From Takakia lepidozioides (taxonomy: Eukaryota; Plantae; Bryophyta): 64,000 bases of DNA. How positions within the stretch are numbered: position 1 is the first letter of the stretch; every line of letters starts with the position of its first letter. A model generated the notes under the pieces. It worked only from the letters and a program-made list of their open reading frames with translations, did not search any database and was not told where the DNA came from. A program made the translations under genes and the position numbers. The stretch is taken from assembly GCA_030704615.1 (NCBI GenBank), contig CM060734.1, positions 39,246,001 through 39,310,000 on the forward strand, given 5' to 3'. This document shows, piece after piece, positions 1-64,000 of the stretch.

Positions 1-96
1 AAACCTTGGGTGGCAGCGGAATTCGACCCCATGTCCAATTACGTACTGGATAGGAAGTTTTGGCTAGAGATAGAGACATATTTTTCTTCAACCCAT

Positions 97-383
97 AGTG
101 TTTTATTTTTCATATTTCCAAAATCGCTGGCACGGCCACCTGTGAATTCCACCCCAGTGCCTATGTGGCGAGAATATCGAGGTGACAAAGTTAGAAAAGT
201 GGCTATATTCCAGGTTTCACGTTTTCATTGGTCCACGTCTGCAAGATAAGGCTCCTGCAATTTATCTCCAGGTGCTTTTTGGCGAAAATCTCGGATTTTA
301 CCCCCCATAATTCCTTTGTACAAGTAGCTGAGCAAGTTTCCAGGTCCAAATCTGGCGATTTTTCGCCAGAAAGAAAAACAGTA
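97..383. mobile_element. Possible short non-autonomous TIR element (MITE-like)
   Basis: Imperfect inverted ends TAGTGTTTTATTT (from ~97) and AAAGAAAAACAGTA (to ~383). The right end (TTTTACCCC..AATTCCTTTGTA..TGGCGATTTTTTCGCCAGAAAGAAAAACAG) resembles ~31110-31197, suggesting a dispersed repeat. No TSD identified. Confidence 0.3.
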
Positions 384-2739
384 GGCTACCTACTCATAAT
401 TTCCTTTACTGTATGTGGGACACTGACTGTGAGACATAAGAGGTAATATCTTCCAGAATATGTTTGAGTATATTATTTGAACAGCCAACTGGACATCCTT
501 TTTGGTAGGAAATCAGAAGGCTAAAAAAAAAAGCAAAAAAATAAAAAAAGGCTGGAGTGCACTTTTTCGAACTCATAAGAGCTTCACCGCGGGATCTATT
601 GACTTTTTCGAAAAAAATGACCCCCGCCTAGTAGAAACCCCCTCATTTTGATGATTCAACCCGACTATACCCAGCCACCTATCCCCGCACGCCCTGTCCA
701 AATTTGGGGCCCAGCAGACCTGCAAAAACAGGGCTACCGTCTGGGGCCCTATTTTTGGCATTTTTCAAAAATAAACTAGAAAATTACAAGATTTTGTAGA
801 ATTTGGATGTCGGGTGGAAATCTATTGGGCCGACTGGCCTCCCAGAAGTGAGGGGATAACTTAGTGCCGGGGCTGCCCAGCCTCGCGCCTGCCCGCTCCG
901 CCACTGTCCTCTATGCCACGTTGGCGCACCAGCCACCGTCCTCATGCCCGCCCATCCACACCCCTTGCCCGAAGGTGGGCAGTGTCGCTACTCTCCAACA
1001 TACACTCAAAAGTGTGTGGCGAAAAACAAGTTGAACCGTACACTTTTAGAGAGGCTATCACATCTCAAAGTCCCTAGACGACGAATTGTTAATGGTTTTT
1101 GTACGGATTCCATTAGGCCATATATTCGTGTCAATTCTATTGGCTTTGAGATGTGAAAGCCGCTCAACCATTATGATAACACAAATAGCACATCTCTTTT
1201 GTGTTTGACAACAATGTGCTAAAATACCACATAATGTGTGTGTGTGACGTATTCCGTGCCATTTTCGCACTTAAACAATGTGCGATGATACCAGCACGAC
1301 ATTAGTATTCAATTAGCACCTAGGGATTTAGTGTTACTTTCACACAAAATCGGTGCCCCACACTGCAGCCGTATTTTGTACTAAAATATTTCGCACAGAA
1401 TCAATGCAATCACTTTGGTTGGCGCAAGTCGTACAACCAATATAACTCGCAGCTGAAAGCTCAAAATGCTCGGAAAACTCAAACAATGAGCTGCAGTGAT
1501 AGCAAATCAGCTTCCTAAACCAAACCAAATAGCTTGGCTTCAAAAGAACCAAATATATAGACTAAAACCCACTTGTTCAAGGAAATAAGTTACAAGGTGA
1601 CTTCCTTCCTCTTACAGAGATTTGTACGGTTTTCGCAGTTGACAGATTGGCAATATAGTGAAAAAAATGCCAAAATGGTCGGAGCTATCTGGGTGAGGAC
1701 CGCAAAAGCTCAAAAAGCCTCTCCACATGTTAGTACAAGACATAATTCAAGTGAAAGCAACATAGGCGAGATTTAGAGGTCTGAACAAGGTTTGGAATGT
1801 CAGCCTCTCTCCTAAACGTACCACCCTACTTACTCCTCACCAAAACTAGCCCTTCATTACTTGTTACTAAAAGGGTTCTTCTACGACTTATCTGACTAGA
1901 TTTGAAACTGCTCCAGAGCTATATTTGAATTAACTCTTTACACATATTTATACTTGTTGGTGTCCAGGTGTTGCTAGTACCATCTGTTGCTGCATCTGTA
2001 AATCCAAAAACAGAAGATGGTTCTCCCCCGCTTTGTGGAGTGTCGAGCCCTTATCCTCGTATGTATCGAAGGTTTAGAAGAAAGCCACACATAACCAACA
2101 TGTGTCCCGAGTAAGCCACATATTCCAAGGAACGGACTGAAGAGTGTCAAATATAGATTTGCCGTGGATTTTATTGCAAAATACTTTTCCTGATGATCCA
2201 AACATAAGGTTTTTTTCTGCCAACTCTATTCAAACAGCAGATCAACTTAGAGAAATTAAAAATTAAAGCTAATATCATGACACTATGAAGATGAGCAATA
2301 TGAAGATGGCCTGGAAAGACTGTGGAGATTGGAATGATTAGGCCAACAAGGCAGCAACAACAGCCCCAGCTTAAGAATGTGCAATATTGTGGTTTATGCT
2401 GGTGCCTAGACATTTCCGTCAAAATCAGCTTCAGTGGAATCCCTCACTTAACATTGCTAGTTGAGTAGATGCTCTGCAATTTGTACGACATTAAGCGCAG
2501 CTCTCTTGCATATTGGTCACTACATGCAAACAGATCAAAGTCCGTAGTTTTCTTTCTTGAGAAATATCGTACCGTATCCGTGTAACAGCCACAACATCCT
2601 TGGTGGATACCTGCAGAGGTGTAGGATACCTGTGATAATGAGCCCCAACCTCATCGTTGTCCCGAATGTTGTCAAGAACCACCTAACGTAACAGTACTAG
2701 GTGACACCAGTCCACACTTGTCAAGTCAATTCAAATTCT

Positions 2740-3129
2740 TCAAAATTTATATCTGTTCAGGAAAAAATGTCATCTTCCATGAAATTTGGCAATACATGGA
2801 CCACGCGAAGAGCATTTGCAATGTCAACAACAAGAAAACGGGGACCCGTATTTTGAGGAATGCCTTTGCATGCTCACATTTTCCCAACTGAACTCTACAC
2901 ACTTCAAGAGTCTATTGAACTTGTTGTAGGGTACTTCCTTGTACAATCGAATAACCGCCAAATCTCTTTGCACGGTTTTCCTGCTTATTGAATCCATGAA
3001 TGATGCTCGAAAAAGAAGTCGGAGCTGTGCATAATGAGTTATCTCCTCCCTTCCTAGATCTTCCATTTGAAGAGACACATCAATGTAGTATGGGCCTCCG
3101 TTAAAGTCGTGTGAAGCTCTCGCATACAA
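2740..3129 (-). pseudogene. C-terminal fragment of a Plavaka/CACTA-related transposase-like protein, frameshifted
   Basis: Minus-strand peptides YARASHDFNGGPYYIDV...HYAQLRLLF...DLAVIRLY, then after a frameshift RFLVVDIANALRVVHVLPNFMEDDIF(F)LNRYKF*. This resembles the RA..F.G.P..DV / LLF / LA.V..Y / R.VH..P.F / F.LN.Y pattern I associate with Plavaka-type transposase C-termini. At least two frameshifts. Confidence 0.45.
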
Positions 3130-3625
3130 TGGCCAGTCCCCAAAACGATCTCCAAGGCCTGCAGGGTTTCTGTGGGGAGTTCACACAAGTTCTAGTGATA
3201 TGTACCTCGGTTGAAGCTAAGCTATGGCGCGAAGTTGCAATCCAGAAGTCGACACCCGAAACCCTAAACCCTGGCAATTTTATGGATGAAAGTTTTATCA
3301 TCTCAAGTTGAAACTATATTGTGGAGAATGCAACCTTTGAGCTCATACTGTCTTCTCATTCGTATTAATAGGATAAGAAGCTTACAACAAATTCAGTTCT
3401 CCAAACACTCGAGATGATAGGCACAAGCATGTTCCAAGCACCAAATAGTAGAGTGACCAGGGGTGTAGTGAGTGGATCCGCTAGACAACGGGTCATAATT
3501 GCTCCAAGTGATCTGCGCCTTGGTAATGCAATGATGTCGGATCCTCATAGCATGTTGACGGAGTTCATGAGAATCAAGGTGCAGGTTATCTCGTAATTAT
3601 TCGATTTTATTTTAAATAGAATTTT

Positions 3626-4367
3626 ATGGATCTGTTTGATCTGTTTGATATTATGCCTAATACTCGGGTCCAAACTCCGGCCACGACCATTTCCATTGTA
3701 GTTTTCATTTGCAGTCCCTGTTTTGTTCCTTCATGTGCCGGACTTCCTTTAATATTTCCATGTCTCACCCCTACCTTGCATCTTTGCCAAACAAGGATGT
3801 TTGAGGCAATCTGCCTGAGGAGGATTTGCACCTCCAAAACACCATCCTTCGTTCGCAGCTTTGAAATTTCCGACCAGGGGTGTTTTATCAACCCCCCATA
3901 TGAACCGCATGTGGATGACATGCTCTACAATTTCATGCACTCCAGTCAGACAACCAAAAGACTAGATGGGTTTCCGTGGAGAGGTGCAAGGGAGAGAACC
4001 CCAACGTTCATGCAGACGTTACTGGAGTCATGTAGCCACCATTCTGCAAGGGTGGTCGACCTCACACTATCCACAGGTTCGTTGGTTCAATATTGTTCCC
4101 ATTTTCGAGGTCTTCCAGTTTGCATCCGAATTTACATCCTCTACAATCTTCTTGAGGCTTTTTGTCTTGGCAGGTGCGACTTACCGTGCTTGCAAGGTTG
4201 GCGGGAGAAGCCTTTTTGGCATGGAGGGCGACACCGAACTATTCAAGAGTGTCCTCCTCCCTCTTGTGTCTGGCTCTACGTTTGGCACACAGACTGGACA
4301 ATTTCAAATCAGAAATGATGATGATACCGAGGATAAGCAGATCGACAACGACTGTTTATGTGAGTAA
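3626..4367 (+). CDS. N4/N6 (amino) DNA methyltransferase-like gene, 3' portion, spliced (intron 4077-4173); 5' end undefined, possibly a pseudogene
   Basis: Removing the GT..AG intron 4077-4173 joins two ORFs in frame: NPPY(3890-3901)...PWRGARERTPTFMQTLLESCSHHSARVVDLTLSTG-ATYRACKVGGRSLFGMEGDTELF. This mirrors the beta-class N6_N4_Mtase C-terminal pattern KP..L...LI...S..GD.VLDPF.GSGTT..A....GR...G.E.D. A further possible intron 4364-4461 leads to an exon with a stop at 4481. Confidence 0.55.
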
Positions 4368-4829
4368 GTCGGCCATGGAATTGTCATTCCAGTTTGGGTA
4401 TTTGTTCAATTTCGCAGACATCAAATTTACAGTAATAATTTTATCATGTTGTGACTTGCAGGAACGGCAGTGATGGATCTTAAGGAGAAACCCCCATTTG
4501 TGCCGAGACTGTTTTCGACAGTCCCCTTTCCACTTTTGTGCTTCCTGTCTATGCCGAAGCAATGGCACTTCAAATGGCCGAGGCTCTATCCCCTGACTTC
4601 TTATTGCCCGATCGCAGGAGTAGCCATCATAGATCCGGAGTTCTTAAATTCTTGGACTTGGATGCAGAGGACGTGGGGATACATTGTACTGACTCTGAGT
4701 CAATACTGAACTTCGCATTTTTAATGTTCTGTTTATATCCTATTCAAAAATGATTGAATTCCTTTGCCTCATTGCAGTTGTTCCAGCAGAAAAGAAAATG
4801 AAATAAACAATCCACTCGGATACAAATGT

Positions 4830-5065
4830 CAATCTTCATGAATCCATCCCACAAACCCGTCACACTCATGTCATATCCATTGTGCATTCATCTACTGTGT
4901 ATTCATGCATCCTCCATTCAAGAATGTTTTCTATTATTCAACATCTATTGTACATTCATCCATTGTACTCTCATCCATCCCACATTCATCCATCTGTTTG
5001 CATTGTTCGCAGTCATCCATCCGTTTCTCATCTACTCTACATTCATCCATCATGTATTCATCTGT
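4830..5065. repeat. Degenerate low-complexity CATTCAT/CATCCAT minisatellite
   Basis: Many imperfect copies of (CA)TTCATCCAT are visible; overlapping ORFs are His/Ile/Ser-rich artefacts. Confidence 0.7.
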
Positions 5066-5159
5066 TGCTTTCAGGTGGGGATGACCACGTCCTTTTTATT
5101 ATTTCGTCCAACTTGTTTCCACGGTTGAGGTTGCTCTTCCGCGGAAATACACTCTGTTT

Positions 5160-6020
5160 CTTACTTGGCGCGCGTTAACGTGGCGTTTAAGCTCGATGAC
5201 GTGGAGTGAGCCCGGTGACATGGCGTTCGCTCAAGGTGACGTGACGTGAGCGCTACCGTGAGCGCTACTGCGCTCACGCCGAGGCATCCCTGCTGCTCGT
5301 GCTAGTGCTTCAAGCAAGCTACTGCGGTGCTGTCGTGGCTGCCAACGGCGCGGGTCCCTGCCGCTGCAGGGCGTCTCTCCTCCGCTCACCACGGCTCTCT
5401 CTTTCTTCAACTCGTTTTGATCCCGCCTCTGCGCGGCGTTTCTACCACACAGGGGAGAGAGAGTTCAGCCCGTGCTTAGGGCAAGAAAGTAAGAGAGAAA
5501 GTGATGGAAGAGGCGGTGCTTACCTTGGGCGTTGGAGCGGCGTTGGGGCAAACTCCTTGGGGCCTTGCGACCACCTCGGGCTCAGTACCAGATGCGTTTC
5601 TCCTCCACCCTAAACCCTACTCTCTGAACTCCCTCTCTCCCAAAGAACAAACGAAAACGGGAGGGGAATGAGGTGCTTCAAGCGCTTAATAAAAAAAAAG
5701 GCACGGCGCCTACGTGCAACGCCCGGCCGTCACACGCCTGTGCCCCACCTTTTTTTTGAAATGTACAAATGGTATTCGAGACGGCGGGCCGTCGCTGCTT
5801 GCGACCCCCGGCCCCACAAATACAAAAAGCACGCCACCTCTCGCGACGGTTTTTCGTCGCTGAGTGCGACCCCCGGTGTAAAAAATTGAAAAAATGCATC
5901 GCCAAATGCGACGCAAGGGTGACGCAGGAGGCGACGGCCGGCCTTTTTGGGTTTAGGGTTTAGGGCCTTTTGGGGTTCTTAGTTTTTTTTTTTTTTTCCC
6001 ATATGTTACTGGGTTAGGGT
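5160..6020. promoter_or_regulatory. CpG-rich island with outward-facing telo-box-like motifs; putative promoter or transposon subterminal region
   Basis: High CpG density, repeated GACGTG/GCGAC/GTCGC motifs, AAACCCTA at ~5612 and TAGGGTTT(AGGG) at ~5954-5965. Lies directly upstream of the + strand exons at 6.1-8.0 kb. Confidence 0.4.
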
Positions 6021-6526
6021 GTTTGTTTTTCTTTATGGCGATGGGTTTTGGATTGGTGGTTTTGGTTGTGGGTCTTGGGGTTGAAAGGATAAACGGTGTA
6101 ATTAGGATTCACACACCCAAAATATGGTTCAATCTGATAAGCGCAAAGCACTGGGTCTCAATAAATTTTTCCATGGTGTGGGCATCCTGAAGATAGAACG
6201 TGAGGAAGGATTTATTGTCTTGGCCTCTCTAGCACCATAGGGATGCTCCGCCTTTGTTTACCAATTTTGAAAGCCCCGAAGCTGAGGCATAAGGTTTTTT
6301 CGCCAACGGTTTTTGAGAAATGAAAGTGCTGGTGGTGTGTGTTAATTAGGATGCGATGGTGAGGAAACATTGACTCGTCTCCCTCGAGGATGGGGAGGTA
6401 GTACCACATATCGATTGTGGCCCTAGAGCGACCGTTTTTCGTGGCGAAGAGCCACCCATTGCACCTGATCCAATACAGGCTGCCGGGCACAATCGTAGAA
6501 TAGACCGGGGCCAAATTTTAGGTGAT

Positions 6527-6751
6527 GTGGATGATGTTGACACTCCGGGATCGAGTCGGGCGCGCCGCGGGTTGCCCTTTCGCGGGCCACCCCGTCCACC
6601 CACGTCCACCTTTGATCCCCTCGACAGGATTGAGTGTCGGTGCATTAAGTGTTGGGAACGGATACCGTCGGGCGGCACCAGACCACCGAGGCGGCGACCG
6701 CATGTTGTCAAAAAATATTACAAGAAGAACATGATTGCGGATGCGGCAAAG
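6527..6751 (+). pseudogene. Exon with CxCxxC motif resembling the CACTA transposase-associated domain
   Basis: DRIECRCIKCWERIP...RRRPHVVKKYYKKNM resembles the I.CPC..C pattern of the transposase-associated domain. Ends at a strong AAG|GTGAGT donor (6751/6752). Confidence 0.4.
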
Positions 6752-7182
6752 GTGAGTGTTTTTCCTACCCCTCTCATTAACATTCATTTAAGGTACATTT
6801 AGGTTTATCTAATAATATAGTACAATTGGTAAGCATACATGAATCCAAATTACAACATAAGTATTGATGCGTCGTTCACTACGTATATTGCAACCACGAC
6901 TTGATGCCCAAGCTCGCAATCACATTGCACATGAGACATTTCGCACCGGTCTACTTGCAGAATTTGTGCCAGAGCATGTGCCCGATGTGACCAGTTGGTT
7001 CTCCCAGCACCACGTAGATGAGATGCGTAGGGTCGATCGTGGGTGTCGTAGGCATTGTGGCCGGCGACGAGCAGGCCCCCCCCCCCCCCCTTCCTCTCTA
7101 GTTTCCTCAGGCGGTCCCCTGATCCAGTGTCCTCATCTGATGATTCTCCGCACCGTACATGCAGTAGCAGCTTGTAGGCCGA

Positions 7183-8022
7183 TTGTGCCCCCCCCCCTCC
7201 CGGTCTGTTTCTTTGTCTGATCCATCTCCAGTAGTACCTGATCCAGACGTTGTACCTCCGGCTACACCTCCGGCATTACATCCTCAACCACCTCCACTTT
7301 CATCTCCTCCGCTAGCAGTACCACCTCCACCTCTACGTGCATGTGCCCCCCGAACCCCTAGGAGGGGTCGGCTTCGCCCTAGGTTCCCCCCCCTTCGGCT
7401 TGGGCGGCCTGAGCCGGATCCTCGCCCCCGATGGGAAGTGCATAGGACTATGTTACTGAGGACCGTCCAACCTCGTTGTTGGGAGAATCATCTCGACCCT
7501 CCCACCCCCATCCGAGAGAATGTAGAGTTCAAGTATTGGGGGAGATGGTATGTTGTGAGAGCCGCTACAGACCCTGCTATGGGTCGGGGTTTATTCACGG
7601 TCAATGATATTGTGGTTCCTTCTCGGAGAAACATCATGGTGGACTTGTATCCCTATTACGGTCCATACTATACCTCCGGGGAGTTCCGTACATTACACCT
7701 CAAAGATGGTGACCCCAATATCTTCGGCAATGTTGCTAGATTGGTCAACAGTTCTTTTGGTCATCCTAGGATAACCAATGTAGTATGGGACGAGCGAAGC
7801 GATGGGCATGAGAGCTTTTGTGGTCATACGTCGGTATACTGTGAGGGGATGCACATGTTTGTGATGACATGTGCTAGTAGAACTATTAGGGCTGGCAGCG
7901 AGTTATTTGTATCATACGAGTTCTCCCGGGATGATTGGGACCTCCGATTACAGCATGAGTGGGATGTGTATGATAGAAATAGGGTTCCTTTGAGACAGGG
8001 ATCACGTAGAGGGGCATTGTAG
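7183..8022 (+). CDS. Proline-rich linker plus divergent SET-domain (lysine methyltransferase-like) protein; probably the last exon of a transposon-borne gene
   Basis: SET motifs occur in the correct order: MGRGLF (GxG), YYGP (YxG), GNVARLVNSS (GNxARFINHS-like) and RTIRAGSELFVSY (I.xGEELxxxY). No post-SET cysteines. The ORF start is GTG, so it is likely spliced to upstream exons. Confidence 0.7.
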   Translation: MCPPPSRSVSLSDPSPVVPDPDVVPPATPPALHPQPPPLSSPPLAVPPPPLRACAPRTPRRGRLRPRFPPLRLGRPEPDPRPRWEVHRTMLLRTVQPRCWENHLDPPTPIRENVEFKYWGRWYVVRAATDPAMGRGLFTVNDIVVPSRRNIMVDLYPYYGPYYTSGEFRTLHLKDGDPNIFGNVARLVNSSFGHPRITNVVWDERSDGHESFCGHTSVYCEGMHMFVMTCASRTIRAGSELFVSYEFSRDDWDLRLQHEWDVYDRNRVPLRQGSRRGAL

Positions 8023-9285
8023 ATATTCTCATGATGTACTTTGTATACATCCGATTAATCAGTTGATGTAAATATTTTTCTTGTTGCTCGTGTGGGTTAC
8101 AACTTTGCATATGTGATGTAAACATACTTATGCACATGTGGACCAAATATGAGCTTGAACCAAGTTGATTCAATGGGTCATTTCTAGTGTTGAACATAGC
8201 TACGTGTCGTAGAGACGAAAAATTGCGTTTCGCCTGCATATGATTTTTTTTTTTCCATTTTCAAGCCATATGCTTAATGATAGCATATGCAATGTGCGTG
8301 CAAAATTTGGGAGTAAACAAAGTCATTTGGACCCAGAACCATATTTTGTTCTCTCATTTGCACTCCAAAGTTGAATTATCTTCAACTTCATGCACTCTTT
8401 CAAAGAGAGTTCTGCAAAAGTGACCCTAGAATTTTTTTTATTTTTTTATTTTTTTTCCATTTTTTTTTGTCCAATTTTTTGCATGGATGTAATGGTGCAA
8501 AGCCCGATGTTCAGAACAAAATAGAGCCAAAAATAAAATCATTACGCCCCTCAAAACCGCAATCATATATTTTCTAAATGCAAAGATTTATTTCAAATTC
8601 ATTTAAATTCGTTTTAATTTAAAATTGGTGCAAGGGTGAGTGCGTTGTTGGGGAGACAAATGTTTTTTTTTTCCTGTTGGATCTTTGTACAGGTGTTGCA
8701 CACATATTTAAGCACATGTAGGAAAAAGTTAAGCGTGAGCCACATCCCTTTGATGGGTACGATGGCATGAGAGGATTTTCTTTCACATTAATAAACATAA
8801 TTTGGTTGATAGGGTGAACGCGTCCTTGGGGGGGCAAATGATTTTGTTTGGGTTTGAAACTTTGCATGTGTGACGTTGCGCACATACATGTAATTATCAA
8901 ATGACATATTTGATACATACACACATTGAAAGTTGTTGTTTGCATTTCGTTTATAATAAGTTGTATGGTTGCAAGGACACATTATAATATAGGTCCCTAT
9001 GTTCATTTGTTCGTATCAGGACTTTGTCCATCCCTTCCCAGTCATTTCTCTTGTCACCCCATCCAAAAACAACCCAAGTATATCAGGCGGGAGCCGTGGG
9101 CGAGACGCCACCCGCACGGTACCGGACAATGATGACGTCGATGACAGTGACAATGACAACAACAATGAGCATGGAATTAACCAAGAGGATGTGCAAGCCA
9201 TAGAGGATCTTTTAATGCATCATGTGGGCACTGATGCATCCCATGGAGAGGGAACCCGACCAATCGATGATCCTGAAATGGCCCC

Positions 9286-9735
9286 CTCAAATGACATGGA
9301 GAGGGAGGCGAGAATTCCCTTGTACGAAGAGGCGAAAGTGAGTCAACTTTCAACAATCTTACTTTTGCTCTGGCATAAGTAATGTTGGGATGTCTGCCAT
9401 AATGCGAACTATTGCGGACTATATCCTTGCTCCACACTTGACTTCTGATCTCTGGCGCAATTCGGATGCAAGATTGATGAGTGACATAATCATGGAGTAA
9501 GACGTGTAATTCATTTTGTAGTATAATTTGCATATTGGTGGAACATTGAAACAATGATGTGAATGTCTTATAGGGAAAAAACAAGTGGCAAACATGGAAC
9601 TTGCAACCTTTTGTTGATGAACTTAAGGAGCTATGGAGGGGGGTCCCGACATTAGATACTTCATTAGACCCTATGGCCGGACAATCTTTTCAGATGAGAG
9701 ACATCTTGCTTTGGACAATGCATGATTATCCAAGT
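9286..9735 (+). mobile_element. CACTA/EnSpm Tnp2 (TnpD-like) transposase fragments, internally deleted
   Basis: EARIPLYEEAKVSQLSTILLLL (~9305-9370) matches the N-terminal PLY.G...S.LS pattern. LQPFVDELKELWRGVPTLD...FQMRDILLWTMHDYPS (9601-9735) matches the Tnp2 core LQPL.EEL..LW.GV..D...F.MRA.LLWTI.DYP. Confidence 0.8.
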
Positions 9736-9775
9736 ATATTATGTTTCCCATGAACAATCCGTGTACATTCACTTG

Positions 9776-10042
9776 TCAATGCCGGATAATATCGATGAGG
9801 ATTGGGATTGATTGAAGTAGCGGCGACAGTCTTGTGCACCGTAGTGGGGTAGATGACAAATGTGCAAGGTCCAGAAACTCCAAGACTCCAAGCCGAGGCA
9901 CCACAAACGGTCTGTCAGGAACTTGAAGTGTCACATTCCTGAAACGAAATTTCTCCTTAAACAGTTCACCGCCGGTTGGGGGTGGCCGGTAGCAGAGGAG
10001 TCCGTTGACACTCAAAATTAACAACATCCGTTTCCTCTTCCC
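9776..10042 (-). pseudogene. FCP1/SCP-like (NIF, HAD-fold) phosphatase-homology fragment
   Basis: KRKRMLLILSVNGLLCYR...FVVPRLGVLEFLD corresponds to NIF-domain KKLLVLD(L/V)NGLL...RP...EFL. The catalytic Asp position is Ser, and the match breaks off after EFLD. Confidence 0.5.
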
Positions 10043-11240
10043 CGTTGTTGCATGTAAAGGATGAGAGACAAAGTTATCATGAGCAAGTTAATCACCGTGC
10101 ACACTGACATTAGTGTTTCTGCTATGAATATACCCATGACCTAGAATGATTGAGTGTATCGAGGATCAACACGATTGTGTAAAAAATGAAAAAATCCGGC
10201 ACATGTTGTGGGCTTGGAATGTTTCAAGAGGAGGGTTAATATTGCTAAGAAGATAAACGTCGACTGTCAAGTGGAGGTTCATGAAAGTACCTTGTACGGA
10301 GGCAAATTGATGAAGGTATCGTGCTGCATCCCCGCCTGTTGAGAAAAGATGGAGTTAATTAGTGTAGAACCAAACGAACAGAAAAAAGATGAAAGTGGAG
10401 AAATGATATCGAACAATACCGATGTCGCCTTATGGAGAATCTCGCTGGAGGACTTGGGATCCTAACGGACTTGTTTTGACGAAACCCCGATATGTCCGAG
10501 GTATTCATTTTCTTCCTCGAGTCTGCTCTGTCTCTAAAGACATACTTCTCTCCTGTGGAACCGATTTGTAGAAGAGATGGAAATGGTTTGGGGGCTCTAT
10601 TCCGCTTCCTCGATGCAGAACATAACGCCAACACTGTTGGGTTGGGAAGCCGATAAGTTGCAATTGTTTCGTCCTTGTCCTCGACCAAAAGGTTGCGGAA
10701 AAGGGGAACGGAATGGAAATTGTCCCTTGAGCACTCCACATCCTGAATGGAATTCACACGTAACGAAGGGATTACCTTGAAACAGATTTCCAATGAAGAC
10801 GTCGTTTGACAGAAAGGTTACAATCCCCAGATTTTTGGCCTGGAGTAAGACAAAAACATCAAACCCAGTACTAAGGAAAACAAAAAGACGAGTAAGAATT
10901 AAGATATAAGTAATTTTACCTGACTCCTTCTGATTTGGGTTGTCCAACCCTCGTGCTAGGGAGAGAAGGAGGGAAGAGAGGCAACAATGTGTTTGGGAGC
11001 CATAGCCTCAGCCGCATCCTCAATGGCTGACATTCTTGAGGTAGATTTCAGACCTTTGACACTTAAAAAAGATGGTGAGGAGAAATTATAGAGTGGTGTC
11101 CACGAAATCCCCTGCACATTTGTCAGTTTGGTTTCCACCTCTGACATTCAATCCTAAGCAATCTTTGCAACAGAACATCCTTTTCAGGAATGGACTGAAC
11201 AAGAGGGTCGTGCAATTGAAGGTCCCGCAGCATTTATGTT

Positions 11241-11648
11241 GAAGACCAGACTAAAAACCTAGAAACTGCAACGGTGTGGACAGATCAACACGATAGTTTG
11301 TGGCCTCCATGCCTTCACCATACTGCAATGACAGTCCTAAAAAAAAGAAAACCCATCCTATTGTAGCTGGTATACATGCCCCCTTAAATATGTACTAGCC
11401 TCTGTTCACCATGCCAGACGCGTGCTTACCATGTCGGTCAACGCCATCAATTTCTGGCCATGGGTCATAAGTTCCAACGGCTTCATATTGACCAGCAAAG
11501 TACCCCTTCATCTGGAATAAATAATGAAGGATCCGAAATCCTGCAGAGTCTATGCCGAAGACCAGACTAAAAACCTCCACACTCCAAGGTGTGGACAGAT
11601 CAACACCATAGTTTGTGGCCTCTGTGCCTTCACCGTACAATGACAGTC
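11241..11648. repeat. ~95-bp imperfect direct repeat (11241-11336 and 11557-11648)
   Basis: Both copies read GAAGACCAGACTAAAAACCT...GGTGTGGACAGATCAACAC.ATAGTTTGTGGCCTC..TGCCTTCACC...CAATGACAGTC. Confidence 0.85.
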
Positions 11649-13854
11649 ATGACTTGCCTTTGTCAATAAGTTCATGCCTACAGCCAGCCGTCACAATTTC
11701 AATTAGAATACCCCAACACAATGCATGAAATCTAGCGGTAGAATGGTGACATGAGGGAACCCATTACATACTAATGATCATATTAGATATGACCCACCCC
11801 ATAACATGAGCCACTTTTGCCTAACACATATCAAATCCATGTGTGAGTTCATCTGTGCCTCACGAGGAACGATGGAAGTGGTGGTCCCCATTGCTCCAAA
11901 TAAGAACTGTTGCAGAAAGCACTCAGACATATGTGGACTATTAAAAAGTACCCTTTCATATGTGGACATGCTTCCAATAGAACCCTTTTCATATTTGGAC
12001 AGACCCTATCATATCACATACTTTCCATAGAATACCTAGGACACACCTTTGATCCATGTGCTCGACACATGCTCGGCAAATCAAAGCACACTCCCCTCAG
12101 ATGACATGTCGCACCACTCACTCTCTCAACAATAAGCCCCTTTTTTTTTGGCATGTCTTCATGCTCCGAATTGTAGGTCACTTATGTCGGAATTACAAAT
12201 TCAATGTGGTGCAAAACACTAATCATCTTTCATGTTTTGTTGCCTTTGCCATCCTTGGAAGCCTTGCCACCCTTCTTCCTTGTTTCCTTTGTGGACTTGA
12301 CAGGCTTAACATCAGTCTTACACTCCTTGGTGGATTTCTCATGAGCTTTACTCTTCTTCGGCATCATGTCAAGTTTCAGATTCTCTGGTGTCTTCACAAA
12401 ACTCTGGGTTTCATATGTCCTATATTAACTCCCTTCTACTTTGCTGGGGATGGTGTCTCTGGCTCACCATCGCTGCGAAGGTGTGGTTTGTGCGCCTTAG
12501 CCTTTGCAGTCAATTTGCGTTTGCGCTCACCAGTTCGGGGAAGAGCTTTCTTCTTAGGTATTGGTGAACGCTCATCAAATTTTCAGTTAGAAGTATCACC
12601 TTCACTACTATTGTCATCCTCTGCATTTTCAGTATCCCCATCCCTAGTTGAACTCTCATCCTCTTCATCTTTGTCATATACATGTTTGAACTGAGCAGGT
12701 GGTGATTCGGACTCTTCGGAGGAGTCAGAGCCACGATCGGATTTCAAGGCATCATCAGTATAATATTCCAGATCAACAACTGGAGTAATCTTCATCTTCT
12801 TCTTTCTCATAGGGCCCACCCCTGAAAAGGGGCAGTAGTTGCAAGGCGAAGTGACTCTTAGTTATGCTGGCTTTGGCCGGAGTCATCTCTCTCTCTTCTT
12901 CGTGAACGCCAGCACTTTTTCCCTTGATTTTGGTTTTGGACGATGCTCATCATGACGCCTCTTCTTTGTTGAGTGTTTGGATTGTTTACTAGAAATTAGT
13001 CCTTGAATGCAGGAGAGCGACCTTGTGTCTATGTACTATGGGCTCAAACGTGGCCAAGTGGTGAAAATTATATGACCCAACGAAACTGCAGGAAAACATG
13101 TTACATATCATTTGGTGGTGTAATCTCACTTGAGATGTGAGAAAAGGTCTTTGTACAATTGGAATATTCTGTCCGTGTCTCTAATGAATGGAATCCCTTG
13201 CATGAATAGTATTATGCATGTGTGACAAGTTGCTCGGTTCGTCAGGTGGCCATAACTACTCGTCATTGTATTTGACTTTCTTTATATGTGCTTTGGGCAA
13301 GCAAACAACGCACAGTTTTGGATGCTCACTATATCTTCATATGAGTTAGATCATAGTTTCTCGTTAGTTTATAGTTCTTTGAATTTGATCCGCATACAAC
13401 ACTACTAGTTTGCTCCAAATGATTGATTTTTCGACACAATTGTGTACCTAAAGAAAACTAAAATGTCTTCACTAACATTGCGACTCGTGTGATCTATAGC
13501 ATTTCAACTTCCAAATTATGTCAATCATTTTACAACGCCGATTTGTAACTATAATCTGGCAGGGCTTGCATGTATTCCATGCATTTGTTTTCCCCCTCAA
13601 GGTCCAGTTGCTTTCCTTGGAAAAAAAAAGAAAAAAAAAAGGACCTGGATGGACCGGACCCGTGAACCCGCTAATAGTTTCCAGCAACTACCCGGATCCG
13701 ATCCGACCTCGTGTTCAAACTTCCCAAATTGTTCAAACTTCCCAAAATCAAAAACCCATATCTGGACCCGGACTTGGTTCCCAAAAAAGGACCCCATCCC
13801 CACCCCACAGGGTTCCGTAGAAAGGCACTACCTGCAGAACATTGGTCCAAAGCC

Positions 13855-14159
13855 GACAACCAACATGTAGCCTAGTGGTAATGGGCACATACCACGTTGG
13901 ATGTGGTTGTGGGTTCAAACCACGGTCTGATGTGTCATGAAGATGTCCACCTTTCAGCTAGAAGCCGGTAGCCCGTGTGGTGAAGAGACACCATAATTTA
14001 TGCTCCCTTTGGGTGGCGTTGGATGTGGTTGTGGGTTCAAACCACGATCTGATGTGTCATGAAGGTGTCCACCTTTCAGCTGGAAGGCAGTAGCCCGTGT
14101 GGTGAAGAGACACCATATTTTATGCTCCCTTCGGATGGCGTCCGTAAATAATAAATAAT
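13855..14159 (+). mobile_element. tRNA-derived SINE with a tandemly duplicated ~122-bp body
   Basis: A-box TAGCCTAGTGG (13868-13878), B-box GGTTCAAACC (~13912-13921, repeated at ~14034), near-identical units starting at 13895 and 14017, and an AAATAATAAATAAT tail. Confidence 0.7.
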
Positions 14160-14657
14160 CGTTCAAAGCCACATTGGTGTATGTTGTATGTCACCGATCT
14201 ATCAATCTGTGTGCACTTCAGATTGAAACTCCGCTCGATGTCGGAGCTAAAAGATCCGATACTAATGAGTCGATCTTCATATTAGGACTTCCGTTTCAGT
14301 AGGCGCGATATCCCGTTAGTAAACGACGGGAAGAGCGGCACGTGCCAAGCATGGAGCACGTCCAGGCGTCCAGGCCTCTTGAATGTTCACACCCTAAACC
14401 CTTTTTGCTCCCTCTCAAATTGCAGGGAGGGACGACTGTTGGACACGGATCAGACGTGTTGTGTAGGTAGAAATCTTGCATTCTGCTGTGCTGCCAGAGC
14501 AGATTTGAATGTGAAGTGTTTGCAGTATTATCAGTGTGGCCCTGTGCTGTTTTGTCGATCATACATCTTCTGGCGGGCTGTTTCTGTTGTTATTGGACAC
14601 GGGGCAGGGTCTGGTTGAGATAGTGATCTTTGTGCATTTCTGGTGGAGAGGTTCACA

Positions 14658-17239
14658 ATGCAATATACTGCGCATGCGAGGTTACAAGCGAATCCGATTC
14701 TCCTCTGTTCACGGCGCTTCTCTCCATCTCCGGTTGCTCAGTGCCGTCCGATTGATGGTCGGGATGCATCAAAGATCCAGTCTCGAAGCTCCCTCTCCTC
14801 ACATTTTTCCCTCGTGGGGTTGGAGGTTTTGAGTTTGGTGCCGCATTTTGCAGTGGTGCAAAAGACATGTGGGAAGAGAAGAGTAAGAGTGGAGGCAAAT
14901 GTGGGAGCATACAATAAAGAGGCGTTTATTGATGATGCAGAATCGCAGAAGCTATCTCAGGTATTGAATGGCTTTGGTGATGATATGTGAATATGATTAG
15001 AAATAAAACGGTCTCAATTTTCACAGTCTGCTGGTTTTGCAGTGTGAGTTGGAGCTGTTAATTGTACACTACTGTTTGAATTCCTCAGCTCCACTTGATG
15101 CTTGCTTGCCAGAGGTTTTCCTTTTAAGTCAGTTTAGATTTGTCAATTAAACAGGTTCGTGGCAAACGCTCAAGTCCAGACTATGAGACTTCATATTCAA
15201 AACTGCCTTCCAGAGTTGCGACTGACTCATGCTCGATTGAGTGAATTGCGTTTGAGACCTTGATATAAAATGGCCTTGGGTGTGGCTCATAATGGCAGCT
15301 GATGTCCGGATTTGTAGACATTAAGTAACAGGGGTGGATTAAATTAACCAGCCTGACAAGCCAAGAAGATGGATGTATGGATGGAAGTCTCCCTCTGTAG
15401 ATCTTATTCCTCATTTAAAGAGACAAATCTCTGAGTGGAGTGGAGACCATCACTGGGTCCTGAGCTGTCTTCCTGAATTTCGAACTTTAACTGCATAGAA
15501 TAATCATGCAATTCAGAGAGCTTTACTGATTGATCCTCTGGTATGTTGGACTTTTCTTTTTCATGTGTCATTTCAATTTGGGAAGTTGAATGGTGTACTC
15601 CATTTGAATGAAAAGTGAGCCACTTGCAGCACTGTAGAGTGGCTGCATAATGAACCAACATTTATGTCCCTCCTGCCTTTGATTTTGAATCCTGCATTAA
15701 TCCCCTTTAAGAGAAGACTGGGAGGGGGAGAGAGAGCGTCCATATATTTTTAAAACTGATGACTAGGTGGCATGGTGCAGGTTGCAAAGCGTCTGGAGCG
15801 AACAGCTGCTTACTTCAAGCGTTTGGGGAGTTTGGGGTTTTGGGGCCAGCTAATATGCACAGTTGTATCAGCAGTCATTCTAGCATTCTCTATTGTGATT
15901 ACGGGTGCGGCCACGTCTCCTGTCACAGTCTACCTCACTGCTGCGGGTATCGCTACTGCTTTTCTGTCAGTGTTCTGGTCCTTCGGATATGTTCGTCTCT
16001 CTCACCGACTGCGGGAGACTATAGACGACCCCACTAAGGTAATCCTAGCTTGGTTTATGGAGACTCCTACTGGTGCTTCTCAGATGTGGAAAAGATACTG
16101 CTCCATTCCAGATGTCTGGTTTGGTGCTGCGGAGGTATGATGGAACAAACAGTGGACCCATATCTTGGTCGTATTAATACAAAAGTGTATGCACAGTTGG
16201 GAGGTAAAGGCCATTGTCATGCTTAGATGGAGTGCCACAATTTACCTGTTGAGGAGGCGCTTGTTGGTTTTATGGCTATTGAACCACTAATGATATAACT
16301 GCCAACTGGGAACATCTAGTTAAGTTCTCCCAGACTCAAGATTTCTACCGACCAAGAGAATGGTTGCAGGCCTTTATTGGAACGCACCTTGAAGTGGTAT
16401 CCTATGTCACCTAGGTCTTAAATGTCATGGGAAAGGTTTCTACAAGGCAGTTCTTCTCATGTTCTCAGGTAGTTCTGAACAATGTGGGTTTGATGAGTCA
16501 AGGTAGACAACCTTGTGTGAACTGAAAATTGATCAACATAATGGACCTTGAATGGACCTGAGAAGCATTGAGAGTTAGTTATGTGCATTTTACTTTCAAA
16601 AGGCTGCCAACTCATTTAGTCTAATGACAAAAGAGGATCATGGTTGCGTTGCAGGCACCCCCTCGTGCACAAGTGGTGAAGAATCTCAAGAATGGGATTT
16701 TAATAAACCTGGTGGGAATGGCAGCAACGCTGCTGGGCATGCAAGCCACTGTGGGAGTCTTGGTTGCTAAAGCTCTGACATCCTCTGCCACACCATATCT
16801 GCAAGGAGCACCTCCTGGGTACAGCCCTGTGCTGGCCCTAGACGTTTTTCTTGTACAGGTACTACTACAACACTGGTGAATCTTATGCCTGTAATTCTCT
16901 TGTTTAGGTAGCAACAAATTGTGTTTGGCATTCCTCCTCTGTAAGTCGTCTTTTAGCACCCAAGATCATGCCATTTGGGTGGCTGGATTCTTGTTACTAG
17001 GTGCAAATTTAGCAGCAGAAATGGATGCTACTTTCTTGCATGGACCATGGTAAAGGACTGACTTGAATTGATATGCCCCAGAACTAATCGGATGACTCTG
17101 ACGTATGCATTTCATTGTACAGGCTTCAGCAAATACACTGCTCTCTCACTTTCTGGGTGTAGTGTTCTCTCTTGAGCTGCTGCGATCAGTAACGCTCTCT
17201 CAACCTCCTCCTGAAAATGTGATTCCCAAGCCTGCTTGA
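14658..17239 (+). CDS. TIC21: Chloroplast inner-envelope permease TIC21/PIC1/CIA5 (DUF3611 family); exons 14658-14960, 15781-16038, 16655-16858, 17123-17239; 293 aa
   Basis: All four exons join in phase 0 at GT-AG sites. Peptides KLSQVAKRLERTAAYFKRLGSLGFWGQL, KAPPRAQVVKNLKNGILINLVGM and PVLALDVFLVQASANTLLSHFLG match TIC21. The Ser/Arg-rich N-terminus looks like a transit peptide. Confidence 0.93.
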
Positions 17240-18479
17240 AGAGGTCCTGTCTGAAGGATATTTCTACATAGTTCAATGTGCACTATGAGTTTGCCAGGCT
17301 GTACTTTGGGGAAGTGTGTGGAATATGTGGTTTGTTACATCCCTCTGATCTTTTGAGGCTGTCCCTTTACTCACACAACCTTCAGAGCGTCCCTTGTTGC
17401 GGTTGCTTTTCTGCAGTCGACAGTTTCCTCCCTATTTGCTCTTGTGTACTGCTGTTAAGGTGGAATAACCAGATTCAGTTGGAATGCAACTTGACAGACA
17501 AGGTCATAGCACTGGGCCTGAAGTATGAATGCCAGCAAATCCATGGGTGATCTTTCTATTGCGTTTGTTTATAAGTGCATAAAACTTGCTGATAAGAATG
17601 ACCCCTCCAAGGCCAGAGCAAGAATACGGTAATTGTGGAACCAGTACACCACAACAGCAGGGGGGTAAAATATGATTGTAGTTTAATGGTCACCTTGGAC
17701 AGCAATTTTTTCTGAGTGTAGGTTCCTGTTATCAAGAAACTAAAGAATTCCATAGCTTGAGTTGTAACCTCTGTTTTTAACCTTCCCTTCTACAGTGGTA
17801 TTGAGTTGCGCATGTGGCACTCAGCAATCTCTTTTCCTGCACACACAAGAACATGTCTTGTGAGGACAGTGTAGCATCTGTCTTAACATGAAAACCATGT
17901 CCAAGTCTCAAGTAGTCCCATACAACCTCAGCCTGGTTAAGTACTGAATAGATGTTTGGGGTAAATGAATTTAAAGCAGCAACAGTCATTATGACATTGG
18001 AATCCCACTACAAAAGCCCTTACCTCTAGAGAAGAACACGGACAGAAAGTGGCAGCCATCTGTTTCTTGAATTTGTTGGAGTTGCTGCTGCAAATGATGA
18101 GCTTAGATTTTCTGAAATCAATGAGTTGCTCTTCAACTCCTTAGTAGCAACTCACCACTCCATAGCTCTGCCCTTGCAGTCTCCAGACTTGTCTGATGTA
18201 GCAAGCTCCAACCTCCAGTTTGCATACAAGCATATTGCATTCTCAATCCATGAGGCTCTGACAGATTCAGACCTGTTGAAAACCCAGCCTAGGATCTGAC
18301 ATAGCTCTGAACGCACAAATAGATCCTGATATGCACAGAATTTGCAGTGCATCATAAACCCATGTGCAGTCAGGCTGTAATCCAAAAGGTCACCTGCATT
18401 CTCGGATTTCCTTGAAGTTTTAGGTCTTCCCCGCAAACTTGTAACTGTAGACCCTTTACTTCTGTAGGGGAGGGGTAAG

Positions 18480-19412
18480 AGAAAACAGAGAAAGATGATG
18501 TTTAAGCATACCTTCTTTTCTCTTAGTTCTAGCTGTTCCCTCCAGCAACAAACTTGAATCCAGGTCTCCATTGGAATCGGCTTGTTGATGCAATTCTTAT
18601 TTGAGCACCTCATTGAAATCTGAAGTTAAATGAACAAATGAGACCTTCAGTTAACCTCAAAATTGTATTGCACCAAAATGCAGGTGTAAGAGCTATGTGC
18701 ATTTTCCAAGCAAAGGTTCAACACCAATGTGACAAAAAGCACTGTATGTTCCCATCGGCCCTGAAACTCATGTGGACAAAGATTTGTACCTGATTCCGTG
18801 CTCGTATGGGTCTCCTCTAGCAGTTGCTGAGTGCTTGGCAGCAAGACTTCATTCTTGCGGGTTTCCTTTGTTGCTTGACCTCTCCACAGGCAGCTGCCCA
18901 TAGAGATGGCAGAGGAAACTCGAGTGGATGTTGAACAGAAGATGGAAGCTCTAGGGAATCACCTGAAGAGGCCTGCAGCTTATCCAAAGCCTTGAGACTT
19001 TTTTCTATACTTATTCCTGATCCAGTCCTGGTCTTGTCACAGCATTGGTTTTGGGGCTATTCGTTCTGCTACACCCTTGAACAAAATGTGATTGTCCCTT
19101 TCTAAATCCTCCACCCTGGGAAATGACCATACTCCTACATCCAGATCGGCATGGATGGAAGAATCCTCAAAGCCCCTTGTCCGAAAAAGGAGGGAATCGA
19201 AATTCCTCATTAAGTAGAACAAAATTACCCAATCCAAAGGTTCCACTGAAGTCTTTGCCATCGATATGCAAATGCTCAGAGAACTTACAGGATATAAATC
19301 CAGATTTTCTTTTAAGAAGGGTTAAAATCCCCATACCAATCATTGACCTCCAATTTCTGCTTACCATGAATGGTAAGGAGAGGAAGGAAGGGTCAGAGAG
19401 TAGTCCTTCCAT
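18480..19412 (-). mobile_element. Possible decayed LINE (L1) ORF1 remnant (DUF4283-like)
   Basis: Fragmentary peptides GFISCKFSE...GTFGLGNFVL, VWSFPRV...LFKGVAERI and INKPIPMETWIQV occur in the order expected for plant L1 ORF1. Broken across frames; weak similarity. Confidence 0.3.
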
Positions 19413-19551
19413 CTAACTGGCCTCCTCAGCCCTTGTCGCCGTGCCTGCAACAAAGCACACACTTTATCACTTGACCAACCCATCACCAGGTCTCTTCCCA
19501 CTCAGCCTCATTACCAAGAAAGCTCAGTCCAGAATGGCCAGCCTTCGACTA

Positions 19552-19980
19552 CAGAATGGACCCTCTATAAGTGGACTGGATTGTAGAATGAACCTTCTTT
19601 GGTGGACTCCACAAAGTGGGTGGACCCTCCAACAGACTCTCGAGAACACCTTGGACCCTCAGCGACTAAGTGGATTTGATTGTAGAGCCCACCCCCGCAA
19701 GGGAGCAGTACCTGCAAAGGGAAGAGGCTCTTATTTATGCTAGCTCCGGCTGGCGTCATATATATATATATATCAATATATATAGAGTGGACCCTCTCAG
19801 CGGACTCTGCAAAGTGGGTGGACCCTCGAACAGATTCTCCATAACACCATGGACCCTCTAGCGACTGAGTGGACTGATTGTAGAGTGGACCCTCTCAGCG
19901 GTCTCTACAAAGTGGGTGGACCCTATGGCACCTCCAGCACACTCTGTAGAAGAGACGATTGTTCGGTGGACCCTCTGGCG
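19552..19980. repeat. Tandem array of ~98-bp units built from (G)TGGACCCTC submotifs, interrupted by a unique segment and a (TA)n tract
   Basis: AGAGTGGACCCTCTCAGCGG at 19784 and 19882, with a diverged copy from ~19585. TGGACCCT recurs roughly every 30-35 bp. (TA)n at ~19758-19784. Confidence 0.85.
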
Positions 19981-20279
19981 GACCTGGTGGATGGGCGCTG
20001 GGCTTATGAGGTGACCCCATGGGCGGTATTGGCACGGTCCACAAGCGCATTGAAGACTTTAATATTAAAAAACGAGAGGCGCTGTAAATAATTGAATGAA
20101 CATAGTGCATACTCAGATACCAAAACCTCACCCTCAATCAAGAGTTTAGGTCAAGAATTTTACATACCATTGCCATATCTTTCTCCTTCTGTCGATTTCT
20201 CTTTGTTGGTCAAGTCTATGAATACCTGTGAAAGAAACTACTCACCGCCACTGCAAAGCCTGGTCCTAAAGGCTTCAAT

Positions 20280-20528
20280 TTAGACTTTCCATGCTTGGGA
20301 GGGGGGTGGGTGGGAGCTTTTCAAGCCGGGGTGACCTAACCTATGGAAATTGTAAGCTTTCCTCTCTAGATAAGGCTGTTTGTCGCAGCTAGGGAAGGTG
20401 CATTGGAATGCATCCCTATCCCTGTGAATGACTGGCTTTAGCAAGTACTCTTCGGCTGTGTTCCCGAGTCGTCCGTAAGGAGGATGGAGGAGACAATAGA
20501 CACAGGAGAGAGTCCGTATTTCCTGCCT
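20280..20528 (-). pseudogene. Startless open frame encoding one C2H2 zinc-finger-like motif
   Basis: Stop-to-stop frame containing FQCTFPSCDKQPYLERKAYNFHRLGH (20408-20331). Upstream sequence in the same frame has stops. Confidence 0.4.
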
Positions 20529-21566
20529 TCAGCTGTAGATAACAAACCTTTGGCTGGATTGCTCTCCGGCCATATTGATCTTAATTGCACAGTCCACCTC
20601 TTCTGGAAATGACGAGGGCGTCAGTTGAGATTATTCTACAGATGTTCAATGCATGAGTCGATCGCTTCAGGTGCAGGCTTCTATCAACGGGGTACAAAAC
20701 CATCTAGTGTATCTTACATCTTTGCGGACATGTCATTGGACTGGTGCACCTGTCTTCGTCCCCTTCTGATCTTCCTAACTCTAGTAAGTGCACTCAGCAA
20801 TAGGCATGAACCCCATGGTCTTTGCCTATTTGGTTGGGTTGTATTCAAGGTATGCCCTTTCAGGTGTTGCTGACAATCTCCTATTCTTCAGATGGCATTC
20901 ATGGCCTTGGTTTTTTATCCTCCCCTTTGGGGAATCCATCTTATATGCTTTCTTTGAGGACAGCTAGGAGACATGAATTGTTCGGTTATGTAGTTATATC
21001 TCTTCCCCTCATACTCCCCAAGGGTACATGCACGGTTTCGTAATAGCAGAACCCGTGTACACTCTCCCAAAACAAGTTGGCGGTGGATCAACGATTCAAG
21101 GTTGAGATATTTACTGTGGCATGAGTTGGACCTGCCGATGTTGATAGTACACACTATTCAGAACATCCATATGGTCAACACGAAAACTTGAGATACCGCC
21201 CTAGAACTGTCACTCCGGGCATAGTGATGCAAGAACTCAGGTTTGAAGAAGAACATTTCCACCGGACATTGGAAAGGAGTGATATAAAGCTCAAAATTGG
21301 ATAACTACATTGCCAGTTTTCTAAGTGACGGGGGCAAAAAAATATAGACAAAGTAGATTGCAAGCTTGTCCTGGCATGAAAGCAAGCATCTGCTAACAAT
21401 TATTTCTCTTCAGCGCAATACCGTCTGACGGACATTCAACTGTATTTCTAGCTTGGGAGTATATGTTACAACTACTTTTGAGTCAATATCATGCAAATCA
21501 AGGGCAATGACTGTCACTCAGTCATAACAGCCCCGTCATTTTTAGGCACCTTCCCAATCTCGTACC

Positions 21567-24537
21567 TCAGCATTGAGAAAAGGGACCGGGAGTTCCAGTC
21601 CACCCTTCAAGGCACCGAAGCAGAGGGGCTACAAGCTTTCCCTCCGAGATCGCATCATAAACTTTCTCAATCTCCTGACCAGGCGAGATAGTATTAGTAC
21701 CAGAAAGCAACTGGGTTCCCAGCTCGGACCGAACGAAATTGTACAGGGGGTACGATCGGCAATCATGAATGCGGTTGGGTACTGAAGAAAAGCCCTTGTC
21801 ATATGAGTCCCTGACCATTGATACTTCGATGTTCAGACGCGCCTTCAAATCCTCCTCGAAAATAGAAATTCTGTGGAACACTGAGGTGGATTGTGATTTC
21901 TCATCTTGAGGATTCTTTAGTGCATGCTCAACCATCACCTGTCTCAGCTTTTGCATCAGAGGATATGACTCGCTCGACGCGTCATCAATGTACGTAAATA
22001 CTGGCTGATGGTCTACAACTCGCAAAAGCTCCTTTTCGCAAAATCGTGCTGGTAAAAGCACACCATTACTGCCCGTGACAAGCGTCTTCTTAGTCACCTG
22101 GGCGACAATTTGCTTGACCGCTGCTTGCATTGTCTCCTCAATGTGTCGGAGGTCAACAGCTTGACATAGTCCCACCAAGAAAGTTGCACTCATAAGCTTC
22201 AATATTTCGATAGATTCCTCGGTCTTTCTGGCAGACACCAATCCCAGAGAATTCACGTCCTGATTGTGTTGCTCGGCACTTTGAACATGAGTGGTCACGG
22301 GATTGGCCAAGTAATTTAGTTCTGAGAGGTAAGAAGCCATAGCTATCTCACCTCCCTTCATTCCGTAGTCCAGACTTGGGTTGGGGCCTCCGCTCAAGTT
22401 CGAAGGCAACCCATTGTTGTAGAAGTCATTCACGAGTTCTGAAAATTGTGCAAACATGAGCTTTCCTATTGCAGCAATGGCCAAGCGCATGTTGTCCATG
22501 GAGACACCAATGGGGGTTCCTTGGAAATTACCACCGTGCAGAGCTCTGTCCCCACTAGCGTCGATAAGTGGGTTGTCGTTCACAGAGTTAATTTCCCTCT
22601 GGATAGCATGTGTTGCGTACCGAATAACCTCCACCTGCCATCGCAAAGATATCAGAAAAGAGGGCGCTGTAGAACCAAACAAATCGCTAACTACATCCGT
22701 GACAGACAATTCAGAGGGATTCGTAAAATTCTGAAAAAGAAGTGCCCATTCACGCTACAGTGATCTGTAGAATCTGGTTTCTAACAATCAATACTACCGT
22801 GATCAAACAGTAATTCCAGACGAAGTCCCATCAACGACTTCCCGGATGTTGGAAGCATGAAAGCACCTGAGGGCCCAGCCATTGCGGCGAGGTGCGCAGC
22901 GCGTAACGGTCCTGTTTGGGCTTCTTCAATGGGTCGGTCTCATGCAATTTGGCCGCAGCTCTCATGTAGGAACTGCCATCGAGAACCCATTCCATCAAGG
23001 CCGCTGCTTCCATTTGCCCAGGGTGATGTTTCAACTTGTGGGTCAATGGGTCAGCAAATTCTGGTTTCCCTTGCATTACTTCACAGAACAGTGCTGAGAG
23101 AACCTCAGCCAGTAGGACCAAAATGTTTGCATCGAAACAGACTGTTGAGGCCAGGGCGGACCCGACCGCTGTTCCATTGACCAGGGCAAGGCCCTCCTTT
23201 GGTTGCAATTCAAAGGGCTTTTCCACCCCCGCAAGCTTCAAAGCCTGGAGTGCTGACACCTCCTTGCCATCCTGCGTAAGAGCTTTGGAATTGGGCCTTG
23301 CAGTAAGAAGCCCTGCAGTAATAGTGCACATTACCAATTCAGTGAGATTGGCCACTATCGCAAACTTGTAGACCTGAGGTCAATGAATGGATTCACGGAA
23401 AGGATGATAGAGATGTCCTGAAGTTGAGAAGCCTAGATCGAACTGCCCAATACACATCATCATTCACTGCAACCATCCATCTTGATGCTGATGCAGAAAT
23501 GGTTGACCTTGAATACAATGCTCCTTGGAGAGAAATTAGTTCAAGACAGAACTACGGAAGATTGAAAGATATACATGGGCATACCAGCAATGTATGACAA
23601 TGGGACAAGGTCTCCGGATGCTGTGATAGTGCCCCGCAGAGGCAGTTTAGGAGTGATGTGGCAGTTGAGAAGCTTCTGCATTGCTTCCAAAATCTCCCAC
23701 CGGATTCCCGAATACCCCTGCAGCAAAGTGTTTGTTCGCACTAACATTGCGGCGCGGGTAGTGCATGCAGGCAATGTATTGCCGGTGCCCTTGCCGAAGA
23801 CTCCCGCATTCAGAAACCTGCAAAAGAAGCAATACTCACTTCCACACGTTCAGCACTCACATTCTTCAGTGCCGCGGGCTCCAAGTATTGTGAGAACAAG
23901 TCAGGCAGGTCCAATTACTACTGGCATCACCACTAGCGAGTATCGAGGATGAGTTAAGTTGCACACTATTGAAGAGCTCTGCCGTTCCTAAATATTTCTG
24001 GATTTGGGTTTGCCCTACACAGTACCTGATGAGCTCTCTCTGAAGCTCCACCCCTTGCTGGGTGCGGCGGTGGGAGGTGGCCCCAAAACCGGTGGTGACC
24101 CCATATATGTCTCCACCATTCATTATCTTCTGCAGAACCCAGTTGGAGCTCTCGTCCACCCCCCTCTTCGCTACGGCAGCATCCAACACCACTTTAACTT
24201 CTGGTCGTCGAGCCACTGCTGCCACTTGTGCAACTGTTAGGCTCACTCCCTCCAGCCCCACTTCAGTGGTCTCATAGAAAGTTTTCACCATCTTCTTCAC
24301 CTCCTCAAGGTGGCTGCCTTGCAATGCCGCGGCTGTCTTCCCCCAGTTGAGGGGGTCGACCAGCTGGATCGATTGCAGGGCATCGATGCACAGAGAGTCT
24401 CCATTTGAGTCGTGAATACCATTTGAATTGTGAATCCCATTTGACTCGTGTATGCCATTTGAGTTGTGAATCCCATTTGATTGGTGCATCTCACTGTCAC
24501 CATTGGCGGACAGCTTAGATCTCTTTGTCACCACCAT
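21567..24537 (-). CDS. PAL: Phenylalanine ammonia-lyase; exons 24537-24026, 23817-23585, 23312-22867, 22634-21567; 752 aa
   Basis: Exons total 2259 nt in frame with GT-AG borders. Motifs: [47 protein letters not shown] (MIO Ala-Ser-Gly), [39 protein letters not shown]. Confidence 0.98.
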
Positions 24538-24589
24538 GGCTGCTTACTGAGTGAGTTCGAAAGAAGGGTTTGTCGAAGCAGACGACTAT

Positions 24590-24948
24590 AGAGAGAGAGA
24601 GAGAGAGAGAGATGGACTAGAGCGGGTGCTGCGTTGTACCAGAGGCTAAGAGAGATGCCCACGCAAGTGTCACTAATGAGCAGGAAGTAATGTGTTATAT
24701 AAGCACAGTGACCACAAGTCCAGGGACACACCGGCACGAGAAACGCCTCCCTCCTTTCAGGATCACAACTGAGGGACCTCAGCCAAATAAAGGCCGTGAG
24801 GGAAGAGGCAAGAAAACTGAGGTGGAGAGAGGTGTTAATATGACAGCCAGTGCCCGAAGGTGGCAGACTAGTCTGCAACTACATCAAACTGACTCGTGGG
24901 GCCCAGGAGCACAGGCCGTGTTACAGCATCAGGACGCTGGCGGTTGGT
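24590..24948 (-). promoter_or_regulatory. PAL 5' leader and core promoter: (CT)n tract, TATA box, one AC-II-like element
   Basis: (GA)n on + at ~24590-24612, TTATATAA at 24695-24702 (~160 bp upstream of the ATG), and ACCAACC on the minus strand at 24942-24948. These short motifs are only suggestive. Confidence 0.45.
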
Positions 24949-27900
24949 CCTCTTCCACGGAGGCCCGAAATCACGAGGATGGTCACAAGCCGAAGGAATA
25001 GTTGGGCAGAGATTTCCCTGGTGGGTGAAATCAGGAAAAATACTGCAGTGCTCAACCAATCGATGGGTACCTGAAAGCTTTGTGAGATGCACACTGTGAC
25101 ATGTCCTCAGTGAGGATGAAATCATAACACACAATTGGTGAGGAGCAGGATGGTACACGACCATCTTGCCTTGTGTGCATGGAATGCCTGCCACGCCATT
25201 CTTACGTGCAGTGAGCTGCCTGTTGTTTATTTACTCGTCCCACTCTCCACTCTTCAAGGCTTGACAGGCGGTTCCAGGTCATACACTTGCCCAAATGCTA
25301 CACATGCCCAGCTGGCCACCCTTCCTTTAATAACTCCCCCCCATTACCGCTTGTGGTACCCCTCCACACATGTCATACCATCTTTTTCCCCACATACCCA
25401 ATTCAGTTCTAGAGCTCACAGACAATACGGTCCATATCATAATCCATGGGGGCTGACCTTTTAGTAACTATTTTGAACAAGAGCTTCTTTCTATATGTTC
25501 TGATTTTCAGGATGGATGGAGCATCGGGTCTGTGGGGTGAAGTATACATACTCCATCCCATCAACTGGGTTGTTGTCAACGGCATTACAATGGCACACCT
25601 AACAAAACCTCTGATAGACACTGGGCAACTTAAGACTGTAACTTAAGGCTGTAAGCAAGGCCTGATAGACAGTTAAGGCTGTAAGCAAGGGTCTAGCACA
25701 ATCACAGCAAAACATTTGGAGATTATCATGTATAAGGTAGTGGCATCTAGAAGTGTGCGCAACCTTATTATGTCCCCTATTTTTGATGAATGAAGTCACC
25801 CTTTTCATCTTAGTAACTGTGCACTTTTGTAAAGGAGGCGATTCAAGGTTAATTATTGCTTTGGATTAGGTACGATGTGAGGTGTTTTGGAGTACAAGGG
25901 GCTTATTTAATGGTGCATTAGTGAAGCTAATTACATAGCAGCCTATTGATTCTTATTTCAAATTCCTAATTTGTTTTTGAAAGTGGAGGCGAGTGATTTG
26001 GGACAATGGCCAATTAATACAGCAGCCATGCATCAATGCAAATGGGATGCATGGTGCACCATATATAGTGTTACAATGCACACATTTTTATCATGCTTCC
26101 GTTGCCAAGGATGGCGGAAGAATGGGAAATGAGGGAGTTGTGGAGTCTTCTAGCTCCACGCGGTCGGCTAGTTTAGGGTTCTCAGATGGCCATATATGAG
26201 GAGTTGTAGGTCAACTCAGGGCATACTTAAGGGTCCTACTTGGAGTTGTATATGGTCAGATTTAGCACGGGTGCGTTGGGAGACAGTTACTTTTGGGCCC
26301 GCACATGGCCTAGTTTTGTTAATTTTTGGGACAGTTGGCACATCTTGTGCACTCAGGGCAACTTAAAGCACATATCAAGGAGCATTATAGGATAGACCTA
26401 CTGAGCAGTAGTGGGATAATATGCACTTTGATTTTGATAATTCATATATAATACATCCGTGATTGGAAAATTATGTGCTTTGCACAAATGATTGTTGCTT
26501 CATTTGCTATTCTGCTCATATAATTTTTGTGACACTACACCCTCTGAGGAGTTGCACACTGCTTAAAAGCACACTTCAAGATACCACTACCTTATATACA
26601 TGTATGTATTAAAGAGGTAACATTTATCATAGTCAATAAGCTGATAATGGACAGCACAGTGAGCAACCTACTTTTGGGTGTGGCCTTCGACATTCACATC
26701 ACGACACTAAACCGCACTCCAGGGCGTGTCAGTTTTTCACAGACTAGTGGGTTATGTAGTTTGCTGGTAGCACACAAGGGAGTCCGGAGGCATCCAAGGC
26801 AGACTGATAATGATGGAATCATGCCAATGCGGAGCTGCTTTGAATGGTAAGAGCAAGCGATACGTGCTACATATCAGCTAGGTAAATTTGTAGGTGCTTG
26901 TGTGGCTTTCCGCATCTTCAGCAAAACAACGGACATTTTATAAGAGCACAACGGATCGGAGCTCAACGTTCCTCATTCCCCTTCCGAGGTGGAGCGCTTG
27001 AACGATGCTTGTTAAGGGTTAAGCGGCGTTGACACGTTGTCGGGTAAGGTAGATATGTACTTGTAAAGACAGCAAGAGTGAGACTTTCGGCACGAATGCC
27101 ATGCATTTTCAAGACATCCTTTCTGTTTTGTCCACGGCGTAAAGTCTGTTGTCCTAAACTAAGCTTTTCACTCAAGCAAAAATGGGAAGCAACGGGATGG
27201 AAATCCTGGCAGTACAATGAAAATATGGGTCTGGCCTACCCGCCACCTTTCATAAACAGCGGAATTCCTAGTGGAAGACTGACTGTATGATTACTGCACA
27301 GGTTTAATGATCAGTTGAGTACATAATTAATACGTCGGTGATTTGTCTCCATACTCTTCTCTGATCAGCGCTGCAGGCACAGTGATCTTTGTTTATGACT
27401 GAATTCTGAAGGAAAGTTATTGGGCACCTACAAATTTTACTCGCTGGGCCATGAGCGGTGAACATCTTGTGTACGTCCTCCGATCTTTTTTTTGATGTTT
27501 TGAGCTAAGTATCTTGCTTTACTCGAGTTATATACCAAAGAGTGGTTGAGGTGATTATGAGCCAACCCCGAAATTCACTACCTGCCAGTCATCAGTGTGT
27601 CACATCACTTTATATTCAAAAGTTTGGTAGAATCGTTTGGTAAACTTAAAACAGTTTACTGAACCAGAACAATTGCCACCGATGTCGTCGACACTAAAGG
27701 CAAGGACAGTCCCAGGATAGCATATAAAGCTTGATTACAGTATGATAAGAGATCCATTATGAGAGGCAGCGTCCACCATAGGACCTGCAAGCCTGCTTAT
27801 TATCGTACGTCAATGGTGTTGCACCTCATCGGCCACAATAAGTTACAATCCCTTTCACTGTGCATGTGTGATCCTTGGAGTCCTCCCTAAAGTATTCGAT

Positions 27901-28800
27901 AGACTTCCCTACGGGATTCTCCAATGGTGCTCGAGGTACAACTTGTACATAGACAGCTTCAATGCCACCAGGGTTGCTCCACAGTCAGTCTCCTCCAGAC
28001 TGTTGTCCAGAAACCAAATATTAAGTATAAACGTAATATATTTAACGTATTACGTATTATGTATTCTAAATTCTAATACCACCCAGGCTCAAGTTGCACC
28101 TCGCAATTAGTTCCTTGCACGAGACACCAAATTCCAGAATCTGAAGATCACTTATGGAGTGACTACATGTGTCAAAACTACGCCACATTTATGTTCGAGT
28201 TGGCATGTCAAGCAAGGGCACCAAAGGAAAGTCTTAGGATCCTGCAATGAACAATGAACATAGTTGATGGTGCATGCAAGTGACAGATCTGCATATCAGA
28301 TTATATCTGACAGCACCCAGAACAACACTGGGTGAGACCGACATATGGAGGGCTACATCCGACGATCTAGCAGAGAAATACCGATGTCGGAGGAGCTACG
28401 AAGCTACATTTGGTCACATAAAAAAATACTACCACAACACCTCTCGAGTCCCTAGTTGTTCATTTCAATGACAATATTCATGAAACTTCTCCGACGTCTG
28501 GCATGTGGGACCTGAGTTGTCTACTTGTGCCAAATGATGCTGTCCAGATGTGCAAAATGCGCAAGGCGAGGGCAAACGTTTGGAGGAGCCTTCCATTATG
28601 GAGTCCATTATGATTGATTCAAGAATCGTCTGCCCCCAAAATGGTATCCCTGGGTCCCACAGAACTGGCAACTCATCAACAACAGAGTGAACAGACTGTC
28701 GCTGAAGCTTTGTAAGTTAAAAGCTCTGTAAGCTCAGGTGCTTATTACCTAGCTCTGCCGAGAGGCTGAGCCTAAAGGGCAGCGATGATGAATCATTTAT

Positions 28801-30308
28801 GCATTGATTTCAGGCGCCTTTATTGAGGCAGCACGCCGGCTACCGGGCTGCTCCGGCGAGCCTGCTGCCGTCGCCGTCTGTAGGGCAACTACGTCGGCGA
28901 AAGGGAACACAGCATGTCTAAGTTAATTGAAATATATTCGCAGGACTATATTATGTTATGTTATCGCTACAGGAATATTTTACATCTTTTCATGCTCCTC
29001 TATGTGTAATATATTATATTAAACTTAAAAAACAATATATATATTTTTGGAGGGGAAAAAATTAAAACCCCAGTTAATATATTTCCTTGACTTATATCTC
29101 ATTATCATACATACATATATATATATATATATTAGAGAACAGGGGACAGTGGCCTTGGAAACATTTATTAATAATGTGAGGAAAAAATAACCTTACAAGA
29201 AGGCAGATGATTGAGGTTCCACTCTGAGCCAAATACATATAAATGCTAATGTGTATAATTTATCTCTCATATATGAATGATAATACCAAGCAAATCTTTG
29301 AAAAAAAAACCAATACCAATACTGAAAAAGAAAAAAAACTTATTTGCATATCTGATATTATTTCATGGACAAATTGAAGAATCTCTGCAAAGTCAAATCT
29401 CTATCAGTTTTTTTTTTCATTTTAGAGCTTATTTAAGATTAATTGAATACGTGGATGTCTACTGTTAGTAATGATATATCATTTCATATGAATGATATAT
29501 ATATACTGCATATATCTTATATTACATAATAGACAGAACAAATAATCTTATACTTTTTCTATTCTAGCTTTGTATGTTGTGATAAGTTTTCTCTTCACTC
29601 TGTATGCATACATATGCTATTAAAATATTTCAATCAAAGCTAATATACTATATAATGGGAGACATCTACCTATTCAATTAATCTTAAACAAGTATCCAAA
29701 TTCAAATGTATTGAGATATGACTTAAAGAGATTATTTTATGTTAAAAAGAAGTATAAGTTGTAAAAATAATTATATATATATGAGAGACATGATCCACCT
29801 GTTCAATTAAATATTAAATAAAATTTTAAAATCCGAAAAGTTTAGATGTATGACCTAGATAGATTATTTTACTTGTTAGGAAGTAATATAAGTTATTTAA
29901 AAATATATTTTCATTCACCTATTCAAATAATTAAACAACTTCTAGTACTCAAAAAGTATTAGAGAGATGACAGTCAAAATTACCTATGAAGTAGTATAAG
30001 TTATATAAATATATCAGCATACAAATAGTTTAATCTAGAATATTAATATAGAGTATAAGAGATGTAAAATATTCATCATCTAGCGATAATATAATATCGT
30101 CCCTTTAAAAAAAACAAAAACAAAATCGTCCTGTGTATATATTTCAATTAACTTAGGGCTGTGGAGCTGGTAACGCATCCCTCCATTGCCGAGCCTCAAA
30201 CCCTTTGGCCGACGGCGACGGGCGACGGCAGCAGGCGGGTTCGCCGGAGCAGCCCAGCCGCTGCCGGTATTCGGCGTGCTGCGTCAGCAAGGCAGGTGTA
30301 ATGAATGC
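28801..30308. mobile_element. Non-autonomous foldback / MULE-like element with long imperfect TIRs and an AT-rich core
   Basis: ~28801-29027 aligns to the reverse complement of ~30026-30308 through blocks GCAGCACGCCG, GGGCTGCTCCGGCGA, CCTGCTGCCGTCGCC, CGTCGGC.AAAGGG, CTAAGTTAATTGAAATATAT, TTATCGCTA and GAATATTTTACATCT. Non-coding interior; no clear TSD. Confidence 0.75.
29655..30015. repeat. Three diverged ~126-130-bp AT-rich tandem units inside the foldback element
   Basis: ACCT(A/G)TTCAA...ATGAC...ATTA...TATAAGTT recurs from ~29655, ~29781 and ~29911. Confidence 0.65.
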
Positions 30309-33300
30309 TAATGAGTGCTGGTTAGCAGAGAGCAGTGTTTGGCAAGCATCGACGTGGTGCGAGCAGAGCCACGGGCCCCATCGTCCATTCCACCGCCCCA
30401 CGTTTCTCGCATTTTTGTGCCCACGTGTTCCCTTCTCTTTATGATCGAGATCCCCTACAAATATATCGCACCCTCAATTCACATCTAAGTATCTCCCTAT
30501 TTTTGTTTCGACGTGGAGCATCGTTTTTTTTTTTCATTTAAGAACTTGAGCCACGTTGGTTCCGTCTGGCCTATGACGAAGATCAATTGGCGATTCTGTG
30601 GTTGTGATTTGGAACAGGTGGCTACTGTCAAGAATGTTTGATGAGTTTTATGCGAACTCAACTCATGTAGTGTTCGGTTTGTGGGAGCGACAAGGGAGGT
30701 AATTATTTCTAAGTAACAACGACACTGCATCTTGCAAAGCCTAGCACAACTATGTCACACGGATACAATCCATTGACAAATATGATCAGCAACTCTGCTA
30801 AAATCCTCATGTGCCAGTGCAAGAGACAAGTATGCTTAAATGGAGGTGCATGACACGGATACTAGGCGTGTAAGCGAAACCTAAATGAGAGTTCTCTCCA
30901 TAGCTCGACCCCTTGGCGAAAGCGGGAAGAGTTTGAACCTTGCGCTGGCTGGGTGGTAGGGTTTCTAGAAATCGATAGGCAAGATCGTCTCGATCTAACC
31001 AACCCAAATGGCATGTGGCTCTTTTCCTATGCAACAGTTGTACAAGCGGCGTCCTCATTGCAGCGATATGATGGCATTAGGGAGGGCACTAATGCGAAAC
31101 AATGCCATATTTTAACCCAGAATTCCTTTGTAAATTTCGTGAGGCCAATTTCTGGATCGAAAAGTGGCAAAATTTTGCGCATAAAAAAACGCTGGCGTAG
31201 GGAGAGTCCCACTCGCCCCAGTAACCCGCAAATTATGTTGTATTCATAGACTTAAAATCCGGGATGGCCATGAAGAACTGAACTATCGACACTGGCAGCA
31301 TCAACTAACTTTCTTCATCGATTTTTCTCGTTGCTTCAAAAAAACTTTAATCTTCCGGAGGGTAGAGTTGATCATTAAATGTTTTTCCCTCTGCGCGCGC
31401 AGAGGAATGGGAGGGGGAAAATTTCAGATTCCCTGCTGATCTTCAGATACGCCATTTGTAGCTCTACCACATGTACGTGTTGTGGAGGATCACCTGACTG
31501 ACGCAGGGATGTTGCCCAGGGGAGGAATCTGCTGGTATGTCTGTGGGAATCTGTGATGCCAACGCAGAATGTCTGCTTTCAATGTCTACATACACAAAAA
31601 CAGCTAAGGACCACACGTTTGATTGCATGTGGAATCAACATAACCATGAAAGTCTAGTACCAGATCAGCTTGCCAAAGCCAACAAGCGTCACTTTGATTC
31701 AATTCTAAAGGTAATCAGAGGACTCAGGAGAGCCATCAACTGACTCTTGGTGGACCCGTGGCTCCAATTATCGCTTTAAATCCGGGGCCGACGAGTTTTG
31801 AAGCGGTTTTGGAGCTAGTAAGTTGGTTGCGGATCACATTCAAACTCTTGCCATAAAAATCTACATTTAACTATGAGTAAGAAAACCCTTGGTCGATCAT
31901 GTGATTACCAACTCATACAGGCAGAAAACATGGAAAGCCAATCCCTTTTCTTGCACATCTGATGCATGATGATCCCTACATGTTTTCGTTTCGATTTGAT
32001 CTACTCATGGAAACAACACCTTGCAAGAATGGTGGATTGTTGGACACGTGAATACTTCCAAATTTTATGGATCCACCCACTTCGTATGCGACAAGGAGGT
32101 GGGTAGGGACGTAGGGACAACCCTGATGAATGTCCGGAACCCACGCACAAGGTAAGTCGACCAAACTTGTACAAACGGTGCAGCACCGCCTTTGAACAAT
32201 TTTTCCTTGTTTTTCTTAGATGGATTTTTTTCAGATCGTACACGGATCCATTTGCAGCTCTAATTGTTCACAAGTCTTGCTCCTCACGTGGCTCTCATGG
32301 TCTGCATGCATCAAGCTGCCTCATCACTCACGTGCTTCTCGCGAGTACGCGGCCTACAACCAACAACCTCGGCCCTGCCTGAAAAGATTTCATTGAAAAA
32401 CCGAATCCAGTTCGTCAGAACCTTACAAAATGAACCCCAACTATGAAGCTAAGGTTTGGGAAGAAGTGTAGTTCCAATTACATTACATAGGTTATAAAGA
32501 AGACGTCACATAAGAAGATCGAAAAGAGGTCAAGGCTGAGTGAAATGTGAAGTTTTTAACCTCAATCTTAATTCTGCATCTCTGTCGCTCTCCCCCTTCA
32601 GTAACACAGCTTTTGCCAAAGGAGACAAGCTCCTGCTCGATCGATGATTCTTTTGTTGTATGTAGGTTTTACTCACCTGTTTGTACGGAGCCACCAGCAG
32701 CAGCCAGCTCTGTCACACTGGTGATTGTGCTGTCGAATGCCATTCTCAAAGGAACTTCTCGTAGTACCCATTTGGAGCACCTCGTGCACAGGTCTGATGA
32801 GAGAGGTGTCAGACACATACGGATTCATAAGCGTCCTTGGTGGGCGCACCGCCTCTGCCACGGTCTCTATACGAATGGTGACGATGGTAGAAAATTTTGA
32901 CCTTGTGCCGATCTTGTTTGTCCCTACATTGTTGTATTCCCCCAACTTCCCCCTCTCCATCTGCTTTTGCTGGAACTTATACAGCGCAGTAATTCCTGTT
33001 TCGACAACACACCTTTCATTCAAGTGACAGTTGGGTCTTCAAAGAGGGCTGCAGGGTTGTTTTATTCCATTCTTAGAAGCTTCACAGTAGCTCTTCATCT
33101 CTCTTCCAATACTGAGAAATGTGCAACATCGAGGAATATCAACGAACTGTAACTTCTAAGAGAGATGAAATGGCCAATTTCAATAGATGAAAGACCACCA
33201 GCAATTTTGGGTAATAATTCCAGGGCCCTTTCCACTGTTCGGGAAAAAAATGGATGGTCAATTTGAATGCATGAAATGGCCAATTCAAGTTTCTCAAAGA

Positions 33301-36300
33301 GGAATCTTTTAGTGCATTTTCTACATTGAGAGTTTCACTTTATTACCAGGACCCGGGTTCATAAGTTCATAGTTCATACCCAGTGGTATACCAGTTTCTT
33401 TCTTTTTTCCTTTCTGGGTTTTGTTTTTAAAGGAAAGCGAGGGGTGCCCAATTGCAAGGTTTACTGAACAGCCAGTCCTTCCTGCACAGCACCAGTGTGA
33501 TGTTAGTACCATAGAACTTGTCCTCTTTTGTATTTGCAAGGCACATGAGTGTGGCCATGGCTTGCCACCATTACAAGCAGCAATGTAAAGCTGAAAAGTT
33601 GATGGTGAGCATCCACACCTTCTATCATCCTTTTATAGAGGAATACCATAAGGGTATGGTGGCTGGTATGAAGGACCTAGATCAGCAGGCTAAACCTGGT
33701 TTCATTTTATTCTTCTTTTGTTTAGTTTGTTTTTGGAAAACACCAGTTTCCTAGCATAGTAAGGGAATTGTTTGGGAAAGCAGGCTAATCCTCAACCGAT
33801 GCATGCCACAGGGGGGTGTCCAGAGATGATTTTAGCTCTTTGACATTGTATTCTTTCACAGCTATGGGTGGCGGCCTTTGGAGTGACCATCACTTTCTTT
33901 CTTTCTTTCTCATGGAACAATACTCTGACAATTCTCGGTTGTTGGACACAGAATTTTGAGAGTGATCCGTGCATCTCGTTTGATGCATTGTAAGAGAAGA
34001 GGACAAGTTTGATGAGCGTCATGACACTTCACATGAGTACACTTAGCTATGCACAAGTAGCAAAGGTGCAGCACCTCTGGCATCACTTTCTACTCTTTTG
34101 TCTTTTATTCAGATGTACGCGGATCCATCAAGCTGCCTCAGGGTTCTCATGATGCCCAGTACAACCGATACAACTGCTCAGCATGAAAAGATGATATCTG
34201 GCCAACCGTGGGATGAATATGGAGCCGCTGGGATCCGTCGGACAGCAAACTGACTTTTGAGTCAGAATCCTGTGCGGACATGCAAACTGCAGAGGCCTCC
34301 ATGCGAAACGGAAGGTGTGCACAGATGGGCACAAGATCAAAGTTTTACCACAGTCACTAATAGGGGAAGATTGTTTTTTCGTTTACAGAGATACTCTAAG
34401 AAGGCACTGTGGCCACCAGAACAGCAGAGCTAATATGGTGTTTCTCTTCAGACAGGTGAGTCATGCCTTAGAAACAACCATCTCGACAGAAGCTTCGCCC
34501 CCCTTGAGAGCATGCTGAATGGGCATTGGATTGGAAGAACACATTTGTTGACAAATTGCTGCATTGTCTTACCCTTGTGACTATAGGTCACTTCATAACG
34601 CCTTCCTAGAATTCAATTCAAGTGACTTTTTTCATCTCTCTTTTGATGTTTTCAGGGGCACAGAACAGATATTATTTTTGAAAGGGTGATAATGAAGGTC
34701 TGATTGATGTTTTGCAGTCACACCCATGGGGGACCTTGTCTCCAGCAGTGTTTTGAAGGCTCCCTTGTAGAGACCTCACCCAGGCAGAAGACAAGGCTTG
34801 TTAGTTAGAAGTGTTATCTGGAGTTTATTTAAACCCACATTTTGCACGTGAAAAGACGAGCCACTAGTACCACCCTCCACAACCGAAGGCTGGGCTCCTT
34901 GGGGCAGTACAAAAATCAGGAATGGCATCGTAATGAACTCTTCAGTATGGGGAGGAGTGAGTCCTCCTTTGACGACCTGAAGAGAGTGAGATCGATGATT
35001 TCAAAGCCAATGCTGCTGTAGATAGAGACCATGGAGTGCTTTCAACAACCGAGCGGGTTGCGTATCCAGGGCCATACCTGTGTGGGAACTGTAGTGTGTG
35101 TACACATACATGCTGGAGCAGGTTGCTTGAGGGAGTGGTCAGGCTTTTAGAAAGGAGGGGAGAGGTGCCTGGGGGAGGGGAGGAAAGCCACATGGGGACA
35201 ACTACCATTGCGATATATCTAAGCTTGCTTATAGTGTCTAGATGTGTGGGACTGAAAGATAGGCAAAGCCACCCCTCTGAATTTCACCTGTCCAATATTC
35301 AATCAACAGCTTTTGCCACATATATTTTTCTCACACAATTTCCATTCATTCCTCCACAGGCACCTATGCAAACCAGAAACAAAATTCCCATGTCCTTTTC
35401 CAGGACAGAAGGCTCTATTTGTATAATGGATACCAAGGTTGCTTTTTGGGCTTGTCCCAAGGCATATTTGAAAGGCAAAAAAGAGACGGATATTTGGCTC
35501 GAATCCATTTTGGATAATATGGGCATGCACTTGCTTTTCCCGTTTCTAGGTCTTTACTCTTGATACACCCTTGTAAAATGCACAAGTACTCTTGGAGTCT
35601 GCCAACATGAATTGCTGGTTCAAAACGTGCAGTGCCTGTTTGACTTGTTCTGCCTTACGCAGTGTACCCACAGCCAGAGCAGCGCCAAAAAAGTTCTGAT
35701 GTAGCAGGAATTGCTGCTTTTCGCAACCGCCTGTCCGAAACGACTGAACCTACGACTCAAGGTTGTGAACGACGACTTGCTAGTCGTCGCAGGCAAATTT
35801 ATGCCACGCTAGCATTGCGGATGAAGTGTTGAAATCGCGGAAACCACTGCGGGTTTCACGCCGATTTTCAAAAAATAAGAAAAAATATATTTTGTATAAC
35901 GACTGCGGGTTGGATCCCTCGGGGACATTTTTATTAATTGTAACCTATATGGTACTATTTTGTAATTACAATGACATGCATCGAATTTCTATATAGTGAA
36001 CGAAACTCATTTATTCCCTGATCGTGTTAAAGATATGACCAGGGAGCGAAATTTGAGGGCCGGCCGACGCGACGTAACTCCGCATTGCGCGGTGTGAGGG
36101 TCTCATGGACTTAGCTTTTTTTGCGAGGGTCTTAGAGACTTAGCTTTTTCTGGAAGCTTCACGCTTCCTCTGCCCAGTCTTGCAGGTCTTTGTTTCTGTT
36201 CTCCTCGTCATGCGCGTTTTTTCTTCCTGTTTGTTGTTGCTGTGGGGTTCAATCCGCGCTTCTTAGGTTTAGTTCTTGTCCCGTCTTGTTGTTTTCGGGT

Positions 36301-37938
36301 TCCTGGGCATCCGTGAAGTTGCGTCTTGTTTTCTTCTCGTTTTAGTGTGATCTTCCCCCCTTTCTTTCCTTTCCTCCCTTGGCTCCTGTTAGTACCATGA
36401 TTTGATTCTCATGAGTCCCTCTCGTGATCCTACTTCAAAAACATTTGTCGTCGAGGAGGTGCCAGATTCAAACAACTACGCCTGATTCGACCCGGCCATC
36501 CTCCATGACTCAAAATCTTTACTTACAATCAACTGGCATATTGTATCTCCTAGCTCATTGATAAGTCAAGAAAATATCTCTCAAAGAAGACAGGCTTGGG
36601 GCGACGTACATGAAGAGGTTAAAGATGCTAGAGTCTTATGGTTAGAGAATAAGTGGTATGAATGCTAAATGTTTGGGTTGGAACGTTGGAACCCATGAAT
36701 ATAATCAAGACAATACCAGATGTACTCACGGATTGGAGCTTCACTAATTGTAATTGTAAGAAGTTCACACTTCTTTTCATTTTTCATTTTAATTTCATAT
36801 GACATGGTTGTATGAAAGGTCAAAAATTTGTCAACCTGTCAGGTGAACTTAGGCATTCTCTCAAAGTTGTCTGTCACAGTAGAAGTCAAAAACAAATTAA
36901 CCTGTACAAAAAAGGTAGGGCTTCCTGTCAAAGAACAACACTGATACTGCACTGTAGTGCCTCAGAAGAGACTTTAGGTAAAGAATTAAACCTGCCAACG
37001 AATTAAAAATGGAAGATTTCCACATGTTAGTATCACAAATTGGGCAACTGATGATGACAGCAACTCAATCTGAAAGAAACATACAGGAGTTTCATATTTT
37101 TAAGTTGTATATATAAGATGTAGCTGCACAGAGGCCATATAGTTTCTCAATTGATGCTTGGCGTACCTCAGCCAACATGCAATGTTCAACAGATTTTCAA
37201 CTATCAAGGAGGGCAGCTAACTCATACAAAGTGTTTGACCAGCTCTCAATCCATTTACCCTGGGGCACCACACTCAACTCTCTCATCCAAGGAATGCCCT
37301 CAACCACTACCACCAACGACAAGGAACAACCTTGGGCAACAGGTCTAGTCTGGGGTCCTATTAACAAGAAAGAATAACCTACGGATACAACAGAAGAAGC
37401 TGCACTTTCATGGTTCCACGTGCGAGACACTTGTGTACAGAACAATTGCCTGCAACTGGTGATGCATCCAGTTGACAGAGTATCAATTGATATCATACCA
37501 AATCAGTCCCAACGTGCCTCCCTGAAACCTCTTCCTTGTCCTAAACGAAGATCTATATAGCGTCACCTTACATTAAAACCTGGTGTTCCACTGTGAAGCA
37601 TGTGAGACATATTCCTGCCAGAGCCGATCACTGTTGATTGTTGGGCTTCCTTGCAAAACAGTTTAGACAATTTAAACCTTTAGCAACTAAAGTCGTCTGA
37701 CTCCTACTGAGAAAATCTATCACAATTTGTCCATATTAAACTCTCTCTTTGTCTCTCACTGCCCCTGCTGAAATAAGGCGTGACTTACAGTGCAATCACA
37801 ATTCACTTCTGTTCTGGATTGAGGTCTTGAACAATCTAGTATTTCCGCTACACAATTTCCCTTAAACCAACTCTAGTTGCGTTTGTGGCCTGCATTTCCA
37901 GGGCCTTCTTAGCTACAACGAGCACATCCCTATCCTCA

Positions 37939-38615
37939 TGTTATGGCACTCTGCTTAACTAGAATGGGTTTATGAGTGGAAAAGGCCACGGGGTTGGTTG
38001 ATTGACAGGCGGGAGAAGCTGGCTCAGATGCCATGTGATGGCTAGGGGCTGGCAACCGACAGGTTCAAGTGTTGGTTACCCGTCGAAGAGGTCACCTGTC
38101 TAAGAAAGAACGAAGATGATGATCAACCAAACATGAAGGACATAGGGATCTGAGGGGCTCTGCAGGAAGGATGAATGAGTACTGATATGTGTAGGGATAA
38201 TGAATGCACGGTGCGGTGGTTGGGAGGTCCGGGTGTGGCACCCCGGAACTGTGCATAGCTTCTATAAATAGAGTTCCGCATGTTGTTTGAACTAGTTGGC
38301 AGAAAGATATCTTTGGTTATTGTCAGAAACCAGAAGTGGTGATACCATCTATTTGTACATAGAATTGTAAAGGTGTGAATAGACTTCTACTGATCCCTGT
38401 CACAGTTTTGAGAAAGGGATAGAGTTGCTTTAAGGTTTGTGAATAATCTTCCGTGAAGATAAGGGCTAAACGATCGCTGAACTGGAACTGAACTCTGTCA
38501 CGATCTGAAATTAGACTCTTTTCATGTGAATAAGGTTTCATTGAGAGCAAAGTGGTGAAGGTACTGGTTGGAACTGATTCCTGTGACAGTCTGAAAGGAA
38601 GACAAAGTTGTTTTA
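37939..38615 (+). repeat. 5' LTR of the gypsy element
   Basis: Begins TGTTATGGCACTCTGC and ends GTTGTTTTA. Highly similar to 43230-43883. Followed by PBS TGGTAGCAGAGCC (38618-38630), one mismatch from the tRNA-iMet PBS. Confidence 0.92.
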
Positions 38616-38783
38616 AATGGTAGCAGAGCCGGGTTGGGTTGAGAGATAGGGGCAGGAACGAGTTCAATTACGACTCATGAACCGCCTATCGTTAGGGTCA
38701 GAGAGCATCGTACAATAAAGCTCTTACGGAAGTTCTACGATGGAGCGTTCGGATGCTGGAAATTCTCAACGTAAAGAAATCAG

Positions 38784-41700
38784 TTGAATCGACCCTTCTC
38801 AAATGCACAGATGGAGGCTTTAGGCGCTCTGATTCGTTCTGAGGTTCAAAAGTTAGCACCAGTAAAAGAGCAATCTACTACAAAGAGGACTAGAGGAACC
38901 TTGTTTGATGAATCACAAGCCGAATCCCAATCTAATGCAAGCTCCATGGAATTTAAGACAAGAAGGAGCAAGGATGTGACTCGTGAGTTCGTGGGTAAGA
39001 CTTCTGTCAAGCTAGAAGAGATCCTGTCGTTCTTAGAAACACTTGAGGAATTTTTTGAGGACGATTACCCTAAAGAAACAAAAATTAGAATGGCAACCCT
39101 ACAACTTCGAGATGCAGCAAAATTGTGGTGGTCTCGTCAGAAAAAAGAACACTGTGAACATGGCAAACACCCAATCAACACTTGGGAGAAGTTTCGATCA
39201 GTGTTTCTGGCCCACTATCTCCCTGGAGATTACGCTCATAAGATGAAGGTTGAACTCTTCACCCTGAAACAGGAAAGTTCTAATGTGGTTGAGTTCAAGA
39301 CCAAATTCGAAATGCATGCCAACTATTTTCCAACTCTCAGTGAGGATGACAGGGTGGATTTTTTTGTGGATGGCCTGAATGACTCTTTGAAATATAAGGT
39401 CAAAGCCCACAATCCCTGCACAAAAGTTGAGGCTTATAGATTAGCTTGCAATTTTGAATGTGAAGCTAAGGCACACTGAGTGGCATACTCGGCTCGTGCA
39501 AGGGAGAATAAGAAGAGGATGCCATTCTCTCCCAAGATCACCCCAACAAGAAAGGGAAATTGGAAGAGGTTTAAACCCTACAAGAAGAACGAAAATCAGG
39601 GAAGCCGGAGAACAATTGTTGGTAATCCACCGCGTCTAAGTCCCAGGGAACAAGAAGAACATCTCAGGAAGGGGCTTTGCTTCAATTGTCATAAGCCCGG
39701 CCATCGATCAGCAAATTGTCCTGAACGCCAATTCCGACTGCAGCTTTGGTAGTGGAAGAAACAGTAGAGCCTGTAACTATTACAGACCTCGGAAATTGTT
39801 CAGGATCTGCCACTGGAAAGGGTCCCAACATGAGGGTGTTAGCTGTAGTTGTCGATGGTGGAGTGGCCTACAACCCCAATGTTATTCGAGTTCAGGGACA
39901 GGTGGCGGGGAAACCAACAATGTTGTTGATTGACATTGGCAGCACCCACAATATGCTATCAAAGTCATTTGCAGACAAGTTGGGATTATCTCAGGAGGAG
40001 GTGCAGACATCTCAGATTATGCTACCAAATGGCGGGGTGGAGACCACACAACAACATCTTTCAGCTGTGCCAGTTGTCGTGCAAGGGTGCACACGGATGC
40101 AAATTTTGAAGTCTGGAACGACGCTTGCTACGACTGCATTCTGGGGATGCAATGGCTCGACACTGTGGATGCGGTGGTGGCTTGCAAGCGTGGGTTGGTG
40201 AGCGGTGCCTTACCCTCTGGCAAAACCTTTGAATTAAAAGGTACTCGAGCTCTCCCCAATGATACCCCGATGTCTGCTATTCAGATGAAAAGGTGTGCGC
40301 GTAAGGGAAATGGTCAGATTTTTGCCCTGAATGTGCATGAAAGTCTGTCTAGATCAGGTACTGAAAATACAGGAGTACATGTCAGAACAGAAGCAGTTCT
40401 GAATGATTATCGGGATATGTTTCCCGAGGAAATCCCTGGAATGCCTCCTATACGTGATATTGATCATGCCATCGAGTTGGTGGCTGATTCAGTACCATTT
40501 GCGCGAGCACCCTATTGGCACTCAATTGTAGAAACTGAAGAACTTGAAAAACAATTGAGCGACTTGCTTGAGAAAGGGTATATTCGGGCTAGCAAGTCCC
40601 CTTGGGGCGCTCGAGTCATGTTCAGAAAGAAAAAGGATGGTGGGTTAAGACTGTGTGTGGATTATAGATAGATGAACAAAATGACAATCAAGAATAAATA
40701 TCCACTTCCGCGCATCGATGATACTTTGATCACCTATATGCGAGTAAGGTCTTTTCCAAACTTGATCTGCGATCAGGTTCCCACCATATACGAATTAAGG
40801 ATGCAGGTATACCTAAGGTTGGATTCCAATCAAGCTTTGGCCATTATGAGTATACGGTAATGCCATTTGGACTTACCAATGCTCCGGCTACGTTCATGCA
40901 CTTGATGAATTCTCTGTTTCGAAAATACCTTGGCAAGATGGTACTTGTTTTCATGGATGATATCCTGGTATTTTTAAAAACAGAAGAAGAGCATGAACAA
41001 GAATGGTTTTGGATATCTTAAGGCAGAATCATCTATTTGCAAAGAAGAGTAAATGTGAGTTCTTTGTAGATCATATGGACTATTTGGGATTTCATATCTC
41101 AAAGGATGGAGTGTCCATTGATTCAAAGAAGATTCAGGCTGTGGCCGAATGGCCCAAACCCAAAGATAAAACAGAAGTCAGAAGCTTTGTTGGGTTTGCT
41201 AGCTTTCTACGAAAGTTTATTAAATCGTTCTCTCGCATTGCAGCCCCGATGACTGAGCTACTAAAGAACTTTACTTCTAAAGATTGGAATGAAGCTTGGA
41301 CTCCAGATTGTGATGTTAGCTTTGACAACCTAAAGTTTGCATTGACTCATGCTCTAGTCTTGAAGCTAATTGATCCTACCATGAATGAGATAGTGCTTTG
41401 CACTAATGCGAGTGATCTCGCTATTGAAGCAGTATTGATGCAGAGGGGTCAGGTTATTGCCTATGAGTCCAGAAAGCTCAGTCTAGCTGAACAGAATTAT
41501 CTTGTTCATGAAAAAGAACTTTTGGCTATAGTTCATGCACTGAAGATATGGAGGCACTACTTGCTTCCTGTGGACTTTACAATTGAAACAGATCATGAGA
41601 GTTTAAAGTATCTCAGTACACAACCCAATTTGAGTCGTCGTCAGATTCGATGGGTTGAATTCCTTCAGCAGTTTCACTTTGATCTGCGGTATGTGAAGGG

Positions 41701-43219
41701 AAAAGAGAATGTACTGGCAAATGCACTCTCTAGAAGGCCGATGGTCAATGATGTGTCGCTTGTGAGAAGCTCCATGATTGATGATGTGAAGGATCACTAT
41801 GCTGATGATGTGTTTTTCGAAGCACCATATGAAAGCCTCTCACATGACCGTCGGACCTCTGATGAGATTGACAAGTACCGTCCATACTTGTTGCGTGATG
41901 GGATATTATATTATCACATGCATATGTGCATTCCCTCTTTACAGGATTTGCGACTACATATCATTTATGACTGTCATAATATTCCCATTGGACATCCGGG
42001 CTTTCAGAGAACCTATGTAGCCCTTAGAAAACAATATTTCTGGCCAGGAATGAAGAGATAGATCAAAGAGTATGTGGATAGATGCTTTCCATGTCAAGTC
42101 TCAAATCAGAAAGGATTCGTCCTCCTGGATTATTACAACCACTAAGTGTTCCCAGTGGAAACTGGGAATCGATAAGTAGGGATTTTATAGTGGCACTGAC
42201 ATGGACCAGAAATGGACATAATGGCATCATGGTGGTTGTTGATAGACTGTCTAAGACAGCACACTTGATTCCCACAAAAATGACAGTCACTGCCCCTGAG
42301 GTGGCATCACTGTTCATGAAAGAAATCTTTCGGATCCACGGGATACCTCGTGAGATAATTTGTGACAGGGACACGAAGTTCACAAGTCATTTTTGGACTG
42401 CTTTGTTTAAGCTTTTGAGAACCAAGTTGAGACTCAATACTGCATATCATCCTAAAACAGATGCCCAAACCGAACGGACCAACCGAACCATTGAGGATAT
42501 GCTGAGAATGGATGTTGGTCAGAGACAGACTTCCTAGGAGTAGTACTTGCTAGAATTCGCCTATAACAAGAATTTCCATAGTGCCATTGGGATGAGCCCG
42601 TTTCAGGCACTCTATGGACGAGATTGTTTGACCCCAGCTTCTCTTTCCACGCCATTGTCTAAGGTCCAATCTGTCAATGACATGGTCTGTGAAATGCACT
42701 TGGATTTGGTAAAGAGAAGTATGAAAAGTGCTCAAGAAATAACCAAGTTCTATGCTGACAAGCATAGAAACTTCCGTGAATTTGAAGTAGGCGACAAGGT
42801 CTTCTTGAAAGTTGCTCCCAAAAGAAGTCAGTTGAAATTAGGCAAGTGTCCTAAGCTGTCCCCAAAGTTCTGTGGACCTTTTGTGATCTTAAAGCGTTAT
42901 GGATCTGTGGCATATCAACTAGATCTACCAGCTACTTGGAAAATCCATGATGTCTTTCATGTCAGCCTCCTAAGGAAATACGTGGCAGACCCCAATCACA
43001 TTCTACCTGAACTACCCAAAGTTGTGGACGAAGGTCAGTTATTGGCTGAACCTGAATGTGATCTGGAGACAAGAATGAAACAGAAATCGTTCATATCGTG
43101 AACATCTTGTCAAGTGGTATCACTATCCAGAATCTGAAGCTACTTGGGAAAAAGAGAGTGACCTGCAATTGGATTTTCCCCATTACACTATCATTGCGGA
43201 CAATGATCAATCCTTTTAG
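38784..43219 (+). pseudogene. Gypsy gag-pol with multiple stops and frameshifts
   Basis: Gag (AAKLWW..TWEKFR..LKQ), zinc knuckle CFNCHKPGHRSANC, protease LLIDIGSTHN, RT (LCVDYR, YPLPRID, MPFGLTNAP, FMDDIL), RNase H (ETDHESL, ENVLANALSR), integrase (VVVDRLSK, ICDRDTKF, AYHPKTDAQTER, GPF) and chromodomain LVKWYHYPESEATWEKESDL. Confidence 0.95.
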
Positions 43220-43229
43220 TGGGGGAGTT

Positions 43230-43883
43230 TGTTATGGCACTCTGCTTAACTAGAACGGGTTTATGGGTAGTAAAGGCCACGGGGTTGGTTGATTGACAGG
43301 TGGGAGAAGCTGGCTCAGATGCCATGTGATGGCCAGGGGCTGGCAACCGATAGGTTCAAGTGTTGGTTACCCGTCGAGAGGTCACCTGTCTAAGAAAGAA
43401 CGAAGACGATGATCAACCAAACATGAAGGACATAGGGATCTGAGGGGCTCTGCAGGAAGGACGAATGAGTACTGATATGTGTAGGGATTATGAATGCACG
43501 GTGCGGTGGTTTGGAGGTCCGGGTGTGGCACCCCGGAACTGTGCATAGCTTCTGTAAATAGAGTTCAACTAGTTGGCAGAAAGATAAGAGATGATCTTTG
43601 GTTATTGTCAAGAACCAGAAGTGGTGATACCATCTGTGTGTACAGAGAATTGTAAAGGTGTGAAAAGAATTCTACTGATCCTTGTCACAGTTTTGAGTCC
43701 AGTTCAGCGATCGTTCAGCCCTTATCTTCACATAAGTGTATTCACAAACCTTAAAGCAACTCTCTCACGATCTGAAATTAGACTCTTTTCATGTGAATAA
43801 GGTTTCATTGAGAGCAAAAGTGGTGAAGGTACTGGTTGGAACTGATTCCTGTGACAGTCTGAAAGGAAGACAGAGTTGTTTTA
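43230..43883 (+). repeat. 3' LTR of the gypsy element
   Basis: Preceded by polypurine tract AGTGGGGGAG (43218-43227). Same start and end as the 5' LTR. Confidence 0.92.
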
Positions 43884-44934
43884 CCTCCTAAGTTATCCCT
43901 CCCTCCGTGACTGGCACTTCCGGATTGCTCGTAAACTATCTCTGTTGTGCAACGAATCGACAGAAGAGAAACCTATCATATACAGTTCAGATATTTGAGA
44001 CGAATAGTGCCCAAAGATGCATGCTCGTTTACGCTGACATATTCCTAGCCAGGAATGCGATGGGACAGGACCGGCATCTAAACGGAAGCATTGGGCCGCT
44101 ATGGCAATCCGCTAGGGCACGGCTATGGCACGCCTCCAGAGGGGGGTCCGATAATCTTGCGTGGGTGCAGTGTTTGCCAGCCTGTTGAAAGGAAGGAGAA
44201 GACAGGGCCTCTCTCCTGCCATCCCTATGCTTGAATCTGGACCGTAGTACTTAATACAAAGGGGAGGTCTGTGCATGCATGCGCTGAAAATCATAGATCA
44301 GAAGATGGAAGAGACGATCGCATTCGTCCAAACAATCTCGTCCAGGTTCCAACTACTCATTATGTTGCAAATCCAGGAGATGGTGAGCACTAAGTCTGCG
44401 CATCCCTTCATCACCCACCGAACTGGTAGTTAACTAATTTTAACGAAGTGCTCATAACCTTGCTTGCCTAATCGCAGTTGGATTCTGATTAGTGCATTTG
44501 AATTAGCTTCGTTTCCCGGCATGTGTGATAAGGGAAACCGCCTCCTCTCCCTCTTCTAATCTCCTTCCATCTCGTGCTCATGATTGTGGGATTGCCACCC
44601 TGTAGATACTGGAAAGTTGCTAGCAAACTTCTAAGGATAGATTACTCTTGGTGTTGATCAAAGACTGTGTTTGAGGAAGTCTGATTACGTATGCCTTCTT
44701 CCAATATATTGTCGTGCAAGCATAGTCCATGTCTTGAAACTCCCTCTCAGCAATGGGTCTGTTGAGCATACATACTGACCAGCTGTGAACTTTCAAGAGA
44801 AAGTCTACAGTTGTAGCAGTCCTTTTTAAATTAACAGAGGGGCAGTGGAAGGTGCCAGAGTTCCAGGATCGATCCAAGCCCAGACTGTGTTACAATAATT
44901 CCGTAGCTCAATGAGGCTATAAGTCCAATTCAAT

Positions 44935-46456
44935 ATGACAGAACCTGCCCCTGATGCACCCGAGGAAACAAAGGAAGAAACAAAGGAGGAAACAAAGGAG
45001 GAAACACAGCCCGAAAAAGCTGACGACGATGAGGGAAAACCAGTCAAAAAATTTCCCATAGACCCGGTCTTGCAGAAGAAGCTGCGAGAGGTTTTTCCTC
45101 TTTTTGTCAAGAAAGGAGCAAGAAAGAAGACAGAGCTTCCAGACAAGTATATATATGATGTCTCTTTTCCAGATGAAAGTGGTTGTGATGTGAAAGTGAT
45201 GTCTCTTCAAAGATTTTTAAATTAGTGTGTTGTTGATCCGCAGACAGCTCAAATACTCAAAATATCAATGTTCACGATACTTTGCCGGGTTCTTCCAATG
45301 TCGTAGACCATTTTTTGGAGTCTACAGGATGTACATGGGCAGTTCCATTCTTCGAGGATTTCTTGAAAGGAAGATCTAACAAATTAATTAACATTCTAAA
45401 ACTAAACTGTGGACTAGTAAGTGAGCGGAAAGTCTCAAACACAGCGTCAATTTGACTTTTTGAAGACCAAATAGTGTTTGACTGCACAAACTGGGTTTAA
45501 ATTTCAGTCCACTGTGTTGAAATGGATGGTTGTCGGATATCATGTAATGAAGGATCTCTCCATTACTGCCGTTCTGTGACCATGATCTAGTGCCTATCTT
45601 TACTTCAGACTGTACATATAGTGGTAGAATTTTCACGAGTATTGTATAATCTCTGTAGATTACTAGGGAAATCTGTAGCAAGAACGATTGTGCCGGGTAT
45701 CTGAATGAGGGAAATCTTATTGCTATATGGTGCAGGGATGTGGGACCGCTGCTGCGGGCAGTGGCCTTTAACCCAACGGAGGCCCAGGTTCAAGCTATCG
45801 TCCTCAGTGCACGTTACTTACCACCCTCCTGAAGTGAATTTGAATCAGTCTCCATTTTTTCATCATGTGCACAACTTACGTTGAGTACGATTGTTTGAGT
45901 GATCGCTGCTTGATTCGATGGATCGATCGAAAGCAAAAGTAAGATTGCAAGTAGAATTCGGTCTTTGAGGAGGTCCTTTCTCCTGTGTTTGTCTCATTAA
46001 TATATTTAAGCTGTTTTGGGCTTTTGGAGGTGCCAGGTTTTATAACTTCTTTTCTATCTTCCTCCTGCACCTTCGAGAATCTCACGGTGTTGAATCGTAG
46101 TTTTCGGGCTCACTTGAACATTGAGGGCCTCACCTTCTTTCTTGTATCCTGCTTTCATTGTCCGGTCACGTGAGCTACCTATTCATGAACGAAATAAAGT
46201 TTCTTTGTAACTTCGTTGCTCCCTCTTCCTCGTGAACACCTGAGCTTCCTTCGTTTCTTTGATTACAGGCCAAGGCAAAGGAAATACCAACGACATCAAG
46301 AAATCATTTTGATTATGAGAATCTTGAGCAAAGGGTGGCCGAATACCTTTTCTTCAACCCTGACGCTTTTCTACGGCATCCCAAAGAGAAAATTGTTGAG
46401 GCAATGGCGGTAAGCCTTGTGAAAGTGTGCATGCGCATACTTCTTTAGAAACTCCA

Positions 46457-46491
<35 letters not shown>

Positions 46492-47264
46492 CGTGAAAGA
46501 GAGATTTTCCTTCTCAAGGATCTTTATTGACTTGAACCATAATCACTCATCCCTTTCTCGGAGTCGGGCCCTTACATGGTTTCTGCATCGATGTTTGCCC
46601 TTGCCTGTATCACCCATACAGTTCTAAAGGGCATATTATGACCTTTGGGTCTTTTACGTATTGTGGCATGAACAATATGTAACTTGTTATGAATTCAGAT
46701 CCCCAGCTAAAACTTAAACTTAAGAGGACTTCCATAGAAATAGCCCTGGTCATGTGGAGGACACGTACTTAGTGTATGACGGAGTTAGATTCGGTATGAA
46801 CTTCTGCAGATATTTCTTCAAGACAAAACTGAGATTGAAGCTAACGCCCTCAAGGTAAGCTTGAATAATTTCTGTGTACTGCTGAAATTATATGATTCAG
46901 ATTGGGTGTTGTCTCTTTTTGGGCAGGGATCTCATCGGTGGGATCTGGCACGGGGTGTTGTAGACGAGTCTAAGGAGCTGTGTCTGTGTATGTGAGGGAG
47001 AAGATATACATGTTCAGGGAAGTTGTTAAATTGTCTCATTCCAGTGAACTGGACTTTGAAGTTGGCATGATTATCTTGTCTCAGAGAATAATTATGACCA
47101 AAGGGGACGTTTTCACAGAGGAAGAGGGCACCAAAATGCTACGGGTAGCGAGGGACAAGGACACTGGTCTGGTCTACAGTGAGGAGTATGCTGCTGTTTT
47201 GGCTCAGGATGGCCTGCCGCTTCCTCCTGACCCCCTAGAGCCTTGTGATGAACAATACCGTTAA
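44935..47264 (+). CDS. Calmodulin-like EF-hand protein resembling dynein regulatory complex subunit DRC8/EFCAB2; exons 44935-45146, 45736-~45787, 46269-46409, 46810-46854, 47085-47264
   Basis: The spliced peptide LQKKLREVFPLF..K/DVGPLLRAVAFNPTEAQ/..FDYENLEQRVAEYL..FLRHPKEKIVEAMA/IFLQDKTEIEANALK/RIIMTKGDVFTEEEGTKMLRVARDKDTGLVYSEEYAAVLAQD parallels EFCAB2 (KKIKEAFEVF..EIGTIIRSLG..PTE..GEPFSQEEMEEML.AA.D). The exon 2 donor position is uncertain. Confidence 0.7.
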
Positions 47265-49407
47265 GCATTTTGAACACGAATTCATATATGTATAGTTGAA
47301 AGGACTCTCTCTTGAACTCCCCGTTGAATTGATCAGTACTCAATCCAGGTTGCGGAATGTTCTGCAAATTGAGAGTTTTAGTCTGTGGTTGTCTTTGCAC
47401 TGAGTAATGGAATGTTGCTCCTTTCACCCGTTGTACCAAGATCGGTACTTTTCAGTATCTTGAACGAGTCGACGTACACTTTCGTATCCTGAAGCTCGGG
47501 AGAGGATAGGTGTGCAGAACTCAGGAGTCTGAGGTTCGGTGCCAAATGTTTCAGACTCGTTTCAGAGCTCCTTATCACGTAAACATGTCCTGTCCCCTTC
47601 CCTTTTGTAAAGTCTCTCCTTGTCTGAATTACCACCTGGGATCTTTCATGGATGGTCACTCTAAAGGCTTCCTCTAGAAAAATTCCTGCCTCCTCTCCCA
47701 TCTGCATCTACTGCATGTGTAGACATCAAGTACCTCCCCAGACTTGTTCGCCATCTCTGTACCCACCTCAACTCCTCGTTCAGTGCCTCGGCAGCCATCA
47801 TCGATGCTTCGGCGAGGGTTGAAGGAAAGGCGAGAAGTCGTGAGTTCTGAGTGAGCGCCGGCCAGAATATGATTGCAGCAAGCTCCCCCAATATGACGAG
47901 CTCATTCACGACATTGCACAAGCGCAGCATATATTCGTTGGATATGAGACCAATATCCAAGACACCTGCTGTCTGATAGCCGATTGTAGCAGATCGCTGT
48001 AAGTCCAACTAACACATAATAACTGTGTAGTTGTATGTTTTGAACTACTGGAAACTTTCGAGTTCATAACTTCTTACATTCAGCACGACAATGATATTTG
48101 CCATGTACCAGACAGTAAGGTCATACTCAGTCTAGGAAGGAGTGGAGACTCCCATCAGCTTGTCCATGCAGAATCCCCATAAAGAAGAGCAAACCTCCTC
48201 TCTGTAGAGTTTCCTCAGAATGGGATCTGAGCAAATTGGGACCAGCTTCAGTGCTACACACTTCTGTGGGGCTACCTACGTACCTGGGAATTCCTCCTTA
48301 TTGCAATTTGAGGCAACAAGGGGGGAGGCTTCCTCACAAATGAAATCATGGAAGAGGAATAAAATTTATGCCCACAGTAAGCTGTAATGCTGCGTGAGAA
48401 AAGGGCAATGTCTCCTCTTTTCTTTCCCATCAATACCAACTTCTGAGGGGTTGCAGTGGTGCAGGCCCTGTCCAAGCAAATGCACCTTAGTGTGTAAATG
48501 CACCACAAGGGGGCCTGACTCTTCCAACTGACTCTTCCTGCTCAGTGTTAAGGAAATGCAGATGAGGCTGTTCTCCTGACTTAGCAAACATGTGCAGCAT
48601 CATGGAATACTACCTAGACTCTAGTCTGCAGTGATATGTTGTAGCCTCAACCGTAGCTTGGTGACATACAGAGCTTCTCAATGTTCCACCACCAACTGCA
48701 CAAAACTGAGAAAAACACGCCAAAAAACTCATTTAGTCACATACAGACAGCATTGATCACCATTGTGGGCAGGGGGATAAAATACCACAATGATGCAAGG
48801 TTAACAGCACTGAGATGGACAGAAAAACCAGGGTAACTTTCAGGATTTTCTCTTGGAATAGAAAGGTCACTCAGATTGAAGTTAACCTTCCAAAAACGCA
48901 TTTTTTTCAAGAAGGCTGGCCTCCACCATATAGGTCCAATACTTGACAACACAACTGCACAGTTTCTTGACTCAAAGTAACAGGAACTCGAACCCCTTTA
49001 CACATATGACAAACTGTGGCTGATCATCGAAGTATGATCATACTGTGAGCACGGCAATAGAATTGGCTAAGCAATTCTGAATCTAATCTTTATGTAACTG
49101 CACACTTAAATATCCTTAAGCTTGTGAGAACACTTGAGCTTAAACAATCTATCTCTGATTTTGCTAATTCATTGGGCCAGCAAGAGCTGCTTTATTGTAT
49201 AGGGTCTTCCAGAACCCAGACTATGGTACATGATGTATGTTTGAATATAGTCATGAGGAACTAGGAATGTCAGAGAATAGGGAAGACGCAAAACAATGAG
49301 GATAGGATAAGGCGCGACGGTCACTTGATGGCAGGATAATTGAGACAGAGGTCCCCCACTCAGAACATCCTCTGCTCTCGGATGCCAAAATCTTCAAAAG
49401 GTCCCTC

Positions 49408-51321
49408 TTACAAGCAATTCTTGTACACTCTGGAGTCTGCTGGTGAGTGGCAGATGTCGTCGTGCACAGTAGCAGCAATGTGCCGTCTTCTTTCCTCAAT
49501 CAAAGCTTGGTTCTGGTAACCCTGAATCACAGCAAATTTTGCCCCATTGTGTCTGAAGAAAACACTTGACTGATTTGACCCCGACAAGAGGTGGACGGGG
49601 GAGTCCCTACTGCCTAGCACTTGCAGGTGCGATATCACCTTTCGCCCCAGTACTGAGCTTTTGAGAACCAAATAATTCAGCAGGGCTTCATCATGAAATG
49701 GGCGCCGGTTCTTTCTCTGCAGCGCAACTCTAACAATTTCCGTTGCCATGGCATTTGCAAGGCTTCGCATGGGTCTGACGCCTCCAATGATCACACCAGT
49801 GCTCAAAACCCTATTCTCTTTTTCCTCCTTGTCTAGAGAACTCCAGAGCTCCTTTCCATAAACCTCTTCTATCAAACCTTTGCTGTGATGTCCTCTCCCA
49901 TTCTTCATAACTGGACCTTTGATCGATGCTCTCTGTGCTGGCTTCACTGGCACTGGCTGTGAATTTTTGAGCCCTCCTTCCTCCCCTTCTACCTCTATCA
50001 CATGACCTTCCTGTACCTCTTCAACCCTGTCCGCTATCTCTCCATCCAACTTGCCAGTGTTAGTCGCTTTGTTTCTCACTGTCAAAATCCGTCGCTTCCC
50101 CTCCCCAGAGTCACTTCTGCTAGCCAGCTTGCTCTTCTCAAAATCCCTATCTACAGCTATGTCGCCCCACTTACGATCCTGAGAGAACAAAAAGAGGTCC
50201 GACTCTTTTTTCTTTGCAGGAGCCAGAGCGTCCTCAAGGACAAACACCCCCCTAACCTCCGTGAGGAGCACGTGGCGGTACTTCTGCCGCACCACTCCTA
50301 GAAGCATCTGATAACATATCCACCTCCTTAACTCAACAGGTGAATCATCCAGGAATCCCCTCAAAGCATCGTCTGGGTCCAATTCCTGCATGTCAAAACC
50401 TACAGTCGATCCCCATCCCGCCCACTCAGATTCTCCGTTCCTCCCTTTTATCAAACTGCTGTGATTGCTGCCGCCCCACATGGAATCCCCTCGTCCCTGA
50501 CTGAGTTGTTCGGCGGCTTTCCAATAAGCCGCAGCATTGAACATACTTATGGATGAATTGGACATTACAGTAGGCACTGCAATGGAAGTGGTGTTCTCCT
50601 CATGGAGTGCCCGATCGTTTCCTTTCATGGGTCCACCGTCCTCCCCTAGCTGATTCCTACGTTTCTGCCTGGCACTGTGATAAGCAAGAGCGTCGGATTT
50701 CGAATCTGCAACCAACTTCTGAAAACTTCGCTCCTCTTCGTGAATCACGTCCGCCATGGCCACTGGCAGCGGCCTCCAAGGAAAGAGAAGCACGACATCT
50801 GCCCTCGCAGGCATTCCACTACGATGCAGAGTTCTGAGGAACAACCTGAGATCACTAACACACGTATTTTCAGACAGATGAGCGACCACAAGCTCGTTCA
50901 TCGCCCCGCTTCCTCTTCTGAACAGCGTTCCCATCCCTTCAAGTGCTGTCCCATCCTCCTTAACAATTCCTTCCTTTCCGTTCTCTCCGAGGCGGGGATT
51001 GAGAGTGCTGCTCATTTGCAGAGCTCTCCACGGTCGATGCGGCAGCGTCACCACAATCCCCGAGCCACCGGTAATCCGCCATGGTTCCTCTGAAACTGTC
51101 GAGGGATCAATCGCACAGAGAACGAAGAGAACGATGGTGAAGAGCAGGATTCCAACACAGAGAGAAACTGTAGACTGGACATTGCGATTGAAGGATTTGC
51201 GAGCACAACTTTTCTCAACACTGGAGTCTCCATGCCAAAAGCAAACAGGCATGCTTGCAGTTTTCCTACTCAATCGGTAAGCAGTTTCTGTCATTTCCAC
51301 TGCAAAATGCATTGGCTTCAT
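49408..51321 (-). CDS. Conserved plant uncharacterised membrane-anchored protein (DUF7780-like), 637 aa, intronless CDS
   Basis: Long ATG-started ORF with an N-terminal hydrophobic segment (VSLCVGILLFTIVLFVLCAI). Blocks LEGMGTLFRRGSGAMNELVVAHLSE, LRLFLRTLHRSG..ARADVVLLF, GFD..ELDPDDAL.GFLD..P..LRRW.CYQMLLG are ones I recall from a land-plant family. Confidence 0.8.
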   Translation of the reverse strand: MKPMHFAVEMTETAYRLSRKTASMPVCFWHGDSSVEKSCARKSFNRNVQSTVSLCVGILLFTIVLFVLCAIDPSTVSEEPWRITGGSGIVVTLPHRPWRALQMSSTLNPRLGENGKEGIVKEDGTALEGMGTLFRRGSGAMNELVVAHLSENTCVSDLRLFLRTLHRSGMPARADVVLLFPWRPLPVAMADVIHEEERSFQKLVADSKSDALAYHSARQKRRNQLGEDGGPMKGNDRALHEENTTSIAVPTVMSNSSISMFNAAAYWKAAEQLSQGRGDSMWGGSNHSSLIKGRNGESEWAGWGSTVGFDMQELDPDDALRGFLDDSPVELRRWICYQMLLGVVRQKYRHVLLTEVRGVFVLEDALAPAKKKESDLFLFSQDRKWGDIAVDRDFEKSKLASRSDSGEGKRRILTVRNKATNTGKLDGEIADRVEEVQEGHVIEVEGEEGGLKNSQPVPVKPAQRASIKGPVMKNGRGHHSKGLIEEVYGKELWSSLDKEEKENRVLSTGVIIGGVRPMRSLANAMATEIVRVALQRKNRRPFHDEALLNYLVLKSSVLGRKVISHLQVLGSRDSPVHLLSGSNQSSVFFRHNGAKFAVIQGYQNQALIEERRRHIAATVHDDICHSPADSRVYKNCL

Positions 51322-52291
51322 ATTCTTTACACCAGCACACCTAAAGACTTGTTCCTCATCAGACCTGATGGGGGCACACGCCCCTAACCTGACTCGTCAA
51401 CTGCTCTGCTGGTAGAATAACGTAGTTCAGTGCAACATCTGCAGGAGCTTGACACCAGTCTGAATCTAATCGCTACATATACGTCATTATCTAGATCTTT
51501 GAATGTCCGTCATGTTCTCCTCTAAACACGAATACGGGAGTGTTCCAAAATTACTGCTTTCAAGAGATAATCTCCAAGCAATTTTCAGAATACTTTTAGC
51601 AACGGGCACCGGTGCGAGACTCAACCCTGCCTCGTATGATTTCCGCATGCTCTTACAGTTGTTCATCTTCACTTCGGAGAGATAGAGAAACAAGGGCCGT
51701 ACACACTGCATCAGAAAGAGAAGCGATCAGACAGGAAGCGGGAGGGACGCCCAGGGAAGTCATGAGCGCAAAAGAGAGGAAAAACAGATGTCATGGTGTG
51801 ACTGCATGAGGCTCACATTGTAAAGGAGAGAGATTAACCACACGGCTACAGCAAGCTTCAGACTCCGTATTCTGACACAGCCAGGAGGCCACACAAGAAC
51901 ACATAACAAACAACCACACAGACTCCCAGAGAGATTTCAAAGCCCCAGAACTCTAAAAGACAGAAGCTTAATGAGACAGACAGACCCAATCCTTTGGCAT
52001 TACCTCGCAGAGCGAGACTAGAGCGAGAGCATCCAACCGCCCGCCCGAGAGCGCAGCAAGGCAGCCCAGCCGGGGCAGCCTGGCAGCGCAACTCTGCCAG
52101 CCACGTGAAAGCTCAGAGACAATCTCCGAGCCTACTCCCCGAACCTAACCCCGAATCTGCACCCGTGTACGCGTAACCAAACAACCTCCGCCGAACCTGA
52201 GCCCCGGGCCACCACCCGCGCTCGAGACCTCCAGACCTGCGAGGCCGTTAATAACGCAAACCTTTTTCCCCAATTATTATTATTATTACCC

Positions 52292-52520
52292 TTTATTATT
52301 ATTATTATTATTATTTTAAAAGAAACCTGGGAGCGACTGCTCAGGCCCTTGAGGAGGGGGGAAAATTAACCCCCTTTCAGATAAGCCATTAGGCACACAG
52401 GTGGGAAACGTCACCACCAGACCTAGCCGGGTCACGAACAATCCACACACCAGGCAGGGCAGCGGGTTTGAACCCTGAACCACCAGGGCGACACACTGTG
52501 CACTTACCAGCTGATGTGCA
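52292..52520 (-). mobile_element. tRNA-derived SINE
   Basis: On the minus strand: A-box-like CACATCAGCTGGTAAG, B-box GGTTCAAACCC (~52464-52474) and an (AAT)n tail at 52292-52316. Confidence 0.6.
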
Positions 52521-55319
52521 TTTAATTTAATTATATCCTGCAACTAAAAATTAGGGAGAGCCAACGGTTGCAGCCGGGAACTTAGGGAATAAATTAAAAT
52601 TAAATACCTAAATTAAATATCTGTTTTGTTTCTCTAATTAATTAATTTTCGTAAACAGTGACTAAGCCCGGCGAGTTCGGAAAGGTAGGAAATTGTTCAG
52701 ACGTGTGCGTCCACCTGGCGGTTAACAAAGGCACCACGCGTCTGGAATCCATTCGGCGGACACAGAATATTTGACGGTCTAGATTCCTCCTTCCCAATTC
52801 CATCCGACCCCTGGTCTTCCAAGACGCTGTCAATGGATGAGACGTGGATGAACACAGTCCGCTGCAGAATGGAGGATGACATTCGTTGCAGGTGTTTAGG
52901 TTATGAAGCAGAGGATTAGGTGGGGTGAGCAGGAGCCTTTGAAGACATGGCTCTGACATTCCTCTTCCCCCCTTCCTCCCTCGTCTCCTGAGTCCTCCCT
53001 CACTGTGGGTAGGTGCTCAATAAACACAGTCTGCCATTCAGTTGGTGAGATGGTGGTCTGCTTCACTGTCTTCATCACTCTGCTTTGTAAAGAGTCGCTA
53101 TATTTGGTTGATATGAGTATGGGCGCCCGTTATCAGAATATCTGAGTGATGCATGGTGGATTGAGTTCGTTCAATTGTGGGTAAAGCACATTGAATTCTT
53201 GGGAATATGGTGCGAGGTGAATGTTGTTGAATGACTGTGACCGAATGCAGCGAATAGTGCTTCCTTGAGGAAGACTGGTTGGTGAGCACTGAGTTAGGCT
53301 TCGAGGTTGACTCTTGACTCCTTACAGCGCACCCTATCGGTACCACACAGTGCATAAGTGTCAAGGACCCTATGTAGAAGAATTCTCTAACTTACCAATA
53401 TTCATCTCTCTGGTCACCTTCAGCGACAAATTGTGTGACACGTCTCATAGGATGTGCCACCAAGTCCAAAGAGGGTTGTAAGAAATGCATGCATGGCAGG
53501 CCCTTTGGGTCCCCAACCATCACCCCTCGCGGAATGGAGGGCCCAAAGGTGAAGACCAAGTCTAATCAGTAACCTATGCATGCCAGATGTGTAGGTACTT
53601 TACATTGGCGGGAACAGAGGCCTGTGCATATCAGACCTGAAGGAGGCGCTCCTTTGCACGCAACCGATTCCCCTCAGACTGTGTTATGTTGCCAGAGATA
53701 GTACTAAGTGTACAAGTAATAAGCTCCAAAGGGGGGCGGAGAGGATAAGTTAAGGTGGCATTCAATGAACTCACTGGATCAGAGACGGTAGACGTGATTA
53801 GATCACTTCAATAATGGTATGGAAGACCCATTATTGGCATAGAGCAACAGGTGGCTTGTTGAACTTGAACTAGGATTCCTGGATTCTCAACAAGAATGTT
53901 CGGAACCAACTTTTGACTAAGACAAAAACAAGTGAGATTTCCTGCACACATCCCGAGAACTGATTGGCCAGTCTTCAACTGCCAAATGTTTTGAGAAATT
54001 CACTTTCTTATTACTAGGTTTCTTCTCACCCGGTGGTGTGCTCTCATGCCAAAAGTCTTATTTTACAGTAGAGTGATGCTCGAAGGATAAATCAAAAAGG
54101 GGGACTAGCACGAGGAGAACTTGAGCCCGCTTTCCTGGCGCAAGTATTGGCATGTCCCACCGTTTTCCTCGTGGGCTACGATGGGTTTGATTGATTATCC
54201 TCCAAATTAGCAGTTGCATGTGACATATATTCTTCTATCAACCTTGTGATGAGGTCTGCCATCTCTCTTTCCGTGTGATTCAAGCTCGTGTACTTGATCC
54301 TTTCACTATCGTGAAAAGACGGTAAGCGTAAGTTTTGAAATGCACTTTATTGCTCCTTCAGAAGTGGCAACACAATGCCTAAGAAAAACTGCTCTTTACT
54401 TGGATAATTTGAAAAGTGCAGCCCAACATTCGTCGCTTAAGAACTGGTCCAGCAATGAGGCCTTAGGCTGGCCGACGGTCCCATCTGTAGAAATAGGGAA
54501 GGTGTGCTGATTTCTGACTCTTGCCATATCGGTTTTTGAAGCTCCAATGGCGCCTTGCTGACCTCACAGAGCGTGAGAGGTGAAGCCATGTGTCGTATGG
54601 CTTGCACGCCCTTTAAGGACCGTCATACCTGGCCCCTGCTCCAGCTTCTATGGTGCCCATTGCGCGAAGATGAAGACGACAAACGACAAACCAGTCGATT
54701 CCCAACTTTTTTCTTTTGTATAATAGAGAGTGAGAGGAGCTCACACGGAAGCGAGAACTAGGAAGGTGGCCCCCACTTCCGTCATAGTTCGTCCTGCATC
54801 CCACGGAGGTCCGGAGGTTGTTGCGCTATGGCGACCGTTTGGCCACACACGATGATTGAATTGAATGCCGCTATATACACAAATATATATACAGGTCCAC
54901 TTTGTTGCATGCAGTACAATGATAGCAGAGAGCTGAGATGTAGAACAAGATCTAAGATGCTTGTGTAAATTGTTTGTTGGAGAGTACTTCCATGGCACAT
55001 CAAACTTAGCAAACAGAGAATTCCGTCATTCCATTAACTTATTGACTGTGATCCATGGTGTCGTCTCTCTCTCCTCTCATAGCCTTCTCTGCAACAGACA
55101 GAGTGGTTGTCTCTGGCCCACCCAGCTTGGTGGAAGTTGTGCTCTGGGAGCTTGTTCATTAAGGTTGTTCATTACACCATATGTATAATGGAATGTTGGA
55201 CACTGGGGGATGATGAGTTTGATAGGATGTCTTTCTCGCAGATATCAGCCCTTCAATTACAAAGTAAAAACACAGCTGTGTGTGAGGTCATCTCACCATG
55301 ATACATGAAGGCATTGCCA

Positions 55320-55459
55320 ATGAAGCCTAACTTATGGTGTCACTCGACCCCCAAATGCTGCAGGTGTTATGGCATCCAACATCTAGTTTGAACCCACAAC
55401 CACTACCCCACTAAGTGAGACGGCTTGTGCCCACCACACCAGGCTAAATGTTGGTTGTC
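55320..55459 (-). mobile_element. Diverged SINE related to the 13855-14159 element
   Basis: Reverse complement reads GACAACCAACATTTAGCCTGGTG..TGGGCACA...GTGGTTGTGGGTTCAAAC...GACACCATAA, matching the head, B-box and a 3' block of the 13.9-kb SINE. Confidence 0.65.
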
Positions 55460-58120
55460 CATTCACAACTAGCTCTATTGAGTAGCACTTGCAAAACTTA
55501 AAGAATTGAAGTAGAAGGCGACATCAACGGGCGCAAAATGAAGAAAATGGAACGGAAACTTGAAGATCCAGTCGCACCTCACCTTCGAGCGCATTGCAAG
55601 CTTGAGGAGCCTGCTTATTACTTAGTGTTTGATGGACCTCCCACTACCACTAGTGAGGCGCTTGTGCCCATAATACCACATTGGGGGAATATCGGTTGTC
55701 CATCGACAACTACATTGAACGCAGGGTATGGGATGCACGCCAAAATTATTGGCGACTTTGTGCGGGGCTGCTGCTTACAAATCTGTCTCTTGCAGGAGCT
55801 TGCAAGTTCAATCATTGCGGAGGAGATCCCCCATGGTTTGTCCATCTGTGTGCGTTGTTGATTCATGGTCTTCTCGAGCTTTGGGATCCTCGATCCTATA
55901 AGTATCTTTTGATTTCACTAAATCATTGGTGCGGTGTCAGATCAGTGGTTCGAAAAGAGGGCCAACCCATATCAGAGAATTTGCTTGTCTTGCTGCCCAA
56001 ACTGTGATCTTGAACTACAAACTAGATATTGTAAAAAGTGCGGTGCATGCTCCAGAGGATTCTCTCGGCACTGACAGTCTGCCTTGACCAGGGTCCGCTA
56101 AGCTACAATCCTTCGTCTCTCCCTCTTCGTTCTCGAAACTCAACCAGGCAAGCTATAATCCTTCCTATGTTGCGGTCTTCCACTGAAATGGGTCAAACTG
56201 GCGATGGCGTAAGCATCTGGTAACAGTAGAATGTACCTATCCAGAACATGAATCAGGGCGACCTTCAACAACGTGGGTTCCATCTCTGGATCGCCTTCGC
56301 AATGGCCGATGAATTACGCCCCAAGACTTGAGCCACTCATGCCTGTACAACTAGCACTGGCCGAGAATAACGTGAAGGCTGGTCAGTGATGGTCGGTTTT
56401 CAAGGAAGGCCGACGGCTCTTGCAGGGCCATGGTGAACGGCCGGCTCCCTTTGCTGCAGCAGCCTTGTCTTGCATGCTGGCCTGCCAAGCTGGAAAGCGC
56501 AGGCAACACACACACACACAGTTAAGCTTAAACATGCTGCATGGCAGCATGCCCACTTTGTTAGGAGATATTCAAGCTGCTCCTTCATGTTCTCATGCAG
56601 CGCCATTATTATTAGTACCTTTCTGCTCCGAAATAAAAAACCACAGCAGTCCAAAAGCGTTCAGGATCGAAAATAGACATGTAACTGACAGGATTCTGTC
56701 ACGGACTTCAAGAGCATGCCACATAGTGAACTACTGCCGCCACTGTCGGCCTCATCTTCCCACCTAGCTCTTTCTTCCTCCACACACACCTTCCAAAAAG
56801 ATTCTTGACAGAGAAAACTACAGCTACTTTGGGGCAACAAACTTTCAGCATGCCCACAATTTATACATGGAAATCCGCATGTTAACATACGATTGGGACT
56901 GCAGTCTATACCAATATCATGGTAACCCCAGCTAGTACCTAGCACACACTGGCTCAAAGAATGACTTAGTTCAGACACTATGCTACAAAAGCAATGGCGT
57001 GTGCAACACAATGGGTCAGTTTTGGGAATTGGAAGACACACTTCGAAACAGTGATTTATGGGTTCTCTTGACCATTCCCTCTCTATATACTTCGTCTGTA
57101 CTTGAGCTCCACTCCAATGGTTGGTTGCTTGGGCCATGCCTGTACCAAGGTAATCCTATGTTCAATCCTTGAACATGTGCCTTCATCCGTGCAGGAGCTA
57201 CTGCTTGTCTGACGAGCACATCCCATCACCCATCACTAGTGTAATGTAGGGTTTGGAATCCAAAACTAAAGCAGCTGAATTAATTTAAAATCATTTGCCA
57301 TAAAAACTGTGACTATGCATTTCCGGGCTTGTGTATGAAGAGCTACATCACTACACTGTGGCTGGGTTTTGTAGAGAACTATTTGTCAAGTAGGTTGGAA
57401 AAGGAAACTTGCAGCAGCTAGCTTTTGTAACCAACCCATGTATGCTTGAACAAAGAAGGGAATAACAGTGTGAGTAAAGCTTTTGTACATTTTTCCACTC
57501 AAGCAGGCCTGCAAATGTGCATGCTCCCAAAGAACTAGTGACATCTGCGCTGTTGCACTTGTTTCCTGCCGTCTTGCCTACACTGAGCTTCCTTTAGTTC
57601 CATCTCCTGTCATGATTGCTCAGAAGCCTAGTGGCCAGGTGGCCTTAAACAACACCCTATTGCTCCCTTGTTGACCTTGCTTGCTTTCAAGATGTGACAG
57701 CTTGACATCTTCAATTAGCAGGCTAGGGGGTCGACTTGAATGCGGGGATCTGTTAGAAACCTCTCTTCTTACAATGCACAACCCCCAGACTGTTGACATC
57801 TTTGGCAGGCAGGGTGAGGTGTGAAGCCAGCAATAATGGAAGAGAGGGATTGACAAGTGTAGAGGCTGTTGACCAGAGCACGAAAAAGGAGATAACCAGG
57901 GATGCCAATCTGAAGAACCATGAAACCAATGAGGGTCTCAGTTATTTGCTTCTTTCTAAGGATCATCTGCTGCTTCCACGAGTCTTTTCAACCGCTCCCT
58001 ATGTATTTTTGCTCTCACCATTTGAAGAGCTAGAAGAGAGCCTGTAAAAAGTAAAGTGTGAGTTTGATTGCAAAAGGAGAGAGTTAGACTAGGTACTAAT
58101 GTGATGTTGTTTGCCGTAGC

Positions 58121-58396
58121 ATGGTGGACAGATCCCACTTTAGGCGGAATAAGAGGGAATACGACGACCTCAATAGTGGGACTTACCTTGGTACAAACAA
58201 TTGGTTCAGGTTTTCCAGCTCTCTTATGACAATAACCCAGACATTAGACCCGACATACCTATGCCTGTTTCTGAAGGGATTTGGAGGCCGCACTATAAGG
58301 CTGGATAGAGCAACAGGAGCAGGGTCAATCACCCATAACCAGACTTCTCTCTCCTTCCCCTACGTCAGATTTGTGTTTGATATCAACTCTCCATGA
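58121..58396 (+). mobile_element. Possible LINE (L1) ORF1 remnant
   Basis: LFLKGFGGRTIRLDRAT...SFPYVRFVFDINSP resembles the plant L1 ORF1 segment L..IG...G....D..T.....ARV.V..D...PL. Short and truncated. Confidence 0.35.
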
Positions 58397-59396
58397 CATC
58401 AAATCAGCCACTGATCGTCCAGTTCTCCATTTTCCCGTTCTTCTAGGCAAAAAGTTCTGAACAGGACAACGGGATCAGGCTGCAATTCTTGAATGTTGCT
58501 ACAAATAACTTAGCCACTTTCAAATAAAGAGAGAGAGAGAGAGAGTACTCACAATCCGTTGTTTGCGGTAGCCGTGTGGCCATACACCCCACTTCCAGTT
58601 AGAATGTACTCATAAGACTTGGTTTGCGTAGCCTTGTGGTTGCTCCCAGTTAGAGAGAGAGTATTCACTACGCTAATAACGTGATGGCTGTGGATTCTGC
58701 ACCCAATCGAGAGAGACAGGTGTGTACGTAAGACTGGGCAGGCTTCACCAGTCATGCACACATGAACTCCTGGCAAATGCACAGGTTTTTTGACAGGATT
58801 ACCATGGAACAAAGGGCAAAGATAAGCCACATTGCAAGGGAAGAGAGAGAGGAGGGGGGGGGGGGGCGCAAGAAATGCACTGCTGAAAGCTTCCAGAACC
58901 AAACCTACAGGTTTTGCAGTAGTAAGTTTGGAATTCACCTTATTTGCTCTCTTGTTCGCAGAAGCCTAGCCTTTGTTGTCAGGCCCTGGGATCCGGGCGT
59001 GGAAGAATTGGTGCGATTCATCCATCCTCTCGGCATGCACGCAGGGAAGAGACAGCACCATGAGTGCGCGCATGCTGTCACGGCCGCCCTCTTGGGGACC
59101 CAATCCATCGCCGTCTTTGTCCCTCCCATCCTCAGCACCCTCTGCCTCAGCAGGTGTAATGGCGGCCATCCCTCTTTCCCTGCCCTCAACAGCATCCTCT
59201 CCACCCTCCTCTCCACCCCATCTTTCTTTCCCATTGCCTGCTTCCCCTCACTCTACGCCCAGTTCCCTGCGAACCCTCTGCCCTCGACATCCAACCGTCT
59301 ATCAATCTTGCTCCCACCTTCTTCATTTCTCATGCTTTTGCTACAGCAGGTTGCTCGGGGTCTGGGTCTTCTGTCGCTGGTTCTTTAGGGAAACCA

Positions 59397-61650
59397 ATGT
59401 CAGGAAGCAATGGGGTTGTAGTTATAGGTGTAAAGAGCTGCTCGGAAGAGGATGCATCACACCTATTGGATCGTCTTCTCGATGCCCATCTATTTGGTGG
59501 AGGGGGAAGGTCTGTGCTTCAAAACAAGGATGGCCAGTGGTCCTCTGGCTCCACGAAGACAAAGGAAACGGAAGCCCCTAATTCTCAAGTTGGGCTGCAT
59601 AGCAGCTTGAACCCTAACAGAAGTCCTCATATCCAAGAAGACACAGTGGTCTCAAGCGAGGCCGCCAAAAGAACGCACAGCCAGATTGTGGAAGAGGCAG
59701 GCACGCACAGGAATGGCGAAATTGGACTGGATACAGTTGAAGGGGCAACGGAGAATGACTGCAGCACTAGCGCCCAGAGGTCCATGCATACACCCCAGAT
59801 CCAACCCCGACTAGAGGGGCAGAAGGCAATGGAGGACCTGCAAGCAATTAGGGACTTTCTATGGAGCAAAACTGAGATATTGAGAGCGAAGGGGGGAATC
59901 TCCAATAGTTCAGCAGGAGGCTCTGGATGGTCGCTGCTGCCGCTACTGCGGCAGCAGCATCAGCTGCGGCCTCTGCTTTGGAAGGCCGAGGGTGAGGTTG
60001 AGAAAGGGGAACTTGACAAAGGTAAAAAAGGAGTTCTTGTAAAAGGCCTGGAAGTCAGTTGAATCACTCCTGCTTCCACAGCAGAAGCAGCAGTCCAGGT
60101 TGGATTATCTGAGCTTTAGTGTGATTGCACTTGAGGACCACATGACAATAAACTTGAGGGAGGAAGCAACCAGTATATTTCAAAGTGGGATCTCACTTGA
60201 AGATTACACCAGCTGGGTTTTCTGTTGAAAATCCGCTCGTGTATTTTGCAGAAGGATCCCAAGGATGGGAAAATGTACATGAAGGGCTGTCGACCAGTAG
60301 ATGCCAATTCAGCTGGCAATTACATCCCAGAGAAGCATCTTCTATGGAGGGGGCGAGTTGGAGGGCGTCACTATAGAAACAGATAAGGAGGACACGCTCT
60401 GTATGCTTGACTGTACCATGTTCCTAGCGAAAGAGGTCAAGAAATTGACTAAGGAGTGCAGCGTTATGGTGCAACTGCAGTATCCTCGCCGGCAATCTCT
60501 CACCAACGGGCCATCCATGGCCAAGTCACCAGCATTGCAGCACCTGGTGACAAACATTATTTCAATCCTATCAATGTGTCATTGCAGATGGAGACATTTG
60601 CAGATTATGAGTACACCGCAGGAACTCTCATAGTTGGAATTTGCAACGAGACTTGTCCCCAGAGTTCTTCAAAGACAGATACCTACCAAGAAGCTAAGTT
60701 TTGTGAAGTTGCATTGCAACTTATTGAGCAGTGGCTGGATGTTGAGCCTTTTTGGCAACGCACCCAGTCCGAAGAATTTTGTTTGAAGCTGGCCCCTTTT
60801 GGCTTCGGGGCATCCCATGGGGCAAATCTCCCCCGCGGTTGCCTTCTCATTCAGTACCTTAGATGTGATGCCCTGGCTGATGAATTGGGTGCAAAGTCCA
60901 ACACGAATGTTAGTGCTGGTTTCCGTGCAGTACTTGGTGGAGAGAGTCCCAACCTTGCATTTTGAAGGTCTGGCTTGAATGGGCACACTTCTTGTAGTGG
61001 AAGGCTCCTGGAGAAATGAGTCTGGGCAGATATGCACGATGGCATGCCATGCTGGTGCAAGAACAGCGATAGGAGTAGAGATTGTGATATCAAAATTTGC
61101 CTCCACATTCGAGCGGCTTTCTCTCTCAAGCAGCGCAGCATCGCGGAAGGCACCATTTCCAGCATATGGCCTCTCAACCACTCTAGTTCACTCAACCTCT
61201 CTCCTTCCACATGTCTCTCCACAACCAGGATGTTCCAGCCAGTGTCCAAAAACAGCTTCAGTACAAGTACGACAACATCAGGGAGGCAGGTGCAATGATG
61301 ATAAGGAATGAACCTAACTTCGTTCGGGTCCAGAATCCGGGCCAGTGTGTTTCGTTACCCTACTCTCCATGGACTTGATGATTACAGCATCTTAAGCATA
61401 GATCTTTCAGTTGAATCATCAATGTACATGAAGGGTTGTTGACCAGTAGATGCCAATTGGACGCTGCTCCAGGACAATGCAGATTCCTTAGATGATGGGC
61501 TTGACTATTCCCTTGGAATTGTTCTGGAGTACCCCTCGATAGTTGCTAGGTGGCTGACAAGACCAACTGTGAAGATAGACATCACCAGCCAGCAGAATGT
61601 GGACGAACCTTTCTACTTCAAACCGATAAGTACGCAAGTTGTACTACTCA
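59397..61650 (+). pseudogene. Broken + strand coding-like region of unknown family with an internal partial duplication
   Basis: Consecutive ORFs of 221, 110 and 169 aa in different frames. A 37-bp near-identical repeat at ~60273 and ~61422 is followed in each case by weakly similar peptides. Confidence 0.3.
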
Positions 61651-62901
61651 CAAGTGAGTAGTACACTGTGGCAAAGGCTAACCACAAACGTGGAAAATTC
61701 ATAATATGCTCTTCATTCGAAGCAACCACCTGTTCTTCCGCTGTAACAAACTCGTTCACAAAATGCTCTTCTTTCGCAGCAACCACCGGTTATTTGACAA
61801 AATGTTCTTCTTTCGCTCCAATCCATTTGTCTTTTGAGTACAACCTCAACATAATACATTTGCACAAAGTATCAGAGTCAACACCGGGAGGGAGAAGGAG
61901 AGGTAAATCATCTGGAAAAGGGTCCTGTGGAGGCGGAGGAGGGTAGGATCCATTGGCCACTGGCCAAATTGGTGCTACACTCAATACCTGAGTAACATTA
62001 GATATATTCTGACCATTACATGGCCTTGCTGCCAAGGGTGGTGAAAAGGAGGTCAGGCCAGGGAATTGAAAGCCTTGGCAACAAGGGATTTGCTCTTCGT
62101 TTGCCAAACTTGTCAAACACTCAACCGCAAAATGAGAGTGTGAAACGAGGGTGGAGACAAGCTGGTCTCCGAGTCTGGGAGTAAGTACCCATTGGTGGCC
62201 AAGGGAGGTAAGAAGGAGGTCGGGCCAGGGAATTGAAAGCCTTGGAAACAGGGGATTTGCTCTTGAGACAACATATTCTTTGACTTTCCCGATCACTTAC
62301 AAGCGACAGCGGGATGAGATTGTTTCTCGGAAGAGTCTGGAAGGGTCGTAGAGTGTGGCAACCCTAACTCTGAAGCTGTTATGTATTGGTGCCCAGCTGT
62401 CACATGTCAAGCGCCATCTGCCTACATCTCGCTTGGGATGCTTAGGCTGTGGGCTACATAATTCCTCTTATCACAGGTTAGTAGGTGACTGATCACCTAA
62501 GATCTCTGCCCTTTTGTTCAAGGATTTGCCTCTCTGATGCACTTTTGTTCTCAATACTGGCTCCAAATGGAATAGCAAGTTTTTATGAATTAGCAATGTT
62601 ACTGAAGATCTAATATCTAGCAAGCTAATGTGCCCGGATTGTCATATGAAATCTGTACTGAATATGAGTATCTTCAAATCCTACCTCATGAAGGTAGTTG
62701 TTTATACCTCTCCTTCCACTTCCCTCCTCAAAATAAGTGTGGACATGTCTCTCTCTCTCCATAAATAGAAAACGCATGATTCTTCAGACAAATGAAGCCT
62801 AACAAAGACCGAAACCGCAAAATCCAACCGCAACTTGGACCCTTTCAGAAGCAAACAAAAGCACAAGCTGAACATTTTAGTAACAGAAGAGATCACTACC
62901 A

Positions 62902-63197
62902 TGTTGGAAGTAATTAAACATATCTAGAAGACTAAGAGTCTTGAAGGCCAAAGGTTTAGAAGTCTAAGAGACTATCTTGTTTAACTCACCTTTGGAAGGT
63001 GAATGGCTAGAAGGTGGATGGTCACCATAGTACTCTTACACTTGACTAATGGCTTCACCCCCGAGTTTGTACAAGAAGGTATCTAGAAAGTCCTACTTGG
63101 TCACTTGATGGTGGCTTATATGGTTGGGTGGAGAGCTTTAGTTTTAGCTTTAGTCTAAGACTTTAGTTCTTGTTCATGTTCTTGATCAATTCTAACA
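62902..63197 (+). repeat. 5' LTR (296 bp) of a Ty1/copia element
   Basis: TGTTGGAA...TTCTAACA inverted termini, followed immediately by a perfect tRNA-iMet PBS TGGTATCAGAGCC (63198-63210). Confidence 0.8.
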
Positions 63198-63258
63198 TGG
63201 TATCAGAGCCATTCTTCTCTAGGTGAGAGTTGGTAGTTGAGATTGAGAGAACTTGATT

Positions 63259-64000
63259 ATGGCTGGAGCGTCGTCTTCTAGCAATCCTCCTTCTATGTCT
63301 ATGACAAGTGCATTAGATGTGAGAGTGGAAGATCGATTCAATGGAGCTAACTATCAAACCTGGAAGTTTGGGATAGAGATGGTACTTCTAGACAAAGATC
63401 TATGGGGAGTGGTTGATGGATCAGTCCCAAGACCTGACACTATTGTTGGCCAAGCCATATGGGATAGGAAAGATCAGAAAGCAAGAGCTAGCATCATCAC
63501 AAACTTGAGAGACAATCAGTTGCATCTCATTATAAGTGCTAAGAATGCTAAGGATGTTTGGGACAAGCTAGCAAGCATATATGAGACGAAGGATGTCACA
63601 TCGCAAGTGTATGCGACGCAAAAGTTCTATGGTCTGAAGATGACCGAGTCAGACTCAGTTGAACAACACTTGAATTTGTTTTGTGTGTTGCGAGATCAAC
63701 TAGTCTTTATGGGAACTAATGTGACTGATGAACACGCTGCAGTGGTGTTATTGGCAACCTTACCTGAATCCTATGATGGTTTTGTGGTGTTTCTAGCAGG
63801 ACAAACCAACTTAACTATTGATGTTGTCATAGGACTTCTCCTCAAGGAGGAAACAAGAAGAAAATGTCAAGGTACGTCTATAGAGGTAGACAGAGCTTTG
63901 TTCACAGGCAAGACTGGAGTAGTCTTGAATAGAAGACTCCCTTCACATATGTCTCAGAAATCCCAGAGGTTTCAGAAACCTCAATCTAGCTCAAAGATCA
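63259..64000 (+). mobile_element. Ty1/copia gag ORF, open to the window edge (absent from the supplied ORF track)
   Basis: ATG at 63259 with no stop before 64000. Copia Gag motifs: FNGANYQTWKF..LLDKDLWGVVDG, WDRKDQKARASI, AKDVWDKL, LKMTESDSVEQHL, LLATLPESY. Confidence 0.92.

What the first reader, a model, noticed from the sequence alone, without database searches (positions are those of the whole stretch)
2740..10042. Candidate large CACTA/Plavaka-type DNA transposon carrying chromatin-enzyme cargo (amino-DNA MTase + SET + FCP1-like)
Seen: within ~7.3 kb lie a Plavaka-like transposase C-terminus (-), a spliced N4/N6 methyltransferase-like gene (+), a CpG island, a CxCxxC exon, a SET-domain ORF and CACTA Tnp2 fragments (all +), then an FCP1/NIF-like fragment (-). 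No normal host gene lies between them. Known: Plavaka and KDZ transposons associate with TET/JBP DNA-modifying genes in fungi, and some plant DNA transposons encode anti-silencing proteins. Inference: these are deletion-scarred remains of one or several nested large elements encoding writers for DNA, histone lysine and possibly phospho-marks. I know of no described plant element with this combination. Element termini were not found.
Basis: partly seen in the sequence, partly recalled or inferred. Interest (0 to 1): 0.9.

Follow-up and report, generated by a model that had tools for sequence, protein, structure and literature searches.

The report
Dead SET-carrying CACTA transposon among debris
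The stretch is high-copy transposon debris whose core is a dead copy of a plant cut-and-paste (CACTA) transposon family that carries its own SET (lysine-methyltransferase-like) gene, while the methylase-like and phosphatase-like pieces beside it are not shown to belong to the same element.

Summary
Partly confirmed. The laid part, 3600-9599, is high-copy repeat: 7,013 contigs of one DNA run lie on it.

**Solid:**
- A Tnp2 transposase fragment at 9601-9753 (Pfam E 1.7e-9).
- A three-exon gene for a CxCxxC motif plus a divergent SET domain at 6527-8022.
- 24 of 26 aligned family sequences match Pfam SET. The family profile matches solved SET enzymes at E about 1e-6, and models match the SET fold.
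- The order CxC-SET then Tnp2, on one strand, recurs at five sites outside the window. One is a complete 11.1-kb Riccia sorocarpa element with CACTAC ends and a 3-bp target duplication. Psilotum and Ginkgo hold family members.

**This copy is dead.** It lacks about 87 nt of the SET core and most of Tnp2.

**Not confirmed:**
- The DNA-methylase-like gene passes no profile search. It has motifs and one weak lead only.
- The Plavaka call also passes no profile.
- The FCP1/NIF piece has only language-model support (0.90), and its DxDxT motif is lost.
- None of these occurs beside SET-Tnp2 in the loci I fetched. No termini were found.

I read the stretch as a mosaic of fragments from several transposons, not one three-writer element. 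The scan had already noted SET-CACTA on other DNA of this genome. Transposon-borne SET genes, and Plavaka elements with methylase plus SET, are published.

The parts
2740..3180 (-). It is frameshifted: ORF 2827-3180 plus a tail at 2760-2873 in another frame.
   Evidence: P0053 matches at 69% identity, E 4.8e-18. There is 74% nucleotide identity over 427 nt to JGI contig L012:2274-2696, and the homology stops at window 2740 and 3155. No Pfam, PHROG or NCBIfam hit. No similarity to the Riccia Tnp2 C-terminus.
3414..4360 (+). DNA amino-methyltransferase-like gene fragment. A possible upstream exon lies at 3414-3582. Exon with NPPY and PTFMQTLLE ends at 4076. GT..AG intron 4077-4173. Exon 4174-4360 encodes GATYRACKVGGRSLFGMEGD.
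   Evidence: The motifs and the in-frame intron were read from the sequence. Other genomic copies diverge after 4228 yet encode a similar peptide (GDSDLYNTVL against GDTELFKSVLL), which suggests coding constraint (table 7). No profile or sequence hit. Weak Atlas lead to N6_N4_Mtase clusters at 0.76-0.82.
4870..5066 (.). Array of 15/30-nt repeats (CATTCATCCATC-like).
   Evidence: This is the deepest bin of the laid contigs.
5001..6000 (.). CpG island upstream of the CxC exon, with telobox-like motifs at 5612 and 5954 and a GTGAGCGC/GCGCTCAC palindrome near 5245-5285.
   Evidence: GC 0.55, CpG observed/expected 1.05-1.09 against 0.55 for the window.
6527..6740 (+). Exon A: CxCxxC ... H..KYY zinc-finger-like motif, followed by donor AAG|GTGAGT.
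   Evidence: Homologous to exon A of L013/L014 (E 1e-6 to 2e-6). The motif is shared with Riccia L011 and L009 and with P0021. No Pfam hit.
6862..7013 (+). Exon B of the CxC-SET gene (ILQPRLDAQARNHIAHETFRTGLL...). The ends are approximate.
   Evidence: Pairwise E 1e-7 to the corresponding ORF of L013. Splice-site candidates.
7168..8022 (+). Exon C: proline-rich linker plus divergent SET domain (core about 7516-7932). About 87 nt of the core are missing at 7705.
   Evidence: The deletion shows as a gap in alignment A1 and as about 86 extra letters at 7705 in contig record 30 of run X7.
8993..9379 (+). Acidic stretch and N-terminal region of the Tnp2 transposase (…PLYEEAKVSQLSTILLL).
   Evidence: Pairwise E 7e-5 to Riccia L011:11803-12297. 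Loose ends on both sides of 9441 mark a breakpoint relative to other copies.
9601..9753 (+). Tnp2 core fragment, profile positions 92-134 of 213. The rest of the transposase is absent.
   Evidence: Pfam PF02992, E 1.7e-9, 37.6 bits. tblastn to L001, L011 and L017.
9779..10087 (-). N-terminal part of an FCP1/NIF-like domain (KRMLLILSVNGLL ... RPFVVPRLGVLEFLDL), cut off where it meets the Tnp2 fragment.
   Evidence: Atlas features: NIF (PF03031) clusters at 0.90, 171 shared features, recognition 2709. No hit in Pfam, PHROGs, NCBIfam or PDB.

Best explanation
**What is shown**
- The stretch is a mosaic of decayed, high-copy transposon fragments in a land-plant-like genome.
- Its core, about 6.5-9.75 kb and perhaps starting near 4.8 kb, is a dead copy of a CACTA/EnSpm (Tnp2) transposon lineage.
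- That lineage carries a gene for a CxCxxC motif joined to a divergent SET domain. The gene sits between a CxCxxC exon and the body of the transposase gene, on the same strand.
- SET fold, SET family membership and the conserved gene order next to Tnp2 are shown. So is one complete relative with CACTAC termini and a 3-bp target duplication.
- This copy is decayed: about 87 nt of the SET core and most of Tnp2 are missing.

**What is inferred**
- The CxC exon is the transposase's own first exon. It is spliced either to the SET exon, which ends in a stop in every copy, or past it to the Tnp2 exons. Maize En/Spm makes TnpA and TnpD from one transcript in the same way.
- The shared N-terminal motif brings the SET protein to the element or to the transposase.
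- There it methylates a lysine of a histone or another protein, probably to counter host silencing.

**The flanking pieces**
- The MTase-like gene (3414-4360), the transposase-tail relic (2740-3180) and the NIF-like fragment (9779-10087) are pieces of other transposon genes that lie beside or are nested with this copy.
- Nothing shows that they share its termini.
For: **Copy number**
- 7,013 contigs of DNA run X1 lie on 3600-9599 at 85-100% identity, in all 30 bins.

**SET**
- 34 relatives at E <= 1e-3.
- Conserved GLGLF ... GNIAGYINSS ... ELF..Y.
- 24 of 26 aligned sequences hit Pfam SET, best E 6.5e-9.
- The family profile matches LegAS4-type SET structures at E 1.2e-6 over the whole domain, then KMT2A, EZH2, SET8 and ATXR5/6.
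- The model of the Riccia relative has pLDDT 82 and the window model 75. Both match SET enzymes at probability 1.00.

**Linkage of SET and Tnp2**
- SET then Transposase_21/DUF4218 on one strand in L001-L004, Riccia L009, L010 and L011 on three chromosomes, and L017.
- L010 and L011 share 10.2 kb at 95-98%.
- L011:4476-15609 has CACTACTACAAAACG / CACTTCTACAAATCG ends and a TGT duplication. It also has Pfam SET at 28 bits, Tnp2 at E 2.6e-54, DUF4218 and DUF4216.

**Gene model**
- Exons A, B and C are each conserved at protein level in L013/L014, while no DNA-level similarity was found.
- CxC and SET lie in one ORF or protein in L009 and P0021.

**Mosaic**
- No MTase-like or NIF-like match in any fetched SET-Tnp2 locus.
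- L012 shares only 2740-3155 with the window.
Against: - All of 3600-9599 is multi-copy, and one contig of another sample joins 4702 to 4864. So the end of the MTase-like gene and the repeat array upstream of the SET unit travel together in at least one other copy.
- Unchecked scan notes report the MTase-like gene next to Tnp2 elsewhere in this genome, and NIF-like domains inside CACTA accessory genes. A lineage-specific composite element therefore remains possible.
- I could not fetch other copies from this genome, and no termini were found in the window.
- Alternative splicing and enzyme activity are untested.
- The usual NH of the SET cofactor motif reads NS in this family.
- The CxC exon has no Pfam match to the Tnp2 N-terminal domain family.
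Confidence: 0.65

Rival explanations
1. One reading: one large CACTA/Plavaka-type element of this genome carries all three 'writers' (DNA amino-methyltransferase-like, SET and FCP1/NIF-like). The window holds a deletion-scarred copy of it.
For: - Every part of 3600-9599 is high-copy, and a contig of another sample joins 4702 to 4864.
- Unchecked scan notes place the MTase-like gene head-to-head with Tnp2, and NIF-like domains in CACTA accessory genes, elsewhere in this genome.
- Red-algal Plavaka elements are reported to carry a gene with methylase plus SET domains.
Against: - No termini were found.
- The complete Riccia element and four other SET-Tnp2 contexts lack both extra domains.
- The MTase-like and Plavaka readings fail all profile searches.
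- Other scan notes tie the MTase-like family mostly to Mutator-type elements. They also report a different relative orientation to the Plavaka-like relic in another window.
Confidence: 0.15
2. The SET gene is a true element gene but not an active methyltransferase. It serves as a binding or adaptor module, or as a self-limiting repressor, rather than an anti-silencing writer.
For: - The canonical NH(S/C) cofactor motif reads NSS across the family.
- No post-SET cysteine cluster is visible in the alignments.
- Catalytically inactive SET proteins with chromatin roles are described, for example the abstract of PMC12886896 listed.
Against: - The GxG motif, the Asn of the NxS motif and the C-terminal Tyr of EL..Y are nearly invariant across liverwort, fern, gymnosperm and metagenome members.
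- The closest solved relative, LegAS4, carries INFS at the same place. By my own recollection it is an active histone methyltransferase.
Confidence: 0.15
3. The SET, MTase-like and NIF-like ORFs are host gene fragments picked up at random, Pack-CACTA style, with no role for the element.
For: Plant DNA transposons often capture host gene fragments (my own general knowledge). The window copies are all broken.
Against: - For SET, the same position and orientation next to Tnp2 and the same CxC N-terminus hold across very distant plants.
- The motifs are conserved at 29-49% identity.
- Family hits are short stand-alone proteins, not fragments of a longer host SET protein.
Confidence: 0.05

Closest known systems
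Maize En/Spm and other plant CACTA (EnSpm) elements
   Same: A Tnp2-type transposase (Transposase_21, DUF4218, DUF4216), CACTA termini and a 3-bp target duplication in the complete Riccia relative, and a second gene on the opposite strand. The inferred use of one first exon for two products resembles TnpA/TnpD splicing, which I cite from my own knowledge.
   Different: A SET-domain exon sits between the CxCxxC exon and the transposase body. I found no description of this in land-plant CACTA elements.
Red-algal Plavaka elements with accessory genes PAG1-3 (Bostrychia moritziana preprint, 10.1101/2025.02.11.637652)
   Same: A DNA transposon of the EnSpm-related group carrying chromatin-type genes.
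   Different: There the two domains are in one protein of giant 17-19 kb Plavaka elements, alongside a ParB-2OG oxygenase gene. Here SET is joined to a CxC motif inside a classical Tnp2 element, and the MTase-like gene is separate and unconfirmed. Homology between the two SET domains was not tested.
HarbingerS and MuDR families of Phytophthora encoding SET histone methyltransferases (Repbase Reports 2014, as cited in PMC12730594)
   Same: A DNA transposon with its own SET-domain gene.
   Different: A different transposase superfamily, a different host kingdom and a different gene arrangement.
VANDAL (Mutator) anti-silencing protein VANC of Arabidopsis (as cited in PMC12730594 and the Bostrychia preprint)
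   Same: An element-encoded protein thought to act on the element's own chromatin state. It is the functional model for the inferred role.
   Different: By my own knowledge VANC is not a SET protein and causes DNA hypomethylation. No activity is known for the SET protein here.
LegAS4/RomA-type minimal SET domains (PDB 5czy, 8sr6)
   Same: The best sequence-profile match over the whole SET domain (E about 1e-6). It has the same I-N-x-S variant of the cofactor motif.
   Different: These are bacterial effector proteins with other domains. Identity is about 18-20%, and nothing indicates a shared target.

Membership tests
CACTA/EnSpm transposons | Tnp2-type DDE transposase (Pfam Transposase_21) | tested here: met
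   Window 9601-9753 scores E 1.7e-9, 37.6 bits against a cut-off of 28.6. Only profile positions 92-134 survive.
CACTA/EnSpm transposons | CACTA... terminal inverted repeats with a 3-bp target site duplication | tested here: not met
   None found in window 1-14500. A 14/15 match to the Riccia right end at 10562-10576 reads CTC in place of the terminal CAC and has no partner. The feature is met in the relative L011:4476-15609.
SET-domain lysine methyltransferases | Match to the SET profile (PF00856) and to solved SET structures | tested here: met
   The window ORF alone scores 17.3-18.5 bits, below the 22.4 cut-off. Of the 26 aligned sequences, 24 match, best E 6.5e-9. Profile against PDB gives E 1.2e-6. 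Foldseek probability is 1.00 for both models.
SET-domain lysine methyltransferases | Cofactor and catalytic motifs: GxG, NH(S/C), EL..Y tyrosine | tested here: inconclusive
   GxG, Asn and the final Tyr are nearly invariant, but the His is Ser across the family. The window copy also lacks about 29 codons of the core.
SET-domain lysine methyltransferases | Methyltransferase activity on a lysine substrate | not testable with these tools
   Needs a biochemical assay.
Beta-class N4/N6 DNA methyltransferases (PF01555) | Profile match to the family | tested here: not met
   No hit for any exon or ORF in Pfam, NCBIfam, PHROGs, PDB sequences or phage tblastn. The Atlas lead reaches only 0.76-0.82. Exons were searched apart, and the joined coding sequence was not searched.
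Beta-class N4/N6 DNA methyltransferases (PF01555) | Motif IV (D/N/S)PP(Y/F/W), then motif I FxGxG, with normal spacing | tested here: inconclusive
   NPPY is present but lies only about 33 residues before the PTFMQTLLE motif. Motif I reads LSTGG. Read by eye only.
FCP1/SCP (NIF, PF03031) phosphatases | Profile match to the NIF domain | tested here: inconclusive
   No HMM hit. Atlas features give NIF clusters at 0.90 with 171 shared features.
FCP1/SCP (NIF, PF03031) phosphatases | Catalytic DxDxT motif | tested here: not met
   The position reads L-S-V-N-G-L (LILSVNGLL) in 9779-10087(-).
Plavaka transposons | Plavaka transposase domain; TGT..ACA or CATCA..TGATG termini with 2-3 bp duplications (PMC12730594) | tested here: not met
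   No Pfam hit for 2827-3180(-) or for the ORFs of its relative L012. Only a C-terminal tail is present, so the core domain cannot be seen. No termini were found.

The most novel reading that the evidence does not exclude
In this genome a CACTA lineage has gathered a DNA amino-methyltransferase-like gene, a SET gene and a NIF-like accessory domain into one element. That would be a land-plant counterpart of the red-algal Plavaka accessory-gene cassette. It would mean that transposon-borne 'epigenetic toolkits' are either ancient or assembled repeatedly across Archaeplastida.
Probability: 0.12. Interest if true: 0.8.

Novelty: new variant of a known kind. Interest (0 to 1): 0.55.

Why it matters
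Transposons that carry their own chromatin enzymes are rare. They bear on how mobile DNA escapes or shapes host silencing.

This work gives a concrete case to test: a SET-domain gene built into the transposase unit of a classical plant CACTA element. Family members occur in a liverwort, Psilotum, Ginkgo and this genome. A complete liverwort copy is available for experiments.

I found no paper describing this arrangement in land plants. The general idea of SET genes in DNA transposons is already known from oomycetes and red algae.

For this window itself the copy is dead, and the three-writer claim is unsupported.

Tried and rejected
**Searches with the window's own pieces that gave nothing**
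- The word-indexed protein database with the SET ORF and with the MTase ORF.
- PDB sequence searches with the SET, MTase-like and NIF-like pieces.
- PHROGs and NCBIfam on all doubtful pieces.
- Further Pfam scans of every open frame between 2500 and 11600.
- Phage tblastn with both MTase-like exons, which returned chance-level hits to unrelated genes.
- Two metagenome scans with the MTase-like exons.

**Ideas tested and dropped**
- The Plavaka-like tail as a DUF4216-type Tnp2 C-terminus: no similarity to the Riccia Tnp2 C-terminus.
- The Riccia terminal repeats and sub-terminal regions as guides to termini in the window: only chance-level matches.
- CACTAC at 2518 paired with TAGTG at 9842 or 10111 as termini: nothing matches beyond the six-base core.
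- The loose end at 4228 as a breakpoint: the diverging copies encode a similar peptide, so it marks subfamily divergence, not a junction.
- Depth of the laid contigs as a copy-number measure: the tool warns against it.

**Limits set by the rules or by data**
- The exons were searched apart.


Full report
**Setting**

The window looks like a land-plant genome. It holds a phenylalanine ammonia-lyase gene at 21567-24537(-), a Ty3-type LTR retrotransposon at 37939-43900 and other host-like ORFs. The organism's name is coded in the read tools. Earlier scan notes call it a moss, which I did not verify.

**Is the stretch repetitive?**

I laid public contigs on 3600-9599, keeping to 6,000 letters.
- From one DNA run of the same organism, 7,013 contigs lie on it. 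By identity they split into 1,312 at 99% or more, 2,283 at 95-99%, 2,613 at 90-95% and 805 below 90%. All 30 bins are covered.
- A plant metagenome run and two probable RNA runs also hold parts of it. One is a 912-nt contig that runs unspliced over the whole SET ORF.
- Many contigs skip parts of the stretch, for example 6466 to 7272 and 6622 to 7393, so deletion derivatives are common.
- No host gene lies between the pieces.

Only the Tnp2 piece passes on its own:
- 9601-9753(+) matches Pfam Transposase_21 at E 1.7e-9.
- The SET ORF 7183-8022 scores 17.3 bits, below the cut-off of 22.4.
- These pieces gave no meaningful hit in Pfam, PHROGs or NCBIfam:
  - the MTase-like frames;
  - the 'Plavaka' frame 2827-3180(-);
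  - the CxCxxC exon (Pfam only);
  - the FCP1-like frame 9779-10087(-).
- The CpG island is real. At 5001-6000, GC is 0.55 and CpG observed/expected is 1.05-1.09, against 0.55 for the whole window.

**The SET gene is real and belongs to a family**

An exhaustive HMMER search of 1.84 billion representative proteins found 34 relatives at E <= 1e-3. They are 97-459 residues long and 32-48% identical.
- The alignment shows a compact conserved domain: WGRxW ... GLGLFA ... LFPYxGPxY ... IDGDPxRxGNIAGYINSS ... N.EW ... MTVATRTIxAGxELFxxY.
- 24 of the 26 aligned sequences match Pfam SET, best E 6.5e-9.
- A profile of the family matches solved SET enzymes. LegAS4-type proteins score E 1.2e-6 over the whole domain. 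KMT2A, EZH2, SET8 and ATXR5/6 follow.
- The AlphaFold model of the intact Riccia relative has mean pLDDT 82, with the core above 90. The window copy's model has pLDDT 75. Both match SET-domain methyltransferases with Foldseek probability 1.00.
- The GxG motif, the Asn of the cofactor motif and the C-terminal Tyr are nearly invariant. The usual His is Ser (NSS). LegAS4 has INFS at the same place.

**This copy of SET is broken**

The window lacks about 29 codons between FRTLH and LKDGDP.
- Relatives have 24-35 residues there.
- A contig from another copy carries about 86 extra letters exactly at 7705.

**Gene model of the SET gene**

Two metagenome contigs, L013 and L014, encode the nearest relatives I could fetch. 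They show the same three coding blocks as the window:
- Exon A with the CxCxxC motif (window 6527-6740; E 1e-6 to 2e-6).
- A short exon B (window about 6862-7013; pairwise E 1e-7).
- Exon C, a proline-rich linker plus SET (7168-8022).

No DNA-level similarity to these contigs was detected. The pattern therefore fits exons separated by introns.

Exon A ends in AAG|GTGAGT. An AG acceptor sits in phase at 7166-7167.

The motif R..C.C..CKG ... H...YG precedes SET in one ORF or protein in Riccia L009 and in P0021. In L011 it lies in the ORF just upstream.

**SET and Tnp2 travel together**

Every longer context I could fetch shows SET followed, on the same strand and within about 0.2-1 kb, by Tnp2 genes:

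| Locus | Source | What lies there |
|---|---|---|
| L001-L004 | four Logan assemblies of one sample series | SET, Transposase_21 twice, DUF4218 |
| L009, L010, L011 | three Riccia sorocarpa chromosomes | SET, then Tnp2 (DUF4218 too in L010 and L011) |
| L017 | 10-kb ENA metagenome contig | opposite-strand gene, CxC, SET, Tnp2, DUF4218, DUF4216 |

The Riccia assembly was identified through PMC11923412. L017 is collinear with the Riccia element at protein level.

L010 and L011 share 10.2 kb at 95-98%. L011:4476-15609 is a complete element of 11,134 bp:
- Its ends read CACTACTACAAAACG and, on the other strand, CACTTCTACAAATCG.
- It is flanked by the duplication TGT.
- It holds an opposite-strand gene, the CxC exon, SET (Pfam 28 bits), Tnp2 (E 2.6e-54), DUF4218 and DUF4216.

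Named family members are Riccia sorocarpa proteins, a Psilotum nudum transcript and a Ginkgo biloba gene model.

In the window the Tnp2 part is reduced to two fragments:
- an N-terminal piece at 9290-9370 (pairwise E 7e-5 to Riccia);
- the 50-residue core fragment at 9601-9753.

Loose ends on both sides of 9441 mark a breakpoint against other copies.

**The MTase-like gene**

- An in-frame GT..AG intron at 4077-4173.
- The motifs NPPY, PTFMQTLLE and VVDLTLSTG|GATYRACKVGGRSLFGMEGD, in the order expected of a beta-class amino-methyltransferase.

Other genomic copies diverge after 4228 but encode a similar peptide: GDSDLYNTVL against GDTELFKSVLL. That speaks for a coding family.

Yet nothing confirms the fold or the family. 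The following all came back empty:
- Pfam, NCBIfam and PHROGs;
- PDB sequences and phage tblastn;
- the word-indexed protein database;
- two metagenome scans.

The language-model Atlas puts several small N6_N4_Mtase clusters among its neighbours. Their scores are 0.76-0.82, which the tool rates as a lead only.

**The Plavaka-like piece**

The frame 2827-3180(-) has one database relative, at 69% identity.
- That relative's contig, L012, shares 427 nt at 74% with window 2740-3155 and nothing on either side.
- In L012 the reading frame runs on through what is a frameshift in the window.
- No ORF of L012 and no window frame matches a Plavaka or any transposase profile.
- The piece does not resemble the Riccia Tnp2 C-terminus.

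So it is a relic of some conserved gene's end. Calling it Plavaka rests on recalled motifs only.

**The FCP1/NIF-like piece**

No HMM sees it. The Atlas gives NIF (PF03031) clusters at 0.90 with 171 shared features, values which the tool says mostly go with true family membership. The catalytic DxDxT position reads SVNGL. The piece is cut off where it abuts the Tnp2 fragment.

**One element or several?**

None of the fetched SET-Tnp2 loci holds anything like the MTase-like, NIF-like or Plavaka-like pieces. That includes the complete Riccia element.

I found no termini in the window. A 14/15 match to the Riccia right end at 10562-10576 reads CTC in place of the terminal CAC and has no partner. 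I treat it as probably chance.

Against a pure mosaic, one contig of another sample joins 4702 to 4864. So the 3' end of the MTase-like gene and the repeat array ahead of the SET unit are linked in at least one other copy.

Earlier notes of this scan are unchecked AI notes.
- They report the SET-CACTA family on other DNA of this genome (s1-488413, s1-488394, s1-470768). I confirm this independently.
- They place the MTase-like family mostly in Mutator-type elements with a ParB-like domain (s1-472735, s1-447650).
- They report it once beside a Plavaka-like relic without proof of linkage (s1-446148).
- They report it once head-to-head with Tnp2 (s1-473454).
- They report NIF-like domains inside CACTA accessory genes (s1-447792, s1-479333).

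I could not test those claims here. Taken together, I rate the mosaic reading at about 0.65 and the single composite element at about 0.15.

**How it probably works**

Shown: a SET-fold protein with an N-terminal CxCxxC motif is encoded just upstream of the Tnp2 ORFs, on the same strand. This holds in a lineage of CACTA elements present in at least a liverwort, this genome and two unidentified samples. Family members also occur in Psilotum and Ginkgo.

Inferred:
- The CxC exon is the transposase's own first exon.
- The SET exon ends in a stop in every copy seen, so it would be an alternative terminal exon. Maize En/Spm makes two proteins from one transcript in a similar way.
- The shared N-terminus would bring the SET protein to the element.
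- There it would methylate a lysine, perhaps to oppose silencing.

None of this was tested. An inactive or self-limiting role is a fair rival.

**Comparison with what is known**

- SET genes inside DNA transposons are reported for HarbingerS and MuDR of Phytophthora (cited in PMC12730594).
- A preprint on the red alga Bostrychia describes giant Plavaka elements. Their accessory gene PAG2 combines an N6-adenine DNA methylase with a SET domain, next to a ParB-oxygenase gene.
- Four full-text searches found no description of a SET gene within a Tnp2/CACTA element of land plants.
- I therefore class it as a new variant of a known kind.

**Verdict**

The part worth keeping is the SET-carrying CACTA lineage. 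The window itself holds a dead copy, flanked by unconfirmed fragments.

Noticed in passing
L011:4476-15609 (Riccia sorocarpa, CM100795.1): A complete 11.1-kb CACTA element with CACTAC termini and a TGT duplication. It holds an opposite-strand gene, CxC-SET, Tnp2, DUF4218 and DUF4216. A 95-98% identical copy lies on another chromosome (L010). It would be a good reference copy for experiments.
   Followed up: yes
window 5001-6000: The CpG island inside high-copy transposon DNA holds plant telomere-like telobox motifs (AAACCCTA at 5612, TAGGGTTT at 5954; another at 3259) and a GTGAGCGC/GCGCTCAC palindrome near 5245-5285. It may be the element's promoter.
   Followed up: partly
window 4870-5066: An array of 15/30-nt repeats (CATTCATCCATC-like) that is the deepest bin of the laid contigs. 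It may be a sub-terminal or protein-binding repeat of the element.
   Followed up: partly
L009:16473-19973 and L016:555-1010: Ulp1-type protease (Peptidase_C48) genes or fragments lie near SET-Tnp2 units in Riccia and in an ENA metagenome contig. This may be another accessory gene of some family members.
   Followed up: partly
window 21567-24537 (-): A phenylalanine ammonia-lyase gene in about three coding blocks, with an N-terminal run of NGIH repeats.
   Followed up: no
window 37939-43900: A Ty3-type LTR retrotransposon with long terminal repeats 92-99% identical and broken gag-pol frames.
   Followed up: no
window 13895-14138: A tandem duplication of a 122-nt unit at 93% identity.
   Followed up: no
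window 10562-10576: CGATTTGTAGAAGAG matches the right terminal repeat of the Riccia element in 14 of 15 bases, but reads CTC in place of the terminal CAC and has no partner. Probably chance.
   Followed up: partly
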